Shown: piece by piece, positions 1 through 64,000 of the stretch
How positions within the stretch are numbered: the first letter of the stretch is position 1
Layout of the letters: the number at the start of each line of letters is the position of its first letter
Assembly (NCBI RefSeq): GCF_055900595.2
Contig: NZ_CM148325.1
DNA length: 64,000 nucleotides
Reading direction: 5' to 3' (one strand)
The notes under the pieces: model-generated
What the model was told of the DNA's origin: nothing
The model's database searches: none
The model's input: only the letters and a program-made list of their open reading frames with translations
Translations under genes and position numbers: made by a program

Positions 1-158
1 TAACCATTGGCTGCCAGGTAAAGACTGTTACGACCATTGCCACAGCCCAGATCCAGCGTTTTACCGGGTTTAACCACTTTCACCGCTTCCAGTACTTCAG
101 AGTGTGTGCGGGTTAATTCATACTTATCAGTAAAATAGTTTTCGTCACGAATGATCAT
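1..158 (-). CDS. tehB: Tellurite methyltransferase TehB, N-terminal part only (gene runs off the window start)
   Basis: Minus-strand translation from ATG at 156-158 reads [45 protein letters not shown]...; start overlaps the tehA stop (operon coupling). Not in ORF track because truncated. Confidence 0.85.
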
Positions 159-1147
159 TCTTTGTCCTCAGCTTTCATTAAAACGGCGCGCTCGGTTCTG
201 ATTAACAATTTCCCCTGCATCAGAAGCGCGAAAGTTCGGATGAGCAGTATTGCAATTATAAAATTGGTAAAGATAAACAGCGGCACCGCCAGGGTATGGA
301 AAAATCCATTATCGCTGCCACTCCCCAGATGCAAACCGGTGGTTGCCAGTGCAGATACGCCGAACGAGAAACTCCAGAATGAAGCATTAAATGGCTGGGA
401 GAGATACCATGGCATCAGACGTAGCATAAACAGCAGTTGCAGCAGCCCATAACCGAAAAGCATTTTCGCCAGCGTGTCACCCTCGCCGCCGTTGACGCTC
501 AGCCAGGCACTACAGGCCACCAGCGCAGGAGCGAGCTGAATGCCGAGTGATGTCCGCAGCGCCGTGGGTAATTCTCCCGAACTGCGCAGACGCTGCAAGA
601 TCACCGGTTCCAGGCTTAACCATGAGAAAACGCCTGCGCCTAAAAACACCAGACCGGCGTCGGTGTAGCCCAATGCACCACAGGCCATTGCGCTGATAAA
701 GTTGTTGGCAACTGTCGGCAGATACAGTCCAGGCGTGGTAGCTTCTTCAGGATGAGATCCGCGCCATAATCCCGCAGTTTGCCAGGCGGCATAAGCCAAC
801 TGAACCACGACACCAAAACTGAACAGGCATACCGCCAGTGGGCGAAACCACGGAACAAAACCAATCGCTACCAGCATCGTCGTTGCAGGAAACAAACTCA
901 CAAAACTGCTCATCACTGGATGGCGCACTTCCGCCAGCACGCTATGCGGAAAACGTATGAGTCGGGTAATAAATGCGCTAGTCAATAATCCCCAGATGAT
1001 CATCGCCAGAATCACTAGCCCATCCCCTAACCAGTGGCTGACCTGCCAAACCTGGCTGGCATAGCGCCAGGCAAATCCCATCCCTATCGTCCCCAACACA
1101 ATACCAAAGTAGCCTGCCGGCAAATTGAGCACTTTATCGCTCTGCAT
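155..1147 (-). CDS. tehA: Tellurite resistance / C4-dicarboxylate transporter family membrane protein TehA
   Basis: ORF 155..1159 (334 aa), multi-helix membrane protein matching TehA; likely start at internal Met ([15 protein letters not shown]) at 1147, alternative start 1159. Confidence 0.9.
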
Positions 1148-1270
1148 CTTCTTACTCATTTTGTTTAATTTATAAAGTATATTTTAAATGCATTTTATGG
1201 AATTTTCTCGAGCATAGCCAGAGCCGCAGAATTTGCTACGGTTATAGTAAGTCACCTGTGGGAAAACGCT

Positions 1271-2251
1271 ATGCGCAAATATCGTCTAAGTGAAGAACAG
1301 CGAGCCTTTAGTTATCAGGATGATGGCACTAAAAAAAGTGTGTTATTACGGCAAATTATCGCCATGAGCGATTTTAACGATGTGATAGCAGGAACCGCTG
1401 GCGGCTGGATCGATCGCGAAACGGTGTTAGCACAGGAAGGAAATTGCTGGATTTACGATCAGAATGCTATTGCGTTCGGCGGAACGGTGATTTCCGGTAA
1501 TACGCGTATCACCGGCACCAGCGTCCTTTGGGGAGAGGTTTACGCAACGGATAACGTCTGGATCGATAATAGTGAAGTCAGTCAGGGTGCATATATAAGT
1601 GACAGTGTCACCATTCGTGACTCATTAGTTTGCGGTCAATGTAGAATATTTGGTCACGCCTTAATTGATCAACATTCTATGATCGTCGCCGCGCAAGGCT
1701 TAACCTCCGACCATCAACTCCTGCTACAAATTTATGATCGCGCAAGGGTTAGCGCCTCGCGTATTGTCCACCAGGCACAAATTTATGGCGATGCCGTCGT
1801 CCGGTATGCTTTTATTGAACATCGCGCCGAAGTTTTTGATTTTGCCAGTATTGAAGGTAATGAAGAGAACAACGTCTGGCTATGCGATTGCGCTAAAGTC
1901 TACGGTCACGCGCAGGTGAAAGCTGGCATAGAAGAAGATGCCATTCCGACAATTCATTACAGTTCGCAGGTAGCGGAATATGCCATTGTGGAAGGTAATT
2001 GTGTGTTAAAACATCATGTCTTGATTGGCGGAAAGGCAGTGGTAAGTGGCGGACCGATTCTGCTCGACGAGCACGTTATAATACAAGGTGAGAGCTATAT
2101 AACAGGTGCGGTGATAATTGAAAACCATGTGGAGTTAACCGACCACGCCCTCGTTGAAGCCTTTGATGGCGACACGATTCATCTCCGTGGTCCAAAAGTC
2201 ATAAACGGCGAAGAGCGCATTACGCGAACGCCGCTGGCAGGGTTATTGTGA
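1271..2251 (+). CDS. ydcK: Hexapeptide-repeat protein YdcK
   Basis: 326 aa ORF with left-handed beta-helix style repeats; position divergent from tehA as in E. coli. Confidence 0.85.
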
Positions 2252-2782
2252 ATCGATAATACGCGCGTATAAGTTCACATCATCATAGGCATCATTCAGA
2301 AACTCAGCCTGTTTCAGGCAACCTTCAAGGATAAAACCATTGCGCAAAGCGACCTGGTTGCTTTGCGCATTATCCACCCGACATTTGATCACGAAGCGTC
2401 TAAGTTCACCAGACTGAGCGTAATGATGAATCAATGCCTGCAGCGCCTGAGAAATGATCCCCTGCCCCTGATGAGATTCGTCCAGCCAGTAGCCGATTTC
2501 AGCGGTTTTATTCAGTGGTTCAATACGATTAAACGAGATAACGCCGATAAGTTCATCTTCTTTGAAAATCATGAACATTTTGGCATAGCCGCGTTGATGC
2601 AACATTACATTGCCCTGCACCGTTTTTCGCGTGTCCTCTTCACTTTGAACAAACTGCGGCCAGTTAAGCGACTGTTGTAACCATGTTTTATTTTTACAGA
2701 TTAACTGATGAAGAGGTGTGACGTGACTTTCTGCAACAGCATGTAATTCTAGTGATTCGCTTACTTTTATCGTTTCTGCCAT
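2243..2782 (-). CDS. rimL: Ribosomal protein L7/L12 serine N-acetyltransferase RimL
   Basis: ORF 2243..2797; GNAT-fold sequence, probable start at MAETIKV (2782). Overlaps ydcK 3' end by 9 nt. Confidence 0.85.
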
Positions 2783-2844
2783 CTTATCTCCAGTCAATCC
2801 ATACCACTGTTAAAAAAGCCGCCTGGCTGGCGGCTTAGGAAAGT

Positions 2845-3069
2845 TTACACCTCTTTGACGCTCTCCTGCTGCAGGATTTTGAGCATCTCATCTTTTAACT
2901 GTAGCTTTTGTTTTTTCATGCGGACCACTTCCGCATTGTACCCTCGACCGTCGGAACCTTCCTTTCTGGCAATTTCATGATCAAGTTTATTGTGTTTATC
3001 GAACAAGGACATAAAGCGAGGATTTTCGTTTTTCAGACGGGATATTAAATCTCGGTATTCTGGAAACAT
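2845..3069 (-). CDS. ydcH: Small DUF465 family protein YdcH
   Basis: ORF 2845..3075, 74-76 aa, MFPEYRDLISRLKNENPRFMSLFDKHNKLDHEIARKEG... Confidence 0.8.
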   Translation of the reverse strand: MFPEYRDLISRLKNENPRFMSLFDKHNKLDHEIARKEGSDGRGYNAEVVRMKKQKLQLKDEMLKILQQESVKEV

Positions 3070-3208
3070 ACGCACTCCCTGTTAGTGGCTGACAAGGTGT
3101 ATCTGAAATACACACTATCAGATTACTCATTTAACTTAGGGAAAAATGCGAGCGGGATCGTGTTTAACCAGACGGCACCTCCCGAAGAAGGTGCCGAAGA
3201 AAAAACGA

Positions 3209-4864
3209 TTAACTCATCACGCGGTCGTCAACATACTGACGTTTATCCGGCGCTGGCGGGAAATACTGATACAGCCATGTTTCACTGATAGCGTCGCCCT
3301 GACAACGCAGATACATCCGCATATCGACCGGATCAGTGGAGTCCGAAGTCGGATACCAGTCAAACTGAATACGATAACCATCAATGGGTTCAATATAGAG
3401 AATTTCGATTTGCTTCGCTTCCCCACTGGAAAGCGTAATCACCGGCTCAATGCCTTTTGGTGCGGCAGCTTTCAGATCACCACCAACGAAATCGACGGCA
3501 AAACGACGCGCCCATTTTTCGGGATAGTGTTCACCAGGCGCCCAACCTTCCGGGAAACCGCCCATGCCGGTACGCGTTGCCATAACGCGCGCTAATGGGC
3601 AATGAACAGGCGGTTGCGCACTCCAGTACAGACGATACTGGAATGCAAACTCATCACCCGCTTTTACAGCTTTTTCTGGCTGCCAGAAGCAGACAATGTT
3701 ATCCAGCGTTTCGCCCGTTGTTGGGATTTCCATCAGGCCGATGGTGCCCTTACCCCACTTGTTACGCGGTTCCACCCACAGACTTGGGCGTTTGTTATAC
3801 CAGCCCATAATGTCCTGATAATGAGAGAAATCGCGATCCAGTTGCAATAAACCAAACCCTTTCGGGTTGTTGTCGGTGTAAGCATTGAACTGCAATTTTT
3901 GCGGATTATTCAGCGGACGGCAAATCCACTCGCCGTTGCCCCGCCACATGGACAGACGATCAGAGTCATGGATTTGCGGATGAATGGTGTCGCACATCCG
4001 ACGTTCATTAGTGCCGCAGCTGAACATGCTGGTCATCGGCGCAATGCCCAGCTGTTTAATGTCTTTGCGCGCATACAGGTGATTTTCCACATCCATAATC
4101 ACCTGACTTTTCTCACAATGGATAGTGAACTTATAGGCACCAGTAATGCTGGCGCTATCGAGCAACGCATAAACGGTAAAGGTGGTTGCCCCTGGTTTTA
4201 CCGTATCAAACCAGAAGGCGGTAAAGTCGGGGAACTCTTCTTTGCTGTCGGTGTAAGTGTCGATCGCCAGGCCGCGGGCCGACAAACCGTATTGATATGT
4301 GTCATCAACGGCGCGGAAATAACTCGCGCCGAGGAATGATACGACATCACGGCGCGCCAGTTCGGGGGCTTTAAACACGCGAAAACCGGCAAAACCGAGA
4401 TCGCTTTGCCCTTCTAATTGTTTGGTATCCACACCCGCATCGTTGTATTTGAACAACTCCGGGCGAAAGTGAATTTCACGCGCCAGATGTGTTGCTGGAT
4501 CTACAGAAAACATACGAACGCGGCGACGGAATCCCATTCCCATATGGAAGAACTGAGCGTCCAGTTGACGGTTCTCAACGTTATGCCAGAGCGATTTTTC
4601 GGCGTCGTATTGAATACTGTTATAAGCCTGCGGCGTCATTGTCGCCAGAGTGTCAGGTAACGGACGCGGCGCACCACGCCACGCGGTTTGCGCTAAGTCG
4701 TGCGCCATTGACTGTAGAATGGAGAAGTCAAAACGCTGGGTTTGCCCGTCGGCAATATCAGAATCTGCCGCGAATGCCGCCTGAGAAAAAAGAGAAGCAA
4801 TGCCGCTGGTACCGCACACGGCGGCCATAGCCATTGAACCTTTAATAAATCGTCTACGATCCAT
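3209..4864 (-). CDS. opgD: Glucans biosynthesis protein D (OpgD/MdoD), Tat-exported periplasmic protein
   Basis: 551 aa ORF with twin-arginine signal [32 protein letters not shown] and MdoG/MdoD family body. Confidence 0.92.
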
Positions 4865-5088
4865 ACCTGAAAGTGAGTCCTTCTGGTGTTGTGAATAGTC
4901 CCGCGCTGGTCGTTTTCAGCGGCAAGAAAGTGCTTATTTATGACCGCTCACTCTAGACAATATTTATTAATAATCCAATTGTTGAACTCAGAGAATATGC
5001 ATTAATCGGCAATTTTTTTATGTCGATGGGATGAGCCTGATTCGTTTGTAAAATCAGGCAAATTTTTGCAAAGGCAGATAGTCAAAAT

Positions 5089-6432
5089 TTAAAGCAAACC
5101 ACAGCGGCGTTTACTGCGTTCTTCCGCTTCCTGATAAAGCTGGAACTCATCAAAAACTGGGCATCCCAACGCATGTTCGAAAGCTTCGCGGCTGGCATTA
5201 CCGTGACTGCGTGCCTGCGTTTCATTACCCAGATTTGACTGGAAGATCCCCGCCGCGCTAACAGGCAAAAAATCTTCATAAGTAATGGGTTGTGCCACTA
5301 CCCAACCACGTTCAATTAAGGGTTGTGGATCGTCTCCGGGATGAATCGCCTGACGATGCGCCTCACCTGAAGGCGTCAAACGATATCGGAACCATGCCAA
5401 CCCTTGCTGACGCATTAAAAACTCACTGTCAGGAAAAGTGCGGAAGGTTTCCTGTAAATGCATTTGATGAGTGAGATTATCCTGCCCGGTTCCAGCGTTC
5501 CGCAGAAGATCATCATACATTTGTCGTCCTTTCGGCGTTAATGCCACGCCACGCTGCTCTATTTCACCAAAGCGCGCGGTATGCGTGCCCTGTTTCTGCC
5601 CCGCAAACAACACCTTCTCTTCCAGTGCTTTAAAGCTGGTCTGGCGTAGTAAAATCGGTACCTCGCGGCGCGGCGGCCCTTCGATCAGAATTTTGGGTTC
5701 AATTCCGCATTCAGGCATCATCGACTGCACACGGTCAATATCCAGCGTACGTGGCGTCAGGTGGTTGATATGGCACCCAGGAAAACAGACCACATCAGCA
5801 ATCAGCCGATGTTCGTTGTGCAACGCACGATAGGTTTCTTCATCAACCGTTGCTGACTGGTGCCAGCGAAACGTTTCCAGGGCTTCCTGCACAAACTCCT
5901 GTGCCTGTGTTTCGTTAAAACCGCCCCGCTGCTCATACTCCTCTAACAGTTGTCGACAACGTGGGGTGAAGATATCGCGCTGACGCAGAATCTCCGCCGC
6001 TTTCTGGCGCAAAAATTCGTTCTCGATAAGCTCAAGACGGAGTAATGAGGTAAAAACGCGGAAGGGATTACGCGCCAGAGAAGCATCATCAATGGGCCGA
6101 AATGCTGTGGAATGTACCGGCACGCCCGCCTGCGAGAGATCGTAATAGCTCACCGGGTACATCCCCATAATGGCAAACATCCGCCGAAGAGTAGCAAGCT
6201 CTTGTGCAGTCCCAACGCGAATTGCCCCATGACGTTCAACATTCAGTCGCGCCAGCTCGTCTGCATTTACCATTTTTTCGTGCAGTTGAGGATTGTTTTC
6301 CAGCACAGCCAGATTCACATCAGCTACCAGTTCCAGCAGCGTGCCGTACTGCGGAACTTCTTGCTGGTACATGGCTGACATTGCCTGCGAAAACTGTTCC
6401 CGAATCTCATCCGCCGTGATGCTGTTCGCCAT
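5089..6432 (-). CDS. ydcJ: DUF1338 family putative metalloenzyme YdcJ
   Basis: 447 aa ORF, conserved position between opgD and ydcI. Confidence 0.85.
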   Translation of the reverse strand: MANSITADEIREQFSQAMSAMYQQEVPQYGTLLELVADVNLAVLENNPQLHEKMVNADELARLNVERHGAIRVGTAQELATLRRMFAIMGMYPVSYYDLSQAGVPVHSTAFRPIDDASLARNPFRVFTSLLRLELIENEFLRQKAAEILRQRDIFTPRCRQLLEEYEQRGGFNETQAQEFVQEALETFRWHQSATVDEETYRALHNEHRLIADVVCFPGCHINHLTPRTLDIDRVQSMMPECGIEPKILIEGPPRREVPILLRQTSFKALEEKVLFAGQKQGTHTARFGEIEQRGVALTPKGRQMYDDLLRNAGTGQDNLTHQMHLQETFRTFPDSEFLMRQQGLAWFRYRLTPSGEAHRQAIHPGDDPQPLIERGWVVAQPITYEDFLPVSAAGIFQSNLGNETQARSHGNASREAFEHALGCPVFDEFQLYQEAEERSKRRCGLL

Positions 6433-6648
6433 AATGTCTGCCTCCAGTGGTCAGTAATCTGGAGTGTAGGTAACCGCATTCACTCTGGCGGGAAGAATTT
6501 GCAAACTGTGATCTCGCCGCGAAAACATCAATATTATCCATTTCGCTGTAACACAATTGCTTTATTTGTTAATAATATTTTGCAACTAAGTTATCATAAT
6601 CAAACAACTTCACTTGTCAGCGACACTGCTTCGTTTTTAACATCGCTT

Positions 6649-7572
6649 ATGGAAAAAAATAGTCTGTTTAGTCAGCGCATCCGTTTGCGCCACCTTCATA
6701 CATTCGTAGCTGTCGCACAACAAGGAACTTTGGGGCGCGCGGCTGAAACCCTTAATTTGAGTCAACCTGCGCTCTCTAAAACATTGAATGAACTGGAGCA
6801 GCTGACGGGCGCTCGCTTGTTTGAGCGTGGTCGTCAGGGGGCGCAACTTACCTTACCCGGCGAACAATTTTTAACACATGCAGTCAGAGTTCTTGACGCT
6901 ATTAACACTGCCGGACAGTCGCTTCATCGTAAAGAAGGTCTTAACAATGATGTCGTCAGGGTAGGTGCATTACCTACCGCGGCGCTGGGAATATTACCTT
7001 CGGTTATAGGTCAGTTTCATCAGCAACAAAAAGAGACGACCTTGCAAGTTGCGACAATGAGTAACCCTATGATTCTGGCGGGTTTGAAGACTGGCGAAAT
7101 CGATATCGGCATTGGTCGGATGTCAGATCCTGAACTGATGACCGGGCTTAATTATGAACTGCTGTTTCTTGAATCGCTGAAGCTGGTCGTCCGCCCTAAT
7201 CACCCGCTACTTCAGGAGAACGTAACGCTAAGCCGGGTGCTGGAATGGCCGGTTGTTGTATCACCAGAAGGCACTGCGCCACGCCAGCATTCAGATGCAT
7301 TAGTGCAGAGCCAGGGCTGTAAAATTCCTTCGGGCTGTATCGAAACACTGTCTGCTTCGCTATCTCGTCAACTTACGGTTGAATACGACTACGTGTGGTT
7401 TGTCCCTTCTGGCGCTGTAAAAGACGACCTGCGTCATGCCACGCTGGTGGCCCTGCCTGTTCCGGGTCATGGTGCAGGCGAACCGATTGGAATACTGACC
7501 CGCGTAGATGCGACGTTCTCTTCTGGTTGCCAGTTGATGATTAACGCTATTCGAAAATCAATGCCGTTCTGA
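6649..7572 (+). CDS. ydcI: LysR-family transcriptional regulator YdcI
   Basis: ORF track 6499..7572 has an implausible N-terminal extension; canonical start MEKNSLFSQRIRLRHLHTFVAVAQQGTLGRAAETLNLSQPALSKTL (HTH) at 6649. Confidence 0.88.
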   Translation: MEKNSLFSQRIRLRHLHTFVAVAQQGTLGRAAETLNLSQPALSKTLNELEQLTGARLFERGRQGAQLTLPGEQFLTHAVRVLDAINTAGQSLHRKEGLNNDVVRVGALPTAALGILPSVIGQFHQQQKETTLQVATMSNPMILAGLKTGEIDIGIGRMSDPELMTGLNYELLFLESLKLVVRPNHPLLQENVTLSRVLEWPVVVSPEGTAPRQHSDALVQSQGCKIPSGCIETLSASLSRQLTVEYDYVWFVPSGAVKDDLRHATLVALPVPGHGAGEPIGILTRVDATFSSGCQLMINAIRKSMPF

Positions 7573-7576
7573 AAGG

Positions 7577-7603
7577 TGAAGGGATCTGTCGATCCCTCCT
7601 TTA
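7577..7603. terminator. Hairpin between convergent ydcI and trg (gggatc-tgtc-gatccc, T-rich flank)
   Basis: Inverted repeat with T-rich 3' flank on plus strand, lying between two convergent stop codons. Confidence 0.45.
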
Positions 7604-7609
7604 ACATTT

Positions 7610-9250
7610 TCACACCGTAGCGAAACTAACTGGTTCACCAGCTCCGCGAGGTTCTGCCGACACAGAATGTTTGTTCAGACGGAATACGTCCACCGCCTCA
7701 GTTAATCGTGCAGCCTGTTCTTCAAGGGACACCGCCGCCGCTGAGGCCTCTTCTACCAGAGAAGCATTCTGTTGCGTCACCTTATCCATTTCGGAAATCG
7801 CCTGGCTCACCTGCGTTATGCCTCTGCTTTGCTCATCCGAGGCGGCGGCAATCTCCTGCATGATATGTGTGACACTCGCGACGGCATCAACAATAGTGCT
7901 CATGGTTTTCCCTGCCGTTGCTACCTCATCCGATCCCAGGTCAATTAATCTGACTGATTCACTGATCAAGCCTTCAATCTCTTTTGCCGCCTGAGCGCTG
8001 CGGCTTGCGAGTGTCCGTACTTCGCTGGCGACAACGGCAAATCCACGTCCTTGCTCACCCGCTCGCGCGGCTTCAACGGCAGCATTCAGTGCCAGAATAT
8101 TCGTCTGGAAAGCAATACTGTTGATGACGGAAGTGATCTCGGAAATTTTCTTCGAACTCGTGGAGATAGCGCCCATCGTTTTTACTACACCGGAAACCGT
8201 CTGCCCGCCATCGCTGGCTTTAATAGAAGCCTCTTGCGCCAGTTTGCTGGCATGATGCGCGTTATCCGCATTCTGTTTCACCGTTGCAGTGAGTTGCTCC
8301 ATGCTGGCGGCAGTTTGTTCGATTGCCGCCGCTTGTTCTTCGGTGCGAGATGACAGGTCCGCATTGCCAGCGGAAATTTCGCTGGTGCCACGATAAATCT
8401 CTTCCGCGCCCTGTCGAACGGTCCCTACAGTCATCCCCAGTGAATGCTGCATTTGCTGTAAATGATGACTTAAGCGACCGATTTCATTACGACCCGCCGG
8501 TTCATCATTCATCGTCAGATCGCCACTGGCAATTTTTTCAATCCGTTGTGCGGCATGTTGCAGTGGACGAATGACGATCCGACGTAGCACCATAAATGTT
8601 ATCAGCGTCATGACCACGGCAAGCACAAACGCGCCAATCATAAACATCACACCCAGGCGGGTACGCTGATGGGCCTGTTCCGCCAGTTGGTTGGCTCTGG
8701 TGCTACGTATCTTAACGGCTTTGTTCAAAATATCGGTATAAGCATTATCCAGCGGTCGGATCTGCTCACTTTCATGATTGATAATCGCCTCAAACATGCC
8801 ATTTTTGGCATATTTCAGCATGGGTTGGATACCCGTGATATAAGCCTGGAAACGTTGATTTAATTCAGCCTCGAGAGCTTCATCAGCAGGTGTTTTCACC
8901 GGCCGACTCCGGTAAGCCCGATAACCTTGCTGCGACTGTTTAATCTCCGATTCGGCTTGCGCAATATTTCGCTTCATTGCTTCCATTTCCGCAATACGAC
9001 TCGCGGCCCCGGCCTGAATCATATTGATCCGGGCCGAACGCAAAAAATCTGAGCTGTTCGCTAACCCGGTCCGAACCTCAATCTCTGCAGTCACATCACG
9101 CTGATCGCGATCGGCCTTCCAGAGGAAATAGCCAGCCAGGGCTGAACTCAAGGCAAACAGAAGTAAGATACCGCCAAGAATGCAGGCAAATAACGGAACC
9201 AGCCTGATGTGATGCAAAAAACCTAATCGCTGTGAGGGAGTTGTATTCAT
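7610..9250 (-). CDS. trg: Methyl-accepting chemotaxis protein III (ribose/galactose sensor) Trg
   Basis: 546 aa; two TM segments, HAMP, methyl-accepting signalling domain with conserved motifs ([21 protein letters not shown]). Confidence 0.93.
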
Positions 9251-9524
9251 TACCGTTGTCTCTCGTCCAGGTTTACTCCTGATAGAAAGTCATCGGCACT
9301 TGACGGTAATTACTTATGACCAAAAACCTCTTTGCGTCACATTTTTACAACAATTATGGCAGAGAAGAATAATGCCATTGGAATGAAGAGAGTAACGAAC
9401 GGCTAAACCGAATGACGAAAAATTCTGGAAAACAGCACGCAATTTCGTCAAGTGATTATTTTCGTCCCTAAGGAAACCTCATAGGATGCCTGCGGGTGCC
9501 TGAGACTTTCTGTTTTCAGGCTAA

Positions 9525-9581
9525 CCGGGAATCAGAAAGACGAAGGCCCCGACCGATATTTCTATCAACCGAGGCCAACGA

Positions 9582-9592
<11 letters not shown>
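9525..9592 (-). ncRNA. sokB: SokB antisense RNA of the hokB/mokB type I toxin-antitoxin locus (approximate extent)
   Basis: Minus-strand promoter-like TTGCCG-17 nt-TAACAT reading antisense across the mokB start; ends are approximate and unverified. Confidence 0.3.
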
Positions 9593-9789
<197 letters not shown>

Positions 9790-9860
9790 GGGCAAGCGCG
9801 GGGATTTTCCCCGCGCATCTGACTAGCAGATTCATTTTCTCATGGCACCCCTTTTACACT

Positions 9861-10034
9861 TCAGTTAGTGCATGTTTTTTTCGATGCACTAATAGAACCA
9901 TCATTACAGACAAATTTGCCACCTGCCGTACAGTGTGAGATCCCCCCTTTCGAACCAGAACAGGGTTTGCGCCCGGCATCGGCATAAAAGGAAACAAGCG
10001 CTCCCATAACCAAGATAAGTGCCAATTTTTTCAT
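9861..10034 (-). CDS. ydcA: Small lipoprotein-like protein YdcA
   Basis: 57 aa MKKLALILVMGALVSFYADAGRKPCSGSKGGISHCTAGGKFVCNDGSISASKKTCTN with SD upstream; below ORF-track cutoff. Confidence 0.75.
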   Translation of the reverse strand: MKKLALILVMGALVSFYADAGRKPCSGSKGGISHCTAGGKFVCNDGSISASKKTCTN

Positions 10035-10204
10035 ATAACCTCCATGGTTTATCGAATCTTATGTTCGATTTGAACGTTATACGCTGGTTTATTTTGATAC
10101 CGTTGATGAGATCAAAGATCGGGTGAATTGATTAAAGATAAGCCAGATGGACATATGGACAAGGATTATGGTTTTATTTGTCATACAAATAAATATAATA
10201 GGCG

Positions 10205-10269
10205 CTTCCGATGTAGGCCCGTATTCTTCGCCTGTACCACGGGTCGGTTTTAGTACAGGCGTTTTCTTT
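10205..10269 (+). ncRNA. rydC: RydC small regulatory RNA
   Basis: Approx. 65 nt: CTTCCGATGTAGGCCCGTATTCTTCGCCTGTACCACGGGTCGGTTTTAGTACAGGCG + TTTTCTTT, pseudoknot-capable hairpin plus U-tract, convergent on the cybB stop as in E. coli. Confidence 0.8.
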
Positions 10270-10278
10270 AAAGATCCT

Positions 10279-10809
10279 TCAGGAACGTTTACGCGGCATC
10301 ATGCGTAGAAGTGTGTTGTCCTTCCAGAAATAGTGGTGTGCCAGTGCAGCCGCAGCGTGCAACCCGATGACAAAATATCCCAGATTCGCCAGCGTCTCAT
10401 GCCACCACTTTAAGCTATCAACCCGTTCGAAATTGGCCTCTGCTGCATAAGGCATTGTCATACCAAACGCAAACCACGGGTTGCCCCGGTTATACATCAT
10501 CACCAAACCAATCACTGGCAGCGCAATAAACAGGAGATAGATCACCAAATGTCCCAAATGTGCCAGTCCCGTCATCATCGGTTTTGGTTTAGGTACAATC
10601 GGCGGAGTCGGGTTTTTAAGCCTTAACAAAAGACGAACAACCATCAGCACGAGAATTGAGATGCCACAGGAAACATGAATCATGTTGATGAGCGGCCGAT
10701 CGCTACGTGGGAAGAAACCACGAAACTCCATTGCGCAATACGCTGCGATAACCAACAAAAAGACCAGCCAGTGAATGCTGATTTGTAACCTTGAGTATTT
10801 ATTTTCCAT
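10279..10809 (-). CDS. cybB: Cytochrome b561 CybB
   Basis: ORF 10279..10845; canonical start MENKYSRLQISIHWLVFLLVIAAYCAMEF at 10809; four-TM di-haem cytochrome b561 pattern. Confidence 0.92.
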   Translation of the reverse strand: MENKYSRLQISIHWLVFLLVIAAYCAMEFRGFFPRSDRPLINMIHVSCGISILVLMVVRLLLRLKNPTPPIVPKPKPMMTGLAHLGHLVIYLLFIALPVIGLVMMYNRGNPWFAFGMTMPYAAEANFERVDSLKWWHETLANLGYFVIGLHAAAALAHHYFWKDNTLLRMMPRKRS

Positions 10810-10997
10810 AACATTTCCTGCTTTAAAACAATTTGCCGTTAACATAACGAGCTTTTCTTAAAATTTCATTAAATATTGTTCACCCGTTTTCAGTACGTTA
10901 CGTTCCACGGCAAGAATGTAGATTGCCCATCCCGCCATCCTGGTCTAAGCCTGGAAAGGATCAATTTTCATCCGAACGTTCCTGACAGGAGAAGACC

Positions 10998-11999
10998 ATG
11001 AGTAAAGTTGGTATTAACGGTTTTGGTCGTATCGGTCGACTGGTGTTGCGTCGATTACTTGAAGTCAAAAGTAACATAGACATTGTCGCTATTAATGATC
11101 TCACTTCCCCAAAAATTCTCGCCTACCTGCTGAAACATGATTCAAACTACGGACCGTTCCCCTGGAGCGTTGATTTTACGGAAGATTCACTTATCGTTGA
11201 TGGAAAAAGTATCGCGGTTTACGCCGAAAAAGAGGCTAAAAATATTCCATGGAAAGCGAAAGGCGCAGAAATCATTGTCGAATGTACTGGCTTTTATACC
11301 TCCGCCGAGAAATCGCAGGCGCACCTTGATGCTGGTGCGAAGAAGGTGTTGATTTCCGCCCCTGCCGGTGAAATGAAAACCATCGTTTATAACGTCAATG
11401 ACGACACACTGGATAGCAACGACACCATTGTTTCCGTGGCGTCATGCACCACTAACTGTCTTGCACCGATGGCCAAAGCCTTGCACGACAGTTTCGGAAT
11501 AGAAGTCGGCACGATGACGACCATTCATGCCTATACTGGCACCCAGTCACTGGTGGATGGCCCGCGAGGTAAAGATCTACGCGCTTCACGTGCAGCGGCA
11601 GAAAATATCATTCCCCACACTACAGGCGCGGCAAAAGCCATTGGTCTGGTGATCCCAGAACTGAGCGGCAAACTGAAAGGTCATGCGCAACGCGTACCCG
11701 TGAAAACAGGTTCGGTGACTGAACTGGTGTCTATTCTTGGAAAAAAAGTGACTGCCGAAGAGGTGAACAACGCGCTTAAAAACGCGACAAACAATAACGA
11801 GTCATTTGGTTATACCGATGAAGAAATAGTCTCTTCTGATATCATTGGCAGCCATTTCGGGTCGGTGTTTGATGCCACGCAAACCGAAATTACCACCGTG
11901 GGCGATTTACAGCTGGTGAAAACGGTCGCCTGGTATGATAACGAATATGGCTTCGTCACGCAGCTTATTCGCACCCTCGAAAAATTCGCTAAACTCTGA
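10998..11999 (+). CDS. gapC: Glyceraldehyde-3-phosphate dehydrogenase C, intact reading frame
   Basis: 333 aa uninterrupted ORF with GAPDH hallmarks (NGFGRIGR Rossmann motif, catalytic [10 protein letters not shown]). Confidence 0.9.
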
Positions 12000-12006
12000 C
12001 GAGCAA

Positions 12007-12036
12007 AGGCGGAGGGAAAAGCCTCCGCCTCTTTCA
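12007..12036. terminator. Bidirectional intrinsic terminator between convergent gapC and aldA
   Basis: GGCGGAGG-gaaaag-CCTCCGCC hairpin followed by TCTTTC on plus strand. Confidence 0.6.
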
Positions 12037-12040
12037 CTCA

Positions 12041-13480
12041 TTACGACTGTAAATAAACCACCTGGGTCTGCAGGTATTCATGCAAGCCATGTTTGCCATC
12101 TGCGCCGCCAATACCGGATTTACGCCATCCGGCGTGGAATCCTTGCATAGCTTCGAAGTTTTCACGGTTGATGTAAGTTTCACCAAACTTCAGCCCTTTA
12201 ATAGCTTTCATCGCGACGTTCAGATTTTGGGTATAGAGTGATGAGGTCAGGCCGTAATCACTGTCATTAGCCATTGCGATAGCCTCTTCCAGCGTGTCAA
12301 ATGCGACCACTGGCAGCACCGGGCCAAAGGTTTCCTCGTGCATGATCGACATTTCCTGACGAACATCCAGTAGCAATGTCGGCGGATAATAATATCCTTT
12401 CCCCTCTACTGCCTTGCCCCCCAACGCCACTCTCGCCCCCTCTTCGACTGCGCGCGCCACTTTTTGCTCGACCCTTTCCAGCGCCGCGGCGTTAATCAAC
12501 GGCCCCATCGCAATGTCGTTGCGTTCAGCGGGGTTACCAAATTGAACCGCCTGCATCGCTTCACCCAGCCGATTGACGAAATGATCATAAATGCCTTTCT
12601 GTACATAAACACGTTCTGCACAGTTACACACTTGCCCACTATTAATGACGCGTGAATCAACGATGGCTTTGACTGCCAGTTCAAGATCGGCATCGTCCAT
12701 TACGATAGCTGGTGCTTTACCACCCAATTCCAGACACACTTTTGTGATATTTTTTGCTGCAGTCGCCATGATCTTTTCACCTGCAGAGACGCTGCCTGTC
12801 ATACTGACCATTGCGACCTTTGGGTTACCCGCCAGTTCTTGCCCAACAGTTTCACCACGCCCCAGCACAAGGTTAAACACACCGCGTGGAAGGCCTATTT
12901 CATCGACAATTTTGGCAAAAGCAATCGCATTGTTTGGCGTAAATTCACTGGGTTTAATGACGATGGTATTACCGGTCAAAAGAGCGGGAGCCATTTTGCG
13001 GGCAATGAGGAAGAACGGGAAGTTCCACGGCAGAATGCCGGTAGTCACGCCAAGCGCACGTTTAAAGAGAAGAATATTTTCTCCTGGACGATCGCTTTGA
13101 ATAATCTCGCCTTCATAACGCCGTGCCCACTCCGCCATGTAATCGATATAGTCCGCAGTAAAAGCCACTTCGACTTCAGCCAGCTGCTGGATCTTGCCCC
13201 CTTCTTCAACAATCAGCGCACTGATTTCACCGGCGCGTTCGCGGATCCCGGCGGAGATTTTGCACAACCAACTGGCGCGTTCAATGGCAGGCAATGCTTC
13301 CCATTCTGGCTGCGCGCGCTCTGCGGCGTCGATTGCTTTGCGAGCATCTTCAGCCTGACCATCGGGAATGCGGGAAATCACCGCCTCTGTTGCGGGGTTA
13401 ACCACATAAATCCATGCGTCTCCACGCCAGGTAACAAACTGTCCATCGATATACATAGGATGTTGAACGGGTACTGACAT
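12041..13480 (-). CDS. aldA: Lactaldehyde dehydrogenase AldA
   Basis: 479 aa aldehyde dehydrogenase family with catalytic Cys/Glu motifs (GQVCNCAERVYVQ, ELGGKAP). Confidence 0.93.
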   Translation of the reverse strand: MSVPVQHPMYIDGQFVTWRGDAWIYVVNPATEAVISRIPDGQAEDARKAIDAAERAQPEWEALPAIERASWLCKISAGIRERAGEISALIVEEGGKIQQLAEVEVAFTADYIDYMAEWARRYEGEIIQSDRPGENILLFKRALGVTTGILPWNFPFFLIARKMAPALLTGNTIVIKPSEFTPNNAIAFAKIVDEIGLPRGVFNLVLGRGETVGQELAGNPKVAMVSMTGSVSAGEKIMATAAKNITKVCLELGGKAPAIVMDDADLELAVKAIVDSRVINSGQVCNCAERVYVQKGIYDHFVNRLGEAMQAVQFGNPAERNDIAMGPLINAAALERVEQKVARAVEEGARVALGGKAVEGKGYYYPPTLLLDVRQEMSIMHEETFGPVLPVVAFDTLEEAIAMANDSDYGLTSSLYTQNLNVAMKAIKGLKFGETYINRENFEAMQGFHAGWRKSGIGGADGKHGLHEYLQTQVVYLQS

Positions 13481-13673
13481 GGGAGACTCCTGTGATTAAT
13501 GTGTGTATTTGGTAAATTATTTGTTAATTAATATCAATCATCATAGAGACAGCATCTTGAAAGGACAAATCTGTGAAGAGCTTCATAAAAAGAAGGGTAA
13601 AAGGAATAAAAGGCAGAAAAAAAAGTAAGGAGTCATGCCCGTTTGCAAACAGTTGTTCTCAAACGGGCAATTT

Positions 13674-14474
13674 TCAACGTAGCGAACGACTTTCCATCGC
13701 CTCGATGAGCACCGCATCGTGTTTCAGCGTTTGCCATGCCTGGATGACTTCTGCCGGAAAATCAACGTGAACGATAAAATCTCGCCCGCGTGGACCGTAG
13801 CCATCGCTATCATCGCGTAAACGTGGCAGCTCGCCAGTGAGTAGTGAGAGATAACGCTCAACCGCCCATAATCCTTCTAACTGGTTAATAAAGATTACAC
13901 TGTCTTCGTTATTTCCCAACTGAGGAACGAATCCGGGATAACTTAACCAACGAGGTGCGTCTGGATTGTCACCGGTAATACGACGGAACGTCGCCATTGT
14001 GCGCCGCTGCATGGTGGGGTCCTGAACAACGATAGCCGTATGAACTCTTTCTACGGCCTGATTCAATAGCGCGATGCTAAAGCGTGCGTTTTCACCGCAG
14101 TTTGTTGACTGGTCTTCAATCCAGATTTTTTCATGCGGAATGTGCCAGAACTGATGAGCGATATCCGCCAGGATGGTAGCTTCTGCTCTGCCAGTGGTGC
14201 GGATAGTGTTGTAGTGCGGATGCTGTGCGATGGCGCTATACAAAAAAGTTGTCGAGTGACCGATACCACCACTAATCAGTAGAGGAATTTGCTGATCGCG
14301 GGCAATCTTACATGCCGCATCGATAGTCGGCATAACCGCATTGCCTGCAAGGATCACGCAATCGGCCTGATACGGCACCTCACCGGAGAAATCATCCTGC
14401 GCCAGCCACTGACCGATAACATTTATGGCATCTATGGTTGCCGGCGAAAGCGTCGGAAACGGGGTAATGTTCAT
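13674..14474 (-). CDS. ydcF: DUF218 (YdcF) family protein, SAM-binding
   Basis: 266 aa ORF matching YdcF family, conserved neighbour of aldA. Confidence 0.88.
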
Positions 14475-14863
14475 GGTTCCTCCTTATCGTTCCCTTAAGA
14501 ATACTGCGTGAGATAATAATGAGAAGCGGAGCACTCTGAAAGGAAGATGATGCTTTTTCTATCGCGCCATCGCGAACCAGACACTGGTTTTAGTCATACT
14601 GTATTTGCGGAGAAACTGTTGATAAAACATCAATAACATAATGTTGTATCATTTTTAAATGATAGATAATCTGGTGTGATATTTATATAATATTCATTCT
14701 TATATTTCTCAATCAAGGGGAACATTTGCAACACGCTCATTAGTGGTAATTCCTTAAATTTTAATTGAATAATATCTGCTCTCAGCTATAAACTACTATC
14801 TGTCTATGGTGCCGAATTACCATTTTTATTCATCAACACAATGCTATATGTCGAGAAACATAC

Positions 14864-15358
14864 ATGGAAAAAATATTTCAACTTTTAGAAACCGCCTGGC
14901 CTGCCGTAAAAGCAACAGGACTTACAGGTTGCGTAACCGCTCCAGAAACTGAAGATAACCTTCTTTTATTTGAGGATAAATACGCGACACATATTCCAAA
15001 AGACTATCGGCAGTTATTATCTCATTTTGGCGCATGTCATTTTGCCGATCCTCAAATTTATACTTTGAATGATCTGGACAGATATTACCCTCTATTTTTT
15101 CAACAATGGGAAGAGTATAAAAAAGAATATCCATCATTGAACAACATTGATCCTTTTCCTGTTGGCAGTTTTGGCGACGGGAGTGTCGCTTTTCTTGACC
15201 GCAACAGCCTAAAAATTTATATTCTAATTCATGATTTTGGTATATTTACCGATGATGTTGGTGATTTCCCTTGTGAGTTATGCTTTGAAAATTTTGGTGA
15301 GTTAGTGGAAATGCAAGTTGAAATGATTCTTTATTTACAGCAATATCATGTATCATGA
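14864..15358 (+). CDS. SUKH / SMI1-KNR4 family protein (candidate orphan immunity protein of a polymorphic-toxin system)
   Basis: 164 aa; motifs IPKDYRQLLSHFGA and PFPVGSFGDGSVAFLDRNSLKIYILIHDFG resemble the SMI1/KNR4 fold; lies in an AT-rich insert between ydcF and hrpA. Confidence 0.55.
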   Translation: MEKIFQLLETAWPAVKATGLTGCVTAPETEDNLLLFEDKYATHIPKDYRQLLSHFGACHFADPQIYTLNDLDRYYPLFFQQWEEYKKEYPSLNNIDPFPVGSFGDGSVAFLDRNSLKIYILIHDFGIFTDDVGDFPCELCFENFGELVEMQVEMILYLQQYHVS

Positions 15359-15395
15359 ATAATAAAATTATCACTCATGTTCTTACTGAAAAAAA

Positions 15396-15656
15396 GTGAA
15401 TTCTATAGCAGAGAAATATTGTAAAATGTATAATCTTAATAGCTCGTTAGCATACCAAATCACGGCTATTAAATTTCTTCCTGATGGTATGAAATCATTC
15501 GGCCTTGATGTTCCATTATGGATGGTCGTCAGAGATGTTAACGGTTGGGATGATATGGAAATTACGATTTTTATTTGTGACAAAAATAGTGAAGTTCTTT
15601 GTTGCAGTAATATTTGGTATCCAGTATATCGTCCTCATCAAGCAGATTTGTTATAA
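15396..15656 (+). CDS. Hypothetical small protein (86 codons, GTG start) in AT-rich insert
   Basis: ORF-track frame MNSIAEKYCKMYNLNSSLAYQITAIKFLPDGMKSF...; no recognisable family; codon usage atypical; could be a second immunity-type gene or non-coding. Confidence 0.3.
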   Translation: MNSIAEKYCKMYNLNSSLAYQITAIKFLPDGMKSFGLDVPLWMVVRDVNGWDDMEITIFICDKNSEVLCCSNIWYPVYRPHQADLL

Positions 15657-15701
15657 GCACGTAAGGAGTACCGCCCTTGCTATTTTTCAGAATTCATAAA
15701 G

Positions 15702-15734
15702 AAAAAACCCGGCGCTAAATGCTTACCGGGTTTT
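15702..15734. terminator. Bidirectional intrinsic terminator downstream of hrpA (and of the insert ORFs)
   Basis: AAAAAACCCGG-cgctaaatgcttac-CCGGGTTTT, A-tract / hairpin / T-tract. Confidence 0.65.
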
Positions 15735-15758
15735 AGATTTATCAGGCAAATAGCAGCG

Positions 15759-18700
15759 TTAACCGCTAATCTGCTCCATCGCCTGCAAAATACGCTTATC
15801 TGAAATCGGATAAGGCGTACCAAGTTGTTGAGCGAAGTAACTAACGCGCAGTTCTTCTATCATCCAACGGATCTCTTTCACATCCTCATCCTCACGACGT
15901 GCGGGCGGCAGTTTGTTGATCCATTGCTGCCACGCCTGCTGGACGTTTTCAACTTTCAGCATCTGAGCACGGTCACGGTGCGGGTCAACCGCCAGTTTTT
16001 CCAGACGCTTTTCAATCGCCTGCAAATAACGCAGCGTGTCGCCCAGCCGTTTGAAGCCATTACCAGTGACAAAACCGCGATACACCAGCCCACCCATCTG
16101 CGCTTTAATGTCAGAAAGCCCCAGCGCCATGGTCATATCCACCCGTCCTTTCAGGCGTTTGTTGATATTGAACACTGCCGTAAGGATTTGCTCGACCTGC
16201 TTCGCAATATCCACCACCGTGTCGTTCAGTTCAGCGCGGACTTTTTCATGAAGCGCAGCAAAGCCTTCTTCCGTCCAGACCGGGCCGCCCGCCTCATCAA
16301 TCAATTTATCAACACCGCAGGAGATGCAGTCGTCAATGAGATCCAGCACTTTACCGTACGGGTTAAAGTAGAGACCCAGCTTCGCTTTGTTCGGCAGTTT
16401 CTCATGCAGATATTTAATTGGCGACGGAATGTTCAGCAACAGCAAGCGACGCAAACCACGCCACATAGCCTGCTGTTGTTCCTGCGGGTTATCAAAAAGC
16501 TTAATCGCTACGCTGTCACGCTCATCCACCAGCGCAGGCCAGGCCTTCACTTTGTAGTTGCCACGTTTCTGCTCGTAGTGATCCGGTAAATTACCGAAGC
16601 TCCAGATATGTAACCCGCTTTGCTCAATACCATCATCGGCAACGGCGGAAAGCGTTTCCTGCACTTTGCCTTTCAGGGCGTCTTTCAGATCCTGTAATGA
16701 GCGCCCTTCTTTTAGCTTCTTATTTTTGTCGTCCACCACGCGGAAGGTGATTTTCAGGTGATCGGGCACCTGCTCCCAGTGCCAGTCTTCGCGGTCAACG
16801 GTAACGCCGGTCATCCGCCGTAGCTCGCGCTCAAGGCTGTCGAGCAACGGCAGTTCCAGCGGCGTGACGCGACCTAAAAACGCTTCGGCGTAGTTTGGCG
16901 CGGGCACAAAATTACGCCGTACCGGTTTCGGCAACGATTTGATTAGAGCAATCACCAGTTCACGGCGCAGGCCGGGGATCTGCCATTCAAACCCGCTTTC
17001 CTCAACCTGGTTAAGTAACGGCAGCGGAATATGCACGGTCACACCGTCAGCATCCGCCCCCGGCTCAAACTGATAGCTTAAACGCAGCTTGAGATTACCC
17101 TGATGCCAAAAGTTCGGGTAATCCAGCTTGCTGATTTTTTCCGCCCCTTCTTTGATCAACATGCTCTTTTCAAAGTTGAGCAAATCAGGCGTTTCGCGGC
17201 TGACTTTTTTCCACCAACTATCAAAGTGACGTGCAGAGATCACATCATGGCTGATGCGCTGGTCGTAAAACTCAAACAACGTTTCGTCATCCACCAGAAT
17301 ATCGCGGCGACGTGATTTGTGTTCCAGTTCTTCCACTTCTGCCCGTAGTTTCAGGTTTTCACGGAAGAATGCGTGACGCGTCTGCCAGTCACCTTCCACC
17401 AGCGCGTGGCGAATAAAAAGTTCACGACACAGCGCAGGATCAATCTGGCTGTAGTTGACCTTACGCGCAGCAACAATCGGCAACCCGTAAACGGTGACTT
17501 TTTCAGTTGCCATCACCGCGCCCTGCGCCCGTTCCCAGTGCGGTTCGCTGTAGGAGCGTTTAATCAAATGCTGGGCAACTGGCTCTACCCATTCCGGATC
17601 GATACGTGCCGCAATGCGCCCCCACAGGCGGCTGGTTTCTACCAGTTCCGCCACCATTGCCCATTTCGGCGGCTTCTTGAATAAACCAGAACCGGGGAAG
17701 ATGGAGAAACGCGCGTTACGTGCGCCGGTATATTCCTGTTTATCGGCATCTTTCATGCCGATATGCGAAAGCAAACCTGTCAGTAAGGCGATGTGAATTT
17801 CGCGATACTCCGCCGGTTCGCTGTTAACCGGAATGCCAAGTTCTTTCACCACCTGGCGCAACTGGGTGTAGATATCCTGCCATTCGCGCACGCGCAGATA
17901 GTTAAGGTAATCGGTACGGCACAGGCGACGGAAGGCGTTTGAAGAGAGCGCCTTTTGCTGCTCGCCGAGATAATTCCACAGATTTACAAACGCCAGGAAG
18001 TCGGATTCTTTATCGTGAAAGCGACGATGTTTTTCGTCCGATGCCTGCTGCTTGTCCATTGGCCGCTCACGCGGGTCCTGAATAGAGAGCGCGGAAGTGA
18101 TAATCATCGCCTCACGCACGCAGCCATGTTTCTGCGCTTCCAGCACCATTCGCGCCAGACGAGGATCGACTGGCAGTTGCGAGAGCTGGCGACCGAGCGG
18201 CGTCAGTTTATAGGCGCTGGCCTGTTCATCAGTGGTGATCGCGCCCAGCTCTTCGAGCAGACGCACGCCATCCTGGATATTGCGTTTATCCGGCGCTTCT
18301 ACAAACGGGAACGCAGCGATATCGCCCAGCCCCAGCGCGGTCATCTGCAAAATAACCGAGGCCAGGTTGGTACGCAGAATCTCCGGATCGGTAAATTCCG
18401 GGCGCGAGAGGAAATCGTCTTCGGAATAAAGACGAATGCAGATCCCTTCTGACACACGACCACAGCGGCCTTTACGCTGATTAGCTGAAGCCTGCGAAAT
18501 GGGCTCAATCGGCAGACGCTGCACTTTGGTGCGATAGCTGTAGCGGCTGATACGCGCCGTACCTGGGTCGATAACGTATTTAATCCCCGGCACAGTCAGC
18601 GAGGTTTCCGCGACGTTAGTCGCCAGCACAATGCGCCGTCCGCTGTGCGACTGGAAGACGCGGTTCTGCTCGCTGTTCGAAAGCCGTGCATAAAGCGGAA

Positions 18701-19661
18701 GAATTTCCGTATGGCGTAAGTTCAGCTTGTTCAGCGCATCGGCGGTATCGCGAATTTCTCGCTCGCCGCTCATAAAAATCAGAATGTCGCCAGGGCTTTC
18801 CTGGCTCAGTTCGTCTACGGCATCGAAAATCGCCTGCAACTGGTCGCGCTCGGTGTCATCAGCTTCTTCAACAATCGGGCGATAGCGCACCTCCACCGGA
18901 TAGGTACGACCGGAGACTTCGATAATCGGCGCATTATTAAAGTGGCGCGAAAAGCGTTCCGGGTCGATAGTCGCGGAAGTGATAATGATTTTTAGGTCAG
19001 GACGCCGCGGCAGCAACTCTTTCAAATAACCGAGGAGAAAATCGATATTCAGGCTGCGTTCGTGCGCTTCGTCAATAATGATGGTGTCGTACTGCATCAG
19101 CAGGCGGTCTTGCTGGATCTCCGCCAGCAGGATACCGTCGGTCATCAGCTTGACCATCGTGTTATCACTTACGTGATCGCTGAAACGCACTTTATACCCG
19201 ATGCAACCGCCCGGCTCCGTTTTCAGCTCTTCCGCAATACGGTTCGCCACCGTTCGTGCCGCCAGACGACGCGGCTGGGTGTGGCCGATCAGCCCTTTAA
19301 TCCCGCGGCCCAGTTCCATACAGATTTTCGGTAACTGAGTCGTTTTACCGGAACCCGTTTCCCCGGCGACGATCACCACCTGGTGATCACGGATTGCTTC
19401 GAGAATGTCCTGCTTTTTCTGACTAACCGGCAAATTGTCCGGATAAGTGATTTCCGGTCGTGCTGCTTCACGCAGCAGGACTTTCCCTGCCGCCTGGTCA
19501 ATCTCTTTCGCCATCTCCTGGAAAATGGCCTGTTGTGCATCAGGATTTTTAACCTTCTTCACGCCGTGCAGACGGCGGGAAAAACGCAGTCTGTCACGCA
19601 GCATCAGCGAATCCAACCGTTGCTGCAAGGCCGTAAAGGTCAATTTTTGTTGTTCTGTCAT
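15759..19661 (-). CDS. hrpA: ATP-dependent RNA helicase HrpA (DEAH-box)
   Basis: 1300 aa; Walker A GETGSGKTTQ, DEAH box, HA2/OB domains. Confidence 0.95.
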   Translation of the reverse strand: MTEQQKLTFTALQQRLDSLMLRDRLRFSRRLHGVKKVKNPDAQQAIFQEMAKEIDQAAGKVLLREAARPEITYPDNLPVSQKKQDILEAIRDHQVVIVAGETGSGKTTQLPKICMELGRGIKGLIGHTQPRRLAARTVANRIAEELKTEPGGCIGYKVRFSDHVSDNTMVKLMTDGILLAEIQQDRLLMQYDTIIIDEAHERSLNIDFLLGYLKELLPRRPDLKIIITSATIDPERFSRHFNNAPIIEVSGRTYPVEVRYRPIVEEADDTERDQLQAIFDAVDELSQESPGDILIFMSGEREIRDTADALNKLNLRHTEILPLYARLSNSEQNRVFQSHSGRRIVLATNVAETSLTVPGIKYVIDPGTARISRYSYRTKVQRLPIEPISQASANQRKGRCGRVSEGICIRLYSEDDFLSRPEFTDPEILRTNLASVILQMTALGLGDIAAFPFVEAPDKRNIQDGVRLLEELGAITTDEQASAYKLTPLGRQLSQLPVDPRLARMVLEAQKHGCVREAMIITSALSIQDPRERPMDKQQASDEKHRRFHDKESDFLAFVNLWNYLGEQQKALSSNAFRRLCRTDYLNYLRVREWQDIYTQLRQVVKELGIPVNSEPAEYREIHIALLTGLLSHIGMKDADKQEYTGARNARFSIFPGSGLFKKPPKWAMVAELVETSRLWGRIAARIDPEWVEPVAQHLIKRSYSEPHWERAQGAVMATEKVTVYGLPIVAARKVNYSQIDPALCRELFIRHALVEGDWQTRHAFFRENLKLRAEVEELEHKSRRRDILVDDETLFEFYDQRISHDVISARHFDSWWKKVSRETPDLLNFEKSMLIKEGAEKISKLDYPNFWHQGNLKLRLSYQFEPGADADGVTVHIPLPLLNQVEESGFEWQIPGLRRELVIALIKSLPKPVRRNFVPAPNYAEAFLGRVTPLELPLLDSLERELRRMTGVTVDREDWHWEQVPDHLKITFRVVDDKNKKLKEGRSLQDLKDALKGKVQETLSAVADDGIEQSGLHIWSFGNLPDHYEQKRGNYKVKAWPALVDERDSVAIKLFDNPQEQQQAMWRGLRRLLLLNIPSPIKYLHEKLPNKAKLGLYFNPYGKVLDLIDDCISCGVDKLIDEAGGPVWTEEGFAALHEKVRAELNDTVVDIAKQVEQILTAVFNINKRLKGRVDMTMALGLSDIKAQMGGLVYRGFVTGNGFKRLGDTLRYLQAIEKRLEKLAVDPHRDRAQMLKVENVQQAWQQWINKLPPARREDEDVKEIRWMIEELRVSYFAQQLGTPYPISDKRILQAMEQISG

Positions 19662-19852
19662 AACGTTAGTGGGCAGCAGGCTGCCTGATTAATTTTCTTT
19701 TAAATGATAGATATAGAGTACCACATCGCGGCTTTCTATGCGTTGTTCAATAAATTCGAACATAGGCTTCGATTTATTGCGCTATCTCTGTGGCAGGATT
19801 GTGAATAAAGTGTCAACAAGCAACGGGGCATCGCCCATTCAAACATCTATAA

Positions 19853-20467
<615 letters not shown>

Positions 20468-20520
20468 CCGGACACTATTTTGATGTGGACTGTAGATATT
20501 CAGTCCACATCTCAATCCAC

Positions 20521-23584
<3,064 letters not shown>

Positions 23585-23599
23585 TTTCTCTATTTTCCT

Positions 23600-24496
23600 T
23601 CAGTAACAGCAGTAGCGAATAAAATAAAAAAATACCGGAGCGGTGAAAATTAATGAGTCAATCCTGTCAAGGAGTCCGCCATGTCCTGGTAATAGTTTTC
23701 CACTATCTTTAACACCAATATCTTGTTTGATGGCTGACATCACTACATCGCCGCAAAAACCACTAATACCAATTAACAAACCCGCTAATAATGCCTGTAA
23801 TGTATCTAGCGGTGTCAGCAACGGTCCAATAATCAGTGACGCAATCATGGTGGTGATTACGCCGCCCATCAGACCTTCCAATGTTTTTCCCGGGCTGACT
23901 TTGGGGACCACTTTTCTTCTGCCGCAGGATTTTCCCCATAAATACTGTGCAATATCGTTTGACTCGGTTAATGCCAAAAGAAATAACACCAGTAACGCCC
24001 CGCCCTGGATATTTGTGGTTGGCAACATTAATAACCAGGCGGCATGACTCAAGGCGAAAACGGTCATTATCCAGCCCCAAAAAATGGCGCTCACGGTATG
24101 CAGAAAACCGGAGGGGTCACCCACTAAAACTCGCCAAGTGGCTAATATCAGAAACCCAGCCAAAGGTATAAATAACAGAAACAGCTCAAAGCAATTAAAA
24201 CCGATAAGAAAATAGTTAAGAGGAATACCCCAATATAACCAACGCGGAAAATGTACAGATATAAGCGTACAATATTCTTTCAATGCCAGAAAACTTATCA
24301 GCGCAAAAAACGTCAACGTCATCCAGCGTGGACCTGAAATGACCAGTGAAAAACAAATGACGATGCCCCACCAGGTACGAATACGTAATGTAACTTCATC
24401 TCCTTTTCTCTCCGGTAACCGCCATACCAGAAAACGGTTTATCAGCGTTGCTAAAATTAACAACACGAAAAGTATTGCCAGAGATTTTTCCAGCAT
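23600..24496 (-). CDS. ynbB: YnbB, CDP-diglyceride synthetase (CdsA)-like membrane protein
   Basis: 298 aa polytopic membrane protein with CTP-transferase-like C-terminus. Confidence 0.85.
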   Translation of the reverse strand: MLEKSLAILFVLLILATLINRFLVWRLPERKGDEVTLRIRTWWGIVICFSLVISGPRWMTLTFFALISFLALKEYCTLISVHFPRWLYWGIPLNYFLIGFNCFELFLLFIPLAGFLILATWRVLVGDPSGFLHTVSAIFWGWIMTVFALSHAAWLLMLPTTNIQGGALLVLFLLALTESNDIAQYLWGKSCGRRKVVPKVSPGKTLEGLMGGVITTMIASLIIGPLLTPLDTLQALLAGLLIGISGFCGDVVMSAIKQDIGVKDSGKLLPGHGGLLDRIDSLIFTAPVFFYFIRYCCY

Positions 24497-25101
24497 TACT
24501 TTTCAGCGCTCATAAGGAGCACGCTTCGACAACGATTAATCGCAGTCCAGAGAAGCAGAATTGAAGCAATGCTCCATAAAAGATTATTCCATTGCATCCA
24601 CTGTGGATAAATGGCAACGGCCAGCCCCCACAAACCAAATATTAACGCACGATCGCTTTTGCCAAATGGACCGGCATAACTGCGAATACCGTTAATCGTC
24701 TGCGCGAGTAAACCGCAAAACTCAGTCAATATGGTGCAAAATAACATGAGTATTACGAGTGATGCGTTACTTTCCGGTAAAAATAAAAACGGTAAATAAA
24801 GCGCAATATCGGAAATAACATCGCCAGTTTCATTCAAAATCGCCCCAAGACGTGTTTGCTGATTACACTCACGCGCCATCATGCCATCCAGCGCATTGAG
24901 TGCCATACGGACAAAAAGCACGATGGGCAATAGCAAAAAGAGGATGGGTCGTGCCACCAACATCAACAGCAATCCGGTAAGAAGAGAAAGCGCCAGTGCA
25001 GCAAGAGTGATGTGATTCGCTGTAACATGGTGCTTATAAAGCCAAAACATCGTCGGCCTTAACAGCGACTGAAAGAGCGGTTTTATCTGGTAGAGCGTCA
25101 T
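24496..25101 (-). CDS. ynbA: YnbA, CDP-alcohol phosphatidyltransferase family
   Basis: ORF 24496..25107; D-G-x2-A-R...G-x3-D-x3-D-like motif (ALDGMMARE...GDVISD); start probably MTLYQIK at 25101. Confidence 0.85.
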   Translation of the reverse strand: MTLYQIKPLFQSLLRPTMFWLYKHHVTANHITLAALALSLLTGLLLMLVARPILFLLLPIVLFVRMALNALDGMMARECNQQTRLGAILNETGDVISDIALYLPFLFLPESNASLVILMLFCTILTEFCGLLAQTINGIRSYAGPFGKSDRALIFGLWGLAVAIYPQWMQWNNLLWSIASILLLWTAINRCRSVLLMSAEK

Positions 25102-25271
25102 TATCAATCCTTGATAATTCGGTTTGCGCTATGGTGCATCAATTCCCCTGACGGAGATATCGCAACACGCCGCTTCATTAAAAATTCAGAATATATCAAG
25201 GTATTGGGGACTCACCGTCAGGAATGATTATCCCCAATAGATCAAGTGGTTAAAAATTATTACGCTGTTAT

Positions 25272-27578
25272 TCAATACAACTCATCAAGTTTTCTCATCG
25301 CTTGTTCCCGTATTGCGCGCGTCTTACCGTTAAGCGCCAGCTGCCGAACTAAATCCAGTTCAGGGTTAACAAGCTCTAACGCCAGCAAAGGATCACGTTT
25401 CAGCCTCGCCTTCAATACATCAACTGGAAAGCGGGGATTATTCATCGCCACAATCCACCACTCGGGATCAATTTCTGCCGCCAGTGCCGCAGGGGGGGTG
25501 TGGCGGTTGCTAAGTGCGCCGAACTTGAAAAATGTGAGATTGCTTTTCGCCAGTGTACTCCACCATATACGATCCGGTTGTTTTGCCAGTACATCCAGTT
25601 GTGCTAACGCATCGGGGTCGAGTGCATAATAAACACGTAACGCTTCGTTAACCTGCGCACGGGAACTGTTTTCCTGCCTCAGAAAAAACTTCGCCCAAAT
25701 ATCATTGCATGGCGTGTTTTGCTGTAATTCCTTGAGAACAACAGCGGGTAAATTATCCCAACTAATTAATGCACTCTCTAAAAAGTCCCAGTCGTCCGAA
25801 CGTATCAGAGAGGTGGCATTTAATAGCATCTGGTCATCAACTTCACCGTAGCTGATAAGCTCAGACAAAATCATATCAGCGCTGGTTTCATATGCATCTG
25901 AATCTGCTTTGGGATTATTTTTCCGATGCGATAAAGCACGTTGCCAAATTTTTTGTTTCATCGACGTGCTCAGATACTGATTTTTCGCCAGATTACTCCA
26001 CCCCTCAGGATCGTTGAAACGTGTCAATAACCGTTGTAGAGCAGCGTCAGAGTGAATTTCCTGCATATCCCGACAGCAAAAGTAGGCAGGGGATTTTTTC
26101 TCCATCCTTTTAACAAAATTAAACTGTAAGTTATCTGGCAATGCTAAAAATAACACACGTATTAGATCATCGTCATTCTCGAATTTTTGGTATAAATATA
26201 CTGCAACTTTGTCACTCTCTTGTGGCGTCATCCGCAACAATTGACCATGGTGTTTCATCTCTGCCAGCTTTGACGCTAAGCTTGTGACAACATCGTTTGA
26301 TGAATCGTTCGCCAACTGCATTGCCTGATTGTAGGTGAGTTGTCCTCCAGCACCGACCTGACGAATAGAGGGATCATCACTGCGGATATAGCCATCAATA
26401 ATGGATTCGGGCAATAACCACGCATCTTTATAAAGCTCCTGAATGATCATATCCCAATCTCTTTTCGCCAGAGTCATGACGATATCCAGAGGGAGATTTT
26501 CACGTAGCGCAAGATTCAACGGACCGACACCATCAGGTAGATGACTCATTCGCGTCATTATTTCGACAGAGAGCGGTTCACGGTCGAGCAACCCCAGAAC
26601 AACAGGCTGGTAACCCAATTGCTGATCGGTCAACTCCAGAATCTCATTGTCAGGCATATATCTCGCCATACTTTCAATCGTTTGTCCATCATTGCTATTA
26701 ATAAGTTGTTTGCGTAGGTTAGCTGAAATTCCTTTAATCCTTGGGAGAGTTCGCATTATGGCAAGATCAAATGTCGCAATATCTCGTCCTTCAAATGCAG
26801 CAACGTTGCCTTCATCCAGCATTTGCAATTCCTGCACTAACTCAGGAGAAGGCTTAGGGCGAAACAGCGCTTCTTTTTTCATCAGACTACAGATATTCCC
26901 TGCCATGGGAATATTGCTTCGCTTAAAAATTTCTTTCAGAGCATCTTCATCATTTATTAGACCCCAATAATATGCATCAGGATTTATTATCATCAGCGCT
27001 TTTTTGACATTTTCAGTGTCATTTTTGTCACTCGCACGGACCATGAATTCACTATTTGTCGAAGACGCAACAACAGGTGCAATTATGTCATTGATAAATA
27101 TCCCTCGCGCATTAATACTCCCCTTAATCGTAGACGGATTATCGTAATATGAGTCGATAAATACCAGTCCACTTGCATTTATCGAACCGGTAATTAACAG
27201 TGGTGAATCCGTAACTATATTCGTTGCCGTCACGTTACCGAGAATAACCCATGGATTAGAAAGAGATAAAGTGGAAATATTACCTTTGACTGTCAAATTG
27301 CCAAGAACAATCAATTTTTGATTACTCTCTATATTACCGTCTACCACTAAATCGCCACGATGCACTTTCCAGTCCGATGCAGATAAACCGAAGGGGACAA
27401 GGTTCACGCTACTGTTGATAGCTTGTTCAACTTGTTGTTTATCTTCAGCGGTAGCCGCAGAAAAAAATGGTTCAATATCAACTGCATTTGCAACACATCG
27501 AAGGTCCGCCTGTACTGGAAGACTCAGCATAAACAGGGGAAGTAAACCTATCCAGCTGCAAATCCTGGGCTTAAACAT
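25272..27578 (-). CDS. ydbD: YdbD, large secreted/periplasmic protein of unknown function
   Basis: ORF 25272..27584 (770 aa) with N-terminal signal peptide; conserved upstream partner of ynbABCD. Confidence 0.85.
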   Translation of the reverse strand: MFKPRICSWIGLLPLFMLSLPVQADLRCVANAVDIEPFFSAATAEDKQQVEQAINSSVNLVPFGLSASDWKVHRGDLVVDGNIESNQKLIVLGNLTVKGNISTLSLSNPWVILGNVTATNIVTDSPLLITGSINASGLVFIDSYYDNPSTIKGSINARGIFINDIIAPVVASSTNSEFMVRASDKNDTENVKKALMIINPDAYYWGLINDEDALKEIFKRSNIPMAGNICSLMKKEALFRPKPSPELVQELQMLDEGNVAAFEGRDIATFDLAIMRTLPRIKGISANLRKQLINSNDGQTIESMARYMPDNEILELTDQQLGYQPVVLGLLDREPLSVEIMTRMSHLPDGVGPLNLALRENLPLDIVMTLAKRDWDMIIQELYKDAWLLPESIIDGYIRSDDPSIRQVGAGGQLTYNQAMQLANDSSNDVVTSLASKLAEMKHHGQLLRMTPQESDKVAVYLYQKFENDDDLIRVLFLALPDNLQFNFVKRMEKKSPAYFCCRDMQEIHSDAALQRLLTRFNDPEGWSNLAKNQYLSTSMKQKIWQRALSHRKNNPKADSDAYETSADMILSELISYGEVDDQMLLNATSLIRSDDWDFLESALISWDNLPAVVLKELQQNTPCNDIWAKFFLRQENSSRAQVNEALRVYYALDPDALAQLDVLAKQPDRIWWSTLAKSNLTFFKFGALSNRHTPPAALAAEIDPEWWIVAMNNPRFPVDVLKARLKRDPLLALELVNPELDLVRQLALNGKTRAIREQAMRKLDELY

Positions 27579-27641
27579 ATGCACTCCATGCCATTAAAAA
27601 AGAAACAAAAGGGAAATGCATCTTTCCCTTTTGTATATTCG

Positions 27642-28502
27642 TTATTCTCGCGAAATACCGTCCAACGTAGACAACACGTCCGCAGAAAGATGCAATTTTT
27701 CTGAGGCCATATTCTCCCGTAAATGAGCAACAGAAGACGTTCCTGGGATCAGCAAAATATTCGGTGAACGTTGTAACAGCCACGCCAGCGCCACCTGCAT
27801 TGGTGTTGCACCCAGGCTCGCAGCAACATCGGAAAGCGTGGAGGATTGCAGCGGCGTAAAGCCCCCGAGCGGAAAGAACGGCACGTAGGCAATGCCGTCA
27901 CGAGCCAAAGCATCAATCATTGCGTCATCAGCACGATGAGCAATGTTGTATTCGTTCTGCACACAGACAATTTCGGTAATCTTACGCGCCTCTGCAACCT
28001 GCGTCGGTGTGACGTTGCTCAGGCCAATATGTTTTACCAGGCCTTGTTGTCGCATCTCTGCCAGCACGGTCAGGCTGGCTTCAATCGATCCTTCCGCTGG
28101 GCCATGACCATCCCCCATCATAACGCGCAGGTTAACCACATCCAGTACGTCCAGTCCGAGATTACGTAGATTATCGTGTACCGCTTTTTGCAACTCTGCC
28201 GGAGAAAATGCGGGCAACCAGGAGGCGTCCTCTCCACGCCGCGCCCCAATTTTAGTAACAATGGTCAGGTCGTCAGAGTAAGGATAAAGCGCTTCGCGGA
28301 TAATCTGATTGGTGACGTGCGGACCATAAAAGTCACTGGTATCAATGTGATTGACGCCCAATGCTAGCGCCTCGCGCAGAACGGTTATAGCGACGTGGCG
28401 ATCTCTGGGCGGGCCGAAAACCCCAGGACCTGCCAGTTGCATCGCGCCATAACCAAGACGGTTAACGGATTTTGTACCGAGAGTAAATGTGTTGCTGCTC
28501 AT
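27642..28502 (-). CDS. pdxI: Aldo-keto reductase, pyridoxine 4-dehydrogenase PdxI (YdbC)
   Basis: 286 aa AKR family protein. Confidence 0.9.
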   Translation of the reverse strand: MSSNTFTLGTKSVNRLGYGAMQLAGPGVFGPPRDRHVAITVLREALALGVNHIDTSDFYGPHVTNQIIREALYPYSDDLTIVTKIGARRGEDASWLPAFSPAELQKAVHDNLRNLGLDVLDVVNLRVMMGDGHGPAEGSIEASLTVLAEMRQQGLVKHIGLSNVTPTQVAEARKITEIVCVQNEYNIAHRADDAMIDALARDGIAYVPFFPLGGFTPLQSSTLSDVAASLGATPMQVALAWLLQRSPNILLIPGTSSVAHLRENMASEKLHLSADVLSTLDGISRE

Positions 28503-28632
28503 CGCACCCTGCCCTGTAATAAAACGAATTCAGAAAAATCAGTATAGAAATGAAAAGAGATAAATAATGCGAAGGCGTAAACAAGATTACTGGATGAGTT
28601 GCTCTATTGTCCTGAAAAACACCAAAACAAAA

Positions 28633-28655
28633 CGCGTCAAGCGCCGCATCCGGCA
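28633..28655. repeat. REP (repetitive extragenic palindrome) element
   Basis: GCGTCAAGCGCCGCATCCGGCAA, typical E. coli REP consensus. Confidence 0.6.
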
Positions 28656-28690
28656 ATAAAAAACCGCAACCTGTATCAGCGTTGCGGTTT
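28655..28690 (-). terminator. Intrinsic terminator of ydbA
   Basis: On minus strand AACCGCAAC-loop-GTTGCGGTT followed by TTTTTTATT, 20 nt after the ydbA stop. Confidence 0.7.
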
Positions 28691-28709
28691 ATGCATCACA
28701 TACTAAAAA

Positions 28710-31700
28710 TTAGAACGTTTTCTTGAAGTTCAGCATCACGCCTTTATCGCTGATACCATCCTCTTTCCAGTGGTAAGCATCCAGATTCAGCGAACTTTCT
28801 TTGCTGCTGTACTTCACGCCGACGCTTGCCAGACTGTTGATGCCGCCGCCCTTTTGCCCATCATCGACATTAAAGTGCTGGCTGCCTGCGCCTGCCAGGC
28901 TTGCCGTGCGCTGGCTCTTGCTGTAGCTGAGGTTCGGCCCACCTTCCAGCGCGGCGTTCGCACTCCAGCCGTCTTTGCCTGCGTAGTCCAGCTTCAGCCC
29001 AACGATGCTGTCCACCGCCGTTTCGCTGCCGCTGTTCATGCTCAGGTTAAAGTCTCCGGCATTGCGCTCCTGATAGTCGCCTTCCAGCATGTGACGCAGT
29101 TTCAGACCCGCATATGGCGTGATTTTCAGCCCTTCGCGCGGTTCAAAGGTTTTCGCCCCTTCGCTACGGAACTCCAGGTACTGTTGTTTCACATTCGTGT
29201 CTGCCGTCTTACTGATGTCGCCGTAAGCCACCGAACGGCTGCTGTCCAGTTGGTGAATATCGTAACGCAGCGCGTTATTCCAGCTCATACCGTTGTCAAA
29301 GGACATCTGATGCTTCAGGCCAAAGAACTGGCTGTAGCCGCCTGTAACACCATTATCACCCGCTTTCTGCGCACCGTCGCCGTCCAGACGGGCGATACCG
29401 TACTCCAGGCTCATGGTCTGGTTTTCGCTCAGGTCGAGGGTTTTACGCAGCGCCAGCATGTCGTACTCGGTATTGTTACCCAGCTCAGCACGCGGATCGC
29501 CTTTCGCCACCACGTTAAATGCCAGAGCGTTGCCCATCTTCGGTGCGGCGTCTGCCAGCATACTAAAGCGATTGCTTAACACACGCGCTTCGCGGAATAC
29601 CGTGGTCGCCTGGCTACCGCTAATTTGCTTAAGTGCGCTGTTCAGCTCTGCAGTGGTGCCGACGTTCAGACTGGTATACAGCTCATTGTTGGTGTAACCC
29701 GCATCCAGCGCTTTTGCCACGTCATTCACTGAGGCATCCGTCGCCACATCGGTGTAGGCTTTTTTGCTCATGGTCACGTCAACGTTGCCGCTGGCGTCGG
29801 TACTGCCTGTCGCCTGCCAGACAACAGATGTCGAAGTGATCGCTTGCGCATCGGTCAGGTTGCTGCCTTGCACCACATCATCAAAGCTGGCGGTTTTGTC
29901 CGCCGTTCCCGCCGCAAAAGCAGTGTTGATCTCCACGCCTTTCATACTGGCGTTATTGACCATCAGCTTACCAGCGCTACCATCGGCGTTCGTCCCCACC
30001 ACGTAACCATTGAGGTTGTTCATGCCATCGTTGCGGCTAACGGAAGAAGAATGACTGTCGTCGTATGGCGTAATGGTGGGTTCTTCCGGCGCGGTAAAGT
30101 CGACATAGTGTACTTCCGTACCGTCTCCCCCTTCACCACTGCCCTCCATCACCGTGCCAGATTGTTTAATTAATCCGGAACCATTCACGCTGTCGTCAAT
30201 ATAAACAGTGCCGTTGTTAACAATATGACCATTGCTCCCGAGCTTGCTGAAGGCATATGAATTGCTGGCATATATATTGATGGTGCCGTTATTCTCAATC
30301 ACCGCATCAGCCGTGGCATCGGACTCCAGTTGCATCCCTATCATGCCTGTCCTGCTGGTTCCTTGCGTGCCAACGTTTATGGTGCCGTTGTTGATCATTT
30401 TGGCTTTACCGTGCGCCGACATCGCCACATTACTATTTTTGTCGATATTAATAATGCCGTCGTTTATTGCCTTGCTGGCCGTGTTTGATGTCAGGATCTG
30501 CCCGTTGATGACGCCAGACTGGCCATTATAGAACGTATGCCCATCACCACCGGTGCTAATTCTCATGTCACCTTCAACTGTCCCCCAGTTATTAAAATGT
30601 CCTGTCCACAGCGCATTCGTCGCCACCGTTGCCACACCGCCTTCCAGATTGTTGAAGGTGCCACCTTTATCAACCGATGCGTTATGTACGGTACCAGCAT
30701 TATTGAAGGTAGAGGCTGCAGCAAAAGTTATTTTCTCTACTTTTCCACCGGCCTGATTATTCATTACGGCAGACCCGGAAGAACATTTCCAGGCATTCAC
30801 CGTTCCGGTGTTATAAAAACGGCTGGCCCACTGGTCAACCGTGTTGATGCTGCCTGAGTTGTGAATAATCGATCCTGCAACAGTCGTTCCGACTTGCCCG
30901 GTCACCATACCTTCGTTAGTGAACACTCCGCCATCCACAGAAACAGTTTTTGTCGTGCCGTGGTTGGTGTATTCCCCACCCGTTGCGATATCAACCTCAT
31001 TAATACTGCCCGTGGTTTCATTGACCAGATGACCAAAGTCAGCCACGGTGACAGGTCCCCCGGTGACCGTACCCGTGTTTGTTACCAGGGTTTCGGCGGT
31101 TGCCGTGATATCAGTAGTACCGCCATATGAAGACAGGTTAAGCGTTTCCCCGTCAGCCGTAATAATGTCACCATTTCTCCAGCTTAATGAAACAAACCCA
31201 TCAGTCGAGTTATAGGCGTTATTGTCCTGGCAAATACCAAAAGTACAGATGGTCCCGTAATTAACAATAGTCCCGCTGCCATCGTTATAGAACGCCTGCC
31301 CGTTTTCAGCATTAATATTGATGATGCCCGTCTGATCATTAATCGCAGTGGCACCATTGTAAACAGCCATGCCGACCAATTTATTTGGCCCCAGCGTATC
31401 ATCATCATTTTCATTTACTTCCAGATTTATAGTTCCCTGGTTAATAATAATGTTACCTGGCTTCATCGCAGCCATACCGGCACCGGAATTATAGAGTGTT
31501 ATTTCACCACCCTGCTGATTAATGGCGGTAGAATTAACGCTGGCACCAGAACTGTCTGTACCCACAGCCATCCCGACAGCATAATCTTTGGCGCTGTCAT
31601 GAGCGATATTGGACGCCAGACTGGAAGTATCGTTTTCATCAACCCATAATGCGTCAATGAAAATCTTACCCATATTGTCAATGGTTGAATTATTGGAGGC

Positions 31701-34202
31701 CAGCATGCCAACACTCCCCCGGCCGTACATTTGGATCTCACCGGCAGTATTATTTAAAGCGGTGCCATTGTTGCCTGCCGTCATCCCCGTCAGACTAATG
31801 ACTTGATTATTAAAAATTAAAGGGTCACTCAAACCTTGAGCGTTCAGACTATTGAAAATACGTCCCTGCGCGAGTACCTTACTGGTGATGGCACTGTTAT
31901 TAACAACTCGACCACCATAGACGCTCAAATACGCAGAACTAGCAGAGTCTGATGTATTCCCCTCTACGCCGTAGATAGAAATCGTTACGTTGTTATTATT
32001 TACAGCTAGCGACTCTTCACCAGTAGCCCTGGCAAAGCCAATATTACCCAGTTCTACATCACCATTATTTATCATCTGCGAACCGGAATTCACCAGTACA
32101 ACCTGTGATGTGTCACTATTATAATGATCAAATGTATTTATATCTTTTAGGATAAAAGTGGCGTTGCGGCCAAGTTCTAAATGGGCTCGGTTATTCAGTT
32201 GAATGATATCGCCTAATCCAAGCGGAAAAACACCACTGATTGTTGAATCCCCATTTAGATACAGAGTAGAGTGCCCATCGATTTTGATAACAGGCGTATC
32301 GCCATAACCATTACGTTTTAAAGCAGGTGTGGAGCCATCCTGTAGAGTATTTTCTTCGCCAGCTAAATGGATACCACCATTAATTTCGACGGTATTACCG
32401 TCACCCGACACAACCAGACCATTAATATTTTCCTGGCTGCCATCCATTTCATTATAGCTACGAGAAGTGACTTCACTGTCAGCAACAATGGTAAGATTGC
32501 CATTTAATACGATATTATTGTCGTGTCCCTGCACCTGAATGCCAACAGAAGGGGTAAAAAAGTCATTTATTGAATGCTCTCCGGCCTGATTTTTATCCAC
32601 CAGAATATTACCGGTAATTTCAACTTCATTGCCATCACCGGCTACATTTACCCCTGTCGCAACACTGCCAGTCACATTAAGCTCATTTGTCGCCAGCGTC
32701 ATGGCGTTATTATTTCCAGACACATCCAGACCGGTTGAATAATCCCCTACATCCACACGGCCAGCCAGAGAAATCAGACCATCATCTCCAACGACGCGAA
32801 TCCCGGTACTGAAATTATTAGCAATGATGTCCCCCACATTGATAAGAGTAGAATGATTACCCTCAATCAGAATCCCTGTCGCATTGGCCTCTGAACTACC
32901 ATTACTGACGGAAATATCCCCCCTGTTAATGAACGTCGACGCATCACCACTGAGAGAAACACCCAGCGAATTTTCATCCACGACCGTTATATTGCCTTTA
33001 TTGCTGACGATCGCGCCATTACCCTCAACATCAATACCCCGTGCAGCATTGCTAACGTATAAATCCCCTTCCTGTATAACCGTCGCATTATTACCAACGA
33101 TTTTGCTGCCCGTTGAATTTTGCCCATCAACCGTCATATGTCCTTTATTATCGGTCCTGACATCATTACCGCTAATAACGGCCCCTATTCCGCCGTTATT
33201 GACAGTGGAGTCGCCAGTGTTATTTAAGATTGTACGATCGCCATTGACGATAACCGCCGTGCCAGCATCGACCACCGTCTGACCGTTATTATTGATGGTT
33301 ATATTATCGCCGGTCAGGATACCGACCACCGAATCTTCACCGACAGCCTCTGTTTTACCCTCGTTTGTCAGCGCAATGTTGTTACCATTAATCATCATCA
33401 CCGTGCCGCCATTCAGGGCCGTGTTACCGCCCTGGTCAGTGATAATCGCATCATTAACGGTAATTATTCTGCCCGTTGTTCCATCAGACACGACACTGGC
33501 TAACTGTGTGACGTGGAGTTTACCTTCGTCATCGTAGCGCCATTCCATATCACCTGTGGTACTCACACCACTAAAGATGGCGGTATGAGTCTCTTCATGG
33601 TTTTCCCACTCTGTCACAATGGTTTTTCGGCCATCTTTTGCCGACAGCGTGTAGCTACCATCGACATTCTGTATATAGGTGAACGTTGCCCCGCGAATCT
33701 TCAGGGTTTGCGCGTCCTTGTCCCATGTCACATTGTTATCAAAGACAACGGGTTCTGTTCTCGGTAGGTCAACATCATCACCGCTATTGTCGGGTGGAAT
33801 AACATTACCGCCGTTATCTGGCTTTACAGGTATACCTGAATCTTCATCACTGGGAACGGGTAGCGGTAGAGGGCCATTATCATCTGGCGGTATGGGCTGG
33901 GGAAAAGAAGAGTGAGCAGAATGATCATTGTCATGAGACAATTCAATCACTGCGAGTGTTGCCAGTACCGCCGTGGCACCTAATGCCAGTAACGAGCTGA
34001 AACCATTATTTGTAACAACAGCACATTTTTCTGGCACTGTTTTCAACTTCGTTGACGGTCGGGCGTGCCCTTCTGACTGACATGTCATTTGAGAGCTTCT
34101 GCGCATACTGTCTGCACTCTCGCCTTCTGTTATTTCCGCCCCCCAGCTTTGGCCACTTAACGCTATAGCGATACACGCTGATAATAACGTTTTCTTTTGC
34201 AT
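28710..34202 (-). CDS. ydbA: YdbA autotransporter (type Va) with long beta-helical repetitive passenger and C-terminal beta-barrel, uninterrupted
   Basis: 1830 aa single ORF; signal peptide; Pro-rich linker; many degenerate ~20-aa Gly/Asn/Thr/Val-rich repeats (NNGTINV...-type); C-terminal barrel ending ...MLNFKKTF. Confidence 0.88.
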   Translation of the reverse strand: MQKKTLLSACIAIALSGQSWGAEITEGESADSMRRSSQMTCQSEGHARPSTKLKTVPEKCAVVTNNGFSSLLALGATAVLATLAVIELSHDNDHSAHSSFPQPIPPDDNGPLPLPVPSDEDSGIPVKPDNGGNVIPPDNSGDDVDLPRTEPVVFDNNVTWDKDAQTLKIRGATFTYIQNVDGSYTLSAKDGRKTIVTEWENHEETHTAIFSGVSTTGDMEWRYDDEGKLHVTQLASVVSDGTTGRIITVNDAIITDQGGNTALNGGTVMMINGNNIALTNEGKTEAVGEDSVVGILTGDNITINNNGQTVVDAGTAVIVNGDRTILNNTGDSTVNNGGIGAVISGNDVRTDNKGHMTVDGQNSTGSKIVGNNATVIQEGDLYVSNAARGIDVEGNGAIVSNKGNITVVDENSLGVSLSGDASTFINRGDISVSNGSSEANATGILIEGNHSTLINVGDIIANNFSTGIRVVGDDGLISLAGRVDVGDYSTGLDVSGNNNAMTLATNELNVTGSVATGVNVAGDGNEVEITGNILVDKNQAGEHSINDFFTPSVGIQVQGHDNNIVLNGNLTIVADSEVTSRSYNEMDGSQENINGLVVSGDGNTVEINGGIHLAGEENTLQDGSTPALKRNGYGDTPVIKIDGHSTLYLNGDSTISGVFPLGLGDIIQLNNRAHLELGRNATFILKDINTFDHYNSDTSQVVLVNSGSQMINNGDVELGNIGFARATGEESLAVNNNNVTISIYGVEGNTSDSASSAYLSVYGGRVVNNSAITSKVLAQGRIFNSLNAQGLSDPLIFNNQVISLTGMTAGNNGTALNNTAGEIQMYGRGSVGMLASNNSTIDNMGKIFIDALWVDENDTSSLASNIAHDSAKDYAVGMAVGTDSSGASVNSTAINQQGGEITLYNSGAGMAAMKPGNIIINQGTINLEVNENDDDTLGPNKLVGMAVYNGATAINDQTGIININAENGQAFYNDGSGTIVNYGTICTFGICQDNNAYNSTDGFVSLSWRNGDIITADGETLNLSSYGGTTDITATAETLVTNTGTVTGGPVTVADFGHLVNETTGSINEVDIATGGEYTNHGTTKTVSVDGGVFTNEGMVTGQVGTTVAGSIIHNSGSINTVDQWASRFYNTGTVNAWKCSSGSAVMNNQAGGKVEKITFAAASTFNNAGTVHNASVDKGGTFNNLEGGVATVATNALWTGHFNNWGTVEGDMRISTGGDGHTFYNGQSGVINGQILTSNTASKAINDGIINIDKNSNVAMSAHGKAKMINNGTINVGTQGTSRTGMIGMQLESDATADAVIENNGTINIYASNSYAFSKLGSNGHIVNNGTVYIDDSVNGSGLIKQSGTVMEGSGEGGDGTEVHYVDFTAPEEPTITPYDDSHSSSVSRNDGMNNLNGYVVGTNADGSAGKLMVNNASMKGVEINTAFAAGTADKTASFDDVVQGSNLTDAQAITSTSVVWQATGSTDASGNVDVTMSKKAYTDVATDASVNDVAKALDAGYTNNELYTSLNVGTTAELNSALKQISGSQATTVFREARVLSNRFSMLADAAPKMGNALAFNVVAKGDPRAELGNNTEYDMLALRKTLDLSENQTMSLEYGIARLDGDGAQKAGDNGVTGGYSQFFGLKHQMSFDNGMSWNNALRYDIHQLDSSRSVAYGDISKTADTNVKQQYLEFRSEGAKTFEPREGLKITPYAGLKLRHMLEGDYQERNAGDFNLSMNSGSETAVDSIVGLKLDYAGKDGWSANAALEGGPNLSYSKSQRTASLAGAGSQHFNVDDGQKGGGINSLASVGVKYSSKESSLNLDAYHWKEDGISDKGVMLNFKKTF

Positions 34203-34848
34203 GAGAAATCCTTTTCAATGAATGACATTTCAAATAATAAAATATGAGTAATAGATAAGAAATAGCCACAGGCTGTGTCATGATTTAATGTCTGCTCTTG
34301 AAATTTTATTTAGCAATCCCAGAACATTCAACTTAATTAGTATTTCGAAACCTCAATGTAGACACATAAAAAACAAATTATTCGATTACTTAGGCTATTT
34401 GTTGCATTATTACACATCCTCTAACAATAATCAGACAAAAAGCAATGTCAGCGTCAAATTGGGTAGCTGATTCATATTACTGACCACTCCGGAAATTCAT
34501 TCATCGTGAAAATATTAACATTTCAACCATGTTCCATTTAATCAACCCACTGAAAATCTGGAGGTTATCTACTGCGGTTTGTTGTTGACTGCCCCTGACA
34601 GGTTTACCAGGCGTTGACAGAAGATGAGGCTTGCAAGATGCTAAAAACAATGTGGTGTTACAAGCAATCCCATAAACCTCGTAACTTCACTGAAATGAGC
34701 GATGCCGTCCATATTTGGGTTGACTATAAAAACCCTTAATATTGAGGTTGATGATGATATTCATGATGGCATTGGAAAAATAGGACACCCATAAAATATC
34801 TATACAGCCTTTAAATTAAATCATTGAAATATCGCTGTTGCATAGTGC

Positions 34849-35172
34849 TTATTTTTGCAACCATTTCCCGTTAATTCCCTGCACATATTCCCCCGGTTTG
34901 GCCCGAGCTACAAGCTTTTGCCCGGCGAGTTTCGCGATATCATCTACCGAGACATTATTTTGCTTTGCCAGTTGTTGGTAACTCACTTTACGTGCGGCAT
35001 TAATCTCGGTTACTAATTTCTCTGTTTCAGCATCCGTTTTCAACGCAACCAAATAACCGTTAAATGTTTCACCTACCCGCCCCTGGGTTCTGGCCTCGTC
35101 CAGTGTTAATGCCACTACATTGCTGCTTACCAGTCCAACAAGAAACGCACAAAGAAGTAATGTTTTCTTCAT
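34849..35172 (-). CDS. ydbL: YdbL (DUF1318) periplasmic protein
   Basis: ORF 34849..35253; canonical start MKKTLLLCAFLVGLVSSNVVA (signal peptide) at 35172. Confidence 0.88.
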   Translation of the reverse strand: MKKTLLLCAFLVGLVSSNVVALTLDEARTQGRVGETFNGYLVALKTDAETEKLVTEINAARKVSYQQLAKQNNVSVDDIAKLAGQKLVARAKPGEYVQGINGKWLQK

Positions 35173-35179
35173 CATCCCC

Positions 35180-35365
35180 TCAGAAAAGATCGCTACGGGT
35201 TTTGAGTAAATCTTCGACATCTTTGTCTGCCTTAATGATGATCTCATGCTCAATTTTAACGTTCATATTGATAGTGATCGGTTCCTTAGGTGCAGCGACT
35301 TCAATGCGAGGCGTACAGCCAACCAGCATAAAAGATGACGTCAACGCAGCCAGTAAAATTTTCAT
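35180..35365 (-). CDS. ynbE: Lipoprotein YnbE
   Basis: 61 aa with lipobox LVGC; overlaps ydbH stop by 4 nt. Confidence 0.88.
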   Translation of the reverse strand: MKILLAALTSSFMLVGCTPRIEVAAPKEPITINMNVKIEHEIIIKADKDVEDLLKTRSDLF

Positions 35366-38001
35366 TGTTTTTCCTCACACCCTTTTCCTTGCGGACAGCC
35401 ATTTTCCGGCAGACGCGCGTTCTGCTCCAACCATGCCTGGAGATTATCGCCAAAGCGTAAACTGCGCCACAGGGTAAAAATATTCTCTTCATGATGGTAA
35501 TTAAGGTTTACCGTACCACTTTTACCGTCGACGCGACTGGTACCTGTAATATTGGCCTGCATGGTTAACACACCGAGATTATCTAAATTAATTTTTGTCG
35601 ATGAACGGCTAATTTCCATATAGCGCAACCAGTTAATCGCAGAACCCGCGGTCATATTGTCTTTCACCACCGCATCTGCGGTGTCTTTATCCAGCCGCAA
35701 GGTCATTGGTCCGCTATTTGCCAGCCAGCCGTCTTTAACTATCCATTTTTCATTGTTCAGCCATAAAGGCAATGCCCCACTAAATGCCCCGGACATGGCG
35801 AATTGTTTCGGATTGACGGCGCTAACCAGTTCGCTGGATGAGAGGTTATTCAGCCGCAACAGCGCCGGGTCATGTTGCGGCATGCGTAATTGTTTCATCA
35901 GCACGTTACCGCCTAACACATCGACGCTAACATCGGTCAACAACAATGGTTCGTCTTCACTCCACGGATAACGCCCTTGCAAGTCAGCCGTAATATTTTT
36001 CGCTGTCACCAGATTAATCACTTCGGCAATTCGCAACGTAACGGGGCCGCGAGTCCCCAGATGCCAGGCTCCATCGGCAAAACGGAAAGGCAGGACAAAA
36101 TCGACACCGTTGACCTGATTATCTGGCATCCAGGCACTACCGCCTTTCAACACACCGTGCCCTCCCGCGCGGAATCCTTGTTCAGGCGCAGCAGAAAATG
36201 CGACCTGGGCATATAGTTCGCCATCGCGTAAGTTCATCTTCCAGTCGGGTGGCACCAGCGGCTGGAATACGGTCAGTGATTGTTTAGGCCACCAGGCGTT
36301 ACCGCGCAGACGAATACCGTCCCAGCGACCATTTACCCGAACCGGGCCAATCTCACCAGCATGTAAATCGCCTTTAAAGAGGAAATACGTCGGATCGCGT
36401 CCATCGACGCTAAATTTTAAGGTTGATGGCGGTAACACACTGCCGCCAGTGAACAGCGTTTGCCCGGCGTCCAGTGACAGCGCGCCGCTAAAGGAGGGAT
36501 GCTGTGCGTCACGTACCCAGACGACGGGCTTGTCGAGAATCAATCGCGGCTTTTCTACCGTCATTGTCCCGTATTGCAATTTGTCAAAGCCGGTGGAGAG
36601 ATCGGTCAGCGTAATCGTGCTGTCACGCCACTCACCTTTTCCTGCGACATCCCAACTGGCGTGCATTGGGGTAAAACTGCCCTTGCCCCAGTAGCGCCAC
36701 TGCCAGCGGCCAGCGTCAGGGAGAAAATCATCCGCCAGTCCATCCATATGCAGCACGAAATCGCCCAGTTCATTTTCATGCGCCTGCAAAATGGCCTGCA
36801 AACGTCCGTCAACACCACGTTGAGTGACTTTTACACCCGCTAAAGGCCAGCGGATTTCATCGATGTCCAGCGAATCGATGACTCTTCCCTTCGAACGTAA
36901 TAACGCGCCTGGCTCAAAGGCCAGCGTTGGGTCAGTCAGACTTCCGCTTAGCTGCGCAGGTAAACGGGCATATAAAATGAGGTCCGCCTGTTTCGCTTCA
37001 CCGGTCAGTTGCATAGGCAGCTGGCTGTTATCCATGCTAAATTTTCCTGGGCCAAAATTAAGCACCGCGTTGCCCTTACCCGCTTGCCCCTGGGTCAGCA
37101 CACTCAGTCGTCCGCTGACCAGAGCATTCTCAAGCCCTGCCTGCCAGTTGTCGACTTTGACACCCAGTCGTCCACTCAAAGGAAAACCTGCATACGGCCA
37201 GCTCCAGCGACCATCGCTTACGGTCAATTGTTGGCGAGTAATTTGCCACGGCAGATCGAGCAACGGATCGCCGTTATCCCGTGCCAGCACAATCAATTGC
37301 CCGCTATTTTCCTGCCAGTCCAGCTCGGCATCCACCAGTGAAGGCTCCTGCGGCAAGTTTAACGTCGCAGTAGCATGACCCCTTACAGGAAGTCCATCCG
37401 GCACTAGCGGCATAGTAAATTCCCCCACCAGTTTAACCGGCGGCTGATTTTCAAACGCAGCGACATCCAGTTCGCTGACTGTAAGTTGTTGCCCTTTCAG
37501 CTGGCCTTGAAATTTAACTTTTTCGCCCTGATAACGCAGTTGCTGGATATCGGAGTTTAATGCGAGAGAGAGTTTTCCCTGCCATTCCTGCCAGGGAGAA
37601 AAAATCAGTTTATCGATATTGATCCAGGTGTTAGGCAACATGGCCTGCCACTGCGCGAGGGTTTTTGGAGCGGCTGGCGATTGCTCCGTCTGCGGCAATT
37701 TCGCCAGACAAGCAGAATCAAGTTCTACCGTGCCGACGTTCAATAACCAGCGGCTGGGATGAGAAAGGCTGGCGTTTGTGATATGTGCAAGCTGACAATC
37801 TCCTACCAGATAACGGAGATCGGGAATGATTAAACCTTTACGCGTAATGCGTGGGCTTTCATCTAAAGCAATACGTGTGCCGAGCGGTAGCCAGATGCCC
37901 GCCAGCGTGGGAACCCACAACCCGAGCGTCATCAGTAGCGTCAACGGCACAAGAATAATCAGTAATAACAGCGCGAGAACGGCTTTATATTTACCCAACA
38001 T
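35362..38001 (-). CDS. ydbH: AsmA-like family protein YdbH (putative envelope lipid transport)
   Basis: 879 aa, N-terminal membrane anchor, long beta-rich body; forms ydbH-ynbE-ydbL operon. Confidence 0.9.
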   Translation of the reverse strand: MLGKYKAVLALLLLIILVPLTLLMTLGLWVPTLAGIWLPLGTRIALDESPRITRKGLIIPDLRYLVGDCQLAHITNASLSHPSRWLLNVGTVELDSACLAKLPQTEQSPAAPKTLAQWQAMLPNTWINIDKLIFSPWQEWQGKLSLALNSDIQQLRYQGEKVKFQGQLKGQQLTVSELDVAAFENQPPVKLVGEFTMPLVPDGLPVRGHATATLNLPQEPSLVDAELDWQENSGQLIVLARDNGDPLLDLPWQITRQQLTVSDGRWSWPYAGFPLSGRLGVKVDNWQAGLENALVSGRLSVLTQGQAGKGNAVLNFGPGKFSMDNSQLPMQLTGEAKQADLILYARLPAQLSGSLTDPTLAFEPGALLRSKGRVIDSLDIDEIRWPLAGVKVTQRGVDGRLQAILQAHENELGDFVLHMDGLADDFLPDAGRWQWRYWGKGSFTPMHASWDVAGKGEWRDSTITLTDLSTGFDKLQYGTMTVEKPRLILDKPVVWVRDAQHPSFSGALSLDAGQTLFTGGSVLPPSTLKFSVDGRDPTYFLFKGDLHAGEIGPVRVNGRWDGIRLRGNAWWPKQSLTVFQPLVPPDWKMNLRDGELYAQVAFSAAPEQGFRAGGHGVLKGGSAWMPDNQVNGVDFVLPFRFADGAWHLGTRGPVTLRIAEVINLVTAKNITADLQGRYPWSEDEPLLLTDVSVDVLGGNVLMKQLRMPQHDPALLRLNNLSSSELVSAVNPKQFAMSGAFSGALPLWLNNEKWIVKDGWLANSGPMTLRLDKDTADAVVKDNMTAGSAINWLRYMEISRSSTKINLDNLGVLTMQANITGTSRVDGKSGTVNLNYHHEENIFTLWRSLRFGDNLQAWLEQNARLPENGCPQGKGCEEKQ

Positions 38002-38208
38002 GGGTAGTTAATATCCTGATTTAGCGAAAAATTAAGCATTCAATACGGGTATTGTGGCATGTTTAACCGTTCAGTTGAAGGTTGCGCCTACACTAAGCAT
38101 AGTTGTTGATGAATTTTTCAATATCGCCATAGCTTTCAATTATATTTGAAATTTTGTAAAATATTTTTAGTAGCTTAAATGTGATTCAACATCACTGGAG
38201 AAAGTCTT

Positions 38209-39198
38209 ATGAAACTCGCCGTTTATAGCACAAAACAGTACGACAAGAAGTACCTGCAACAGGTGAACGAGTCCTTTGGCTTTGAGCTGGAATTTTTTGA
38301 CTTTCTGCTGACGGAAAAAACCGCTAAAACGGCCAATGGCTGCGAAGCGGTATGTATTTTCGTAAACGATGACGGCAGCCGCCCGGTGCTGGAAGAACTG
38401 AAAAAGCACGGCGTTAAATATATCGCCCTGCGCTGTGCCGGTTTCAATAACGTCGACCTTGACGCAGCAAAAGAACTGGGGCTGAAAGTAGTCCGTGTTC
38501 CAGCCTATGATCCAGAAGCCGTTGCTGAACACGCCATCGGTATGATGATGACGCTGAACCGCCGTATCCATCGCGCATATCAGCGTACGCGTGACGCCAA
38601 CTTCTCTCTGGAAGGTCTGACCGGCTTTACCATGTATGGCAAAACGGCAGGCGTTATCGGTACTGGTAAAATCGGTGTGGCGATGCTGCGCATTCTCAAA
38701 GGTTTTGGTATGCGTCTGCTGGCGTTCGATCCGTATCCAAGTGCGGCGGCGCTGGAACTCGGTGTGGAGTATGTCGATCTGCCAACCCTGTTCTCTGAAT
38801 CAGACGTTATCTCTCTGCACTGCCCGCTGACACCGGAAAACTACCATCTGTTGAACGAAGCCGCCTTCGATCAGATGAAAAATGGCGTGATGATCGTCAA
38901 TACCAGTCGCGGTGCATTGATTGATTCTCAGGCGGCAATTGAAGCGCTGAAAAATCAGAAAATTGGTTCGTTGGGTATGGACGTGTATGAAAACGAACGC
39001 GATCTGTTCTTTGAAGATAAATCCAACGACGTAATCCAGGATGACGTATTCCGTCGACTGTCTGCCTGCCACAACGTGCTGTTTACCGGGCACCAGGCAT
39101 TCCTGACAGCAGAAGCTCTGACCAGTATTTCCCAAACTACCCTGCAAAACTTAAGCAATCTGGAAAAAGGCGAAACCTGCCCGAACGAACTGGTTTAA
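38209..39198 (+). CDS. ldhA: Fermentative D-lactate dehydrogenase LdhA
   Basis: 329 aa D-isomer 2-hydroxyacid dehydrogenase, NAD motif GVIGTGKIG. Confidence 0.95.
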   Translation: MKLAVYSTKQYDKKYLQQVNESFGFELEFFDFLLTEKTAKTANGCEAVCIFVNDDGSRPVLEELKKHGVKYIALRCAGFNNVDLDAAKELGLKVVRVPAYDPEAVAEHAIGMMMTLNRRIHRAYQRTRDANFSLEGLTGFTMYGKTAGVIGTGKIGVAMLRILKGFGMRLLAFDPYPSAAALELGVEYVDLPTLFSESDVISLHCPLTPENYHLLNEAAFDQMKNGVMIVNTSRGALIDSQAAIEALKNQKIGSLGMDVYENERDLFFEDKSNDVIQDDVFRRLSACHNVLFTGHQAFLTAEALTSISQTTLQNLSNLEKGETCPNELV

Positions 39199-39205
39199 TC
39201 TTGCC

Positions 39206-39233
39206 GCTCCCCTGTACGCCAGGGGAGCTTATT
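39206..39233 (+). terminator. Intrinsic terminator of ldhA
   Basis: GCTCCCCTG-tacgc-CAGGGGAGC hairpin followed by TTATT. Confidence 0.6.
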
Positions 39234-39308
39234 CAGATAATCCCCAAAGATATTTCATCCTCTATTCTTAAAATATTCCTCAGTCAGAAACCGTAATTGA
39301 GAACCACA

Positions 39309-39731
39309 ATGAAGAAAGTAGCCGCGCTTGTTGCGCTAAGCCTGCTGATGGCGGGATGTGTAAGTAATGACAAAATTGCTGTAACCCCAGAACAGCTACA
39401 GCATCATCGCTTTGTGCTGGAAAGCGTAAACGGTAAGCCCGTGACCAGCGATAAAAACCCGCCAGAAATCAGCTTTGGTGAAAAGATGATGATTTCCGGC
39501 AGCATGTGTAACCGCTTTAGCGGTGAAGGCAAACTGTCTAATGGTGAACTGACAGCCAAAGGGCTGGCAATGACCCGTATGATGTGCGCTAACCCGCAGC
39601 TTAATGAACTCGATAACACCATTAGCGAAATGCTGAAAGAAGGTGCACAAGTGGATCTGACCGCGAACCAGTTAACGCTGGCGACCGCGAAACAGACATT
39701 AACTTATAAGCTGGCGGATTTAATGAATTAA
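39309..39731 (+). CDS. hslJ: Heat-shock lipoprotein HslJ
   Basis: ORF 39297..39731; lipobox LMAGCVS; META domain; start taken as MKKVAALVALSLL at 39309. Confidence 0.9.
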   Translation: MKKVAALVALSLLMAGCVSNDKIAVTPEQLQHHRFVLESVNGKPVTSDKNPPEISFGEKMMISGSMCNRFSGEGKLSNGELTAKGLAMTRMMCANPQLNELDNTISEMLKEGAQVDLTANQLTLATAKQTLTYKLADLMN

Positions 39732-39994
39732 TAGCTGCCACAGCTCCCGGCGGCAAGTGACTGTTCGCTACAGCGTTTGCCGTTGGGTAATGCACACATC
39801 CCAATCGCCGTACCATCCAGTTGACGGGCAACAGAAAGCGAACCGCCGATCATTGCACAATTTGCTTCTCCACTACTGGACATCGACGCTTTTAAACCTG
39901 GCGCTACGTGCGCCGCAGTCGCCTGCTGAACAGGTTCACTACTACACGCCGACAATAATAAAGCGGCACACCCTACCCAAAACGCTGCTCGCAT
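39728..39994 (-). CDS. ydbJ: Small lipoprotein YdbJ (DUF333)
   Basis: 88 aa, signal/lipobox LLSACSS. Confidence 0.85.
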   Translation of the reverse strand: MRAAFWVGCAALLLSACSSEPVQQATAAHVAPGLKASMSSSGEANCAMIGGSLSVARQLDGTAIGMCALPNGKRCSEQSLAAGSCGSY

Positions 39995-40267
39995 CTTTTC
40001 TTCCTCTGATCTTCAAGCCAAACGACACCGCCATAAATAATAGGCAGCACAGAGGGCGGCGTCGAGAGCTGTCCTGCGCGTTGCCCCGCATTTTTACTTT
40101 TTTATGGCTATTTTTTTGCCCTCTGTTTGATCAAAACATTCATTACGCTGATGTGGGGGACACAAAAGCGAAAATGCAGAAGAAAGCCATTTGCTAAAAT
40201 TGAAAGATAACTACTGGGCGCGCAGCAATTTCGTGCGCCCCTCATTTGCGCAATGTAAGGGTGTCAT

Positions 40268-43200
40268 ATGATTACTATTGACGGTAATGGCGCGGTTGCT
40301 TCGGTGGCGTTTCGCACCAGTGAAGTTATCGCCATCTACCCTATTACCCCCAGTTCCACGATGGCAGAACAGGCTGATGCATGGGCCGGAAACGGCTTGA
40401 AAAACGTTTGGGGAGACACACCACGCGTGGTTGAAATGCAGTCGGAAGCGGGTGCTATCGCTACCGTGCATGGTGCTTTGCAAACTGGCGCCCTCTCAAC
40501 ATCGTTTACGTCATCGCAGGGTTTGCTGCTGATGATCCCAACGCTGTACAAACTGGCAGGCGAACTGACGCCGTTTGTCCTGCATGTTGCGGCTCGTACC
40601 GTTGCCACACATGCACTCTCTATTTTTGGCGATCATTCCGACGTCATGGCAGTGCGCCAGACGGGTTGCGCGATGTTGTGTGCAGCAAACGTCCAGGAGG
40701 CGCAAGACTTTGCTCTCATTTCGCACATTGCGACGCTGAAAAGTCGCGTGCCATTTATTCATTTCTTTGATGGTTTCCGCACCTCCCACGAGATCAATAA
40801 AATTGTCCCGCTGGCCGATGACACTATTCTTGAACTGATGCCGCAGGCAGAAATTGATGCTCATCGCGCCCGTGCACTCAACCCGGAACATCCGGTGATC
40901 CGCGGTACGTCCGCCAATCCTGACACTTATTTCCAGTCTCGCGAAGCCACCAACCCATGGTACAACGCAGTCTATGACCATGTTGAACAGGCGATGAATG
41001 ATTTCGCTGCCGCGACAGGTCGCCAGTATCAGCCGTTTGAGTATTACGGGCATCCACAAGCGGAACGGGTGATTATCCTGATGGGCTCTGCCATTGGCAC
41101 CTGTGAAGAAGTGGTTGATGAATTGCTAACCCGTGGCGAAAAAGTCGGCGTGCTGAAAGTTCGCCTGTACCGTCCCTTCTCCGCCAAACACTTACTGCAA
41201 GCGTTGCCGGACTCTGTTCGGACAGTGGCGGTGCTGGATCGCACCAAAGAGCCAGGTGCGCAAGCGGAACCCCTGTACCTGGATGTGATGACCGCACTGG
41301 CAGAAGCCTTTAATAATGGCGAGCGTGAAACCCTGCCCCGTGTCATTGGTGGGCGCTATGGTCTTTCATCCAAAGAATTTGGCCCGGACTGTGTACTGGC
41401 GGTATTTGCCGAGCTCAACGCAGCTAAACCGAAAGCGCGCTTTACGGTTGGTATTTACGATGATGTGACCAATCTGTCACTGCCGTTGCCGGAAAACACC
41501 CTGCCAAATTCGGCGAAACTGGAAGCCTTGTTTTATGGCCTTGGTAGTGATGGCAGCGTTTCCGCGACCAAAAACAATATCAAGATTATCGGTAATTCCA
41601 CGCCGTGGTACGCACAGGGCTATTTTGTTTACGACTCCAAAAAGGCGGGCGGCCTGACGGTTTCTCACCTTCGCGTGAGCGAGCAGCCGATTCGTTCCGC
41701 TTATCTCATTTCCCAGGCTGATTTTGTTGGCTGCCACCAGTTGCAGTTTATCGATAAATATCAGATGGCTGAACGTTTGAAACCTGGCGGCATTTTCCTG
41801 CTCAACACGCCGTACAGCGCAGATGAAGTATGGTCGCGCTTGCCGCAGGAAGTTCAGGCCGTGTTAAACCAGAAAAAAGCGCGCTTCTATGTGATTAACG
41901 CGGCGAAAATCGCCCGTGAATGTGGCCTGGCGGCCCGAATTAATACCGTCATGCAGATGGCTTTTTTCCATCTGACGCAAATTCTGCCTGGCGACAGCGC
42001 CCTGGCCGAATTGCAGGGCGCGATTGCCAAAAGCTACAGCAGCAAAGGCCAGGATCTGGTGGAACGCAACTGGCAGGCTCTGGCACTGGCGCGTGAATCC
42101 GTAGAAGAAGTTCCGCTGCAGCCGGTTAATCCGCACAGCGCCAATCGACCGCCTGTGGTTTCCGATGCTGCTCCTGATTTCGTGAAAACCGTAACCGCGG
42201 CGATGCTCGCCGGGCTTGGTGATGCCCTCCCCGTTTCGGCGCTGCCGCCAGACGGCACCTGGCCGATGGGCACCACGCGCTGGGAAAAACGCAATATTGC
42301 CGAAGAGATCCCCATCTGGAAAGAGGAACTCTGTACCCAATGTAACCACTGCGTTGCCGCTTGCCCACACTCAGCTATTCGCGCCAAAGTGGTGCCGCCT
42401 GAAGCAATGGAAAATGCCCCTGCCAGCCTGCATTCGCTGGATGTAAAATCGCGTGATATGCGCGGGCAGAAATATGTCTTGCAGGTAGCTCCGGAAGATT
42501 GCACCGGCTGTAACCTGTGCGTCGAAGTTTGCCCGGCGAAAGACCGTCAGGATCCAGAGATTAAAGCCATCAATATGATGTCGCGCCTGGAACATGTCGA
42601 GGAAGAGAAAATCAATTACGACTTCTTCCTGAATTTACCAGAAATCGATCGCAGCAAACTGGAACGTATTGATATTCGTACATCGCAACTGATTACACCG
42701 CTGTTTGAATATTCAGGTGCTTGCTCTGGTTGTGGCGAGACGCCGTATATTAAATTGCTGACTCAGCTCTATGGCGATCGGATGTTGATCGCTAACGCTA
42801 CGGGTTGTTCTTCAATTTATGGTGGTAACCTGCCCTCCACACCATATACCACTGATGCCAACGGTCGTGGACCGGCATGGGCGAACTCGCTGTTTGAAGA
42901 TAACGCCGAATTTGGCCTTGGTTTCCGCCTGACGGTCGATCAACACCGTGTCCGCGTGCTGCGTCTGCTGGATCAATTTGCCGATAAAATCCCGGCGGAA
43001 TTACTGACTGCGTTGAAATCAGACGCCACGCCAGAGGTTCGTCGTGAACAGGTTGCAGCTTTACGTCAGCAACTCAACGATGTTGCCGAAGCACATGAAC
43101 TGCTACGTGATGCAGATGCACTGGTGGAAAAATCAATCTGGCTGATTGGTGGCGATGGCTGGGCTTACGATATTGGCTTTGGCGGTCTGGATCATGTATT

Positions 43201-43792
43201 GAGTTTGACGGAAAACGTCAACATTCTGGTGCTGGATACGCAATGCTATTCCAACACCGGTGGTCAGGCGTCGAAAGCGACACCGCTGGGTGCAGTAACT
43301 AAATTTGGCGAGCACGGCAAACGTAAAGCGCGTAAAGATCTTGGCGTCAGTATGATGATGTACGGTCATGTTTATGTGGCGCAAATTTCTCTCGGCGCGC
43401 AGCTCAACCAGACAGTGAAAGCGATTCAGGAAGCAGAAGCGTATCCGGGACCATCGCTGATCATCGCTTATAGCCCGTGTGAAGAGCATGGTTACGATCT
43501 GGCACTCAGTCACGACCAGATGCGCCAACTCACTGCCACCGGCTTCTGGCCGCTATATCGCTTCGATCCACGTCGAGCCGATGAAGGCAAACTGCCGCTG
43601 GCGCTGGATTCACGCCCGCCGTCAGAAGCACTGGAAGAAACGTTACTTCACGAGCAGCGTTTCCGTCGTCTGAATTCGCAGCAGCCAGAAGTGGCAGAAC
43701 AGTTATGGAAAGATGCCGCAGCTGATTTGCAAAAACGCTATGACTTCCTGGCACAAATGGCCGGAAAAGCGGAAAAAAGCAACACCGATTAA
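40268..43792 (+). CDS. ydbK: Pyruvate:flavodoxin/ferredoxin oxidoreductase (NifJ-like) YdbK
   Basis: 1174 aa; TPP-binding domain and two 4Fe-4S ferredoxin motifs (CTQCNHCVAACP, CTGCNLCVEVCP). Confidence 0.95.
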   Translation: MITIDGNGAVASVAFRTSEVIAIYPITPSSTMAEQADAWAGNGLKNVWGDTPRVVEMQSEAGAIATVHGALQTGALSTSFTSSQGLLLMIPTLYKLAGELTPFVLHVAARTVATHALSIFGDHSDVMAVRQTGCAMLCAANVQEAQDFALISHIATLKSRVPFIHFFDGFRTSHEINKIVPLADDTILELMPQAEIDAHRARALNPEHPVIRGTSANPDTYFQSREATNPWYNAVYDHVEQAMNDFAAATGRQYQPFEYYGHPQAERVIILMGSAIGTCEEVVDELLTRGEKVGVLKVRLYRPFSAKHLLQALPDSVRTVAVLDRTKEPGAQAEPLYLDVMTALAEAFNNGERETLPRVIGGRYGLSSKEFGPDCVLAVFAELNAAKPKARFTVGIYDDVTNLSLPLPENTLPNSAKLEALFYGLGSDGSVSATKNNIKIIGNSTPWYAQGYFVYDSKKAGGLTVSHLRVSEQPIRSAYLISQADFVGCHQLQFIDKYQMAERLKPGGIFLLNTPYSADEVWSRLPQEVQAVLNQKKARFYVINAAKIARECGLAARINTVMQMAFFHLTQILPGDSALAELQGAIAKSYSSKGQDLVERNWQALALARESVEEVPLQPVNPHSANRPPVVSDAAPDFVKTVTAAMLAGLGDALPVSALPPDGTWPMGTTRWEKRNIAEEIPIWKEELCTQCNHCVAACPHSAIRAKVVPPEAMENAPASLHSLDVKSRDMRGQKYVLQVAPEDCTGCNLCVEVCPAKDRQDPEIKAINMMSRLEHVEEEKINYDFFLNLPEIDRSKLERIDIRTSQLITPLFEYSGACSGCGETPYIKLLTQLYGDRMLIANATGCSSIYGGNLPSTPYTTDANGRGPAWANSLFEDNAEFGLGFRLTVDQHRVRVLRLLDQFADKIPAELLTALKSDATPEVRREQVAALRQQLNDVAEAHELLRDADALVEKSIWLIGGDGWAYDIGFGGLDHVLSLTENVNILVLDTQCYSNTGGQASKATPLGAVTKFGEHGKRKARKDLGVSMMMYGHVYVAQISLGAQLNQTVKAIQEAEAYPGPSLIIAYSPCEEHGYDLALSHDQMRQLTATGFWPLYRFDPRRADEGKLPLALDSRPPSEALEETLLHEQRFRRLNSQQPEVAEQLWKDAAADLQKRYDFLAQMAGKAEKSNTD

Positions 43793-43821
43793 ATGCTCTG
43801 GATAAGGATAATCCAATTCTA

Positions 43822-43930
43822 AAAAAAAGCCCGGACGACTGTTCGGGCTTGTCTTTTTATATGTTGGAAAATCAGTGGCAATGCAATGGCCCAACAGAAA
43901 ATAAAATCTGTGACAATAAAGGCATATAAC
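43822..43930 (-). ncRNA. micC: MicC small RNA (represses ompC)
   Basis: Minus-strand GTTATATGCCTTTATTGTCACAGATTTTATTTTCTGTTGGGCC...AGCCCGAACAGTCGTCCGGGCTTTTTTTT; divergent from ompN. Confidence 0.85.
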
Positions 43931-44157
43931 CCGCGCAGAATAACGTATAGCAAATTAAAAGTATAATTTTTATTTTGTATGTATTATCTTCGATACATTC
44001 ACCAGGCTTATTATCATTTCAGAGGAATTATTTGATTAAGGTTTTACTTAAGGCGTAACAAATGATATTTATCGGCTAACTGAACTTCTCCTTTAGGATG
44101 TTTTCACTCCCCGAAATGGGGATAAAAGGCAAATAAAATAACTAAAGGATTTATTCA

Positions 44158-45291
44158 ATGAAAAGCAAAGTACTGGCACTTTTAATTCCTGCCCTGCTCG
44201 CCGCAGGTGCTGCACATGCAGCCGAAGTTTATAATAAAGACGGCAACAAATTTGATCTGTATGGCAAAGTTGATGGCCTGCATTATTTTTCTGATAATTC
44301 AGCGAAAGATGGCGACCAGAGCTATGCGCGTCTGGGTTTTAAAGGCGAAACCCAAATTAACGATCAACTTACTGGCTACGGTCAATGGGAATACAATATT
44401 CAGGCAAACAACACTGAATCTTCAAAAAACCAGTCATGGACCCGTCTGGCATTTGCCGGACTGAAATTTGCAGATTACGGTTCTTTCGATTACGGACGTA
44501 ATTATGGCGTAATGTACGACATCGAAGGCTGGACCGATATGCTGCCTGAATTTGGCGGTGACTCTTATACCAATGCAGACAACTTTATGACTGGTCGTGC
44601 CAATGGCGTCGCGACTTATCGTAACACTGATTTCTTCGGTCTGGTAAATGGTCTGAACTTCGCGGTGCAGTATCAAGGTAACAACGAAGGAGCCAGTAAT
44701 GGTCAGGAAGGCACCAACAACGGACGTGATGTTCGCCATGAAAACGGTGACGGCTGGGGTCTTTCCACAACATATGATTTAGGCATGGGCTTTAGCGCTG
44801 GTGCGGCATACACCTCTTCTGACCGCACCAATGACCAGGTTAACCATACTGCGGCTGGTGGTGATAAAGCAGACGCGTGGACTGCTGGGCTAAAATACGA
44901 TGCTAACAATATTTACCTGGCAACCATGTATTCAGAAACGCGTAATATGACCCCGTTTGGCGACAGCGATTATGCTGTTGCAAACAAAACCCAGAACTTT
45001 GAAGTCACTGCACAGTACCAGTTTGATTTTGGTCTGCGTCCGGCAGTCTCTTTCCTGATGTCTAAAGGCCGTGACCTGCACGCTGCCGGTGGTGCAGACA
45101 ACCCGGCAGGTGTTGATGATAAAGATCTGGTAAAATACGCCGATGTTGGCGCGACTTACTATTTCAACAAAAATATGTCCACCTACGTTGACTATAAAAT
45201 CAACCTGTTGGATGAAGATGACAGCTTCTACGCTGCCAACGGCATCTCTACCGATGATATTGTCGCTTTAGGTCTGGTTTATCAGTTCTAA
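44158..45291 (+). CDS. ompN: Outer membrane porin OmpN
   Basis: 377 aa general porin (OmpC/F family) with signal peptide and C-terminal ...LVYQF. Confidence 0.93.
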
Positions 45292-45299
45292 ATCCTCCT

Positions 45300-45324
45300 G
45301 CCCGCTGTTATGGCGGGCTTTTTC
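45300..45324 (+). terminator. Intrinsic terminator of ompN
   Basis: GCCCGC-tgttatg-GCGGGC followed by TTTTT. Confidence 0.75.
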
Positions 45325-45350
45325 TGCTTATTCTTCCTCCTTTGATCTAA

Positions 45351-45866
<516 letters not shown>

Positions 45867-45873
45867 CACTAAC

Positions 45874-45898
45874 GCCCGCACATTGCTGCGGGCTTTTT
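45874..45898 (+). terminator. Intrinsic terminator of uspF
   Basis: GCCCGCA-cattgc-TGCGGGC followed by TTTTT. Confidence 0.75.
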
Positions 45899-46041
45899 GA
45901 TTCATTTCGCAAATGTGCTGACATTTTCCCCTCTAATCCGTACCATACACGCCACAGTTTTTATATCAGATTTCTTATGCTGGGCGTTCCGGCATGACGC
46001 ATACTCTTCTGATGCCATATAACGAATTGAGTCGCTTTTAA

Positions 46042-46977
46042 ATGTCGCAAAATCAAGAAATTAGTAAGAAAGAACAATACAACCTGAACAAATTACAAAA
46101 ACGTCTGCGTCGTAACGTGGGCGAAGCCATTGCTGACTTCAATATGATTGAAGAAGGCGATCGCATCATGGTTTGCCTCTCCGGGGGTAAAGACAGCTAT
46201 ACCATGCTGGAGATTCTGCGCAATTTGCAGCAAAGCGCTCCAATCAATTTTTCGCTGGTGGCTGTTAACCTCGATCAAAAGCAACCGGGCTTCCCGGAAC
46301 ACGTTCTGCCCGAGTATCTTGAAAAGCTGGGCATTGAGTACAAGATTGTGGAAGAGAACACTTACGGTATCGTGAAAGAGAAGATTCCGGAGGGCAAAAC
46401 CACTTGCTCACTGTGTTCTCGTCTTCGTCGCGGAATTCTTTACCGTACCGCAACGGAACTGGGAGCGACGAAGATCGCGCTGGGTCACCATCGTGACGAT
46501 ATCCTGCAAACGCTGTTCTTAAATATGTTCTATGGCGGCAAGATGAAAGGTATGCCACCGAAACTGATGAGCGATGATGGCAAACATATTGTGATTCGTC
46601 CGCTGGCCTACTGTCGCGAGAAAGATATTCAACGCTTTGCCGATGCAAAAGCGTTCCCGATTATTCCGTGCAACCTGTGCGGTTCACAGCCTAACCTGCA
46701 ACGTCAGGTGATTGCTGACATGTTGCGTGACTGGGATAAACGTTATCCGGGGCGTATCGAGACGATGTTCAGCGCGATGCAGAATGTGGTGCCGTCGCAT
46801 CTGTGCGATACCAACCTGTTCGATTTCAAAGGCATTACCCACGGTTCTGAAGTGGTTAACGGGGGTGATCTGGCGTTTGATCGCGAAGAGATCCCTCTAC
46901 AACCGGCGGGTTGGCAGCCTGAAGAAGATGAAAATCAGTTGGATGAGTTACGACTGAATGTGGTTGAAGTGAAATAA
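46042..46977 (+). CDS. ttcA: tRNA 2-thiocytidine(32) synthetase TtcA
   Basis: 311 aa, PP-loop SGGKDS and CxxC Fe-S motifs. Confidence 0.93.
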
Positions 46978-47024
46978 CCCGGATAGCGCCCGATGCGCAA
47001 GCTTATCGGGCTACTCTTATGGAG

Positions 47025-47057
47025 GCCGGATAAGACGCGGCCAGCGTCGCATCCGGC
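47025..47057. repeat. REP element downstream of ttcA/dbpA
   Basis: GCCGGATAAGACGCGGCCAGCGTCGCATCCGGC palindromic unit. Confidence 0.65.
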
Positions 47058-47105
47058 AATCCCGAAGAAGATGTTTACTCTTGCACCCTGCGATTCAACA
47101 TTTCA

Positions 47106-48479
47106 TTATTTTAATAACCGCACCCGGCACGTTTTTCCTTTAATCTTCCCGCCCTGTAACTGTTTCCATGCTTTATGAGCAACAGCCTGACGCACCGCAA
47201 CATAGACATGCGCCGGATGCACGGCGATTTTGCCAATATCTGCGCCATCAAGCCCGATATCTCCTGTCAGCGCACCTAATACATCACCCGGGCGCATTTT
47301 GGCTTTTTTCCCGCCATCGATACACAACGTTGCCATTTCTGCTTCCAGCGGCACAATGGAACTATTAACTGGCGGCGTTTGCCAGTTAAGTTTTATCTGC
47401 AACATGTCAGAAATGATATTGGCCCGCTGTGCTTCTTCCGGGGCACAGAAACTGATCGCCAGACCGCTATTTCCTGCACGCGCTGTACGACCGATGCGAT
47501 GTACATGAACTTCAGGATCCCACGCCAGTTCAAAGTTCACTACCAGCTCAAGCGATTTAATATCAAGACCACGCGCAGCAACATCCGTCGCGACCAGCAC
47601 ACGAGCGCTACCGTTAGCAAAACGTACCAGGGTCTGATCGCGGTCACGTTGCTCCAGATCGCCATGTAACGACAATGCACTTTGCCCTATGTCATTCAGC
47701 GCGTCGCAGACAGCCTGACAATCTTTTTTGGTATTGCAAAACACCACGCAAGAGGATGGCTGATGCAAACTTAATAACCGTTGCAACAGCGGAATTTTGC
47801 CTTTGCTGGATGTCTCATAAAATTGTTGTTCAATGGGAGGCAGAGCATCTGTTGAGTCAATTTCAATCGCCAATGGATCGCGTTGAACTCGTCCGCTGAT
47901 TGCGGTGATGGCTTCCGGCCAGGTTGCCGAAAACAGAAGCGTCTGTCGAGATGCTGGCGCAAAACGGATAACATCATCAATGGCATCGCTAAATCCCATA
48001 TCCAGCATGCGATCGGCTTCATCCATCACCAGCATATTCAACGCATCCAGTGATACCGTGCCTTTTTGCAGATGGTCCAGCAAACGACCTGGGGTTGCCA
48101 CGATAATATGCGGCGCATGTTGCAACGAATCACGCTGCATACCGAACGGTTGACCACCGCACAAAGTCAAAATTTTGGTATTTGGCAGAAAACGCGCCAG
48201 CCGACGCAATTCACCTGCCACCTGATCCGCCAGTTCACGCGTAGGACACAGCACTAAAGCCTGGGTCTGAAATAGCGACGCATCAATTTTCTGTAGCAGC
48301 CCGAGGCCAAAAGCCGCCGTTTTGCCGCTGCCGGTTTTCGCCTGCACGCGAACATCTTTTCCGGCAAGGATCGCCGGAAGCGCGGCGGCCTGCACCGGCG
48401 TCATAGTTAAATAACCCAACTCATTAAGGTTCGTGAGTTGGGCGGGAGGCAAAACATTCAGGGTAGAAAAAGCGGTCAC
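47106..48479 (-). CDS. dbpA: ATP-dependent RNA helicase DbpA (DEAD-box, 23S rRNA-specific)
   Basis: 457 aa; Q-motif, Walker A AKTGSGKT, DEAD box, C-terminal RNA-binding domain. Confidence 0.95.
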   Translation of the reverse strand: MTAFSTLNVLPPAQLTNLNELGYLTMTPVQAAALPAILAGKDVRVQAKTGSGKTAAFGLGLLQKIDASLFQTQALVLCPTRELADQVAGELRRLARFLPNTKILTLCGGQPFGMQRDSLQHAPHIIVATPGRLLDHLQKGTVSLDALNMLVMDEADRMLDMGFSDAIDDVIRFAPASRQTLLFSATWPEAITAISGRVQRDPLAIEIDSTDALPPIEQQFYETSSKGKIPLLQRLLSLHQPSSCVVFCNTKKDCQAVCDALNDIGQSALSLHGDLEQRDRDQTLVRFANGSARVLVATDVAARGLDIKSLELVVNFELAWDPEVHVHRIGRTARAGNSGLAISFCAPEEAQRANIISDMLQIKLNWQTPPVNSSIVPLEAEMATLCIDGGKKAKMRPGDVLGALTGDIGLDGADIGKIAVHPAHVYVAVRQAVAHKAWKQLQGGKIKGKTCRVRLLK

Positions 48480-48509
48480 AATCTGTTCTCGTGGTCATCG
48501 ACGCAAAAA

Positions 48510-48683
48510 TTAGCAAGCGCGTATCCTCGCAGATCTACGCTCACGATGCGACAATTTAATCGGTTCTTCATCGGGTGGTGGGTCAGGCATGGGTTGCGGG
48601 CGAGGGATTGGATCGGGCACTGGAACAGGATCGCCAGGAATCGGTTCAGGGACAGGAATTTGCAAATAAATGAGTGTCGTCAT
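48510..48683 (-). CDS. Candidate proline-rich small protein (57 codons) downstream of FnrS
   Basis: MTTLIYLQIPVPEPIPGDPVPVPDPIPRPQPMPDPPPDEEPIKLSHRERRSARIRAC; strong SD GGAGGG 5 nt upstream of ATG; below ORF-track cutoff; identity unverified. Confidence 0.4.
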   Translation of the reverse strand: MTTLIYLQIPVPEPIPGDPVPVPDPIPRPQPMPDPPPDEEPIKLSHRERRSARIRAC

Positions 48684-48736
48684 ATTTCCCTCCGGTCATT
48701 GGGTGGACTCTTAAAGGGTAGACGCTGATATATAAC

Positions 48737-48862
48737 AGGCAAAAAAAAGCCGACTCATCAAAGTCGGCGTCGTACGAATCAATTGTGCTATGCAGTAATT
48801 CAAAAAAGGAAGTAAGACAATATGGAGCGCAACGCCCATCGCTTGACGTTGCATTCACCTGC
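48737..48862 (-). ncRNA. fnrS: FnrS small RNA (FNR-activated anaerobic regulator)
   Basis: Minus-strand GCAGGTGAATGCAACGTCAAGCGATGGGCGTTGCGCTCCATATTGTCTTACTTCC...GCCGACTTTGATGAGTCGGCTTTTTTTT with intrinsic terminator. Confidence 0.88.
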
Positions 48863-48897
48863 GAGAGAGATATTGCCCTGAATGGGTAGAGAGTTTA

Positions 48898-48911
48898 TTG
48901 ACTTCGCTCAA
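48898..48911. promoter_or_regulatory. FNR binding site (class II, centred near -41.5) of the fnrS promoter
   Basis: TTGACTTCGCTCAA, close to TTGAT-N4-ATCAA, about 42 bp upstream of the FnrS 5' end. Confidence 0.75.
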
Positions 48912-48957
48912 ACTTTGCGGCGTTTTTGTATACAGATAGTAGGGAAAATTGCTGTTG

Positions 48958-49962
<1,005 letters not shown>

Positions 49963-50195
49963 TTATTTTGTAGTCTAGCCTTCTGGCCCTGTTACGCAAC
50001 ATCTCATCACCCCATTACCCTGAAATGATTAATAAAATTCTGTCTAAATTGAATACAAAAAGCAAAATGCTTTTCCATATACAAACCGTGTGAAGTGTTA
50101 AATAGCGTCTATCATTATCAGAATTATCTGATCATATGACGTGGCTTTTTTGCGATCGGATAGCAACAAAAATTGATAAAAATAACGGGATCTCA

Positions 50196-51428
50196 ATGAT
50201 TACGCACAACTTCAATACCCTGGACTTACTCACCAGTCCTGTCTGGATCGTTTCGCCCTTTGAGGAACAGTTAATTTATGCCAACAGCGCGGCGCGACTG
50301 TTGATGCAAGACCTCACGTTTAGTCAGCTACGAACCGGTCCCTATTCCGTCTCCTCACAAAAAGAACTACCGAAATACCTCTCCGATCTGCAAAACCAAC
50401 ACGATATTATCGAAATCCTCACCGTTCAACGTAAAGAAGAGGAAACAGCATTAAGCTGTCGGCTTGTTTTGCGAGAGCTGACAGAAGCAGAACCGGTGAT
50501 TATTTTCGAAGGCATCGAAGCGCCGGCAACGCTGGGTTTAAAAGCCAGTCGCTCGGCAAATTATCAGCGCAAAAAACAAGGTTTTTATGCGCGCTTTTTT
50601 CTGACTAACTCTGCACCAATGTTGTTGATTGACCCCTCACGAGATGGCCAAATCGTCGATGCTAACCTCGCCGCGCTCAATTTCTATGGTTATAACCATG
50701 AAACGATGTGCCAGAAACATACCTGGGAAATTAATATGCTCGGGCGTCGCGTCATGCCTATCATGCATGAAATCTCGCATTTACCCGGTGGTCATAAGCC
50801 TTTGAATTTTGTTCATAAACTGGCGGATGGTTCGACTCGTCATGTGCAGACCTATGCTGGGCCGATTGAAATTTATGGCGACAAGCTCATGTTATGTATT
50901 GTGCATGATATTACTGAGCAAAAACGGCTGGAGGAGCAGTTGGAACATGCTGCCCACCATGACGCGATGACCGGATTACTGAATCGGCGCCAGTTTTATC
51001 ACATTACCGAGCCAGGCCAAATGCAGCACCTCGCCATCGCTCAGGATTACAGCTTATTGCTCATCGACACCGATCGTTTTAAACACATTAACGATCTCTA
51101 TGGGCATTCTAAAGGTGATGAGGTGTTATGCGCCCTCGCCCGCACTCTCGAAAGTTGCGCTCGCAAAGGCGATTTGGTGTTTCGTTGGGGAGGCGAAGAG
51201 TTTGTCTTATTGCTACCAAGAACCCCACTGGATACCGCGCTTTCGCTGGCTGAAACTATCCGCGTAAGCGTGACAAAAGTGAGTATTTCGGGCTTACCAC
51301 GCTTTACCGTCAGCATTGGTGTGGCGCATCACGAAGGAAATGAAAGCATCGATGAACTGTTTAAACGCGTTGATGATGCTTTGTATCGGGCGAAAAATGA
51401 TGGACGCAACCGCGTGCTGGCGGCATAA
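50196..51428 (+). CDS. dgcM: Diguanylate cyclase DgcM (PAS-PAS-GGDEF)
   Basis: ORF 50136..51428; start taken at MITHNFNTLDLL (50196); GGEEF active-site motif present (RWGGEEFVLLL). Confidence 0.9.
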   Translation: MITHNFNTLDLLTSPVWIVSPFEEQLIYANSAARLLMQDLTFSQLRTGPYSVSSQKELPKYLSDLQNQHDIIEILTVQRKEEETALSCRLVLRELTEAEPVIIFEGIEAPATLGLKASRSANYQRKKQGFYARFFLTNSAPMLLIDPSRDGQIVDANLAALNFYGYNHETMCQKHTWEINMLGRRVMPIMHEISHLPGGHKPLNFVHKLADGSTRHVQTYAGPIEIYGDKLMLCIVHDITEQKRLEEQLEHAAHHDAMTGLLNRRQFYHITEPGQMQHLAIAQDYSLLLIDTDRFKHINDLYGHSKGDEVLCALARTLESCARKGDLVFRWGGEEFVLLLPRTPLDTALSLAETIRVSVTKVSISGLPRFTVSIGVAHHEGNESIDELFKRVDDALYRAKNDGRNRVLAA

Positions 51429-51448
51429 GCCGCGGATGCGTCTCGAGA

Positions 51449-52012
51449 TCAACGACTGCGCTTAGCGTGGCGCTCCCAGTTTTCTTGCTTTGCCTGCGCC
51501 GTTTTACGTAGTGCGACGTAACACGCCCCGCTGCCGCCATGATGCGGTAGCGCGGTACAATATGCCTGGACATCATCAAATTCGGTCAACCAGCACGCCA
51601 CATAGCTGCGGACAATATTGGCATGCGATTTATCTTCCCGCCCTTTACCATGAATAATCAGCACATTACGCAAACCATCCGCCAGGGCTTGTTGAATGAA
51701 ACTGAACACCATTTTGCGGCACTCTTCCACCGGCTGGCGCAAAAGATTCAGGCTCGCCTGTTGCGGATATTTACCACTGCGCAGCTTATCCAGCACCCCA
51801 TGTTGCAACCCTTCCCGCCGAAACTCCAGCAGCTGGCTTAGCGGGATGATGTCGAGAAATCCGGTGGTGAGGAAATTATCAAGTTGCAGCGTGTCGATAC
51901 GCTGCGGCGCACGTTGGTTACGCGTTGGATGCCAGTGGACATCTATAGCACGTTTCAGCGGCTGGACATCTTCCATGGCGTCAAGAAACAGCGATTTGTC
52001 GTCAAGGTTCAT
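51449..52012 (-). CDS. smrA: Smr-domain endonuclease SmrA (YdaL)
   Basis: 187 aa with C-terminal Smr domain. Confidence 0.88.
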   Translation of the reverse strand: MNLDDKSLFLDAMEDVQPLKRAIDVHWHPTRNQRAPQRIDTLQLDNFLTTGFLDIIPLSQLLEFRREGLQHGVLDKLRSGKYPQQASLNLLRQPVEECRKMVFSFIQQALADGLRNVLIIHGKGREDKSHANIVRSYVACWLTEFDDVQAYCTALPHHGGSGACYVALRKTAQAKQENWERHAKRSR

Positions 52013-52239
52013 GTTACATCCTCCCGCAATTAAGAGCGCGATATGATAACCAGACCGGGTCGGTCCAACAACGTATTACCCAAAATTCCAGTAATAAGTT
52101 CCAAATATTGCCGATATTTTAAGCAAAATGCTTATGCATGATTATTCATTCACGATATTAATAATGTAACTTATATTTTCGTGAAATCTGTCACTGAAGA
52201 AAATTGGCAACTAAAGGTTAAAACCGTTATAACACAGTC

Positions 52240-52334
52240 ACCGGCGCAGAGGAGACCATGCCGGATTTAAGACGCGGATGCACTGCTGTGTGTACTGTAG
52301 AGTCTGGCGGATGTCGACAGACTCTATTTTTTTA
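52240..52334 (+). ncRNA. mcaS: McaS (IsrA) small RNA
   Basis: ACCGGCGCAGAGGAGACCATGCCGGATTTAAGACGCGGATGCACTGCTGTGTGTACTGTAGAGTCTGGCGGATGTCGACAGACTCTATTTTTTTAT with terminator hairpin and U-tract, between smrA and abgR. Confidence 0.85.
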
Positions 52335-52341
52335 TGCAGTT

Positions 52342-53250
52342 TTAACTTTGCAGATAGCCGCATTCTCGCCGAAATTGCGTGATTAATGACGCGGTCAGTG
52401 GTGTCTGGCGACTATCACGCCGCTGAATCAAATAATAGGCCGCTTTCGGTAAAATTTCGCTAACCGGCAACATCACCAGCCCCTGTCCGTGCAAGGGATC
52501 GCAGCCCATTTCTTCAGGTAGTATGCTGAGAAAATCGCTTTTTGCCACCAGACTGATACAGGCTGAAAACGTCTCGCAGACTACGCCGACCTGTGGCGTT
52601 TGCGCCTGATCGTCAAGCAATTCACTCAACTGTTTGTAGTAGCTGCCGTGTGGCGTCGGCATTGTCCAGCTGTAGTCCAGTAACTGTTTGATCGAACGGG
52701 CACCAATGGCGGGATGTCCCGGGCGGCAAAAGATCGCGAATTGCTTTTCCAGTAATTTCTCAAAAGTAAATTCGTGGTCGTAGGGTCCCTGATAATAGGT
52801 ATTGATGGTGAAATCCAGTTCTCCCTGTCGCAATTCATTAATCATCGACACCAGTTGCCCTTCCATAATGCGTACTTTTACCTGCGGATGCTGCTGATGA
52901 AAACGAGATATGACAGCTGGCATCAGACTGCGGGAAATACTGGCCCCCATGCCGATATTAATTTGCCCTGCCAGTTGCCCTTGTCGTTGGCGAATATCCT
53001 CTTGCGCTGCGCGCAGCTCTTCAAGAATAAGACTGGCGTGCTGATAAAAACTTTCACCGGCATCAGTTAACGTCACGCCTTTACTACGGCGAAAAAAGAG
53101 TTGCGCCGCTAACCCTTCTTCCAGCTCCTGAATAGATTTACTCAGTGCCGGTTGCGACATATTCAACATGCGGCTCGCTCCGCGAATGCTGCCCTGACGA
53201 GCCACTTCAACAAAAGCCCGAATTTGATGAATTTTTACCTGAAAAGCCAT
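52342..53250 (-). CDS. abgR: LysR-family regulator AbgR
   Basis: 302 aa, N-terminal HTH, divergent from abgABT. Confidence 0.92.
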   Translation of the reverse strand: MAFQVKIHQIRAFVEVARQGSIRGASRMLNMSQPALSKSIQELEEGLAAQLFFRRSKGVTLTDAGESFYQHASLILEELRAAQEDIRQRQGQLAGQINIGMGASISRSLMPAVISRFHQQHPQVKVRIMEGQLVSMINELRQGELDFTINTYYQGPYDHEFTFEKLLEKQFAIFCRPGHPAIGARSIKQLLDYSWTMPTPHGSYYKQLSELLDDQAQTPQVGVVCETFSACISLVAKSDFLSILPEEMGCDPLHGQGLVMLPVSEILPKAAYYLIQRRDSRQTPLTASLITQFRRECGYLQS

Positions 53251-53425
53251 GACGCCACCGATAACCGTTATTTATCAGACCAAAGAAACTGGCATCTACT
53301 TTAATGCAGATGATTGTGTCAGGGTAATTTATGAACGGTTAAAACTGTGAAAAATCAGTTAGTGATAAGTAAAAACTATCGCTACGTGAACCGGGTCACA
53401 CTTTTTACTGATGACGGGAAAGGTT

Positions 53426-54736
53426 ATGGAGTCTTTGAATCAATTTATTAATTCGCTTGCCCCAAAATTATCGCACTGGCGACGTGATTTTCACCACTAT
53501 GCAGAGTCTGGCTGGGTGGAATTCCGCACTGCTACCCTTGTTGCGGAAGAATTCCACCAGCTCGGTTATTCACTGGCGCTGGGCCGCGAAGTCGTTAATG
53601 AAAGTAGCCGGATGGGATTACCTGATGAATTCACTCTACAACGCGAATTCGAGCGCGCTCGTCAACAGGGGGCGCTAGAACAATGGATTGCGGCTTTTGA
53701 AGGCGGTTTCACTGGCATCGTCGCTACCCTGGATACCGGTCGCCCCGGTCCAGTGATGGCTTTCCGTGTCGATATGGACGCGCTGGATCTCAGTGAAGAA
53801 CGGGATGTCAGCCATCGCCCCTATCGCGACGGTTTTGCGTCATGTAACGCCGGAATGATGCATGCCTGTGGTCATGATGGACATACCGCCATTGGGCTTG
53901 GGCTGGCGCATACCTTTAAACAGTTCGAGTCCGGACTACATGGCATCATCAAACTGATTTTTCAACCTGCAGAAGAAGGTACGCGTGGCGCGCGGGCGAT
54001 GGTCGATGCAGGAGTAGTGGATGATGTTGATTATTTTACTGCTGTGCACATTGGCACTGGTGTACCTGCGGGCACAGTAGTGTGCGGCAGTGATAATTTT
54101 ATGGCAACCACCAAATTTGACGCGCACTTCACCGGGACCGCCGCTCACGCAGGCGCAAAACCAGAAGACGGTCACAATGCCTTACTGGCGGCAGCACAAG
54201 CAACTCTTGCGCTGCATGGAATCGCCCCGCACAGCGAAGGGGCTTCCAGAGTAAACGTGGGCGTTATGCAGGCAGGAAGCGGTCGTAATGTGGTTCCTGC
54301 CTCGGCGTTGCTGAAAGTGGAAACACGCGGGGCCAGCGATGTCATTAATCAATATGTTTTTGACCGTGCACAACAAGCGATTCAGGGCGCAGCAGCCATG
54401 TATGGTGTCGGCGTTGAAACTCGGCTGATGGGTGCAGCTACCGCCAGTTCTCCTTCGCCGCAATGGGTCGCATGGTTACAAAGCCAGGCGGCTCAGGTCG
54501 CGGGGGTCAATCAGGCCATTGAACGTGTTGAGGCGCCTGCGGGTTCCGAAGATGCCACATTAATGATGGCCCGCGTGCAGCGACATCAAGGGCAAGCCTC
54601 CTATATGGTGTTTGGCACACAGCTGGCGGCAGGTCATCACAACGAAAAATTCGATTTTGACGAGCAGGTTCTCGCTATTGCCGTCGAAACGCTGGCGCGC
54701 ACCGCGCTTAATTTTCCCTGGACGCGAGGTATCTGA
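53426..54736 (+). CDS. abgA: p-Aminobenzoyl-glutamate hydrolase subunit A (M20 peptidase)
   Basis: ORF 53411..54736; start taken at MESLNQFINSL (53426). Confidence 0.92.
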   Translation: MESLNQFINSLAPKLSHWRRDFHHYAESGWVEFRTATLVAEEFHQLGYSLALGREVVNESSRMGLPDEFTLQREFERARQQGALEQWIAAFEGGFTGIVATLDTGRPGPVMAFRVDMDALDLSEERDVSHRPYRDGFASCNAGMMHACGHDGHTAIGLGLAHTFKQFESGLHGIIKLIFQPAEEGTRGARAMVDAGVVDDVDYFTAVHIGTGVPAGTVVCGSDNFMATTKFDAHFTGTAAHAGAKPEDGHNALLAAAQATLALHGIAPHSEGASRVNVGVMQAGSGRNVVPASALLKVETRGASDVINQYVFDRAQQAIQGAAAMYGVGVETRLMGAATASSPSPQWVAWLQSQAAQVAGVNQAIERVEAPAGSEDATLMMARVQRHQGQASYMVFGTQLAAGHHNEKFDFDEQVLAIAVETLARTALNFPWTRGI

Positions 54737-56181
54737 TGCAGGAAATCTATCGTTTTATCGACGATGCGATTGAAGCCGATCGCCAACGTTATACCGATAT
54801 TGCTGATCAAATCTGGGATCATCCAGAAACACGTTTTGAAGAGTTCTGGTCAGCGGAACATCTGGCTTCGGCGCTGGAATCTGCAGGCTTCACCGTGACT
54901 CGCAACGTAGGCAATATCCCAAATGCCTTTATTGCTTCGTTTGGTCAAGACAAACCGGTTATCGCCTTGCTGGGGGAATATGACGCCCTGGCAGGTTTAA
55001 GTCAGCAAGCAGGTTGCGCGCAGCCTACATCCACGACGCCCGGTGAAAATGGTCACGGTTGCGGACACAATTTGCTGGGAACCGCCGCTTTTGCCGCAGC
55101 AATAGCCGTCAAGAAATGGCTGGAACAATATGGGCAAGGCGGCACGGTGCGCTTTTATGGTTGTCCTGGCGAAGAAGGCGGCTCGGGAAAAACGTTCATG
55201 GTCCGCGAGGGGTTATTTGATGATGTGGATGCGGCACTCACCTGGCACCCGGAAGCCTTTGCCGGTATGTTCAATACCCGCACGCTGGCAAATATTCAAG
55301 CATCATGGCGCTTTAAAGGGATCGCAGCACATGCTGCAAATTCCCCTCATTTGGGACGCAGCGCCCTTGATGCCGTAACGTTGATGACCACTGGCACCAA
55401 CTTCCTCAACGAACATATTATTGAAAAAGCGCGCGTACACTATGCCATCACAGAGAGCGGCGGGATCTCGCCCAACGTGGTCCAGGCGCAGGCAGAAGTG
55501 CTTTATCTTATCCGCGCCCCCGAAATGACCGACGTGCAGCATATTTATGATCGGGTAGCCAAAATCGCCGAAGGTGCGGCATTGATGACCGAAACCACGG
55601 TTGAATGCCGCTTCGACAAAGCCTGTTCCAGTTATCTCCCGAATCGCACCTTAGAAAAGGTCATGTACCAGGCTCTGTCCCATTTTGGAACCCCTGAATG
55701 GAAATCCGAAGAACTGGCTTTTGCGAAACAAATTCAGGCTACGCTCACCCCCAACGATCGGCAAAACAGTCTGAATAATATTGCCGCAACCGGTGGAGAA
55801 AACGGCAAGGCTTTTGCAATACGTCATCGTGAAACGGTACTGGCGAATGAAGTCGCTCCATATGCCGCCACCGATAACGTGCTTGCGGCATCGACTGATG
55901 TCGGCGACGTCAGTTGGAAACTGCCTGTTGCCCAGTGTTTCAGCCCCTGTTTCGCCGTCGGTACACCGCTACATACGTGGCAACTGGTTAGCCAGGGGCG
56001 AACGTCTATTGCTCATAAAGGAATGCTGCTGGCGGCGAAAACTATGGCAGCAACCACACTCAATCTCTTCAATGTTTCAGGGCTATTGCAAGAATGCCAA
56101 CAAGAGCATCAGCAAGTTACGGACACGCAACCGTATCACTGCCCTATTCCGAAAAACGTGACACCGTCACCTTTAAAATAA
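54736..56181 (+). CDS. abgB: p-Aminobenzoyl-glutamate hydrolase subunit B (M20 peptidase)
   Basis: 481 aa; start overlaps abgA stop (translational coupling). Confidence 0.92.
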   Translation: MQEIYRFIDDAIEADRQRYTDIADQIWDHPETRFEEFWSAEHLASALESAGFTVTRNVGNIPNAFIASFGQDKPVIALLGEYDALAGLSQQAGCAQPTSTTPGENGHGCGHNLLGTAAFAAAIAVKKWLEQYGQGGTVRFYGCPGEEGGSGKTFMVREGLFDDVDAALTWHPEAFAGMFNTRTLANIQASWRFKGIAAHAANSPHLGRSALDAVTLMTTGTNFLNEHIIEKARVHYAITESGGISPNVVQAQAEVLYLIRAPEMTDVQHIYDRVAKIAEGAALMTETTVECRFDKACSSYLPNRTLEKVMYQALSHFGTPEWKSEELAFAKQIQATLTPNDRQNSLNNIAATGGENGKAFAIRHRETVLANEVAPYAATDNVLAASTDVGDVSWKLPVAQCFSPCFAVGTPLHTWQLVSQGRTSIAHKGMLLAAKTMAATTLNLFNVSGLLQECQQEHQQVTDTQPYHCPIPKNVTPSPLK

Positions 56182-56217
56182 CAACAACAACGCAAACACA
56201 ACAATCGAGGAATGCCC

Positions 56218-57744
56218 ATGAGTATGTCATCCATACCGTCATCCTCCCAATCCGGGAAGCTCTATGGCTGGGTCGAAAGAATTGGTAACAAGGTTCCCCA
56301 TCCTTTTTTGCTCTTTATCTATTTGATTATCGTACTCATGGTGACGACGGCAATTTTGTCGGCCTTTGGCGTCAGTGCGAAAAACCCGACCGATGGTACG
56401 CCAGTGGTCGTGAAAAACCTGCTCAGTGTGGAAGGATTACACTGGTTTTTACCCAATGTGATTAAAAACTTTAGCGGTTTTGCCCCACTAGGCGCGATCC
56501 TGGCGCTGGTTTTAGGTGCTGGTCTGGCGGAGCGCGTCGGCTTACTGCCAGCGTTGATGGTTAAAATGGCATCGCATGTGAATGCTCGCTACGCCAGTTA
56601 TATGGTGCTGTTTATTGCTTTTTTCAGCCACATTTCTTCCGATGCGGCGTTAGTGATCATGCCACCGATGGGTGCGCTAATTTTTCTGGCGGTGGGCAGG
56701 CATCCAGTTGCAGGTTTACTGGCCGCCATTGCAGGCGTAGGTTGCGGCTTTACGGCTAATTTACTGATTGTCACAACCGACGTGTTGCTGTCGGGGATCA
56801 GCACGGAAGCTGCGGCTGCATTCAATCCGCAAATGCACGTCAGTGTAATTGATAACTGGTATTTTATGGCCAGCTCCGTAGTCGTACTGACGGTTGTTGG
56901 CGGCCTGATAACCGACAAAATCATTGAGCCACGGTTAGGTCAATGGCAGGGAAACAGCGATGAGAAACTGCAAACCTTGACCGAAAGTCAGCGTTTTGGT
57001 TTACGCATAGCAGGTGTCGTATCGCTACTTTTTATTGCTGCGATTGCGCTGATGGTAATCCCGGTAAACGGTATATTGCGCGATCCGATTAATCACACCG
57101 TGATGCCATCCCCCTTTATTAAAGGTATCGTGCCACTGATCATTCTTTTTTTCTTTGTGGTCTCGCTGGCTTATGGCATCGCTACCCGCACAATTCGACG
57201 TCAGGCGGATTTACCGCATTTAATGATTGAACCGATGAAAGAGATGGCGGGATTTATCGTGATGGTTTTTCCCCTGGCCCAGTTTGTCGCCATGTTTAAC
57301 TGGAGCAACATGGGGAAATTCATCGCTGTGGGGCTGACCGATATACTCGAAAGTTCAGGGCTTAGCGGCATCCCGGCGTTTGTCGGTCTGGCGTTGCTTT
57401 CCTCTTTCTTATGCATGTTTATCGCTAGCGGTTCCGCAATCTGGTCGATTCTGGCCCCCATTTTCGTACCAATGTTTATGCTACTTGGCTTTCACCCGGC
57501 ATTTGCGCAAATCCTCTTTCGTATTGCCGACTCATCCGTATTGCCTTTAGCGCCGGTATCTCCTTTTGTTCCACTGTTTCTTGGATTCCTGCAACGCTAC
57601 AAACCAGACGCGAAACTGGGTACTTACTATTCGTTAGTTTTGCCCTATCCACTTATCTTTTTGGTGGTATGGCTGCTGATGTTGCTGGCGTGGTATCTTG
57701 TTGGTCTGCCGATAGGTCCGGGGATTTACCCTCGTTTGTCTTAA
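56218..57744 (+). CDS. abgT: p-Aminobenzoyl-glutamate transporter AbgT
   Basis: ORF 56212..57744; polytopic AbgT-family membrane protein. Confidence 0.92.
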
Positions 57745-57754
57745 GAGAGAACGG

Positions 57755-58270
57755 ATGCTGAGATTACTTGAAGAAAAAATTGCCACGCCACTGGGTCCAC
57801 TGTGGGTGATTTGCGATGAGCAATTTCGCCTGCGGGCGGTTGAATGGGAAGAGTACAGCGAACGCATGGTGCAACTGCTGGACATCCATTACCGCAAAGA
57901 AGGCTATGAACGCATTTCTGCCACCAACCCAGGTGGTTTAAGCGACAAGCTTCGTGAATATTTTGCCGGTAATCTTAGCATTATTGATACGCTTCCCACT
58001 GCCACGGGGGGGACGCCATTTCAGCGCGAAGTCTGGAAAACATTACGCACAATCCCCTGCGGGCAGGTAATGCATTACGGCCAACTGGCTGAACAATTGG
58101 GCCGCCCCGGCGCGGCGCGTGCCGTAGGTGCGGCAAATGGATCGAATCCCATCAGCATTGTTGTGCCTTGTCATCGGGTCATTGGCAGAAACGGTACCAT
58201 GACCGGATATGCAGGCGGAGTTCAGCGAAAAGAGTGGTTATTGCGCCACGAAGGTTATCTTTTGCTGTAA
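57755..58270 (+). CDS. ogt: O6-alkylguanine-DNA alkyltransferase Ogt
   Basis: 171 aa with active-site PCHRV motif ([10 protein letters not shown]). Confidence 0.93.
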
Positions 58271-58316
58271 ACATTAAACAATTTGTGCCAGCTTGTTCAC
58301 ACTTTTATGTAAAGTT

Positions 58317-58340
58317 ACCCTTAACAACTTAAGGGTTTTC
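58317..58340 (+). terminator. Intrinsic terminator of abgT-ogt
   Basis: CCCTTAA-caac-TTAAGGG followed by TTTT. Confidence 0.7.
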
Positions 58341-58431
58341 AAATAGATAGACATATATTTACATCTAATATCGGAATTCTCTGCTGTTAAGGTTTGCTTA
58401 GACTTACTTGCTCCCTAAAAAGATGTTAAAA

Positions 58432-58445
58432 TTGACAAATATCAA
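58432..58445. promoter_or_regulatory. FNR autoregulatory operator at the fnr promoter
   Basis: Perfect FNR palindrome TTGACAAATATCAA 20 bp upstream of the fnr ATG. Confidence 0.8.
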
Positions 58446-58464
58446 TTACGGCTTGAGCAGACCT

Positions 58465-59217
58465 ATGATCCCGGAAAAGCGAATTATACGGCGCATTCAG
58501 TCTGGCGGTTGTGCTATCCATTGCCAGGATTGCAGCATCAGCCAGCTTTGCATCCCGTTCACACTCAACGAACATGAGCTTGATCAGCTTGATAATATCA
58601 TTGAGCGAAAGAAGCCTATTCAGAAAGGCCAGACGCTGTTTAAGGCTGGTGATGAACTTAAATCGCTTTATGCCATCCGCTCCGGTACGATTAAAAGTTA
58701 TACCATCACTGAGCAAGGCGACGAGCAAATCACTGGTTTCCATTTAGCAGGCGACCTGGTGGGATTTGATGCCATCGGCAGTGGTCATCACCCAAGCTTC
58801 GCGCAGGCGCTGGAAACCTCGATGGTATGTGAAATCCCGTTCGAAACGCTGGACGATTTGTCCGGTAAAATGCCGAATCTGCGTCAGCAGATGATGCGTC
58901 TGATGAGCGGTGAAATCAAAGGCGATCAGGACATGATCCTGCTGTTGTCGAAGAAAAATGCCGAGGAGCGTCTGGCTGCATTCATCTACAACCTGTCCCG
59001 TCGTTTTGCCCAACGCGGCTTCTCCCCTCGTGAATTCCGCCTGACGATGACTCGTGGCGATATCGGTAACTATCTGGGCCTGACGGTAGAAACCATCAGC
59101 CGTCTGCTGGGTCGCTTCCAGAAAAGCGGTATGCTGGCAGTCAAAGGTAAATACATCACCATCGAAAATAACGATGCGCTGGCCCAGCTTGCTGGTCATA
59201 CGCGTAACGTTGCCTGA
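58465..59217 (+). CDS. fnr: Fumarate and nitrate reduction regulator FNR (CRP/FNR family, Fe-S oxygen sensor)
   Basis: ORF 58408..59217; canonical start [29 protein letters not shown] with N-terminal Cys cluster; C-terminal HTH. Confidence 0.96.
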
Positions 59218-59368
59218 TTTTTCCGCATAACTCACTATCCTTCTGTCATATCATTAAATTTTTCTGATTTATTGATCTGACAGAAGGTTCATCACTGTTT
59301 CATTCACCAGATATGGGTTAATCTTTTAATTACAAACTGCGTTGACAGTTGTTGTAAGGAGACCCTGT

Positions 59369-60319
59369 ATGGCTATGTATCAGAACATGCTCGTTGTTAT
59401 CGATCCTAACCAGGACGACCAACCAGCATTGCGGCGAGCTGTTTATTTACATCAACGGATTGGTGGCAAAATTAAAGCCTTTTTGCCGATCTATGACTTC
59501 TCATACGAAATGACCACCCTGCTCTCCCCGGACGAACGTACCGCTATGCGTCAGGGCGTCATCAGCCAGCGAACAGCCTGGATCCACGAGCAGGCAAAAT
59601 ATTATCTCAATGCTGGCGTTCCCATTGAAATTAAAGTGGTCTGGCATAACCGTCCATTCGAAGCCATCATTCAGGAAGTGATCAGCGGCGGACACGATTT
59701 GGTGCTAAAAATGGCGCACCAACATGACCGTCTGGAAGCGGTGATTTTTACGCCAACGGACTGGCATCTGTTACGCAAATGCCCAAGCCCGGTGTGGATG
59801 GTGAAAGACCAGCCGTGGCCGGAAGGGGGTAAGGCGCTGGTGGCGGTGAATCTCGCCAGTGAAGAGCCGTACCATAATGCGCTCAATGAAAAACTGGTTA
59901 AAGAGACGATCGAACTGGCGGAACAAGTTAATCATACCGAAGTTCATCTGGTTGGCGCTTATCCGGTAACGCCAATTAATATCGCGATTGAACTGCCGGA
60001 ATTTGATCCGAGCGTTTATAACGATGCCATTCGTGGGCAACATTTGCTGGCTATGAAAGCCCTGCGGCAGAAATTCGGCATTAATGAAAACATGACACAC
60101 GTTGAAAAAGGTCTACCAGAAGAGGTGATTCCTGATTTGGCGGAGCACTTACAGGCGGGGATTGTGGTTCTGGGAACGGTCGGACGCACCGGTATTTCAG
60201 CAGCATTCCTCGGCAACACGGCGGAACAAGTGATTGATCATCTTCGCTGCGACCTGCTGGTCATTAAACCTGACCAGTATCAGACACCCGTTGAACTGGA
60301 TGACGAAGAAGACGATTAA
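59369..60319 (+). CDS. uspE: Universal stress protein E (tandem Usp domains)
   Basis: ORF 59342..60319; start taken at [17 protein letters not shown] (59369). Confidence 0.92.
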
Positions 60320-60338
60320 CGACTCTTCAATAACTGAC

Positions 60339-60366
60339 AAGGCCCGAGTTATCGGGCCTATTTTTT
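60339..60366 (+). terminator. Intrinsic terminator of uspE (between convergent uspE and ynaJ)
   Basis: GGCCCGA-gtta-TCGGGCC followed by TATTTTTT. Confidence 0.7.
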
Positions 60367-60368
60367 AC

Positions 60369-60626
60369 TTACTGCTCTTCGCCGCCAAGGAAATAAATGC
60401 CCAACGGGATTGCCAGCAACACAGTAAAGACCAGGCTATAAACAAAAATCATTGATGACTGAATCACATACATTGATGTCGTCCACTCAGACAGCGGAAT
60501 ATTGTACTGTTCTATCACGCCGCCGATGGTCGCGCGAGTCACAACCGACGCCGCAATAATGAAAACCGCCAACAAACCAAAGAGAAATTTCTTCCCTTTC
60601 GCTGACTTCAGTTTCGCCATAATCAT
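60369..60626 (-). CDS. ynaJ: Small inner-membrane protein YnaJ (DUF2534)
   Basis: 85 aa, two predicted TM helices. Confidence 0.88.
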   Translation of the reverse strand: MIMAKLKSAKGKKFLFGLLAVFIIAASVVTRATIGGVIEQYNIPLSEWTTSMYVIQSSMIFVYSLVFTVLLAIPLGIYFLGGEEQ

Positions 60627-60869
60627 GATGTAATCCTTGTGCAGACAAATTTTTTGTTACCTCTATGCAACAATACCATGACATTTCACTCTTGTCTGCT
60701 CTGAAAACCTCACCTCTTAGCCGGATTTACAATCAATGCATTGATTTGTTAGCTAATGTTGCTACTTACTTCCCTGACTATTGATGATCTGAATGAATTG
60801 TCGCGGTAAAATATCCCCGCCAGGGGTTTCCGGCATGACGACAATTATCTGGAGGAGCCTGATAAAACA

Positions 60870-61901
60870 ATGATCGCTGAACTGTTTACAAATAATGCGC
60901 TTAATCTGGTCATTATTTTCGGTAGCTGCGCAGCATTGATTCTGATGAGCTTTTGGTTTCGCCGTGGAAATCGTAAAAGAAAAGGGTTTTTATTCCATGC
61001 GGTGCAATTTTTCATCTACACCATAATTATCAGTGCTGTTGGTAGCATCATTAATTATGTTATAGAAAACTATAAACTCAAATTTATCACCCCAGGCGTT
61101 ATCGATTTTATCTGTACGTCCCTGATTGCGGTTATTCTGACGATTAAACTATTTCTGCTGATAAATCAGTTTGAAAAACAGCAGATTAAAAAAGGTCGCG
61201 ATATCACCAGTGCGCGGATTATGTCGCGTATCATCAAAATCACCATTATTGTGGTACTTGTTTTGCTTTATGGCGAACATTTCGGCATGAGCCTTTCTGG
61301 CTTGTTGACCTTTGGTGGTATTGGTGGTCTGGCTGTCGGTATGGCCGGTAAAGATATTTTGAGTAATTTCTTTTCCGGGATTATGCTCTATTTCGACCGT
61401 CCTTTTAGTATTGGCGACTGGATCCGTTCACCGGACAGAAATATCGAAGGTACAGTAGCGGAAATTGGCTGGCGAATTACCAAAATTACGACCTTTGATA
61501 ATCGTCCATTGTACGTACCGAACTCGCTGTTTTCGTCAATCAGCGTAGAAAACCCTGGACGAATGACCAACCGGCGCATTACCACGACCATTGGTTTACG
61601 TTATGAGGATGCGGCAAAAGTGGGCGTTATTGTCGAAGCCGTACGTGAGATGCTGAAAAATCACCCGGCCATCGACCAGCGACAAACCTTACTGGTTTAT
61701 TTCAACCAGTTTGCTGACTCCTCATTGAATATTATGGTTTATTGCTTTACCAAAACCACGGTATGGGCTGAATGGCTTGCCGCCCAGCAGGATGTTTATT
61801 TGAAGATTATCGATATTGTACAGTCACACGGCGCGGATTTCGCGTTCCCAAGCCAGACGCTGTATATGGATAACATTACACCACCAGACCAGGGTCGTTA
61901 A
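60870..61901 (+). CDS. ynaI: MscS-family mechanosensitive channel YnaI
   Basis: 343 aa; TM helices followed by MscS beta-domain. Confidence 0.92.
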
Positions 61902-61912
61902 TTCAGACATCA

Positions 61913-61940
61913 CTGGCGTTACCCACAAGGGTAACGCCAG
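61913..61940. terminator. Perfect 12-bp hairpin between convergent ynaI and mppA
   Basis: CTGGCGTTACCC-acaa-GGGTAACGCCAG; no clear U-tract on either strand, so function (terminator vs processing/stability element) uncertain. Confidence 0.4.
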
Positions 61941-61946
61941 TTCACA

Positions 61947-63560
61947 TCAATGTTTCACAATATACATAGTCCGGCTATACGCCACATCTTCCGGGTTATT
62001 AATGGGATAACCTTTCAGCCACGGTTTGATTAATCGTCCATTGGTATATTGATAAATTGGTGCAATCGGTGCTTGCTCCATGAGGATTTTTTCTGCCGCG
62101 TTGTAATCGGCATTACGCGCTTTAACGGTATTTTCCGTCGATGCCTGGGCCAAAACTTTGTCGTAGGCCGGGTTGTTAAAGCGTGAAATGTTGCCTGAAT
62201 GCGTTGACGTTAATAATGTCAGGAAGGTGGAGGGTTCATTATAATCCCCCACCCACGAGGCGCGGATAACATCAAAATTACCTGTATTACGACTATCGAT
62301 ATAGGTTTTCCATTCCTGATTTTGCAGTTTGACATCTACACCAAGGTTCTTTTTCCACATCGATGCCACAGCAATCGCAATTTTTTGATGGTTTTCTGAA
62401 GTATTATACAAAAGCGTCAGCTTCAGCGGTTTTTGCGGACCATAACCGGCTGCGCTCAACAAAGTTTTTGCCTGCGCATTCAGTTCTTCCTGACTCATTT
62501 GTTCAAACGGCGAAGGCTCCGGCGTGAATCCGGCAGTAACATCTGGCGTAAAATGCCACGCTGGTTTTTCGCCCGTCCCCAACACTTTTTCGGTCATCAG
62601 GCGGCGATCTATCGTCATACTTAATGCCAGGCGAACGCGCTGATCTGCCGTCGGCCCTTTTTGCGTGTTAAACGCATAATAATAGGTCCCGAGCTGCGGC
62701 GGCGTATAAACCTGCCCCGGAATATCCTTCAACAGCTTCTGATACATATTTTTCGGGAAGGATTCGGTGATATCAATATCCCCCGCGAGATAACGCTTAG
62801 TGGCAGCGGATTCCTGATTAATTGGCAGGAAGGTCACTTTTTGCAGTACCGTTTTGGCGTTATCCCAATAATGGGTATTCGGCACCACGACCAGTTTTTC
62901 ATTGACTACGCGCTCTTTAAGAACATAAGCGCCATTGCCGATCAGATTTCCGGGTTTCGTCCACTCTTTACTGCTTTCTACGTTGGCTTTTTGCACCGGG
63001 AAGAAGGCAAAGTTAGCGGTTAAATTCACAAACCACGGCAATGGTTTATCAAGCTGGATTTTCAAAGTATGGGCATCAACTGCGGTGACGCCAAGCTGGT
63101 CAGGCGTGGCTTTACCATCAATAATCGCCTGTGCGTTGTTGATTCCCGCCAGCGCGGCAAACCATGCAAATGGCGAAAGTGTTTTCGGGTCCACCAGACG
63201 CTGCCAGCTGTAGACAAAATCTTGCGCCGTTACCGGTGTGCCATCCGCCCATTTTGCGTTATCGCGCAGGGTAAAAGTCCAGATACGGTTGTCATTACTT
63301 TTCCACTGAGTCGCAACGCCAGGGACAATCTCCCCTTTCTCGTTCTGATTCACCAGTCCTTCAAATAGATCGCGAATGACCTGAATCTCTGGCAGGCCCA
63401 CGGCTTTAGCGGGATCCAGCGACGCAGGCTCATCTTTAATGTGGCGCACCAGCTCCTGCTTCTCTGCCAGTACTGTGCCGCTCGGAACTTCTGCAGCATA
63501 CGAAAGAGAAATGCTGCTGACCAACAGCGCACAACACGTGACTGAAACAGAGTGCTTCAT
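61947..63560 (-). CDS. mppA: Periplasmic murein tripeptide-binding protein MppA
   Basis: 537 aa family-5 solute-binding protein with signal peptide. Confidence 0.93.
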   Translation of the reverse strand: MKHSVSVTCCALLVSSISLSYAAEVPSGTVLAEKQELVRHIKDEPASLDPAKAVGLPEIQVIRDLFEGLVNQNEKGEIVPGVATQWKSNDNRIWTFTLRDNAKWADGTPVTAQDFVYSWQRLVDPKTLSPFAWFAALAGINNAQAIIDGKATPDQLGVTAVDAHTLKIQLDKPLPWFVNLTANFAFFPVQKANVESSKEWTKPGNLIGNGAYVLKERVVNEKLVVVPNTHYWDNAKTVLQKVTFLPINQESAATKRYLAGDIDITESFPKNMYQKLLKDIPGQVYTPPQLGTYYYAFNTQKGPTADQRVRLALSMTIDRRLMTEKVLGTGEKPAWHFTPDVTAGFTPEPSPFEQMSQEELNAQAKTLLSAAGYGPQKPLKLTLLYNTSENHQKIAIAVASMWKKNLGVDVKLQNQEWKTYIDSRNTGNFDVIRASWVGDYNEPSTFLTLLTSTHSGNISRFNNPAYDKVLAQASTENTVKARNADYNAAEKILMEQAPIAPIYQYTNGRLIKPWLKGYPINNPEDVAYSRTMYIVKH

Positions 63561-63742
63561 AAGTTTCCCTCAAACCTGCGTTAATAATCATGCGTAATTA
63601 TTTGTTTCGCCTTAAAGAAATGCAAACAACTTCCGGCAAAAAAGTGATACAAGATCGATAACATAGCGTTGAAGAAAAGGATTTGATAATCCGCAAAATT
63701 TGCACAACACTGCCTGTAATACTTCCTGAACCAGAGACGATT

Positions 63743-64000
63743 ATGACCGTAACCCGCCCACGCGCCGAACGCGGCGCATTTCCGCCCGGAACAGAACATT
63801 ACGGACGTTCATTATTGGGCGCGCCTTTGATCTGGTTTCCGGCCCCAGCCGCCAGTCACGAAAGTGGTTTGATTCTGGCTGGCACCCACGGTGATGAAAA
63901 CTCTTCGGTCGTGACCCTCTCCTGTGCTCTGCGGACATTGACACCTTCTTTGCGCCGCCATCATGTGGTGCTGTGTGTGAATCCTGACGGTTGCCAGTTA
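63743..64000 (+). CDS. mpaA: Murein peptide amidase A (MpaA), N-terminal part (gene runs off window end)
   Basis: MTVTRPRAERGAFPPGTEHYGRSLLGAPLIWFPAPAASHESGLILAGTHGDENSSVVTLSCALRTL... zinc carboxypeptidase-like; truncated by window. Confidence 0.8.
   Translation, partial: MTVTRPRAERGAFPPGTEHYGRSLLGAPLIWFPAPAASHESGLILAGTHGDENSSVVTLSCALRTLTPSLRRHHVVLCVNPDGCQL

Follow-up and report, generated by a model that had tools for sequence, protein, structure and literature searches.

An intact gapC gene, predicted to encode a second glyceraldehyde-3-phosphate dehydrogenase in Escherichia coli, at the locus of a K-12 pseudogene

The stretch of DNA analysed here (the window; 64,000 nucleotides of contig NZ_CM148325.1, RefSeq assembly GCF_055900595.2) contains the E. 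coli gapC locus, which lies between cybB and aldA (Table 1). The open reading frame list of the window has a single frame of 333 amino acids, beginning with ATG and ending with TGA, that coincides exactly with the gapC coordinates, and in the near-identical sequence NZ_CP098223.1 the same gene is annotated as 'gap: type I glyceraldehyde-3-phosphate dehydrogenase' (WP_032302977.1). The intergenic region upstream has a mean column identity of 96% across seven aligned E. coli alleles, and the Shine-Dalgarno sequence within it is invariant in all seven. On the other side of the gene there is a hairpin between gapC and the convergent aldA, and the region around it (11997-12045) folds at -20.2 kcal/mol, with a z-score of -3.8 relative to shuffled sequences. 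A consensus terminator scan did not report this hairpin, and the T-run downstream of it looks weak (TCTTTC); it is nonetheless a probable bidirectional terminator, shared by the two genes.

Table 1. Coordinates of the gapC locus and of two open reading frames in a nearby insert, as positions in the window
Feature	Position	Strand	Description
cybB (cytochrome b561)	10279..10809	-	ORF and annotation mapped onto the window; divergent upstream neighbour, defines the locus
cybB-gapC divergent intergenic region	10810..10997	+	188 nt; presumed gapC promoter
Shine-Dalgarno sequence AGGAG	10987..10991	+	6-nt spacer to the gapC ATG; read from the sequence
gapC coding sequence	10998..11999	+	333 codons plus TGA; intact type I NAD-dependent GAPDH; Pfam and NCBIfam matches
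GC-rich hairpin between convergent gapC and aldA	12007..12030	.	9-bp stem, 6-nt loop; from folding
aldA (aldehyde dehydrogenase)	12041..13480	-	ORF and annotation; convergent downstream neighbour, defines the locus
SMI1/KNR4-family ORF in the ydcF-hrpA insert	14864..15358	+	164 aa
Second ORF in the ydcF-hrpA insert	15396..15656	+	86 aa

The predicted protein matches both GAPDH domains over their full length (Gp_dh_N, PF00044, residues 3-102, E = 1e-35; Gp_dh_C, PF02800, residues 155-313, E = 3e-58), and over residues 3-325 it scores 447.1 bits against the NCBIfam model for type I GAPDH, TIGR01534, for which the curated cutoff is 367.2. A frame of 333 codons with scores of this order rules out a chance open reading frame. 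Judged by its sequence, the protein belongs to the type I phosphorylating GAPDHs, all of whose defining sequence features it carries. More specific assignments within the superfamily do not hold. The GapA type (PRK15425) is rejected at 299 bits against a cutoff of 662, with only 46% identity to GapA itself, and erythrose-4-phosphate dehydrogenase (Epd, or GapB) is rejected by two models, PRK13535 (281 bits against 539) and TIGR01532 (277 against 531), although GapC has the superfamily and the domain architecture in common with it. The ArsJ-associated GAPDH family (NF033735) is likewise rejected at 308 bits against a cutoff of 450, the neighbours being cybB and aldA with no arsJ adjacent. The NADP-dependent 'GapC' of Clostridium acetobutylicum was disregarded, as the likeness is in name only, and a knockout study of a K. 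pneumoniae 'gapC' does not enter the functional evidence, as its gene may not be the orthologue.

The residues on which catalysis depends are all in place. The window protein has the catalytic Cys150 within an SCTTNC motif (Ser149-Cys150-Thr151; VASCTTN), together with His177, and a GxGxxG Rossmann motif for NAD binding within residues 5-14. An earlier note on this DNA had described a complete 333-codon gapC with the catalytic cysteine and NAD-binding motifs, and the reading frame, the domains and the individual residues bear this out. The closest structures in the PDB, 98.5% identical to the window protein, are 7C5F and 13 related entries (7C5H and 7C5K among them) of the enzyme crystallised as EcGAPDH1, and the structure paper names 16 residues for catalysis, NAD binding and two phosphate sites. 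All 16 are kept in the window: besides Cys150 and His177, these are Arg11, Ile12, Asp34, Lys78, Ser120 and Asn315 in the NAD site, Thr180, Thr182 and Arg232 in the substrate-phosphate (Ps) site, Ser149, Thr151, Thr209 and Gly210 in the inorganic-phosphate (new Pi) site, and His207.

The crystallised enzyme can be traced to an allele of the same locus. By exact sequence match, wild-type EcGAPDH1 is the intact GapC (WP_000048667.1) of E. coli B C2566, of the O103 strain ML775 and of other strains. It has the same length as the window protein, 333 amino acids, and is identical to it at 328 of them, the five differences (EcGAPDH1 residue first, window residue last) being V29I, G140S, Q262N, T265N and A300T. 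None of the five falls on any of the 16 named functional sites; four are at positions that already differ between GapA and GapC, and the isoleucine of the window at position 29 is the GapA residue. Crystals of EcGAPDH1 were obtained with NAD and glyceraldehyde 3-phosphate (G3P), and its G3P dehydrogenase activity was followed through the formation of NADH. The enzyme is active, with a KM of 0.73 mM for G3P; C150A abolishes activity, and C150S and H177A lower it by thousands-fold (PMC8615399). GapA (PDB 1S7C) is of similar length and has the fold, the catalytic Cys/His pair and the NAD-dependent chemistry in common with GapC, but is encoded at a different chromosomal locus.

In K-12 the orthologous locus (gapC_1/gapC_2, b1417/b1416) likewise lies between cybB and aldA, and in strain BW25113 RefSeq annotates the gene as 'frameshifted; internal stop'. 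Alignment identifies both lesions. Codon 39 is AAA in the window and TAA in K-12 (K39*), and a run of seven A residues at codon 248 in the window is reduced to six in K-12 by a 1-bp deletion. The earlier note had taken gapC to be a pseudogene in K-12, and the annotation and the alignment agree with it. Within the gene the two sequences are 95.8% identical at the nucleotide level, with 42 mismatches; apart from the two lesions, 40 codons differ, 33 of them synonymously. K-12 also carries R18G, which the window gene lacks. The window gene is free of both K-12 lesions and keeps every functional residue.

To place these two states of the gene within the species we turn to 5,426 complete E. coli genomes, in 5,417 of which the gapC locus is found (in 5,408 the match spans 80% or more of the query). 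Counted with exact 61/62-mers, the stop allele at codon 39 is present in 1,152 genomes (21%, a lower bound that covers the K39* lesion alone), the AAA codon of the window in 3,221, and about 1,050 are unclassified at this codon owing to flanking polymorphism or seed failure. By the same count the A6 run of the K-12 frameshift is found in 1,041 of the 5,426 (19%), and the A7 run on a K-12-like background in 1,426. Thirteen genomes sampled at even steps down the match ranking include ten with an intact 333-codon gapC and three with a pseudogene, which has both lesions in K-12 and F1267 and the stop alone in EC291. By these genome counts gapC is intact in some three quarters of E. coli genomes, if not more, and as most of the species has it in this state, an intact gene is no distinguishing mark of the window strain. 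Beyond E. coli, E. albertii, Citrobacter, Trabulsiella and Klebsiella have full-length orthologues at 88-96% identity, and the E. coli GapC protein cluster alone has 4,797 member sequences. That intact gapC exists is already known, and the structure and kinetics of the enzyme are published; the gene has been described as intact in environmental isolates, with mutations that truncate the protein in laboratory strains (PMC2949598; see also PMC1796617).

The carriers of K39* include human, pig and river-water isolates. As roughly one in five sequenced E. coli share the K-12 lesions, with human, animal and water sources among them, the pseudogene is a trait of lineages, and on these counts the lesions are a natural polymorphism rather than a laboratory artefact. 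The stop, with R18G beside it, is seen against two distinct sets of synonymous sites. In EC291 it stands without the frameshift in a gene whose synonymous sites are otherwise those of the intact allele of strain 7_26_9A, whereas K-12 combines stop and frameshift, with the 1297KP allele as background. The pattern suggests that the 5' segment of gapC has been moved by recombination and that the stop is older than the frameshift.

Other disruptions and rearrangements are seen at the locus. E. coli B C2566 has an IS1 in the intergenic promoter region between cybB and gapC, upstream of an intact gapC frame. In the raw-milk isolate SCPM-O-B-7615, the 3' four-fifths of gapC are missing together with the end of aldA, in a deletion associated with IS1. 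Of 5,435 matches to the gapC region, five come from records that carry a plasmid label, and the region occurs twice in at least one genome.

When eight E. coli alleles are compared in pairs, the more divergent pairs have dN/dS values of 0.03-0.06, with dS up to 0.2, which indicates purifying selection on the protein. A consensus scan for sigma-70 promoters across positions 10700-12200 returned none, where 2.1 would be expected by chance, and did not locate -10 or -35 elements. This result does not weigh against expression in our reading, since dependence on sigma-S is reported for the K-12 promoter: a sigma-S RNA polymerase ChIP-seq peak maps to gapC_1/cybB in K-12 (PMC4447067), and transcription of K-12 gapC is rpoS-dependent (PMC2759082). 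The K-12 transcript is also induced under carbon limitation (PMC4512719). Since the window keeps the upstream region of gapC, regulation like that of K-12 is a reasonable expectation, and by analogy with the K-12 promoter reports the window gene is probably transcribed in stationary-phase or carbon-limited (RpoS-type) conditions.

We propose that the window gapC is an intact chromosomal single-gene unit that encodes an NAD-dependent phosphorylating type I GAPDH, a paralogue of GapA, and we put the probability of this reading at about 90%. The gene is real and very probably functional. Cys150 of the enzyme would form a thioacyl intermediate with glyceraldehyde 3-phosphate, with His177 acting as the base and NAD+ accepting the hydride, and attack by phosphate would then release 1,3-bisphosphoglycerate. 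The suggestion in the earlier note that the strain may express a second functional GAPDH is a reasonable one, as the lesions are absent, the functional residues are kept and a 98.5%-identical allele is active, with expression presumed from the conserved upstream region.

An unlikely alternative is that the frame, although intact, is silent or redundant and is on its way to being lost as in K-12, so that it contributes no meaningful GAPDH activity. The number of genomes with K39* or the frameshift, isolates from humans, pigs and river water included, would fit such a gene, and so would the IS1 upstream of gapC in E. coli B, the IS1-associated 3' deletion in SCPM-O-B-7615 and the failure to find a sigma-70 consensus promoter between 10700 and 12200. 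Some lineages at least can do without the gene, as gapC is inactivated in about one in five of the complete E. coli genomes. However, a dN/dS of 0.03-0.06 sustained over a dS of up to 0.2 indicates purifying selection over the long term, the upstream region and the Shine-Dalgarno sequence are conserved, the K-12 promoter is still bound by sigma-S and regulated, and intact orthologues are kept in several enterobacterial genera.

Far less probable still is a GAPDH-fold enzyme whose main role lies elsewhere, whether as an Epd-like enzyme, in arsenate resistance or as an NADP-dependent gluconeogenic GAPDH. In its favour are the scores of 281 bits with the Epd model and 308 bits with that for the ArsJ-associated GAPDH, but they are far under the cutoffs of 539 and 450 and reflect the shared superfamily only. 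Moreover, arsJ is not adjacent to gapC, the aspartate that hydrogen-bonds NAD (Asp34) is present, and both NAD and G3P were used in crystallising the near-identical EcGAPDH1, whose assayed activity is that of a G3P dehydrogenase.

For the window strain itself an intact gapC has little import beyond correct annotation. The distribution of the gene has a wider bearing, in that metabolic models based on K-12, and reasoning from gapA knockouts, assume one GAPDH, whereas most other E. coli, the window strain included, probably have two. The occurrence of the K-12 lesions in other strains also qualifies the way in which an older paper is usually cited. Tentatively, and as an idea that we think somewhat doubtful, GapC might be a niche-specific, non-redundant GAPDH, used for instance in stationary phase or outside the host; the natural K-12-type loss in about one fifth of E. 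coli would then mark an ecological split, with the deep-branching lineage of the window on the side that retains the gene, under strong purifying selection.

The closest genome to the window, at 99.96-99.99% identity, is that of the South Korean dog isolate E. coli Z0117EC0005 (NZ_CP098223.1). Identity to K-12 is only 93.6-96.5% over the syntenic stretches 7860-14547, 16023-30392 and 34851-44302, so that the divergence spans the whole region and is not confined to gapC, and just 16 of the 5,426 complete genomes reach 99% identity or more across the gapC locus. From this low identity to K-12 and the small number of close genomes, the strain belongs to a deep-branching, rarely sequenced E. coli lineage. 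Two insertion sequences of Z0117EC0005, an IS150 between hokB and trg and an IS200/IS605 tnpA between ydcH and rimL, are absent from the window (at ~9567-9569 and ~2812-2817 respectively).

Several further differences from K-12 are found along the window. A ydbA-type autotransporter gene (28710..34202, minus strand) is a single intact frame of 1,830 amino acids, while in K-12 IS2 and IS30 interrupt ydbA, whose two parts are each annotated as a partial pseudogene; after gapC, it is the second gene of the window to be intact where the K-12 copy is broken. The K-12 feaRB-tynA-paa cluster for phenylacetate and amine catabolism, roughly 19 kb, is absent both from the window and from Z0117EC0005, the site of its absence lying at ~30392-34851, between ydbL and the autotransporter. 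Conversely, the window has an insert of about 1.1 kb (~14548-15690) between ydcF and hrpA which K-12 lacks, and which contains the last two reading frames of Table 1. Beside these frames a related genome annotates a partial stub that has no N-terminus, and the insert may be the remnant of a polymorphic-toxin/immunity cassette. Lastly, the LysR regulator gene abgR (52342..53250, minus strand) is an intact frame of 302 codons in the window but is annotated with an 'internal stop' in the 99.96%-identical Z0117EC0005.

Follow-up and report, generated by a model that had tools for sequence, protein, structure and literature searches.

An AT-rich SUKH gene cassette at a site of cargo replacement between ydcF and hrpA in Escherichia coli

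The ydcF-hrpA interval and its SUKH gene

The stretch of Escherichia coli DNA analysed here (the window, 64 kb in full) carries ydcF at 13674-14474 and hrpA at 15759-19661, both on the minus strand, with 1284 bp between them. The corresponding gap in K-12 MG1655 is 271 bp, and both figures agree with a preliminary description of this DNA, which had reported an AT-rich separation of about 1.28 kb and put the K-12 gap at a few hundred base pairs. The GC content is 0.35 over the ydcF-hrpA gap, 0.338 in the gap core and 0.36 in the SUKH ORF described below, compared with 0.511 for ydcF, 0.536 for hrpA (that is, 35% against flanks of 51-54%) and 0.487 for the whole window; local values along the gap lie between 0.29 and 0.39 and rise to about 0.5 on either side. 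The SUKH cassette is therefore AT-rich and foreign in composition. Synteny with K-12 extends from tehA to ydbA, beyond which the window carries YdbH, LdhA, PFOR, an OmpN-like porin, TtcA, DbpA and similar genes. Identity to K-12 is 89.5-94% around the site, against a typical 96-98%.

The interval is a composite of four segments. The first, 14475-14544, is ydcF-proximal intergenic DNA which a four-allele alignment shows to be common to all alleles of the site, including the 'empty' allele of K-12. The second, 14545-14749 on the minus strand, consists of degraded remnants of the kind of cargo that O157:H7 carries at this position, as judged from tblastn, from DNA held in common with the O157 and DUF2262 alleles, and from a pseudogene call by PGAP. 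The third, 14750-15658 on the plus strand, is cargo specific to the SUKH allele; its length of about 909 bp is set by the breakpoints against the DUF2262 and O157 alleles, and it comprises a short upstream region and two genes. The SUKH gene (SMI1/KNR4, SUKH-1 type) occupies 14864-15358 on the plus strand and encodes 164 amino acids. Gene 2 follows on the same strand in two pieces, a 5' stub at 15355-15399 that reads MNNKIITHVLTEKK before its stop codon, defined by alignment with strain 118UI and by translation of the intact gene, and an ORF of 86 codons with a GTG start at 15396-15656 that corresponds to residues 15-99 of the intact 99-residue protein. The stop codon of gene 2 lies 2 nt ahead of the fourth segment, the right flank (15659-15758), whose sequence is common to the cargo-bearing alleles. 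This flank contains a terminator-like hairpin with a T-run, found by a terminator scan (15661-15680, plus strand), and a hairpin downstream of hrpA, the hrpA terminator hairpin, found by an inverted-repeat search (15696-15742). A weak, putative sigma-70 promoter was read by eye upstream of the SUKH gene (TTGAAT-16-TATAAA, 14765-14792, plus strand), and a second putative promoter-like site within the remnant region (14663-14691) came from a consensus scan, in which sites were no more numerous in the cassette than in shuffled sequence. A search of the cassette against Rfam returned nothing above noise.

The 164-residue protein had been described as SUKH-like on the strength of short motifs. Those motifs are present, and profile and structural comparisons agree with the assignment. 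Residues 26-130 match Pfam SUKH_6 (E 4e-7), SMI1_KNR4 (E 1.4e-5) and SUKH_5 (E 1.1e-4), and a profile of the family matches YobK (PDB 2PRV) by sequence with an E-value of 0.0019; in NCBIfam there was no match for either cassette protein. An AlphaFold (AF2) model built from an alignment of 13 sequences, 12 of them homologues, has a pLDDT of 86.8 and a pTM of 0.82, compared with a pLDDT of only 45 for a single-sequence model. It contains helices at residues 30-40, 46-54, 68-94 and 144-160, a short strand at residues ~57-65 and then four strands at 97-141. In a Foldseek comparison with the PDB the best 19 matches are all SUKH proteins (among them Knr4, BF1740, YobK, Listeria 2ICG and FBXO3), with Syd at rank 20; the best is yeast Knr4 (E 2e-4, TM 0.56-0.61), and structural matches to SUKH proteins span TM 0.48-0.61 at 12-16% sequence identity to the solved structures. 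The SUKH superfamily is defined by a core of four helices and a split beta-sheet (PMC3113570), and the order of secondary structure elements in the predicted structure agrees with that core. Judged by Pfam profile and predicted fold, the protein is a member of the SUKH superfamily. It is a cytoplasmic, single-domain protein of SUKH-1 type, with no signal peptide evident by inspection. The sequence LTGC at residues 20-23 was considered as a possible lipoprotein motif and this was rejected, as the model places a charged, confidently modelled helix there and the cysteine is unconserved in relatives.

Alleles of the site, older cargo and age of the cassette

A megablast survey of 5426 complete E. 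coli genomes matched the 1284-bp region, through its flanks, in 5418. The SUKH cassette, queried with the core 14735-15655, is present in 185 genomes (3.4%), eight of which carry it at ≥99% identity to the window and 177 at ~93.6%, and each carrier has one chromosomal copy, always at ydcF-hrpA. Other genomes have other cargo at the same place: 587 of the 5426 carry a cargo of four genes for hypothetical proteins, as in O157:H7, in two sub-haplotypes, and five carry a DUF2262 gene. The remainder, about 86%, have a gap of ~270 bp, a count obtained by subtraction and with which all sampled rows agree. Both flanks are common to all cargo-bearing alleles in the four-allele alignment. Thus the ydcF-hrpA site is a multi-allelic hotspot of cargo replacement, with at least four alleles and no recombinase. 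We found no description of the hrpA-ydcF site as a hotspot in the literature. The preliminary description had named two outcomes that would speak against it, the lack of a profile match to SMI1/KNR4 or any immunity family and the presence of the same sequence at this site in essentially all E. coli; the profile match is there, and the cassette is confined to a small minority of genomes.

The history of the SUKH allele is partly legible in the segment beside ydcF. When the proteins of the O157 cargo were compared by tblastn with 14400-15800 of the window, remnants of the first O157-type gene were recovered as a C-terminus (14593-14667) and an N-terminus (14651-14698), together with the C-terminus of the second (14714-14749), all on the minus strand, with E-values of 3e-7, 1e-3 and 1e-2; PGAP places a partial pseudogene at 14590-14667, inside this remnant region. 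Because minus-strand remnants of O157-type genes are kept at 14593-14749, the SUKH allele arose by cargo replacement, and it appears to go back to an O157-type allele whose cargo was deleted and replaced. The idea that the cassette is an acquired insert is therefore sustained in so far as it is variable between strains and foreign in composition, while the O157-type remnants mean that it is not a simple insertion into a K-12-like gap.

No machinery for mobility accompanies the cassette. Integrase and IS genes are absent from the annotation of the identical RefSeq locus, and there are no border repeats around the cassette. Searches with tblastn found no copy in 50,697 phage records and no true plasmid copy, the sole 'plasmid' match being a mislabelled 4.9-Mb chromosome. 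Comparison of carriers points instead to ordinary recombination. Strains 118UI, CE0007a and ESC818 are identical over 17 kb, whereas strains 135 and KK19-02 equal 118UI from the gap through the 3' half of hrpA and differ from it by 2-3% farther out, so that the cassette lies in a recombination tract some 7-8 kb long. Similarly, the SUKH gene of strain N3 is 99.4% identical to that of 118UI within flanks that are only 96-97% identical. In the window the 3' half of hrpA is itself a rare allele, found at ≥99% identity in nine genomes and at 95-99% in ten, with ~91-92% in 5398. These alignments show that the cassette has been exchanged among lineages by homologous recombination inside flanking core tracts, without a mobile element.

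There are three SUKH haplotypes, 4-7% apart, which is about the same divergence as that of the flanking core genes. Between the window and 118UI, dS is 0.09 for the SUKH gene, 0.16 for ydcF and 0.34 for hrpA, and by this comparison the cassette is at least as old as the divergence of the DNA on either side. Taken together, the cassette is foreign in composition and old within Escherichia. Recent transfer from a low-GC donor was considered and rejected, there being no relative above 46% amino-acid identity. The horizontal acquisition that had been proposed is accordingly not recent, given haplotypes so far apart and no donor above that level.

Gene 2 and the relatives of the SUKH protein

In strain 118UI and others of the common haplotype, gene 2 encodes 99 amino acids and is translationally coupled to the SUKH gene, its ATG overlapping the SUKH stop codon (ATGA). 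The window has lost one C relative to 118UI (GAAAACAAAG to GAAAAAAAG), giving a run of seven A at 15389-15395, and this 1-bp deletion splits gene 2 into a stub of 14 codons and a remainder of 86. The 86-codon ORF that had been noted in the interval does exist, then, but it is what the frameshift has left of a 99-aa gene. Two diverged haplotypes keep gene 2 unbroken, with 99 aa in 118UI and 100 aa in N3. Its dN/dS is 0.22-0.32 in comparisons with or between intact haplotypes and 0.49 between the frameshifted window copy and N3. Since it is intact in two diverged haplotypes, with a dN/dS of 0.32 between them, gene 2 is probably a real gene. Homologues of the 99-aa protein were found in E. coli only. 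It has no match in Pfam, NCBIfam, PADLOC, PHROGs or the PDB sequences, none to the SUKH profile (hhalign), and none by phmmer to any ORF at the loci of the relatives or in the window. A programmed -1 frameshift of the dnaX type was also considered for the window copy. The heptamer A_AAA_AAG at 15390-15396 is in frame with the 5' stub, and slipping by -1 at this point would lead into the frame of gene 2; the window contains 32 copies of this heptamer, an SD-like sequence is missing upstream of the copy at 15390-15396, and the 74 nt downstream of it fold no better than shuffled sequence (z 0.39). The stimulatory elements are thus absent and the candidate was rejected.

The state of the two genes bears on whether the cassette does anything at all. 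It could be a functionless, decaying relic of a toxin-immunity or accessory module, neutral, silenced and linked to the core genes. The frameshift of gene 2 in the window haplotype would fit such a relic, as would the relaxed constraint on the SUKH gene (dN/dS of 0.30-0.39 between haplotypes against 0.02-0.05 in the flanks), the dead remnants of earlier cargo in the same intergenic region, the rarity of the cassette and a promoter scan at chance level. Purifying selection on the SUKH gene is weak and marginally significant (binomial p ~0.06). However, the SUKH ORF is unbroken in all three haplotypes despite their 4-7% nucleotide divergence, gene 2 is intact in two of them with a dN/dS well below 1, and the cassette has evidently moved across lineages within recombination tracts. 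By dN/dS both genes look functional, and we consider it unlikely that the cassette is a mere relic.

Relatives of the SUKH protein were sought more widely. A word-indexed homologue search returned only the E. coli copies. When 1.84 billion representatives were searched exhaustively with HMMER, only 29 reached E≤1e-3. The motif FP[IV]G[GS][FLV]G[DE]GS, based on an alignment of six sequences, was looked for in 100,044 species, each represented by a single genome, and was found at 43 loci, a sample that is biased because the scan used a single motif. These loci are nearly all from Firmicutes (Paenibacillus, oral Lachnospiraceae, Veillonella, Mogibacterium and Atopobium) and include none from Enterobacteria. 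The relatives share 34-46% identity with the E. coli SUKH protein, or 34-41% when measured in our own alignment, and so, at these values, no donor can be named.

The nearest relatives mostly stand alone among housekeeping genes and are syntenic across many species of Paenibacillus and Lachnoanaerobaculum. The Paenibacillus relatives occupy a constant position in about a dozen species, flanked on one side by a beta-eliminating lyase gene and on the other by a LysR gene, a context that looks more like that of a housekeeping or regulatory gene than that of a polymorphic immunity gene. A Pfam survey of same-strand ORFs at 28 of the 43 loci (66 upstream and 47 downstream) found mainly methyltransferases, M24 peptidases and HAD hydrolases upstream, with regulators also among the neighbours; the downstream genes include a few of the Imm12 and Imm68 families and some of defence type (Schlafen/AlbA_2, AbiEii, Eco57I). 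Among the matches listed for the same-strand neighbours at these 28 loci there is no recognised polymorphic-toxin domain. A minority of relatives lie in poly-immunity arrays, as P0005 does beside Imm68, SMI1_KNR4 and DUF4303 genes, and another (P0031) adjoins an Imm10-like gene. No effector-paired homologue of the SUKH protein was found in the contexts inspected.

These contexts raise the possibility that, rather than conferring immunity, the SUKH protein binds or regulates an endogenous partner, in the manner of Syd with SecY or of yeast Knr4/Smi1, and that the partner might be the product of gene 2. In its sharpest form this would be a two-component module resembling a toxin-antitoxin pair, in which the SUKH protein restrains the small protein. 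The ATGA overlap, the joint presence of both genes in all three haplotypes and the constraint on gene 2 (dN/dS 0.32) favour a partnership, and losing gene 2 first while SUKH stays intact is what one would expect of a pair in which gene 2 is neutralised by SUKH. The stand-alone, syntenic relatives in housekeeping neighbourhoods of Paenibacillus and Lachnoanaerobaculum point in the same direction, and non-immunity members do exist in the superfamily (PMC3113570). On the other hand, homologues of gene 2 are confined to E. coli and it is missing beside every relative, so that a partnership between the two is unconserved; it is unlike any toxin family; and a cell-intrinsic role is hard to square with presence in 3.4% of genomes. 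We therefore regard an endogenous partner as a somewhat unlikely explanation. A more elaborate proposal, that SUKH and the 99-aa gene form an undescribed self-contained module, with the neutraliser or regulator encoded first, which is one of several interchangeable cargos of the hotspot and is turned over purely by homologous recombination, seems improbable to us. Were it true, the window haplotype would be the module minus its effector half.

The defence-type genes downstream of a few relatives also recall another class of cargo. The site resembles known hotspots of accessory genes in holding alternative, unrelated cargos, and the cassette could on that basis serve in defence against phages, or in counter-defence if it came from a phage, within a defence hotspot. 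Yet PADLOC matches none of the cargo proteins of the site, PHROGs gives only a weak match (E 0.012), and the cassette is absent from the phage records searched. We know of no defence system that relies on an isolated SUKH domain, and regard this explanation as very improbable, the least likely of those weighed here.

Proposed orphan immunity and comparison with known systems

The function that is best supported for the SUKH protein is that of an orphan immunity protein, a reading we favour tentatively and with slightly less than even confidence. It is drawn from membership of the SUKH superfamily, from a precedent in Bacteroidales, where single SUKH domains acting as orphan immunity factors have experimental support (PMC12247911), and from the strain-variable, accessory status of the gene. 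More generally, SUKH proteins are predicted to be immunity proteins, and in Bacteroidales this has been shown. Immunity-family arrays around some of the relatives make such a role plausible here by analogy. YobK, one of the structural matches, confers immunity to the B. subtilis toxin YobL.

In this strain a rare cargo of ~0.9 kb with two translationally coupled genes sits in a recombinase-free replacement hotspot. According to the immunity proposal, when a competitor injects an effector of CDI, Rhs or T6SS type, the SUKH protein would bind its toxin domain and would block that domain in the cytoplasm, thereby protecting a cell that does not itself make the toxin. Because it is AT-rich, the cassette is probably weakly expressed or silenced by H-NS under laboratory conditions.

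Several observations count against orphan immunity. No polymorphic-toxin, Rhs, CDI or T6SS gene or toxin fragment is recognisable in the 64-kb window, in keeping with what had been noted for the neighbourhood of the gene, and upstream of SUKH there is no toxin gene, the 390 bp there holding only remnants of unrelated hypothetical genes. The lack of a recognisable toxin beside the relatives inspected, the conserved context in Paenibacillus, the weak selection on SUKH and the frameshift in gene 2 weigh on the same side. Of the original proposal of an orphan immunity gene, then, the superfamily assignment holds; the immunity role itself is inferred from superfamily membership, and no cognate toxin was found here or beside any relative inspected.

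If orphan immunity is correct, the cassette would be a small, portable determinant of E. coli survival under contact-dependent attack in the gut, present in about 3% of strains and exchanged via ordinary recombination. The identical RefSeq protein (WP_032302975.1) is already automatically annotated by PGAP as an 'SMI1/KNR4 family protein', and the gene is of an ordinary accessory kind; as RefSeq already names the family and no partner toxin can be named, the finding is a modest and incremental one. The present analysis contributes the structure of the hotspot with its census of alleles, the fossil of a previous cargo, the frameshifted partner gene and the absence of a toxin link in the subfamily. 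The locus offers a compact case in which a single intergenic site has changed its cargo repeatedly without mobile-element machinery, and in which older cargo is still readable.

Among known systems the protein most resembles the immunity-type SUKH-1 proteins (PF09346 / SUKH_6 PF14568) such as YobK (2PRV) and BF1740 (3D5P), with which it shares a single domain of ~150-160 aa, the Pfam matches, cytoplasmic location, the predicted core of four helices and a split beta-sheet, and the region of the conserved F/YP.G..GDG motif. The gene for YobK comes immediately after that of its LXG toxin, whereas the window cassette is without a toxin, either adjacent or elsewhere in the window. The orphan cdiA-CT/cdiI and rhs-CT/rhsI modules of E. 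coli, reportedly described by Poole et al. in PLoS Genet in 2011, offer a second parallel, in that an immunity-type gene without a full-length toxin is found in E. coli in DNA that is AT-rich relative to the core genome. Those modules lie downstream of cdi or rhs loci, retain toxin C-terminal fragments and remain homologous to the main gene; the window has neither such a locus nor a toxin fragment, and the only fragments upstream of SUKH are from unrelated hypothetical genes of another cargo. The genes of the acquired interbacterial defence (rAID) systems of Bacteroidales, among them orphan SUKH immunity genes, form long arrays beside a tyrosine recombinase and are 30-62% homologous to cognate immunity genes located beside known T6SS effectors (PMC12247911). 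In contrast, the cassette has no recombinase, lies outside arrays, and no effector-linked cognate homologue of it was found. As a locus, the site is most like the recombination-driven core-gene hotspots of E. coli, sharing with them alternative unrelated cargos between common flanks, no mobility genes, transfer in flanking core tracts and raised divergence of the flanking genes; it differs from other such hotspots in that its cargos are very small, ranging from one to four genes.

Divergent flank and alternative cargos at the ydcF-hrpA site

The 3' half of hrpA adjoining the ydcF-hrpA site (window 15759-17700) is a rare and deeply divergent allele. Among 5426 complete E. coli genomes, only 9 carry this segment at an identity of at least 99% and 10 at 95-99%, with 5398 matching it at approximately 91-92%, and comparison of the window hrpA with that of strain 118UI, which carries the common haplotype of the SUKH cassette, gave a dS of 0.34. 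Identity between the window and K-12, typically 96-98%, falls to 89.5-94% around the site (broadly, positions 13000-19000). Taken together, the rarity of the allele, its dS value and the dip in K-12 identity suggest either that the segment was imported from a divergent lineage of Escherichia or that haplotypes have been long maintained on the flank of a cargo hotspot.

The commonest cargo of this site, found in 587 genomes, is a set of four small minus-strand genes for hypothetical proteins (for example at 4116-5804 of locus L003 from O157:H7 RIMD 0509939, and at 2416-3826 of locus L013 from strain 144). One of the four matches Pfam DUF7021, and a PADLOC search with all four returned no match. 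The fourth gene is now a pseudogene in a sub-haplotype of this cargo with approximately 91% identity. A third cargo, present in 5 genomes, is a single minus-strand gene for a 285-aa DUF2262 protein (strain MFDS1022581, locus L002, 3414-4271; Pfam E 2e-44); no mention of DUF2262 was found in the literature searched.

Insertion sequences were also observed in cassette-carrying strains. Strain 100117, which shares the cassette haplotype of the window, has an IS1A copy between the cassette and hrpA (L065, 9065-9762), and both this strain and KK19-02 carry IS150 between trg and hokB (L065 and L064, about 1434-2806).

The break in the second cassette gene

Gene 2, the second gene of the cassette (plus strand), is broken by a 1-bp deletion (window 15389-15399). 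The deletion created the heptamer A_AAA_AAG at 15390-15396, which is in frame with the 5' stub and has directly 3' of it a TGA stop that overlaps a GTG. If ribosomes slipped by -1 here, or reinitiated at the GTG, the gene 2 product would be restored, or nearly so. However, because structure downstream of the heptamer gave no support for frameshifting (z 0.39) and A_AAA_AAG occurs 32 times in the window, its presence at the break is probably coincidental.

The ydbA region compared with K-12

The window encodes an intact 1830-aa ydbA homologue, a BigA-like autotransporter (28710-34202), whereas K-12 ydbA is interrupted by IS2 and IS30; where alignable, the two share only 66-84% identity. Directly after it follow ydbH, ldhA, the PFOR gene (ydbK) and an OmpN-like porin gene (33000-46000). 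No segment matching the K-12 paaB-paaY stretch taken for comparison was found across the whole window, and the adjoining fea genes, judged by position, appear to be missing. The porin gene and ttcA lie only about 750 bp apart, so the Rac prophage is absent as well.

Relatives of the SUKH protein in Paenibacillus

Outside E. coli, the closest relatives of the cassette SUKH protein are found in Paenibacillus species (loci L014-L025 and L028-L030, match at about 6001-6450). Approximately 12 species keep the order LysR, beta-eliminating lyase, SUKH, LysR and aldo-keto reductase, and in at least one of them the lyase stop codon and the SUKH start overlap. For an immunity-type gene such a conserved context is unusual; it hints that in this genus the SUKH gene has a housekeeping role.

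Follow-up and report, generated by a model that had tools for sequence, protein, structure and literature searches.

A frameshifted accessory gene of a very rare, uncharacterised protein family beside a SUKH gene in E. coli

What does a short reading frame encode when it resembles no recognisable family, starts with GTG and lies just behind an immunity-type gene in a strain-specific insert? The question is raised by an 86-codon frame (15396-15656, + strand) in a 64,000-nt stretch of an E. coli chromosome (RefSeq assembly GCF_055900595.2, contig NZ_CM148325.1), hereafter the window. A sequence-only reading had proposed a separate small gene, either an additional immunity gene or a toxin remnant, with its coding status clouded by an overlapping minus-strand frame. 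The frame is present, as is the minus-strand overlap (15383-15583, 66 aa; 15516-15641, 41 aa), but instead of being an ORF in its own right it is very probably the distal 86% (codons 15-100) of a real 100-codon gene that has been broken by a frameshift. Our overall best explanation, to which we attach a probability of roughly 0.6, is that it represents the frameshifted second cistron of a SUKH cassette whose intact protein is orphan-immunity-like. The finding is modest and largely ordinary: a frameshifted accessory gene of an uncharacterised, very rare family.

The frame occupies a variable site between ydcF (13674-14474, − strand), the left flank, and hrpA (15759-19661, − strand), the right flank, which is convergent with the genes of the insert; aldA (12041-13480, − strand) and gapC (10998-11999) complete the chromosomal setting. 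In most E. coli the ydcF-hrpA gap measures only ~271 bp. BLAST comparison of such an empty site (locus L013) with the window gave common flanks at 14475-14544 and ~15677/15695-15756, between which an AT-rich cargo segment without assigned strand (14545-15676) has been swapped in for 138 nt of the empty intergenic region. This ~1.1-kb insert has 34% GC, compared with 51-54% in the flanking genes, is found in 185 of 5426 complete E. coli genomes and contains a SUKH/SMI1-KNR4 gene together with the 86-codon frame.

The SUKH gene (14864-15358, + strand, 164 aa) is the first of the two-gene operon. Its earlier description as SUKH-like is borne out by Pfam matches to SUKH_6 (E=3.3e-7) and SMI1_KNR4 (E=1.1e-5) and agrees with its PGAP name, 'SMI1/KNR4 family protein'; its pN/pS across alleles is 0.30-0.39, and a word-based homolog search with it returned E. 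coli sequences only. The best match to a sigma-70-like promoter upstream of it is TAGATA-17-TATAAT (14663-14691, + strand), a candidate drawn from a region in which the count of promoter matches shows no excess over shuffled expectation. At the distal end, a terminator-like hairpin followed by UAUUUUU (15661-15687, + strand) begins 5 nt past the stop codon of the 86-codon frame, and beyond it stands the bidirectional terminator noticed in the sequence-only reading, an A6-hairpin-U4 element at ~15704-15733 that folds on both strands and is common with the convergent hrpA. This second element belongs to the conserved flank, being kept in genomes without the insert; the hairpins downstream of the frame have a + strand z of −3.0. 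An Rfam scan of 14400-15800 returned zero RNA families.

On the same strand as the SUKH gene, as claimed, GTG 15396 stands 37 nt past the SUKH stop at 15358. In the original gene it served as codon 15 (Val), the actual start being ATG 15355, 41 nt upstream of the GTG and overlapping the SUKH stop as ATGA. Read from that ATG, the window specifies a 14-codon N-terminal stub, MNNKIITHVLTEKK, which ends at TGA 15397-15399 (stub 15355-15399, + strand) and agrees with the N-termini of intact alleles (MNNKIIAPILTENK or MNNKIITHVLTEKK); close homologs are 99-100 aa long and begin MNNKII.... We aligned the window with the main (L003), N3 (L011), GF43 (L017) and metagenome (L016) alleles, and the alignments place the frameshift at a run of seven A residues (A7; 15389-15395, + strand); in its place the main allele, which is intact, has GAAAACAAAG, and the likewise intact metagenome allele has A8. 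At this point the main allele reads ACTGAAAACAAAGTGAAT and the window ACTGAAAA-AAAGTGAAT. The metagenome allele, which is nearest to the window, continues in frame through GAA AAA AAA GTG (EKKV), whereas the window runs from ATG 15355 to GAA AAA AAG TGA and carries the other 86 codons in the −1 frame. Those 86 codons hold nearly the whole conserved domain, with helix 1 (from residue 12 in the full gene), four strands and the GWDD and CC motifs.

Where the insert is present, the small gene is usually whole. Of the 185 complete genomes with the insert, 177 have it as one uninterrupted ORF of 99-100 codons: 175 have the main allele (identity of 99% or more, with a strain labelled ST69 among them; intact, 99 aa), one the GF43 allele (intact, 99 aa) and one the N3 allele (intact, 100 aa), and the remaining 8 carry the frameshifted A7 allele of the window type. 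Among 60 matches listed, the 56 to the main allele were all at 100% identity. The A7 run is identical in the 8 complete genomes, which come from three independent sources, and in all six further loci read, so it is real and not a sequencing error. In the window lineage, a change of AAC to AAA (N13K) likely first created an A8 run; one A would then have been lost, splitting the gene into the 14-codon stub and the 86-codon remainder. A further difference lies upstream, where the main allele reads TGTGGAGTCTCATG and the window TATCATGTATCATG; the main allele has a GGAG Shine-Dalgarno sequence 4 nt before the ATG, and the window lineage lacks it.

The public records of the small gene itself reflect this history. 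In intact genomes PGAP annotates CDSs of 99-100 aa that overlap the SUKH stop; the one in the main allele is 99 aa long (WP_001060290.1), and its ATG has 4 nt in common with that stop (ATGA). In genomes identical to the window, PGAP instead calls a 76-aa CDS (15426-15656, + strand; WP_241232115.1), a product found on 391 contigs and indexed in 703 blocks of a public collection. Its start, ATG 15426, arose by a K25M change in the window lineage, and the product would be without helix 1, including the invariant Y22; by beginning at a lineage-specific ATG and omitting the conserved first helix, the record conceals the frameshift. Both RefSeq entries are hypothetical proteins with neither function nor family annotation. 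This corrects the gene model: the 76-aa 'hypothetical protein' and the 86-codon GTG frame each represent part of a single frameshifted 100-codon gene.

Comparative conservation of the frame and structure prediction, the checks suggested along with the earlier reading, both favour coding. Besides the 177 of 185 alleles that are intact, the + frame has a pN/pS of 0.38 across the four E. coli alleles, compared with 0.63-1.19 for the remaining five frames. The value resembles that of the SUKH gene; the signal is consistent but weak because these alleles differ at just 30 sites. An exhaustive HMMER search of 1.84 billion representatives gave 14 matches, about 10 of them distant (35-46% identity) and aligned over residues 8-96. 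Across the distant homologs Y22, W56, D61 and D67 are invariant and G64-W65-D66, I72, D76 and C83 near-invariant, which gives a conserved core of W-x4-D-x2-GWDD ... I-x-D ... CC. An AlphaFold2 model built on a 12-sequence alignment is confident (pLDDT 84.8, pTM 0.77), with residues 1-11 as coil, a helix at 12-25 and four strands.

The modelled fold, in which one N-terminal helix packs on a four-stranded sheet, appears PepSY/cystatin-like. It has this alpha plus four-stranded beta arrangement in common with cystatins and with PepSY domains (PF03413; YpeB, YpmB, the FoxB periplasmic domain and thermolysin-type propeptides). Structural alignments with PepSY proteins, however, reach only 7-16% identity, the small protein has its own GWDD...CC motif, and a Pfam scan of the 86-, 99- and 100-aa forms gave no PepSY match at E<=10. 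PepSY domains are typically extracytoplasmic, whereas inspection of the small protein reveals no evident signal peptide, membrane segment or anchor, and it appears to be cytoplasmic. The idea of a DNA mimic, which came from fold matches to Ugi and HI1450, was dropped in view of the near-neutral pI of the E. coli protein (6.0-7.7).

The initial impression that the sequence has no recognisable family holds throughout. Scans of Pfam, NCBIfam, PHROGs and PADLOC gave no family assignment, two matches (AVO1 UBL, E=0.035; phrog_20312, E=0.002) being dismissed as noise. A PDB sequence search with the family profile gave 0 matches, and Foldseek of the model against PDB and the viral BFVD gave none at E<=0.001. 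GTDB species representatives yielded a single spurious 16-residue match, the IMG/VR viral scan zero matches and the plasmid scan one match only, to a mislabelled chromosome. What is now defined is an unnamed small protein family with a GWDD...CC core and a PepSY/cystatin-like predicted fold, and with roughly a dozen representatives outside E. coli in a search space of billions of proteins.

Outside E. coli, members of the family are mostly solitary. All homologs either stand alone, at 86-120 aa, or have the domain as their N-terminal part, and in no case does it form the C-terminal end of a large protein; all 14 HMMER matches are 45-222 aa long with the domain N-terminal. In seven of nine distant-homolog contexts the neighbours are unremarkable housekeeping or regulatory genes (AraC/GyrI-like, two-component system, ribosome hibernation factor, FMN reductase), and none of the nine has a recognisable toxin beside the family member. 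One homolog is fused to DUF3781, a domain of unknown function. Another, P0019, immediately follows a CdiI_ImmP gene (8e-19) in a group of small genes of unknown kind.

Several features of these relatives can be recorded alongside. The locus of P0019 (L010 411-2228), with the CdiI_ImmP gene, the family member, a 237-aa unknown and a 92-aa protein, has the look of an immunity island; the 92-aa protein resembles the family in the N-terminal helix only (hhalign probability 36%). In a low-GC homolog (L019 106-769; P0013) the family gene overlaps a 113-aa gene of no recognised family by 8 nt, and a near-identical metagenome contig has both genes fused into a single protein of 222 aa. The 113-aa gene, which follows or is fused to P0012/P0013, gave a single-sequence AF2 pLDDT of 47, too low for the model to be of use. 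Several low-GC homologs end in a basic tail, KLTPKERRLKR, that is missing in E. coli.

What, then, would the intact protein do? An immunity or inhibitor function is our best-supported guess, and a tentative one. The small gene would be the second cistron of a horizontally acquired two-gene cassette, and since its ATG overlaps the SUKH stop in intact alleles, this E. coli branch of the family is probably coupled translationally to the SUKH immunity-type gene. Its product would be a stoichiometric binding or inhibitor protein of orphan-immunity type, kept beside the SUKH protein, and the two together would neutralise incoming toxin from competitors. Bacterial SUKH proteins are proposed immunity proteins that are frequent in mixed arrays (PMC3113570), and polymorphic toxin systems have immunity genes of the SUKH, CdiI and Imm families that occur as orphans or in arrays (PMC3113570, PMC3482391). 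The function is plausible in view of the SUKH coupling, the CdiI_ImmP neighbour, the inhibitor-type fold, the patchy rarity and the AT-rich cargo cassette.

The comparison with known systems cuts both ways. Like orphan immunity genes, the small gene is coupled tightly to another such gene, has one homolog beside CdiI_ImmP, specifies an apparently cytoplasmic protein and belongs to an AT-rich, strain-variable cassette without a nearby toxin, none having been found in the 1.1-kb insert or adjoining it, where the flanks are ydcF and hrpA. Unlike the described Imm families, its own family has no Pfam match to them, no toxin neighbour and mostly isolated genes. Linkage to immunity genes was found in two of ~10 contexts (the ATGA overlap with the SUKH gene, and P0019 after CdiI_ImmP), and because seven of the nine distant contexts are ordinary, the immunity reading rests on these two associations. 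Of the earlier proposal of an additional immunity gene, the part that stood is that the insert has a second gene, whose coding the comparison supports; the immunity role is plausible from its context.

It is quite possible, at something short of even odds, that the protein is real and has another role, as a PepSY-like regulator, an inhibitor of an endogenous enzyme or an unrelated accessory protein that stands beside SUKH by chance. Most of the distant homologs speak for this, being single genes among housekeeping or regulatory ones, as do the DUF3781 fusion and the family's want of any toxin association in the contexts examined. Against it, the 4-nt overlap with SUKH, the CdiI_ImmP neighbour, a distribution that is patchy and very sparse, and the AT-rich cargo site are typical of conflict-system genes. 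Were the orphan-immunity reading true, the family would extend the known set of interbacterial-conflict genes by one module and ydcF-hrpA would stand out as a hotspot for orphan immunity genes; if not, the gene is a strain-specific accessory gene of an ordinary sort, in decay.

Whatever the role of the intact protein, the frameshift and the missing GGAG make it most likely that the copy in the window has recently become a pseudogene, or at best gives weak expression of an N-terminally truncated form. That the frameshift inactivates the gene is what we infer from reading the sequence; the 86-codon frame is fully open and could be reached by reinitiation. In that event, ribosomes would end the stub at TGA 15397-15399 and reinitiate at GTG 15396 (GTGA) to make a functional 86-aa protein, which we consider somewhat unlikely. 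The overlap can be read directly, and a chain of SUKH-(ATGA)-stub-(GTGA)-86 codons would keep translational coupling. The product would retain almost the whole conserved domain, the residues modelled as coil (1-11) being among those lost, and the shortest natural homolog, P0018, begins just 2-3 residues before the position of V15. The frame is, moreover, open and unchanged in every A7 copy examined, in a lineage that is widespread. Yet the GTG, itself a weaker start, has no Shine-Dalgarno sequence before it, the 86-aa form would lose the first three residues of helix 1, and the A7 copies are identical through clonality, not selection. The changes specific to the window lineage in the 5' part (two nonsynonymous, one synonymous) are consistent with relaxed constraint, in tiny numbers.

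A more elaborate proposal combines these elements: a new, extremely rare immunity family of PepSY/cystatin-like fold acting with SUKH, which in the window lineage would stay partly active through reinitiation at GTGA or slippage at A7 (A_AAA_AAG), making its expression tunable. We regard this combination as unlikely.

Recoding as such, by −1 ribosomal frameshifting at A_AAA_AAG (15390-15396) or by RNA polymerase slippage on A7, would restore the full-length MNNKIITHVLTEKK-VNSIAEK... and is very unlikely. The A7 run plus G15396 does form the heptamer in 0-frame phase, the 0-frame codons being GAA AAA AAG TGA, and a −1 slip yields exactly the protein of the A8 allele. A_AAA_AAG is among the most efficient motifs in E. 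coli given stimulators, whereas unstimulated heptamers reach at most ~10 times the 0.055% background (PMC4066793). The site resembles those of dnaX and of the IS3 family, where −1 frameshifting is programmed, in its identical heptamer, its phase and its immediate 0-frame stop, and differs from them in having neither an upstream SD-like stimulator (no GGAG-like element 10-14 nt before the heptamer) nor a downstream hairpin or pseudoknot (15397-15470 folds no more stably than shuffled sequence, z=+0.39). The motif also follows automatically once one A is deleted from GAAAAAAAAG; the site stems from a recent deletion and is missing from the other, single-frame alleles. The two-frame layout is no conserved feature, since 177 of the 185 E. 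coli alleles lack the frameshift; like all distant homologs, they encode the protein in one frame.

That the frame is an orphan toxin tip, left over from the C-terminal toxin domain of a polymorphic toxin that has decayed, is scarcely credible. Such remnants do tend to persist near immunity genes, but the intact alleles have their own ATG and SD, the homologs are short stand-alone proteins with the domain N-terminal, and none of the 14 HMMER matches lies in a large protein or in the C-terminal domain of a large secreted toxin; the toxin-remnant half of the original proposal therefore falls. In NZ_CP030768 an IS1 element splits the SUKH gene and the small gene remains intact and identical to the main allele. 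A toxin gene should not stay intact once its antitoxin is lost; because of this, and because distant homologs are solitary, a type II toxin-antitoxin pair with SUKH as antitoxin and the small protein as toxin is likewise unlikely. Scarcely more credible is a chance ORF, or a real gene in the minus-strand frame 15383-15583: an antisense ORF of 66-86 codons does occur in several alleles, but protein homologs exist for the + frame only, the minus frames have pN/pS of 0.63-0.88 and variable ends, and when the 342-nt tail was shuffled 2000 times, an ORF of at least 86 codons arose in only 7 cases.

The site that holds the cassette is itself a hotspot for cargo, and E. coli genomes show it in at least four states (window 14475-15758; L002, L013, L014). 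It may be empty (271 bp) or hold SUKH plus the small gene, a 285-aa DUF7021/DUF2262 gene, or three minus-strand genes of 125, 149 and 112 aa without Pfam match. A literature search found nothing on DUF3781, DUF2262 or the ydcF-hrpA site. Traces of one state appear within another. An incomplete PGAP pseudo-CDS in the window (14590-14667, − strand) is the C-terminal remnant of a minus-strand gene whose counterpart is intact as the 125-aa gene of the three-gene variant (L014), with 172 nt in common. A 52-nt remnant of the 3' end of the small gene (window 15609-15660) lies inside the DUF2262-type insert (L002 3246-3297, 90% identity), so both cargo types would go back to a common arrangement through deletion or insertion. 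In the metagenome contig L016 (791 nt) the window-like A8 allele breaks off after codon 74 and the sequence continues as an internal part of the DUF2262 gene, a candidate rearrangement or assembly chimera.

The cassette and its surroundings vary in other ways. IS1 has inserted in some strains (L012 498-1195; L024 1874-2571), either inside the SUKH gene (NZ_CP030768) or between the small gene and hrpA (CM128594). To the left, the window has the gapC-like gene for a type I GAPDH as an uninterrupted ORF of 333 codons; in K-12 this gene is a pseudogene. To the right, hrpA of the window strain differs from that of an ST69-type strain at 283 of 3903 nt (7.3%), with a maximum of 58 of 300 nt at 16359-16658; divergence so unusually high for an E. 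coli core gene suggests recombination adjoining the hotspot.

Follow-up and report, generated by a model that had tools for sequence, protein, structure and literature searches.

A rare mosaic allele of ydbA that is uninterrupted and probably encodes a type Va autotransporter of the BigA/YdbA family

The closest described relatives of the gene reported here are YdbA of Escherichia coli K-12 and BigA of Salmonella enterica. In K-12, ydbA (b4492) is a pseudogene annotated in three pieces and split by IS2D and IS30C, much as a first, sequence-only reading of our locus had stated; once the IS elements are removed, it yields a 2020-aa ORF containing a tandem repeat of 294 nt in 3.2 copies. Salmonella BigA is represented by the NCBIfam model NF033178 ("autotransporter adhesin BigA"), and in the literature that we found it appears only in listings, as an autotransporter adhesin or a candidate adhesin, without a functional test. 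Searches of the searchable literature retrieved no functional experiments on either YdbA or BigA. Common YdbA alleles of E. coli and E. albertii (e.g., P0057, P0104, and P0006) occupy the same locus as the gene described below, have the same architecture and barrel, and carry 3 to ~19 perfect decapeptides of the PPDDGGDTPV type, their lengths stepping by 10 aa.

We analyzed a stretch of 64,000 nt from contig NZ_CM148325.1 (RefSeq assembly GCF_055900595.2), referred to here as the window, in which an ATG-initiated ORF of 1830 aa is read in a single uninterrupted frame (Table 1). The sequence-only reading had placed this 5.5-kb ORF correctly and had left out its strand, which is the minus strand. 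We calculate that 1830 consecutive codons would be free of stops by chance with a probability of ~(61/64)^1830, or roughly 1e-38, and a RefSeq CDS from near-identical genomes (WP_032302967.1) has the same boundaries with 2 aa differences. The ORF lies between ydbH-ynbE-ydbL on one side and pdxI-ydbD-ynbA on the other and, by position and collinear homology, is the ydbA orthologue, as had been proposed. This identity rests on synteny with K-12 ydbA, which occupies the same slot by pdxI-ydbD, and on the C-terminal ~430 aa, which are 85-97% identical to those of K-12 YdbA. The two proteins also share their domain order, including an N-terminal Cys pair and a second hydrophobic segment. In contrast, they are 57% identical overall, with the passenger 34-57% identical over most of its length; the window gene is intact and lacks the 294-nt tandem repeat, and a unique 646-bp spacer stands upstream of it in place of the K-12 feaR-tynA-paa-ynbG block. 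The common YdbA alleles are 57-65% identical to the window protein overall, and their perfect decapeptides correspond to a decayed linker in the window allele. With Salmonella BigA, the window protein has the BigA_N and BigA_beta domains in common. The NF033178 model was the only NCBIfam match, and its score of 960.5 bits, with only residues 465-1830 aligning, is far below the 3400-bit cut-off, so the window protein is a relative within the family and not BigA itself. We read the ORF, with a probability of roughly 0.85, as an intact, selectively maintained ydbA whose product is a type Va autotransporter of the BigA/YdbA family and whose sequence is a rare mosaic allele. The finding is an ordinary one, in that the gene, its family domains, and a near-exact copy of the protein are already in RefSeq, Pfam, and NCBIfam.

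Table 1. Features of the ydbA locus in the window (positions counted from the first letter of the window; residues are those of the window YdbA).
Feature	Position	Strand	Basis or remark
ydbA coding sequence	28710..34202	minus	1830 codons + stop; stop codon 28710-28712
Putative Sec-type signal peptide, residues 1-21 (MQKKTLLSACIAIALSGQSWG; likely cleavage before A22)	34140..34202	minus	Read from sequence
Cys41...Cys60 loop (C-x18-C), probable disulfide-closed hairpin	34023..34082	minus	Family alignment
Second hydrophobic, TM-like segment, residues 66-88 (FSSLLALGATAVLATLAVIEL)	33939..34007	minus	Hydrophobicity
Asp/His patch and Pro-rich linker, residues 89-151	33750..33938	minus	Sequence; decayed non-repetitive form of family decapeptide repeat
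BigA_N small beta-barrel domain, residues 152-232	33507..33749	minus	Pfam PF25784, AF2
Predicted beta-helix passenger, residues 233-1398, ~40 three-stranded rungs	30009..33506	minus	AF2
BigA_beta sandwich domain, residues 1399-1482	29757..30008	minus	Pfam PF25783, AF2
Predicted alpha-helical linker, residues 1483-1559	29526..29756	minus	AF2 model of C-terminal 491 aa; helices H144-213, segment numbering
12-stranded autotransporter beta-barrel (translocator), residues 1560-1830	28713..29525	minus	PF03797, AF2, Foldseek
Allele-specific AT-rich spacer between ydbL and ydbA (putative promoter region)	34203..34848	minus	GC 0.37-0.41
Weak terminator-like hairpin 3' of stop, before pdxI	28630..28651	minus	Consensus scan; match count equals shuffled expectation

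The sequence-only reading had described the passenger as highly repetitive and as prone to recombinational changes in length, and neither description holds for the window allele. TRF returned one trivial 36-nt match, a dispersed-repeat search found only short matches (16-39 nt, 60-88% identity), self-BLASTP of the protein gave no off-diagonal match at E<=1, and BLOSUM autocorrelation showed no dominant period. Repeats of ~19 aa of the AIDA/pertactin type are likewise absent from the passenger, per Pfam and internal BLASTP. The rungs of the window YdbA thus repeat in structure only, and since the gene has no internal DNA repeats, this allele offers no substrate for length changes by way of repeats. 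Where the family does vary in length, the sources are the 294-nt repeat of K-12 and, in other alleles, a 30-nt repeat that lies in the Pro-rich linker, encodes perfect PPDDGGDTPV units (11.8 copies in the common allele L005), and has decayed in the window. The repeats described earlier may be those of such alleles.

Large repetitive adhesin genes are often misassembled, and draft Salmonella assemblies often contain N-terminal BigA fragments that stop at the end of a contig, which raises the question of whether the uninterrupted frame could be an artefact of a collapsed or wrongly joined repeat region. In the window allele, there are no DNA repeats for an assembler to collapse. Eight complete genomes, assembled independently and coming from different countries and hosts, contain the same 5493-bp gene at 99.9% identity, four more contain it at 94-98.6%, and the surrounding 50 kb align collinearly with E600003 throughout, at 99.97%. 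The assembly collapse that had been named as a possible undoing of the sequence-only reading is thus very unlikely, and we regard an artefact as effectively refuted.

The window allele and its own upstream spacer were found in 17 of 5426 complete E. coli genomes, and it is only there that the 5' 4.2 kb of ydbA and the spacer co-occur; the two flanks and the barrel end are found almost everywhere, the latter at 80-88% nucleotide identity in 3096 E. coli genomes. The protein is near-identical to P0001 except at residues 1101-1300 and to P0002 except at residues 501-1000, so that the passenger diverges in patches, in the manner of a mosaic. On these comparisons, the window allele is both rare and mosaic. 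The sequence-only reading had missed this, as well as the divergence of the passenger from that of K-12. The spacer itself has no similarity to the K-12 paaY-ydbA spacer and was found in no genome outside the 17, even in distant mode. Within it, we found no convincing small ORFs; a promoter and terminator scan gave no more matches than the shuffled expectation, and Rfam returned no match over positions 28400-35000 at E<=1.

An intact ydbA as such is nothing special. Hundreds of full-length YdbA clusters exist and many wild strains carry the whole gene, and among more divergent copies of the window allele type, four of the five checked are intact. The product names under matched genes were not reliable for telling intact from disrupted copies. 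Compared with four relatives, the window gene gives an overall dN/dS of 0.15-0.27, with 40-437 synonymous changes over 5.5 kb. The ratio is 0.07-0.14 at the C-terminal end, barrel included (residues 1399-1830), and 0.21-0.33 in the passenger, while for residues 1-150 it is noisy (0.6 to 2.8) on very few changes. The overall values indicate a coding gene under long-term purifying selection on the protein, which makes a functional surface protein plausible; to that extent, the earlier suggestion that an intact copy could encode a functional adhesin stands.

Under laboratory conditions, many autotransporter genes of E. coli are not expressed, and ydbA could be intact but cryptic, its open frame silenced (e.g., by H-NS acting on the AT-rich spacer), contributing nothing in most conditions and heading for the kind of decay seen in K-12. 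The copy in L010, a strain with the window allele type, is indeed frameshifted, K-12 lost its gene to two IS elements, the promoter-like matches in the AT-rich spacer are within chance, and the N-terminal motif and linker repeats of the window allele are degenerate. In addition, full-length ydbA is found in only ~42% of phylogroup A (PMC4951805). However, a frame of 1830 codons would close without purifying selection, the dN/dS values just given speak for such selection over the long term, and the protein has the complete set of family domains, in high-confidence models. On balance, we consider a cryptic gene rather unlikely and favour a maintained one.

As to its anatomy, the sequence-only reading listed a signal peptide, a Pro-rich segment, a passenger rich in Gly, Asn, and Thr with dozens of beta-helix repeats, and a C-terminal barrel, and these are present, the first as a signal-peptide-like N-terminus, provided that the dozens of repeats are understood as structural rungs and not as repeats of sequence. 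The N-terminus resembles a signal peptide (MQKKTLLSACIAIALSGQSWG/AE), with a KK n-region, a hydrophobic core, and a SWG/AE site, and a putative signal peptide with small-x-small sites such as TWA/AD is kept across the family. The Pro-rich segment lies at about residues 98-150, with Pro making up 10% of residues 1-150.

Between these two elements, the whole family retains two cysteines in a disulfide-type arrangement and, after them, a second hydrophobic helix. Cys41 and Cys60 are the only two invariant columns in an N-terminal alignment of 21 diverse family members, and their 19-residue spacing is retained in most family representatives, which suggests a disulfide formed in the periplasm or outside the cell. 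Residues 66-88 form the protein's highest Kyte-Doolittle 19-residue window (2.12), with a summed insertion free energy of about -0.3 kcal/mol versus a family median of +1.9, and the hydrophobicity of this segment is conserved family-wide although its sequence varies. A second hydrophobic segment after the signal peptide does not fit a simple type Va export scheme. It is also unlike an ESPR, in that it comes after a complete putative signal peptide and not before one, and no ESPR motif was matched in residues 1-151 by a Pfam scan at E<=10. We consider it less likely that both hydrophobic segments belong to a single, very long bipartite signal peptide, since a conserved small-x-small cleavage site is already found in the first one and the invariant cysteines lie between the two. 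In the window allele, the loop motif is CQ where the family conserves CP, and together with the decayed linker repeats this could reflect relaxed constraint at the N-terminus.

The order of this module is thus a signal peptide, a C-x18-C loop, a Gly/Ala-rich, fusion-peptide-like hydrophobic helix, and a polar or Pro-rich linker of highly variable length. A profile search for the module on other architectures, which is limited by its need for shared 5-residue words, retrieved only BigA/YdbA N-termini, mostly contig-end fragments, and matched Salmonella BigA N-termini at E ~1e-25. We offer one quite speculative and, in our estimate, improbable proposal for it, namely that this undescribed module, common to all BigA/YdbA proteins, would form the outermost part of the passenger, where its helix might insert into a target membrane (that of a host or neighbouring cell), or pair with like helices and so cross-link cells, or else serve as a temporary inner-membrane anchor for the passenger while it is exported, a second cut being made behind the helix. 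If true, the role of the helix would be a working mode not known for type Va autotransporters, and the conserved Cys loop and helix are in any case a concrete, testable oddity.

Of the domains that follow, BigA_N matches PF25784 over profile positions 1-80 of 80 (E=1.9e-25, 89.2 bits versus a cut-off of 24.5), and AF2 places eight strands at residues 158-233 with pLDDT ~90. BigA_beta matches PF25783 over positions 1-84 of 84 (E=1.4e-24, 86.1 bits versus a cut-off of 24.3), with strands at residues 1394-1480 and pLDDT above 90. The passenger between them consists of G (13.9%), N (12.5%), and T (9.7%) to a large part, and its AF2 model (alignment A2; pLDDT 91.3, pTM 0.74) has ~117 short strands, equivalent to ~39 three-stranded rungs. 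A PDB sequence search found no relative of the window protein. In Pfam scans at E<=10, the passenger alone contained no repeat or pectate-lyase family, and the passenger and the N-terminal 151 aa gave only a chance-level TrbK match. The top Foldseek matches to the passenger are Fap2, Ag43, TibA, EtpA, and pertactin, with TM-scores of 0.13-0.37, which are low as the rods differ in length and bend.

Polysaccharide lyases and phage tailspikes adopt the right-handed beta-helix as well, and PL6 alginate lyases and the HK620 and Sf6 tailspikes are among the Foldseek matches. Instead of being an adhesin, the passenger might then be a beta-helix that binds or cleaves glycans, or some other effector, presented on an autotransporter barrel. 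These matches, however, have low probabilities (0.05-0.33) and E-values above 1e-3, only the autotransporter adhesins Fap2 and Ag43 match at E<=1e-3, and no enzyme domain was matched in Pfam at E<=10; we judge this alternative to be highly improbable. Since neither an enzyme domain (protease, lipase, or other) nor an evident cleavage motif was found, the passenger would most likely remain attached to the cell as an adhesin or aggregation factor, and YdbA is, by analogy, probably a large surface protein of the adhesin kind.

The barrel went unreported in a Pfam scan of the full-length protein and appeared only when the C-terminal 329 aa were scanned alone (PF03797, E=3.2e-19, 70.1 bits versus a cut-off of 26). 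The AF2 model of the C-terminal region has a pLDDT of 87.6, mostly above 90 in the barrel, and contains a 19-residue helix (residues 1534-1552) immediately N-terminal to the first strand of the barrel. When residues 631-1830 were searched as a single sequence against 1.84 billion representatives, 201 relatives were found at E<=1e-3, a small number that marks the barrel as a small, divergent branch.

Put together, the signal peptide would direct Sec passage, and the barrel (residues ~1560-1830) would enter the outer membrane via BAM, as the family suggests, with the helix ahead of it filling the pore, by analogy with EspP and NalP. The passenger would be threaded outward and, going by the AF2 fold, would form a rod of ~40 rungs and roughly 20 nm, with BigA_N capping its far end and BigA_beta at its base. 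Variation between strains would arise by exchange of segments between alleles, by copy change of the 30-nt linker repeat in other alleles, and by IS insertion or frameshift. We thus view ydbA as a hypervariable, mosaic surface-protein locus, for which the dead pseudogene of the lab strain is a misleading picture and of which automatic annotation sometimes splits or mislabels intact copies. The repeat-free window allele is a convenient, clonable representative for a first functional test of YdbA/BigA.

Compared with structurally known autotransporters, the window protein appears to share a long right-handed, three-stranded beta-helix passenger with Fap2 (9qe7), Ag43 (7koh), TibA (4q1q), and pertactin, a likeness at the level of the modelled fold, with no detectable sequence similarity. 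Pertactin also resembles the YdbA family in having a polymorphic Pro-rich repeat region. The SPATEs differ in their Peptidase S6 passenger domain, for which the window protein gave no Pfam match at E<=10, and self-associating autotransporters of the AIDA-I/Ag43 type differ in having ~19 aa sequence repeats. At the C-terminal end, the top Foldseek matches to the barrel are EstA (3kvn), AaaA, EspP (2qom, 3slj), NalP (1uyn), BrkA, and Hbp, and with EstA, EspP, NalP, BrkA, and Hbp, which have the same 12-strand barrel after a helix, the E-values run from 1e-10 to 1e-6 at a probability of 1.00 and 12-16% sequence identity.

The ydbA gene of the window is intact, as the sequence-only reading had claimed: a single minus-strand ORF runs uninterrupted from its ATG start through 1830 aa, a run of stop-free codons for which the chance expectation is, by our own arithmetic, ~(61/64)^1830, or ~1e-38. 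The ORF coordinates equal those of the RefSeq CDS in near-identical genomes, and the RefSeq protein WP_032302967.1 differs from the window protein at two residues (710, M in the window and V in RefSeq; 909, G in the window and C in RefSeq). With ydbH-ynbE-ydbL on one side and pdxI(ydbC)-ydbD-ynbA-D on the other, the gene occupies the ydbA position of K-12. The same reading had described the K-12 gene as a pseudogene split by IS2 and IS30, and rightly so, because ydbA of MG1655 (b4492) carries a pseudogene annotation, its three fragments being separated by IS2D and IS30C, and an open 2020-aa frame is regained when the fragments are joined. The gene is of a well-known kind and is already annotated.

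Pfam searches with the full-length protein returned BigA_N (res 152-232) and BigA_beta (res 1399-1482). The Autotransporter barrel, PF03797, was absent from this full-length hmmscan even at E<=10, whereas the C-terminal 329 aa scanned alone gave it at E=3e-19 (70 bits vs a cut-off of 26). The expected barrel is therefore present, and a full-length scan used as the only test would have misled, wrongly reporting a failure to find it. The NCBIfam BigA model aligns to res 465-1830 with 960 bits vs a cut-off of 3400, and for this reason the protein counts as a relative within the family and not as BigA proper.

An AlphaFold2 model of res 1340-1830, built on a 63-sequence alignment (pLDDT 87.6, pTM 0.80), predicts a beta-sandwich, several helices, the last of 19 residues, and a 12-strand barrel; the closest solved structures are the EstA, AaaA, EspP, NalP, BrkA and Hbp translocators. 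For res 140-1339 (pLDDT 91.3, pTM 0.74), the predicted fold is an eight-strand N-terminal domain followed by ~117 short strands, which make up ~39 three-stranded rungs. The two models together show how the N-terminal domain, the beta-helix, the sandwich, the linker and the barrel fold. No sequence relative was found among PDB chains.

The dozens of beta-helix repeats described earlier hold as these structural rungs and not as sequence repeats, and the description of the gene as highly repetitive and prone to recombination is wrong for the window allele. TRF found one trivial 36-nt match and nothing more, the dispersed-repeat search gave only short matches of low identity, self-BLASTP at E<=1 produced no off-diagonal alignment, BLOSUM autocorrelation detected no dominant period in the passenger, and no Pfam repeat family matched it. 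The passenger rungs repeat in structure only. Sequence repeats do occur in other alleles. In K-12 ydbA, a 294-nt unit occurs 3.2 times with 90% identity between copies, and in the alleles common in E. coli and E. albertii the Pro-rich linker contains a perfect decapeptide (PPDDGGDTPV or similar) in 3 to ~19 copies, encoded in E. coli ES5 by 30 nt x 11.8 copies (positions 4762-5112 of its locus, L005). YdbA family protein lengths rise from 1861 to 1971 in 10-aa steps, which are explained by the copy number of this decapeptide. The window linker is a decayed, non-repetitive remnant of it.

Of the 5426 complete E. coli genomes, 5422 have the ydbA flanks and 17 have the window allele over >=80% of its length (eight at 99.9% identity, four at 94-98.6% and five at ~90%). 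A further 3079 genomes gave partial 3'-end matches, mostly to the last ~1.3 kb (the barrel region), at ~80-88%. In K-12, the feaR-feaB-tynA-paa cluster and ynbG lie between ydbL and ydbA; in the window, this block is missing and a 646-bp AT-rich spacer separates the two genes. A sensitive search of the complete E. coli genomes found the spacer confined to the same 17, and it has no similarity to the K-12 ydbA upstream region.

At the protein level, the representative of the window product's own cluster (113 members, all named ones Escherichia and nearly all E. coli) matches it at 95% identity; the figure falls to 64-65% for E. albertii and to 57-58% for most E. coli YdbA. Two family proteins diverge from the window product in one stretch each, P0001 at res 1101-1300 only (68-71% identity) and P0002 at res 501-1000 only (41-82%), and past res ~1400 all alleles compared reach 85-100%. 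The allelic structure is mosaic, and these patchy profiles suggest segment exchange between ydbA alleles, of which they bear the signature. The barrel end together with pdxI, and ydbL on the opposite side, would serve as recombination anchors. The wider BigA/YdbA family is small: res 631-1830 match 201 of 1.84 billion representatives at E<=1e-3, with named sources that are enterobacterial (Escherichia, Citrobacter, Enterobacter, Salmonella).

Nei-Gojobori comparison with four intact relatives (dS 0.03 to 0.46) gave an overall dN/dS of 0.15-0.27; the passenger alone stands at 0.21-0.33 and the C-terminal region with the barrel (res 1399-1830) at 0.07-0.14. These values show that the protein has been under purifying selection. 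In E. coli 2020CK-00188 (NZ_ABACVG020000001.1 4814396-4819895), a copy of the same allele type at 95% identity is frameshifted, indels splitting it into two CDSs, which indicates that pseudogenisation of this allele type is still under way. Intact ydbA is common; a survey reported full-length versions in ~42% of phylogroup A (PMC4951805), and full-length clusters number in the hundreds in the protein database. Pseudogene calls at this locus are unreliable, given that the uninterrupted 1964-aa ydbA ORF of E. coli ES5 (NZ_CP133871.1, L005 4417-10311) is annotated in RefSeq as two 'partial' pseudogene pieces, and that the label 'EntS/YbdA MFS transporter' has been put on the barrel region of two other genomes, apparently through a mix-up of the names ydbA and ybdA. 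We found no experimental work on YdbA in the literature, and the papers found on Salmonella BigA only list it among autotransporter adhesins or candidate adhesins and contain no functional test of it. A K-12 study lists ydbA among genes with raised transcription in an rpoZ mutant (PMC5811629).

Several other features of the window were recorded, including five known small RNAs at Rfam gathering scores. ttcA adjoins uspF; these genes flank the Rac prophage in K-12, and their adjacency indicates that the window strain is without Rac. The position of gapC, which in K-12 is a pseudogene, is taken by an intact gene for a type I glyceraldehyde-3-phosphate dehydrogenase. The ydcF-hrpA interval holds a short truncated CDS fragment, an SMI1/KNR4-family gene and a small hypothetical gene, per the annotation of the near-identical strain E600003, and looks like an orphan immunity-type cassette. 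E600003 is also the closest complete genome; it carries a ~705-bp IS200/IS605 tnpA insertion between rimL and ydcH (positions 2107-2811 of its locus, L006) that is absent from the window, and its abgR has an internal stop where that of the window is open.

Positions of features in the window
Feature	Position	Basis
rimL-ydcH junction	~2812-2817	
sok (sokB, beside hokB)	9494-9645	Rfam gathering score reached
RydC	10205-10268	Rfam gathering score reached
Type I glyceraldehyde-3-phosphate dehydrogenase gene	10998-11999	
ydcF-hrpA interval	14590-15656	E600003 annotation
ydbA (minus strand)	28710-34202	Read from window sequence
C-terminal 329 aa of YdbA	28713-29699	Pfam
Pro-rich linker, with the decayed remnant at res ~98-150	33750-33938	
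Cys pair and hydrophobic helix (res 41-88)	33939-34082	Family alignment A3
ydbL-ydbA spacer	34203-34848	
MicC (beside ompN)	43813-43933	Rfam gathering score reached
ttcA-uspF	45432-46977	
FnrS	48745-48862	Rfam gathering score reached
McaS	52240-52335	Rfam gathering score reached
abgR	52342-53250	

By analogy with type Va biology, YdbA would be exported through Sec, its barrel would be inserted with the assistance of BAM, and the passenger would pass through the barrel pore, the helix remaining inside, to form a rod, roughly 20 nm long (~40 rungs x 0.48 nm), that would stay on the cell and probably act as an adhesin. The N-terminal plan is fixed across the 21 diverse family members aligned: a putative signal peptide comes first, followed by two invariant Cys 19 residues apart (consensus CPxxxxxL[ST]xxExxxKLPxxC), a Gly/Ala-rich hydrophobic stretch of 17-20 residues, often with W-x-W at its start, a polar Asp/His/Gly/Ser patch and then the Pro-rich repeats. 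In the window protein the hydrophobic stretch is res 66-88, and no other run of 19 residues is as hydrophobic. Its insertion energy, summed without regard to position on the translocon scale of Hessa et al. 2005, is -0.3 kcal/mol (family median +1.9), which predicts a borderline membrane segment. The stretch is unlikely to be a stable anchor in the inner membrane behind a cleaved signal peptide, since the passenger would then stay in the cytoplasm; more probably, it is exported and located at the rod tip. No Pfam model or paper covering this Cys-pair and hydrophobic-helix module was found. Among known systems, Foldseek matched the passenger at E<=1e-3 to the adhesins Fap2 and Ag43 only, with TibA, EtpA and pertactin next, and Salmonella BigA carries the same N-terminal module as the window YdbA.

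Follow-up and report, generated by a model that had tools for sequence, protein, structure and literature searches.

In Escherichia coli K-12 MG1655, the genes ydbL and ydbA are separated by 19,185 bp that hold, in this order, feaR-feaB-tynA-paaZ-paaA..K-paaX-paaY-ynbG. In the 64-kb stretch of DNA analysed here (64,000 nucleotides, referred to as the window), the same two genes are neighbors. The question raised by this locus is whether the cluster for phenylethylamine and phenylacetate catabolism was deleted from the strain, was never there, or lies elsewhere in the genome. A preliminary description of the window had given the K-12 gene order, with the reservation that ydbL and ydbA might turn out to be directly adjacent in the reference; the annotation of NC_000913, which places feaR to paaY plus ynbG between them, confirms that order and rules out the adjacency. 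The description had also reported that about 650 bp of AT-rich non-coding DNA lie between ydbA and ydbL. Its coordinates are right and the exact length is 646 bp (34203-34848), the list of open reading frames and the RefSeq annotation of NZ_CP098223.1 agreeing on the genes that bound this non-coding spacer; its GC content is 34.8% (about 65% A+T), compared with 48.7% for the whole window. The parts of the locus are the following.

27642-28502, minus strand: pdxI (ydbC), a conserved gene that follows ydbA; an open reading frame of 286 aa, named pdxI in a near-identical genome and 94.7% identical in nucleotides to K-12 pdxI.
28710-34202, minus strand: intact ydbA-family autotransporter gene, 1830 aa, 5493 bp; an open reading frame annotated as autotransporter or BigA/YdbA in 17 genomes.
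30393-34202, minus strand: hypervariable part of ydbA, approximately the first 1270 residues (passenger region), with patchy identity to K-12.
34203-34518, no strand: ydbA-side half of the spacer, with distant homology to strain SMS-3-5.
34519-34848, no strand: ydbL-side half of the spacer, 330 bp, without a detectable relative beyond the 17 genomes that share the junction.
34849-35175, minus strand: ydbL, encoding a DUF1318 protein of 108 aa (Pfam DUF1318, E = 9e-31), 92.9% identical in nucleotides to K-12.
35180-35365, minus strand: ynbE, encoding a 61-aa lipoprotein, from its open reading frame and the annotation of a near-identical genome.
35362-38001, minus strand: ydbH, 879 aa, the conserved flank; an open reading frame 95.9% identical in nucleotides to K-12.

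Beyond ydbL the window continues with ynbE, ydbH, ldhA and ydbK in order. The site is the same as that of the K-12 locus (b1384-b1400), and the flanks, namely ydbH-ynbE-ydbL, the 3' part of ydbA, pdxI and ydbD, are 93-97% identical between the two, whereas the window is without the 19,185-bp cluster and its spacer and passenger region are either unrelated to those of K-12 or 65-69% identical. The gene at 28710-34202 is the ydbA orthologue, as nucleotide identity to K-12 ydbA is 92.9% in its 3' third, and the K-12-like order of pdxI and ydbD (and ynbA-C) downstream also backs this assignment. Pfam finds BigA_N at residues 152-232 and BigA_beta at residues 1399-1482 of the 1830-aa product. Positions 22722-30392 of the window align to K-12 at 92.9% nucleotide identity, and positions 30393-34202 align in patches of 65-69% only; at the protein level the passenger region reaches 36-42% identity to its counterparts in K-12 and SMS-3-5, and the C-terminal part is conserved. 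A conserved C-terminus joined to a diverged N-terminal part is the pattern that would be expected of a diversifying surface protein. The homology to K-12 ends at the stop codon of ydbL and picks up again approximately 1270 codons into ydbA; thus, the missing cluster falls inside a larger hypervariable segment, which extends from the ydbL 3' end across the spacer and into the passenger region of ydbA and of which the genus has several allelic versions, deeply diverged from one another.

Two further observations concern the genes on either side of the spacer. The window carries ydbA as a whole open reading frame, compared with a K-12 pseudogene split by IS2 and IS30. Across the E. coli collection ydbL is unusually polymorphic, the ydbL-ynbE stretch being 90-95% identical to that of the window in 4756 genomes, 80-90% in 487 and 60-80% in 146; in the alignment to K-12, the divergence of ydbL grows toward its 3' end, with 86% identity in the last 50 nt.

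We searched the window with 18 proteins of the K-12 island using tblastn and found no gene for FeaR, FeaB, TynA, PaaZ, PaaA-K, PaaX or PaaY. The sole match in the window is the paralogue aldA, 33% identical to FeaB, and the remainder have E > 0.02; when the spacer was searched alone in the same way, all matches had E > 0.29. Decayed island genes within the spacer were considered and rejected, with tblastn at E <= 100 giving noise only. The absence of the cluster from the locus and from the window, as the preliminary description had claimed, is borne out by this search, in which the 18 proteins yield aldA and nothing else.

The spacer is found in 17 of the 5426 complete E. coli genomes, as a single chromosomal copy that always lies between ydbL and the autotransporter gene. 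This bears directly on the explanation that the missing 19 kb were collapsed or dropped during assembly. The 17 genomes were sequenced independently and have the same junction at 98-99.9% identity, so that we give an artefact practically no weight. The same genomes served, by proxy, for the check for paa genes elsewhere that had been proposed in the preliminary description. We used a chimeric query, composed of 1000 bp of junction-specific sequence and 400-bp markers from feaB, tynA, paaA and paaK, with which all 17 junction-sharing chromosomes ranked at the top, each with one matching place. Therefore, at the sensitivity of blastn, none of the 17 chromosomes carries a marker, a result that covers the chromosomes of these relatives, as their plasmids are separate records that are unlinked to strains. 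The cluster could also be present in the strain but moved to another place on the chromosome or to a plasmid, and a few paa matches are indeed found on plasmids in the E. coli collection (3 places with the paaA-K query and 12 with the marker query). However, no marker occurs on any chromosome with the junction, and among the 3171 genomes that contain the paa operon the median number of places is one, nearly all places being chromosomal, which makes relocation very improbable. Most likely, to judge from these comparisons, the fea-tynA-paa cluster is missing from the whole genome of the strain.

Which lineage the strain belongs to is suggested by its closest relatives. A near-identical genome, NZ_CP098223.1 (strain Z0117EC0005), is 99.96% identical over 25.7 kb and at least 99.9% identical over the remaining window. 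The window is without two IS copies of Z0117EC0005, which is otherwise 99.98% identical: an IS150 (~9567, near hokB) and an IS200/IS605 element (~2812-2817, near rimL), and the window strain is therefore a close relative of Z0117EC0005 but a separate strain. Among the 17 genomes with the junction, which come from different hosts and countries and have spacers 98.3-99.8% identical, EC42405 and 2013C-4282 have been named as complete genomes of Escherichia cryptic clade I (PMC10100065); their junctions are 99.5% and 98.3% identical to that of the window, respectively. Clade I status is thus backed by literature for two of the 17, and the other 15 are assigned from identity. At this one locus, two genes, ydbK and ydbH, were compared with strains that represent phylogroups A, B2, E and F; identity to the window is 94.8-96.8%, and the same strains reach 97.0-98.6% identity to K-12 in these genes. 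Over the flanking core genes the corresponding figures are about 96% to the window and 97-99.5% to K-12. These values therefore put the window a little beyond the limits of E. coli sensu stricto, where clade I is expected to fall. All complete genomes with clade-I-like ydbL flanks have the junction of the window. The one apparent exception, strain N96, was examined as a possible island-bearing clade I genome and rejected, since it carries the island together with a YdbL protein of the K-12 type and belongs to E. coli sensu stricto. The primers of the clade I PCR target (PMC10100065) are absent from the 64-kb window, the marker being located on a genomic island elsewhere. We consider it highly probable that the strain belongs to Escherichia cryptic clade I, that ydbL, 646 bp of spacer and ydbA form the normal, lineage-fixed, island-free haplotype of that clade, and that the cluster is absent; at NCBI, strains of clade I are carried under the E. 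coli label.

The preliminary description had offered two origins for the junction, an ancestral empty site or a deletion scar. When the spacer is aligned to the K-12 ydbL-feaR and paaY-ydbA borders, as had been suggested there, the common part is limited to the 11 nt before the ydbA ATG, corresponding to the ribosome-binding region, and apart from this and the end of ydbL nothing matches (blastn, word size 7). The K-12-type flanking spacers (171 bp between ydbL and feaR, 330 bp between paaY and ydbA) are not kept in the window, and truncated feaR, paaX, paaY or other island genes are not detectable at the junction by blastn or tblastn. There is no IS element or significant repeat at the junction, where short repeats are at chance level, and no tRNA gene in 27000-39000. 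The island of K-12 itself shows no marks of an integrative element: it is without an integrase, and the longest direct repeat across its borders, 11 nt, is insignificant beside shuffled sequences, in which the longest repeat averages 8.3 nt and reaches 13.

An authentic scar at the same site looks different. FDAARGOS_497, which probably belongs to phylogroup B2, resembles the window in having no functional fea-tynA-paa cluster at this site, but it keeps the K-12-type ydbL-feaR spacer (94%), then a fusion of 207 bp of feaR with 153 bp of paaX, an intact paaY and pdxI, and ydbA was lost there; the window has none of those remnants and has kept ydbA. The exact feaR-paaX junction of FDAARGOS_497 is present in 260 genomes, and one further genome has a deletion that extends from feaR to ynbC and was mediated by IS1. 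Genomes that retain at least a piece of feaR, paaX or paaY number 4194, and therefore approximately 890 genomes that lack the cluster carry remnants. A rule for the locus can be drawn from this: true deletions leave remnants of feaR, paaX or paaY, and island-free haplotypes like that of the window do not.

These observations can be set against the possibility that the window descends from a K-12-like ancestor that lost feaR to paaY at once, the 646 bp being what was left over. The region is deletion-prone in E. coli, as seen in the feaR'::'paaX junction, the IS1-mediated deletion, fusions of paaA and paaK and an IS3-mediated loss. Yet the spacer resembles neither flank of the K-12 island and contains no fragment of an island protein, no IS element, tRNA gene or significant repeat accompanies it, the same spacer recurs in the 17 genomes from various hosts and countries, and the adjoining 3' end of ydbL and passenger region of ydbA are deeply diverged from K-12. 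On these grounds a recent deletion scar is very unlikely and effectively refuted. Since no scar is seen and the arrangement is typical of the lineage, the empty-site half of the earlier alternative is favored at the level of the lineage and the scar half is dropped; the junction would be old, not the product of a recent deletion.

The spacer itself is a composite of two unlike halves. Window positions 34113-34518 align to positions 11961-12354 of the SMS-3-5 locus at 63% identity, and the two spacers are 61% identical over 322 nt. The ydbA-side half (34203-34518) is therefore an old ydbA upstream region, for which a promoter role can be proposed. The ydbL-side half (34519-34848) matches nothing in K-12, nor in any other E. 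coli haplotype or outgroup locus that was compared. The spacer has no match among 72,556 plasmids and 50,697 phages that would indicate a mobile-element origin, and no Rfam family at E <= 1. It folds no better than shuffled sequence (z-scores of -0.30 and +0.16), its open reading frames are short and unremarkable, and it has three promoter-like sites where 3.0 are expected, and no terminator. We also considered the ydbL-side 330 bp as a decayed tandem duplicate of ydbL, an idea prompted by an imperfect direct repeat of 23 nt (34521-34543 and 34855-34877, with a spacing of 334 nt, approximately one ydbL length) and by weak tblastn fragments. It was rejected, as an nhmmer profile of ydbL built from at least 30 loci found no match and hmmsearch scores were negative.

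The window belongs to a class of remnant-free, island-free haplotypes, which differ in the length of the spacer and in the ydbA-family gene as follows.

O157:H7 haplotype: spacer of 413 bp; ydbA-family gene split.
KK05-19 haplotype: spacer of 425 bp; ydbA-family gene of 1949 aa.
SMS-3-5 haplotype: spacer of 457 bp, in 47 genomes; ydbA-family gene of 1984 aa.
Window (clade I) haplotype: spacer of 646 bp, in 17 genomes; ydbA-family gene of 1830 aa.

The locus of SMS-3-5, which we take to belong to phylogroup F, is like that of the window in its layout and in approximately 316 bp of ydbA-side spacer plus the start of ydbA, which are homologous at 61-63% identity; it differs in the passenger region (about 42% protein identity), and the extra 330-bp ydbL-side segment belongs to the window. 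O157:H7, presumably of phylogroup E, and Escherichia sp. E1V33 likewise lack fea-paa genes, their ydbL being separated from a ydbA-family gene by about 413 bp of AT-rich DNA. Their spacer, unlike that of SMS-3-5, has no detectable similarity to that of the window, and the ydbL of O157 is approximately 80% identical to the window's.

Absence of the cluster is widespread. The genes paaA-K are present in 3171 of the 5426 complete E. coli genomes and absent from 2255 (42%); at least one of the feaB, tynA, paaA and paaK markers is found in ~3304 of them, and none of the four in ~2122. In some genomes the paaA and paaK markers are just ~1.3 kb apart, indicating an internal paaA-paaK deletion or fusion, and a paaA-paaK fusion has been reported (PMC4951805). 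The same study described the paa locus as a region of heterogeneity between ydbH-ynbE-ydbL and ynbC-ynbD-azoR, carried by ~80% of phylogroup A (PMC4951805). Elsewhere, no paa cluster was reported in the genomes of phylogroups B2 and E that one study covered (PMC5422975), its loss in E. coli B has been traced to an IS3 event (PMC3032704), and the locus has been associated positively with phylogroup B1 (PMC7314097) and also with bovine-adapted lineages (PMC6724679). Absence of the cluster is an ordinary and common difference among E. coli lineages that is already known, because the polymorphism has been published and the exact arrangement of the window is annotated in 17 RefSeq genomes.

The deeper history of the site is a separate matter, for which we compared the locus in other members of the genus and family. 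In E. albertii, ydbL adjoins pdxI. In E. whittamii, a spacer homologous to the E1V33/O157 type is followed by a relic of the ydbA 5' end of about 100 bp (positions 10717-10821 of the E. whittamii locus) and then by pdxI; this relic shows that ydbA was deleted there at a time when the island-free arrangement was already in place. Escherichia sp. E1V33 has ydbL, spacer and ydbA. Every non-coli Escherichia lineage in our sample, which consisted of E. albertii, E. whittamii, E1V33 and clade I and was without E. fergusonii, E. marmotae and E. ruysiae, is therefore devoid of the island at the site, and the island-free arrangement is old in the genus. Escherichia sp. MOD1-EC7003 was set aside as uninformative, since its ydbL is followed by 42 bp of K-12-type spacer, IS630-family fragments and the end of the contig. 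Outside the genus, Silvania has ydbL-feaR-feaB-tynA-paaZ-paaA exactly as in K-12, and Yokenella and 'Enterobacteriaceae bacterium 89' have ydbL-feaR-feaB. At four-fold degenerate sites, K-12 and those genera are 36-44% identical in island genes and 40-55% identical in the flanks ldhA and ydbH. The island is as saturated as its flanks, which makes the linkage equally old and speaks against a recent transfer.

These lines of evidence point in opposite directions. Parsimony within the genus argues for a gain: if clade I and the ancestor of Escherichia never had the cluster, the lack of the island from all the non-coli lineages sampled is accounted for by a single gain on the stem of E. coli sensu stricto, the most parsimonious history within the genus. 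The deep linkage argues for an island-bearing ancestor followed by losses or replacements. A true ancestral empty site is difficult to reconcile with the same ydbL-feaR-feaB(-tynA-paaZ-paaA) order in Silvania, Yokenella and a further genus of the Enterobacteriaceae, and with the saturation of the synonymous sites there, which speaks for old vertical linkage. At 51.5% GC, the K-12 island does not stand out from this region (48.7% in the window), and a gain at the exact site needs a donor with homologous flanks, that is, a relative that had kept the island. Because the same linkage exists in other genera and is as saturated as the flanks, we lean, by a modest preference, toward ancient loss or haplotype replacement in Escherichia, and regard a site that never held the cluster as the less probable history, though one with a real chance of being correct.

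How replacement might proceed is illustrated by O157:H7. In NZ_CP076243.1 (locus ~8226-9950), ~2.2-2.4 kb into ydbH, the sequence changes from 99-100% K-12-like to 98-100% identity with E1V33, and this near-identity runs through ynbE, ydbL, the 413-bp spacer (97.6%) and the start of ydbA. The DNA beside the shared segment is 86-90% identical to E1V33 only. This suggests that the island-free haplotype of O157:H7 was introgressed from an E1V33-like species of Escherichia, a hint that replacement of one allele by another can spread the loss of the paa cluster. The introgression-like haplotype of O157:H7 is the most interesting by-product of the analysis and is not a feature of the window. More tentatively, and with somewhat less than even confidence, we propose that the segment reaching from the ydbL 3' end to the passenger region of ydbA, spacer included, is an ancient cassette with many alleles, which homologous recombination carries from one Escherichia species to another, O157:H7 being the clearest case. 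On this view, the 'loss' of paa in some E. coli lineages would be replacement by a foreign island-free haplotype and not deletion, and the clade I haplotype would be one more such allele.

The window differs from K-12 in several other places. The gene gapC (10998-11999, plus strand) is an intact open reading frame of 333 codons, and the K-12 annotation gives a pseudogene. The gap between hrpA and ydcF (14474-15759) measures 1.3 kb compared with 272 bp in K-12 and contains an SMI1/KNR4-family gene (14864-15358, plus strand), an open reading frame of 76 aa (15426-15656, plus strand) and a gene fragment; it may be an orphan immunity-gene islet. The gene mpaA adjoins mppA (63560-63743), the intervening ymjC, ymjD, ycjY and pgrR of K-12 (~2.6 kb) being absent. 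Finally, ttcA directly adjoins dbpA (46042-48479), with no Rac prophage, which occupies 23 kb in K-12, and the same interval is also without the LT2-type prophage that is integrated in ttcA of some clade I strains (PMC10100065).

The absence of the cluster has a direct consequence for metabolism, as the strain is predicted to be unable to use phenylacetate or phenylethylamine by the K-12 route. It is a sound inference from the gene content that there would be no oxidation of 2-phenylethylamine (TynA, FeaB) and no degradation of phenylacetate (Paa) by that route, and the same inability probably extends to clade I in general. Within E. coli sensu stricto, the phenylethylamine/phenylacetate trait follows phylogroup and habitat. 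The finding made here matters little beyond annotation. The intact and strongly diverged ydbA allele, encoding a surface protein, may exceed the missing cluster in biological interest, and if the ydbL-spacer-ydbA segment is indeed a mobile cassette of old alleles, the 330-bp segment private to clade I could give lineage-specific control of this intact, adhesin-like gene.

Follow-up and report, generated by a model that had tools for sequence, protein, structure and literature searches.

An apparently native, unoccupied Rac-type prophage attachment site inside the 5′ end of ttcA

The e14 element and phage 21 integrate in the end of icd and supply a substitute end; with an attP that carries such a look-alike, the target gene is functional after integration. 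By analogy, Rac-type phages appear to share this logic, their attP carrying a look-alike of one end of the target gene. They replace the 5′ end of ttcA, whereas e14 and phage 21 replace the 3′ end of icd, and because it is the 5′ end of the gene that is replaced, Rac-type integration would also replace the ttcA promoter region. Previous work has (i) located attL within the ttcA coding region, (ii) shown experimentally that four N-terminal residues of TtcA change on Rac excision, (iii) recognized CP-933R (EDL933) and Sp10 (Sakai) as Rac-like prophages at ttcA and (iv) described an ‘ancient’ variant, TtcA′, carried by strains that lack a Rac-like prophage (Liu et al. 2015, PMC4632033); this pattern was described from 27 strains. 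An empty Rac site in Escherichia coli is a common and published state.

In E. coli K-12 MG1655 the gene order is dbpA, ttcA, the cryptic prophage Rac, ttcC (a 51-bp pseudogene), uspF, ompN and ydbK. Rac is annotated at 1411899..1434958 (23,060 bp, from intR and xisR to ynaE and ynaM) and parts ttcA from ttcC, uspF and ompN. An earlier, sequence-only reading of the DNA analysed here had placed Rac next to the 5′ end of ttcA in K-12. The prophage does separate ttcA from the uspF/ompN side, but it interrupts the coding sequence of the gene near its 5′ end, its annotated start being 50 bp within the ttcA ORF. The first 17 native codons of ttcA, displaced in this way, persist in K-12 as the ttcC pseudogene beside uspF.

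The window (the whole 64,000-nucleotide stretch that was analysed, from contig NZ_CM148325.1 of assembly GCF_055900595.2) contains ydbK/nifJ (40268-43792), ompN (44158-45291), uspF and ttcA, followed by dbpA on the opposite strand. The uspF coding sequence (45432-45866, + strand; the annotated-type ATG at 45432 was taken as the start, and the stop codon ends at 45866) codes for universal stress protein F, 144 amino acids long, 99.3% identical to K-12 UspF across 144 aa (tblastn) and matching Pfam Usp (E = 3.6e-31); the near-identical genome NZ_CP098223.1 carries a uspF annotation at the same gene. The ttcA coding sequence (46042-46977, + strand; ATG at 46042) codes for the 311-amino acid tRNA 2-thiocytidine(32) synthetase, which belongs to the Pfam PP-loop family by its match and aligns with K-12 TtcA from end to end at 98.1% identity (tblastn). 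The ORFs and the tblastn alignments therefore bear out the coordinates read from the sequence, including the 175-bp gap between the two genes (45867-46041), and the TtcA N-terminus proved complete, as had been claimed, and of the native form.

The K-12 flanks of Rac are colinear with window positions 53991-46049 and 46091-39052, at ∼97.4% identity, and they come together there, overlapping by 43 bp (46049-46091), without any DNA between them. In these alignments the bacterial sequence is continuous on both sides of the attachment core, the uspF-side arm joining the ttcA-side arm directly. Neither the whole 23-kb Rac interior (blastn) nor any of 16 Rac proteins, IntR and XisR among them (tblastn), found a match in the 64-kb window. 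A Rac-like integrase, for which a search had been advised, was likewise absent from the 64-kb window, and neither intR, xisR, recET nor any other Rac gene adjoins ttcA there. Since the K-12 flanks meet directly and neither Rac DNA nor Rac protein has a match in the window, Rac is absent and the site is empty, as the sequence-only reading had proposed.

We consider, with a probability of roughly 0.93, that the native attB of Rac-type lambdoid prophages is present and unoccupied in the window, and that its place is within the 5′-terminal part of ttcA (core at 46066-46091) and not in the gap upstream of the gene. Rac-type phages encode IntR, a tyrosine integrase that has an arm-binding domain, and the excisionase XisR; in their attP the same 26-bp core follows a surrogate start codon for ttcA and eight codons that resemble the native ones. 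Upon integration the phage copy would substitute the first codons of ttcA and its entire upstream control region; because those first codons are replaced, ttcA would stay intact but with four residues changed (MQENQQIT for MSQNQEIS), and the native 5′ end would be left stranded beside uspF as the ttcC stub. In the window, integration has either never taken place or been exactly reversed, and ttcA retains its own start and its own 175-bp upstream region, in which the uspF terminator lies and, presumably, the native promoter as well.

The protein ends agree with this scheme. TtcA of the window starts MSQNQEIS and that of K-12 MQENQQIT, with differences at residues 2, 3, 6 and 8, and residues 1-17 of the window protein are what the ttcC stub of K-12 encodes. 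Ahead of the core, the ttcA-side junction has on its phage side an imitation of the gene, ATGCAAGAAAATCAACAAATTACA where the native sequence reads ATGTCGCAAAATCAAGAAATTAGT, with the result that the two proteins start differently. MQENQQIT is phage-supplied and MSQNQEIS is native, kept in K-12 as ttcC; both the N-terminus of K-12 TtcA and the region upstream of its gene are phage-derived. The N-terminus found in the window is the native one, in agreement with the published description of ‘ancient’ TtcA′ (PMC4632033). The closest described counterpart is the ttcA′ allele of rac-deleted or excised K-12 (Liu et al. 2015, Sci Rep 5:16074, PMC4632033), which has the same uspF-ttcA locus, the same 26-bp core and the same MSQNQEIS start as the window, and whose attB spacer is the same apart from one base of a T run. 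It differs from the window in its flanking DNA (∼97.4% identity) and in its origin, since the empty state of the window is natural, in a wild lineage, and does not come from induced excision.

The occupancy of the site was analysed in the 5,410 complete E. coli genomes that gave a match. An empty, contiguous site like that of the window was present in 2,488 (46%), a 2.3-kb decayed remnant lay between uspF and ttcA in 1,044 (19%; for example Ecol_448) and the site was split in the remaining ∼1,880 (35%, a figure obtained by subtraction and only spot-checked). These genomes confirm the pattern of Liu et al. 2015: about half of E. coli is empty at this site, with the native TtcA N-terminus. In the split genomes sampled (K-12 derivatives, O111:H8), intR, xisR and recET adjoin ttcA; genomes with a Rac-like prophage are occupied in this way, the phage genes standing against a phage-type ttcA start, whereas the window is empty. 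Rac-SA53 (KU052037.1) and the Rac-like prophage of an O111:H8 strain have the same chromosomal target, and their uspF-side junction preserves the sequence that is intact in the window.

Ecol_448 and the 1,043 other complete genomes with a decayed remnant have the same flanking genes, uspF and ttcA, as the window. They differ in that only ∼72 bp of the native spacer is left downstream of uspF, in that 2.3 kb of degraded DNA, including part of an integrase, comes after it, and in that the ttcA start is of the phage type; the window shows none of these features. The Rac-like remnant of Ecol_448 (2.3 kb; L004 17669-19993, NZ_CP015076.1) is made up of a C-terminal integrase fragment, a fragment of DUF1627 and a frameshifted pseudogene for a metal ABC-transporter permease, after which comes the phage-type ttcA start. 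CFT073 was described as an ‘exception’ with a phage-type TtcA in spite of lacking a Rac-like prophage (Liu et al. 2015, PMC4632033), and a decayed remnant of this kind may explain it. In the rare variant represented by CAVP776 (NZ_CM176338.1, L007 6001-6828), uspF and the native ttcA start have an IS1 after them, and ttcA has given way to unrelated genes, for an MFS transporter and for a gamma-glutamylcyclotransferase. This arrangement suggests an IS1-mediated rearrangement. CAVP776 was also considered as a second attachment site and was rejected as such; its match ends at window position 46054, the cause being the IS1-associated rearrangement.

These distributions bear on the alternative that survives best, namely that a Rac-like prophage was once present and later underwent precise IntR/XisR excision, the empty state being secondary rather than ancestral. 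Rac excision is known and restores exactly the sequence of the window (PMC4632033), and since phage-type sequence occupies the site in ∼54% of the complete E. coli genomes, it is evidently one that is often used. On the other hand, a precise excision leaves no scar and so offers no positive evidence of itself, and the site is empty in 30 out of the 30 closest genomes among the matches listed (at least 99.1% identity over 1.9 kb), for which a prophage-free lineage is the simplest reading. A past occupation followed by excision therefore seems to us unlikely, although a site never occupied and one precisely vacated would look alike when judged from sequence alone.

The reading we prefer, a native attB within ttcA, rests for its position on the K-12 junctions. 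A three-way alignment revealed a perfect 26-bp block, AAGAAAGAACAATACAACCTGAACAA, common to the window and to both K-12 junctions with 0 mismatches. It occurs once in the window (46066-46091) and twice in the K-12 locus (L001 7900-7925 and 30960-30985), where the copies sit exactly at the annotated ends of Rac (chance expectation, 0). The unoccupied core corresponds to ttcA codons 9-17 and, because it starts 25 bp downstream of the start codon, inside the coding sequence, it lies beyond the interval 45867-46041 that had been flagged. It is preceded at 46049-46065 by imperfect att homology, comprising native ttcA codons 3-8, where the phage copy has 4 mismatches in 17 nt and the flank alignments overlap. 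The alignment to the K-12 attL/attR core that the first reading had called for thus did find an empty attB, but inside ttcA; the prediction that attB would be contained in 45867-46041 was wrong, even the imperfect homology starting only at ∼46049. The main value of this result is a correct annotation, the Rac-type attB of the source genome being placed precisely, inside ttcA at 46066-46091. The idea that attB is intergenic after all (within 45867-46041), with Rac integrating beside ttcA rather than within it, has general proximity in its favour, the attR junction of K-12 keeping the whole spacer beside uspF. However, the sequence common to both K-12 junctions starts no earlier than ∼46049, with its perfect core at 46066-46091, the spacer is found at the uspF-side junction only and is missing from the ttcA-side junction, and both the K-12 annotation and Liu et al. 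(PMC4632033) put attL within ttcA; this idea, refuted by the junction alignments, is in our opinion very improbable.

The position of strand exchange can be narrowed further. In Rac-SA53 the junctions are uninterruptedly identical only across a 15-bp segment, ATACAACCTGAACAA, corresponding to window positions 46077-46091, and for this reason we infer that the exchange most likely occurs within 46077-46091. The right edge of this segment is the bacterial/phage boundary in K-12. In the sequence record of Rac-SA53 (KU052037.1), attP and attB are the names given to the corresponding 26 bp at the two junctions. IntR matches Pfam Arm-DNA-bind_2 and Phage_integrase; this pairing of an arm-type DNA-binding domain with the catalytic domain of a tyrosine recombinase fits a lambda-like mechanism. 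A K-12 Rac attP reconstructed in silico (626 nt) was also searched against a phage collection, in which no record spans at least 80% of the 626-nt attP. Most matches were to prophage-derived records that start at the integrase or include host flank, and Salmonella phage SPF_0923 alone spans the core contiguously, extending 17 nt towards the integrase and 153 nt in the other direction. Because SPF_0923 is the only record of the collection to do so, the confirmation of attP from a free phage is partial.

The flagged interval itself is the native uspF-ttcA intergenic spacer (45867-46041), with no foreign DNA. From 45867 to 46091 the window differs from the K-12 uspF-ttcC interval in a single respect, a run of five T residues in place of six. 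That the site is not truly empty but contains what is left of a decayed prophage, the situation of many B2-type strains, is scarcely credible, for although the 2.3-kb remnant state exists and is common (1,044 out of 5,410 genomes), the gap in the window is 175 bp long and one base away from the native K-12 spacer, the ttcA start is of the native type and there is no IntR homology in the window, so that a remnant, with its integrase fragment and phage-type ttcA start, is refuted.

With no prophage remnant in 45867-46041, the unoccupied site is preceded by an ordinary native ttcA upstream region. Downstream of uspF a terminator scan identified an intrinsic terminator (45874-45898, + strand), a GC-rich hairpin (45874-45893; 7 pairs, 6 of them G-C) followed by TTTTT, with a fold of −14.1 kcal/mol (z = −2.4). 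The spacer probably also holds the native ttcA promoter. A weak sigma-70-like site at 45918-45946 (+ strand; CTGACA-17-TACCAT) is a candidate by virtue of its position upstream of ttcA; it matches 9 out of 12 consensus positions, and the 2 sites found compare with 1.6 expected in shuffled sequences, which is chance level. No Rfam family was detected in 45867-46041, either in a permissive scan of 44000-48000 (E ≤ 1) or in a scan of the whole window at gathering thresholds. Two small ORFs (45842-45997 and 45897-46022) are mechanical calls without support and were discarded.

It is conceivable, and we propose it only tentatively, that integration swaps the 5′ control region of ttcA together with the four residues. 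Empty strains would then use the native promoter of the spacer and occupied strains, K-12 included, phage DNA downstream of intR, the native promoter being left with nothing but the ttcC stub. Were this the case, the regulation of ttcA, and hence the level of tRNA 2-thiocytidine, could differ systematically between the ∼46% of genomes with an empty site and the ∼54% of phage type. The site of the window may still accept a phage, and in practice it could serve as a defined, naturally vacant target for IntR-based integration or for prophage-typing PCR.

Several further features were observed in the window. Between ttcA and dbpA there is a REP-like palindrome (47024-47062), the only Rfam match near the flagged interval, scored as naRNA4 on the two strands (29 and 25 bits) below the gathering threshold of 59.5. 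Matches above the Rfam gathering thresholds were obtained for MicC (43813-43933, − strand), FnrS (48745-48862, − strand), McaS (52240-52335, + strand), sok (9494-9645, + strand, next to hokB) and RydC (10205-10268, + strand), all of which are where expected from K-12. The closest complete genome, NZ_CP098223.1, is 99.95% identical over 38.7 kb; it carries IS150 and an IS200/IS605 tnpA, both absent from the window (window 9567-9569 and 2812-2817; L003 18562-20006 and 26763-27469), and its abgR has an internal stop, whereas abgR is intact in the window (52342-53250). An intact autotransporter ORF of 1,830 amino acids (28710-34202, − strand) lies between pdxI and ydbL; we take its K-12 counterpart to be ydbA, disrupted by IS elements. 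At the gapC position there is an intact gene for a type I glyceraldehyde-3-phosphate dehydrogenase of 333 amino acids (10998-11999, + strand), gapC being presumably a pseudogene in K-12. Finally, downstream of hrpA, an ORF of the SMI1/KNR4 family (14864-15358, + strand, 164 aa) might be an orphan immunity-type gene; in the closest genome its neighbours are a fragment of a gene and a small gene of hypothetical product.

Follow-up and report, generated by a model that had tools for sequence, protein, structure and literature searches.

The 57-codon frame considered here lies on the minus strand of a 64,000-nt stretch of DNA (the window), immediately downstream of the small RNA FnrS and upstream of dbpA. 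In the direction of transcription, the locus comprises:

48958 to 49941, minus strand: zntB, the conserved neighbour upstream of FnrS-ynaL
48745 to 48862, minus strand: the sRNA FnrS (Rfam RF01796, 134.8 bits)
48688 to 48693, minus strand: Shine-Dalgarno sequence GGAGGG, 4 nt 5' of the ynaL ATG
48510 to 48683, minus strand: ynaL coding sequence, 57 codons, ATG start, TAA stop
47106 to 48479, minus strand: dbpA, encoding a DEAD-box helicase specific for 23S rRNA, with a GTG start at 48479, 30 nt past the ynaL stop

The frame translates as MTTLIYLQIPVPEPIPGDPVPVPDPIPRPQPMPDPPPDEEPIKLSHRERRSARIRAC, the sequence quoted in the initial annotation, which had described a proline-rich product (16 of the 57 residues, 28%, are proline) encoded about 50 nt past the FnrS terminator and preceded by GGAGGG. 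The Shine-Dalgarno sequence is indeed there at a spacing of 4 nt, and the distance was roughly right, the end of the U-tract being separated from the ATG by 57 nt. A 57-codon ORF taken alone is within chance expectation, so that the reality of the gene rests on a protein family match, on the RefSeq annotation and on the coding signature across genera. The first of these is a match to Pfam PF23677 ('Protein YnaL-like') at 136.9 bits, where the gathering cutoff is 27 (E=2.1e-40), which covers the full length of the protein (residues 1-57 on profile positions 1-57). Furthermore, a 561-nt query spanning the locus finds a match in 5392 of 5426 complete E. coli genomes, and a ynaL CDS is annotated in RefSeq under the match in all 30 records sampled from the 5392, the product being named either "proline-rich small protein YnaL" or plain "protein YnaL". 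The ynaL CDS of a K-12-type genome (WP_001296046.1) is located between zntB and dbpA, on the dbpA side of FnrS, and the YnaL of the window is identical to this E. coli K-12 protein.

Exactly the same protein sequence, placed between fnrS and dbpA, has been reported previously, and K-12 YnaL carrying a chromosomal SPA tag has been detected by immunoblot in aerobic LB cultures; a ribosome-profiling screen with tetracycline had likewise scored YnaL as a positive, then unidentified (VanOrsdel 2018; PMC6001520). This is the only paper mentioning YnaL that was found in a literature search on its function. It is practically certain that the 57-codon frame is ynaL, and the ORF itself adds nothing new, being an already known, annotated and experimentally detected small protein. 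The suggestions that the protein is genuine and that its gene might be a recently annotated one are both borne out, the former by the Pfam match, the RefSeq CDS, the SPA immunoblot, and the coding signature across genera described below, and the latter by the RefSeq product name and the existence of a dedicated Pfam family; the ribosome-profiling signal that had been recommended as a check is likewise on record for ynaL.

Compared with K-12, the protein is the same and the DNA of the locus is ~97.3% identical; the Shine-Dalgarno sequence reads GGAGGG in the window and AGAGGG in K-12, and the window carries an additional T behind the ynaL stop codon (TAATTTTTGCG in the window, TAACTTTGCG in K-12). 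The region 48400-48960 is 100% identical to that of the canine E. coli isolate Z0117EC0005, and identity is at least 99% in only 15 of the 5392 matching genomes, suggesting that the window comes from an uncommon lineage. Six of the locus matches sit on records labelled plasmid. On the other side of zntB, 13 nt upstream of it, the window contains a 15-codon ORF (49955-50002, minus strand) identical to the RefSeq 'protein YnaN' of the K-12-type genome, a possible zntB leader peptide.

The comparative set consists of 30 loci (one genome per species) together with those of Klebsiella, Raoultella, Kosakonia and Leclercia, and of divergent loci added by means of the family profile (Phytobacter, Erwinia, one labelled Salmonella and an unclassified Enterobacter), altogether ~40 loci. 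The ynaL frame, a Shine-Dalgarno sequence and the ATG are present in every one of these, and all changes in length are in frame; thus, the frame remains intact from Escherichia to Erwinia, and the comparison with relatives does not refute the gene. The first 10-17 residues of YnaL are not conserved. The proline-rich part of the protein comprises:

48564 to 48647, minus strand: acidic proline-rich (xP)n core, codons 13-40, EPIPGDPVPVPDPIPRPQPMPDPPPDEE, under peptide-level selection and predicted to form an extended polyproline-II (PPII) rod
48573 to 48581, minus strand: PPP, codons 35-37, within DPPPD, conserved in most family members

Within this core (DPxPxPDPIPRPQPMPDPPPDEE), the amino acids are held while the codons drift freely. 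For 14 genus representatives, pS is 0.669 and pN 0.108 (ratio 0.16), with synonymous sites saturated, and the corresponding values for dbpA in the same genomes are 0.653 and 0.069 (ratio 0.106). When the columns are sorted by codon position, 9 of 23 first, 10 of 23 second and 23 of 23 third positions are variable (35 loci). The core is retained in Erwinia, Mixta and Phytobacter. Given the saturation of synonymous sites and the retention of the amino acids, the selection is on the peptide, that is, the YnaL core is under purifying selection on its amino-acid sequence. The repeat also varies in length. An 11-codon in-frame deletion, with the loss of PVPEPIPGDPV, is present in E. coli E69 (L009, CP089930.1, 2501-2638), and a Salmonella enterica allele found on 181 contigs (P0053) carries a 10-residue duplication, PDPRPHPQPM; these variants look like the outcome of repeat-mediated slippage with the frame kept.

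In all loci examined (~40), FnrS is located directly 5' of ynaL and on the same strand, and the order zntB-FnrS-ynaL is invariant; it is the gene 3' of ynaL that varies. Phytobacter diazotrophicus and Enterobacter sp. have a hairpin terminator behind ynaL and next to it a convergent ttcA, dbpA being absent there, and in Erwinia the order is ynaL-ttcA-dbpA. In Erwinia psidii (L037/L038; 629-877 and 2798-3694), ttcA is inverted between ynaL and dbpA, a rearrangement that amounts to a natural uncoupling of ynaL from dbpA; a fragment of an IS240-family transposase is found upstream of zntB in this species. The YnaL proteins of Phytobacter, Enterobacter sp., Erwinia, Kosakonia cowanii, Mixta and Scandinavium keep the core SDPxPTDPVPxPDPIPxPQPxPDPPP and end in …EEPIKLSR or …DPDPRPIVDPPPHR, not in …RSARIRAC. 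Given that the core is kept in these divergent taxa while the tail differs, the xP core is the selected part of YnaL. The RSARIRAC-type tail would be dispensable for the function of the protein because Kosakonia cowanii, Erwinia, Mixta and Phytobacter do without it, and we infer that the basic tail of the E. coli clade, IKLSH..RSARIRAC, mainly reflects the dbpA promoter carried by those codons.

The family is narrow, a set of 1.84 billion proteins containing 35 representatives of it at 50% identity, and the exact 57-aa YnaL is absent from a collection of 15 billion proteins, which shows that the gene is poorly called by gene callers. Several of the database entries are aberrant. One 'YnaL' (P0146) is called from an ATG inside FnrS (window 48711-48854, minus strand; MQRQAMGVALHIV...) and is a 106-aa artefact that runs through the sRNA and its terminator. 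In four relatives of 68-102 aa (P0123, P0132, P0133, P0135), the C-terminal halves turn to unrelated sequence; these look like frameshifted alleles or assembly errors, some of which read into the +1 frame at the ynaL 3' end. The top match of the YnaL profile in the representative library, P0121, is a protein of 1597 aa that matches in 20 separate stretches; presumably it is a long protein of xP repeats, and the match is compositional and does not reflect homology.

The 3' end of ynaL evolves in a different regime. The last 16 codons are frozen as nucleotides (pS 0-0.03), rare codons AGA, AGG and ATA included, with invariant runs of 9, 7 and 19 nt. In dbpA, used as the control, the longest invariant run is 5 nt, pS is at least 0.32 in every 7-codon window, and nucleotide-invariant codons account for 2.3% of the amino-acid-invariant ones. 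The frozen stretch consists of two blocks separated by three near-neutral codons (pS 0.56, pN 0.49), the length of which is fixed and the sequence variable:

48515 to 48564, minus strand: dbpA promoter region (-50 to -1), very likely so on the evidence of a published transcription start site (TSS) and nucleotide conservation, inside ynaL codons 41-57
48545 to 48563, minus strand: Block A, CCGATTAAATTGTCGCATC, pS 0.000
48517 to 48535, minus strand: Block B, GATCTGCGAGGATACGCGC, pS 0.025
48514, minus strand: equivalent of the dbpA TSS, the G of the Cys57 codon TGC, mapped from K-12; leader of 34-35 nt

Across loci, Block A reads CCGATTAAA[T/A]TGTCGCA. In K-12, a TSS at 1407501 (+), supported by 126 reads, has been assigned to dbpA with a 34-nt leader, and the "-50 + TSS" sequence given for it is ACCGATTAAATTGTCGCATCGTGAGCGTAGATCTGCGAGGATACGCGCCTG (Kim et al. 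2012, Table S1; PMC3415461). This published sequence corresponds to Block A, the variable stretch and Block B. Since the two blocks coincide with positions -50 to -1 of the mapped dbpA TSS, we read them as the dbpA promoter. Three further observations indicate that the blocks are an element of dbpA rather than a requirement of YnaL. First, at one locus (L039), ynaL stops early (…EEPIKLSR*), so that Block B and the inter-block stretch become non-coding and lie 3' of the stop, and nevertheless both blocks are conserved there and the spacing between them is unchanged. Second, Block B is present where dbpA directly follows ynaL and absent in 5 of the 5 loci where it does not. Third, in Erwinia psidii, with ttcA between ynaL and dbpA, the blocks are absent upstream of dbpA. 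It is therefore very likely that, in Enterobacteriaceae, the last ~50 nt of ynaL double as the dbpA promoter. Within Block B, the candidate promoter elements would be an extended -10, TGcGAGGAT (48523..48531), which matches the consensus poorly, and a GC-rich discriminator, ACGCGCC. RNA processing, rather than initiation, could in principle have produced the mapped 5' end. The level of DbpA has been found to be higher in exponential phase (PMC13393375).

Other explanations of the frozen 3' end were examined and rejected. For a conserved RNA structure or an attenuator located in the 3' end of ynaL and the leader of dbpA, RNAfold gives z-scores of -0.25 and +1.3, and RNAalifold detects no covariation. 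Mimicry of 23S rRNA by the invariant blocks (as a DbpA autoregulatory site; hairpin 92 region) yields no excess over 300 shuffles in local alignments to 23S and 16S rRNA on both strands. A CsrA site, proposed from sequence only (GGA in a GCG[AGGAUA]CGC hairpin), found nothing relevant to it in a literature search, and the published TSS explains Block B better. Upon manual inspection, sigma-E, sigma-28, sigma-54 and ArcA-like readings of the blocks all fail in spacing or in key bases. The extra T of the window gives rise to two further features that are not conserved elsewhere. One is a terminator-like hairpin with a T-run at the ynaL stop (48513-48530, minus strand), which was discarded because the T-run is specific to the window and absent in relatives. 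The other is a 31-codon ORF in the +1 frame (MKNRLNCRIV...; 48476-48571, minus strand), which the extra T puts in a GTGA stop/start overlap with dbpA; dual coding by this ORF was dismissed given that its ATG is gone in Salmonella and Pseudocitrobacter and the length of the gap ranges from 14 to 30 nt.

In charge, the two parts of YnaL are opposite, with a net charge of -6 in the core and +5 in the tail. The protein contains both PPP and PPD, established motifs at which ribosomes stall when EF-P is absent, and since translation has to pass DPPPD, EF-P dependence is expected. When run on the family alignment, AlphaFold2 assigns residues 21-40 a pLDDT of 91-93 and neither helix nor strand, with a pTM of 0.22; high confidence of this program on polyproline carries no information on function. 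The model thus predicts that the core is an extended PPII rod and not a globular fold. With three residues per PPII turn, V20, I26 and M32 would be aligned on one face of such a rod and D18, D24 and Q30 on another, as follows from its geometry. A search for relatives of YnaL among solved structures found none.

Expression of ynaL has to be considered against the background of the strong terminator that precedes it. The FnrS terminator is an 8-bp hairpin at 48749..48768 with a folding energy of -13.8 kcal/mol, followed by a U8 tract at 48741..48748 (minus strand). Between the terminator and the ynaL Shine-Dalgarno sequence, 36 of 40 loci contain a motif of the form TTGCnn-16/17 nt-TAnnnT in which the length of the spacer is fixed and its sequence variable. 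In the window, it is represented by:

48715 to 48742, minus strand: putative ynaL promoter, recognised by conservation only, with -35 TTGCCT at 48737..48742, a 16-nt spacer and -10 TACCCT at 48715..48720

The putative -35 overlaps the end of the FnrS terminator tail. The -10 is TACCCT in 31 of the 36 motif-bearing loci, the window included; the variants are TACGCT in Klebsiella and Raoultella, TATTTT in L039 and TATGCT in Erwinia, so that T1, A2 and T6 are always kept. A promoter scan calls the Erwinia version and misses that of the window, which falls below the threshold and agrees with the consensus at 7 of 12 positions. On balance, we are inclined to think that ynaL has a weak sigma-70-type promoter of its own. 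The 8-mer TCTACCCT occurs twice at the locus, in the putative -10 region (48715-48722, minus strand) and in codons 5-7 of dbpA (about 48459-48466, minus strand); this repeat is probably coincidental because other genera differ in the dbpA copy at a synonymous position (TCA ACC CT).

The alternative, which is the route proposed in the initial annotation, is that ynaL is promoterless and is expressed anaerobically by partial read-through of the FnrS terminator. YnaL would then be FNR-activated and anaerobically induced, and FnrS-ynaL would be a single transcription unit with two outputs. The position of FnrS directly upstream and on the same strand in ~40 of ~40 loci, even where the downstream gene changes, is in line with such an arrangement, as are the shortness of the gap between the FnrS U-tract and the ynaL ATG (57 nt) and the one K-12 TSS map consulted, which records no 5' end from the FnrS start up to that of dbpA (Kim et al. 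2012; PMC3415461). Opposed to it are the canonical terminator itself, with its 8 bp, -13.8 kcal/mol and U8, the conserved promoter-like motif at fixed spacing between this terminator and ynaL, and the detection of YnaL-SPA in aerobic LB. In addition, expression of dbpA in Shigella is 3.6-fold lower anaerobically and is not affected by FNR (PMC4229854). Since no conserved terminator separates ynaL from dbpA downstream, and dbpA expression falls anaerobically and independently of FNR, read-through from FnrS into ynaL cannot be strong; it is only strong read-through that is limited by this result because dbpA has its own promoter. The proposed anaerobic expression via read-through is thus left unsupported by the terminator, the promoter-like motif and the Shigella data, and partial read-through as the sole source of ynaL mRNA appears unlikely.

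More speculative still is an extended version of this scenario, in which FnrS-ynaL would be an ancient two-output module, present from Enterobacteriaceae to Erwiniaceae, that yields an FNR-driven sRNA by termination and, by read-through, an mRNA for a PPII rod whose synthesis is gated by EF-P; in the E. coli clade, the 3' end would also have been recruited to serve as promoter of dbpA. We consider this module rather improbable; should it exist, YnaL would be a so far unrecognised protein arm of the anaerobic FnrS response.

Taken together, the observations are best explained, in our judgment with good likelihood, by a real, translated ynaL that encodes an independent, trans-acting protein and the 3' end of which is the dbpA promoter. 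Under this explanation, ynaL would be an independent gene transcribed from its own weak sigma-70-type promoter, with the -35 overlapping the FnrS terminator tail. YnaL itself would act in trans via a rigid, acidic, amphipathic PPII rod of ~26 residues of alternating xP, one face of which would bear V, I and M, and its synthesis would depend on EF-P at DPPPD. In the E. coli clade, the 3' end of the gene would carry the dbpA promoter and thereby shape the basic tail. The trans-acting role as such is likely, although it is deduced only from selection and synteny.

A different role for the peptide would be that of a cis-acting leader ORF of dbpA, in which polyproline stalling (with EF-P or prolyl-tRNA limiting) or termination-reinitiation 30 nt before the GTG sets the synthesis of DbpA. 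In favour of this, only 23-30 nt separate ynaL from dbpA in Enterobacteriaceae (14 nt in Klebsiella and Raoultella). Translation of dbpA begins at GTG behind a weak Shine-Dalgarno sequence, and a small hairpin can cover both; in addition, YnaL contains the PPP and PPD motifs, and its conservation is confined to the last ~42 residues. However, transcription of the main dbpA mRNA begins only at codon 57 of ynaL, the final sense codon, so that the ORF is not in this mRNA. Neither a conserved terminator or antiterminator nor covariation is found, and the folding z-scores are the -0.25 and +1.3 given above. Moreover, residues other than proline are conserved too. Finally, Phytobacter and Enterobacter sp. 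keep ynaL with a terminator of its own and no downstream gene, and ttcA intervenes in Erwinia; given this retention of ynaL without an adjacent dbpA, a role as dbpA leader peptide cannot explain the family. Such a role is therefore highly improbable. That the frame is kept only through overlapping nucleotide elements (such as the dbpA promoter or a C-rich Rho-loading tract), with a functionless peptide, is scarcely credible: the 3' third of the ORF is constrained as DNA and the mRNA strand of the core is C-rich and G-poor (C 0.42, G 0.19), but the core has a pN/pS of 0.16 with 23 of 23 third positions variable, the Shine-Dalgarno sequence and ATG are conserved, all indels are in frame, and the protein accumulates in K-12.

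As an example of an uncharacterised small protein, YnaL is of value because its comparative signals are unusually clean, among them the amino-acid constraint on the predicted PPII core. Another is a C-terminus whose sequence is dictated by the dbpA promoter, and this calls for care in inferring function from the conserved tail or the rare codons of a small ORF. In addition, ynaL has been tied to FnrS for longer, and more closely, than to dbpA, and the comparative data steer attention to FnrS, anaerobiosis, FNR and EF-P, and away from DbpA, the association suggested in the literature.

Among known proteins, the proline-rich spacer of TonB, (EP)n(KP)n, resembles YnaL in being an alternating xP sequence predicted to form an extended PPII rod. 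The profile match is weak and limited to the spacer (NCBIfam E=2.9e-4, 20.8 bits against a cutoff of 315; Pfam TonB_N E=0.68), and TonB has an N-terminal transmembrane anchor and a C-terminal TonB domain, whereas YnaL, with its 57 aa, has neither, so that the likeness is compositional. Proline-rich antimicrobial peptides of the oncocin/Bac7 type are cationic, rich in Pro and Arg, and contain PRP motifs; YnaL was rejected as a member of this group given the net charge of -6 in its core and the restriction of basic residues to the tail.

The location of the dbpA TSS within ynaL follows the pattern of promoters inside the 3' end of an upstream CDS. In being GC-rich just before the TSS (ACGCGCC), the dbpA promoter resembles rRNA-type promoters (rrnB P1, -10/GCGCC), and the likeness extends to DbpA being a ribosome-assembly factor that is commoner in exponential phase; unlike in that class, the dbpA -10 fits the consensus poorly (TGc-GAGGAT), and the assignment is putative.

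By analogy with the mgtL/mgtP leader ORFs of Salmonella, ynaL is short, contains consecutive Pro codons and is located upstream of another gene. It differs from them in that alternative, mutually exclusive RNA structures and a conserved terminator are lacking, the dbpA promoter is inside the ORF, which places the ORF outside the main dbpA mRNA, and the ORF persists without a downstream gene. The IRA of the YnaL tail is shared with the SecM arrest peptide (...GIRAGP). Arrest peptides such as SecM and TnaC are nevertheless poor models for YnaL given that the IRA tail is absent from many family members: RSARIRAC is missing in Kosakonia cowanii, Erwinia, Mixta and Phytobacter, and where present, it is conserved as nucleotides, that is, as promoter. 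The dual-function sRNA loci SgrS/SgrT, Spot 42/SpfP and AzuCR likewise combine an sRNA and a small protein in one conserved locus and on one strand. Those sRNAs hold the ORF inside the sRNA itself, whereas ynaL starts 57 nt past the U-tract of the FnrS terminator, with a promoter-like motif in between.
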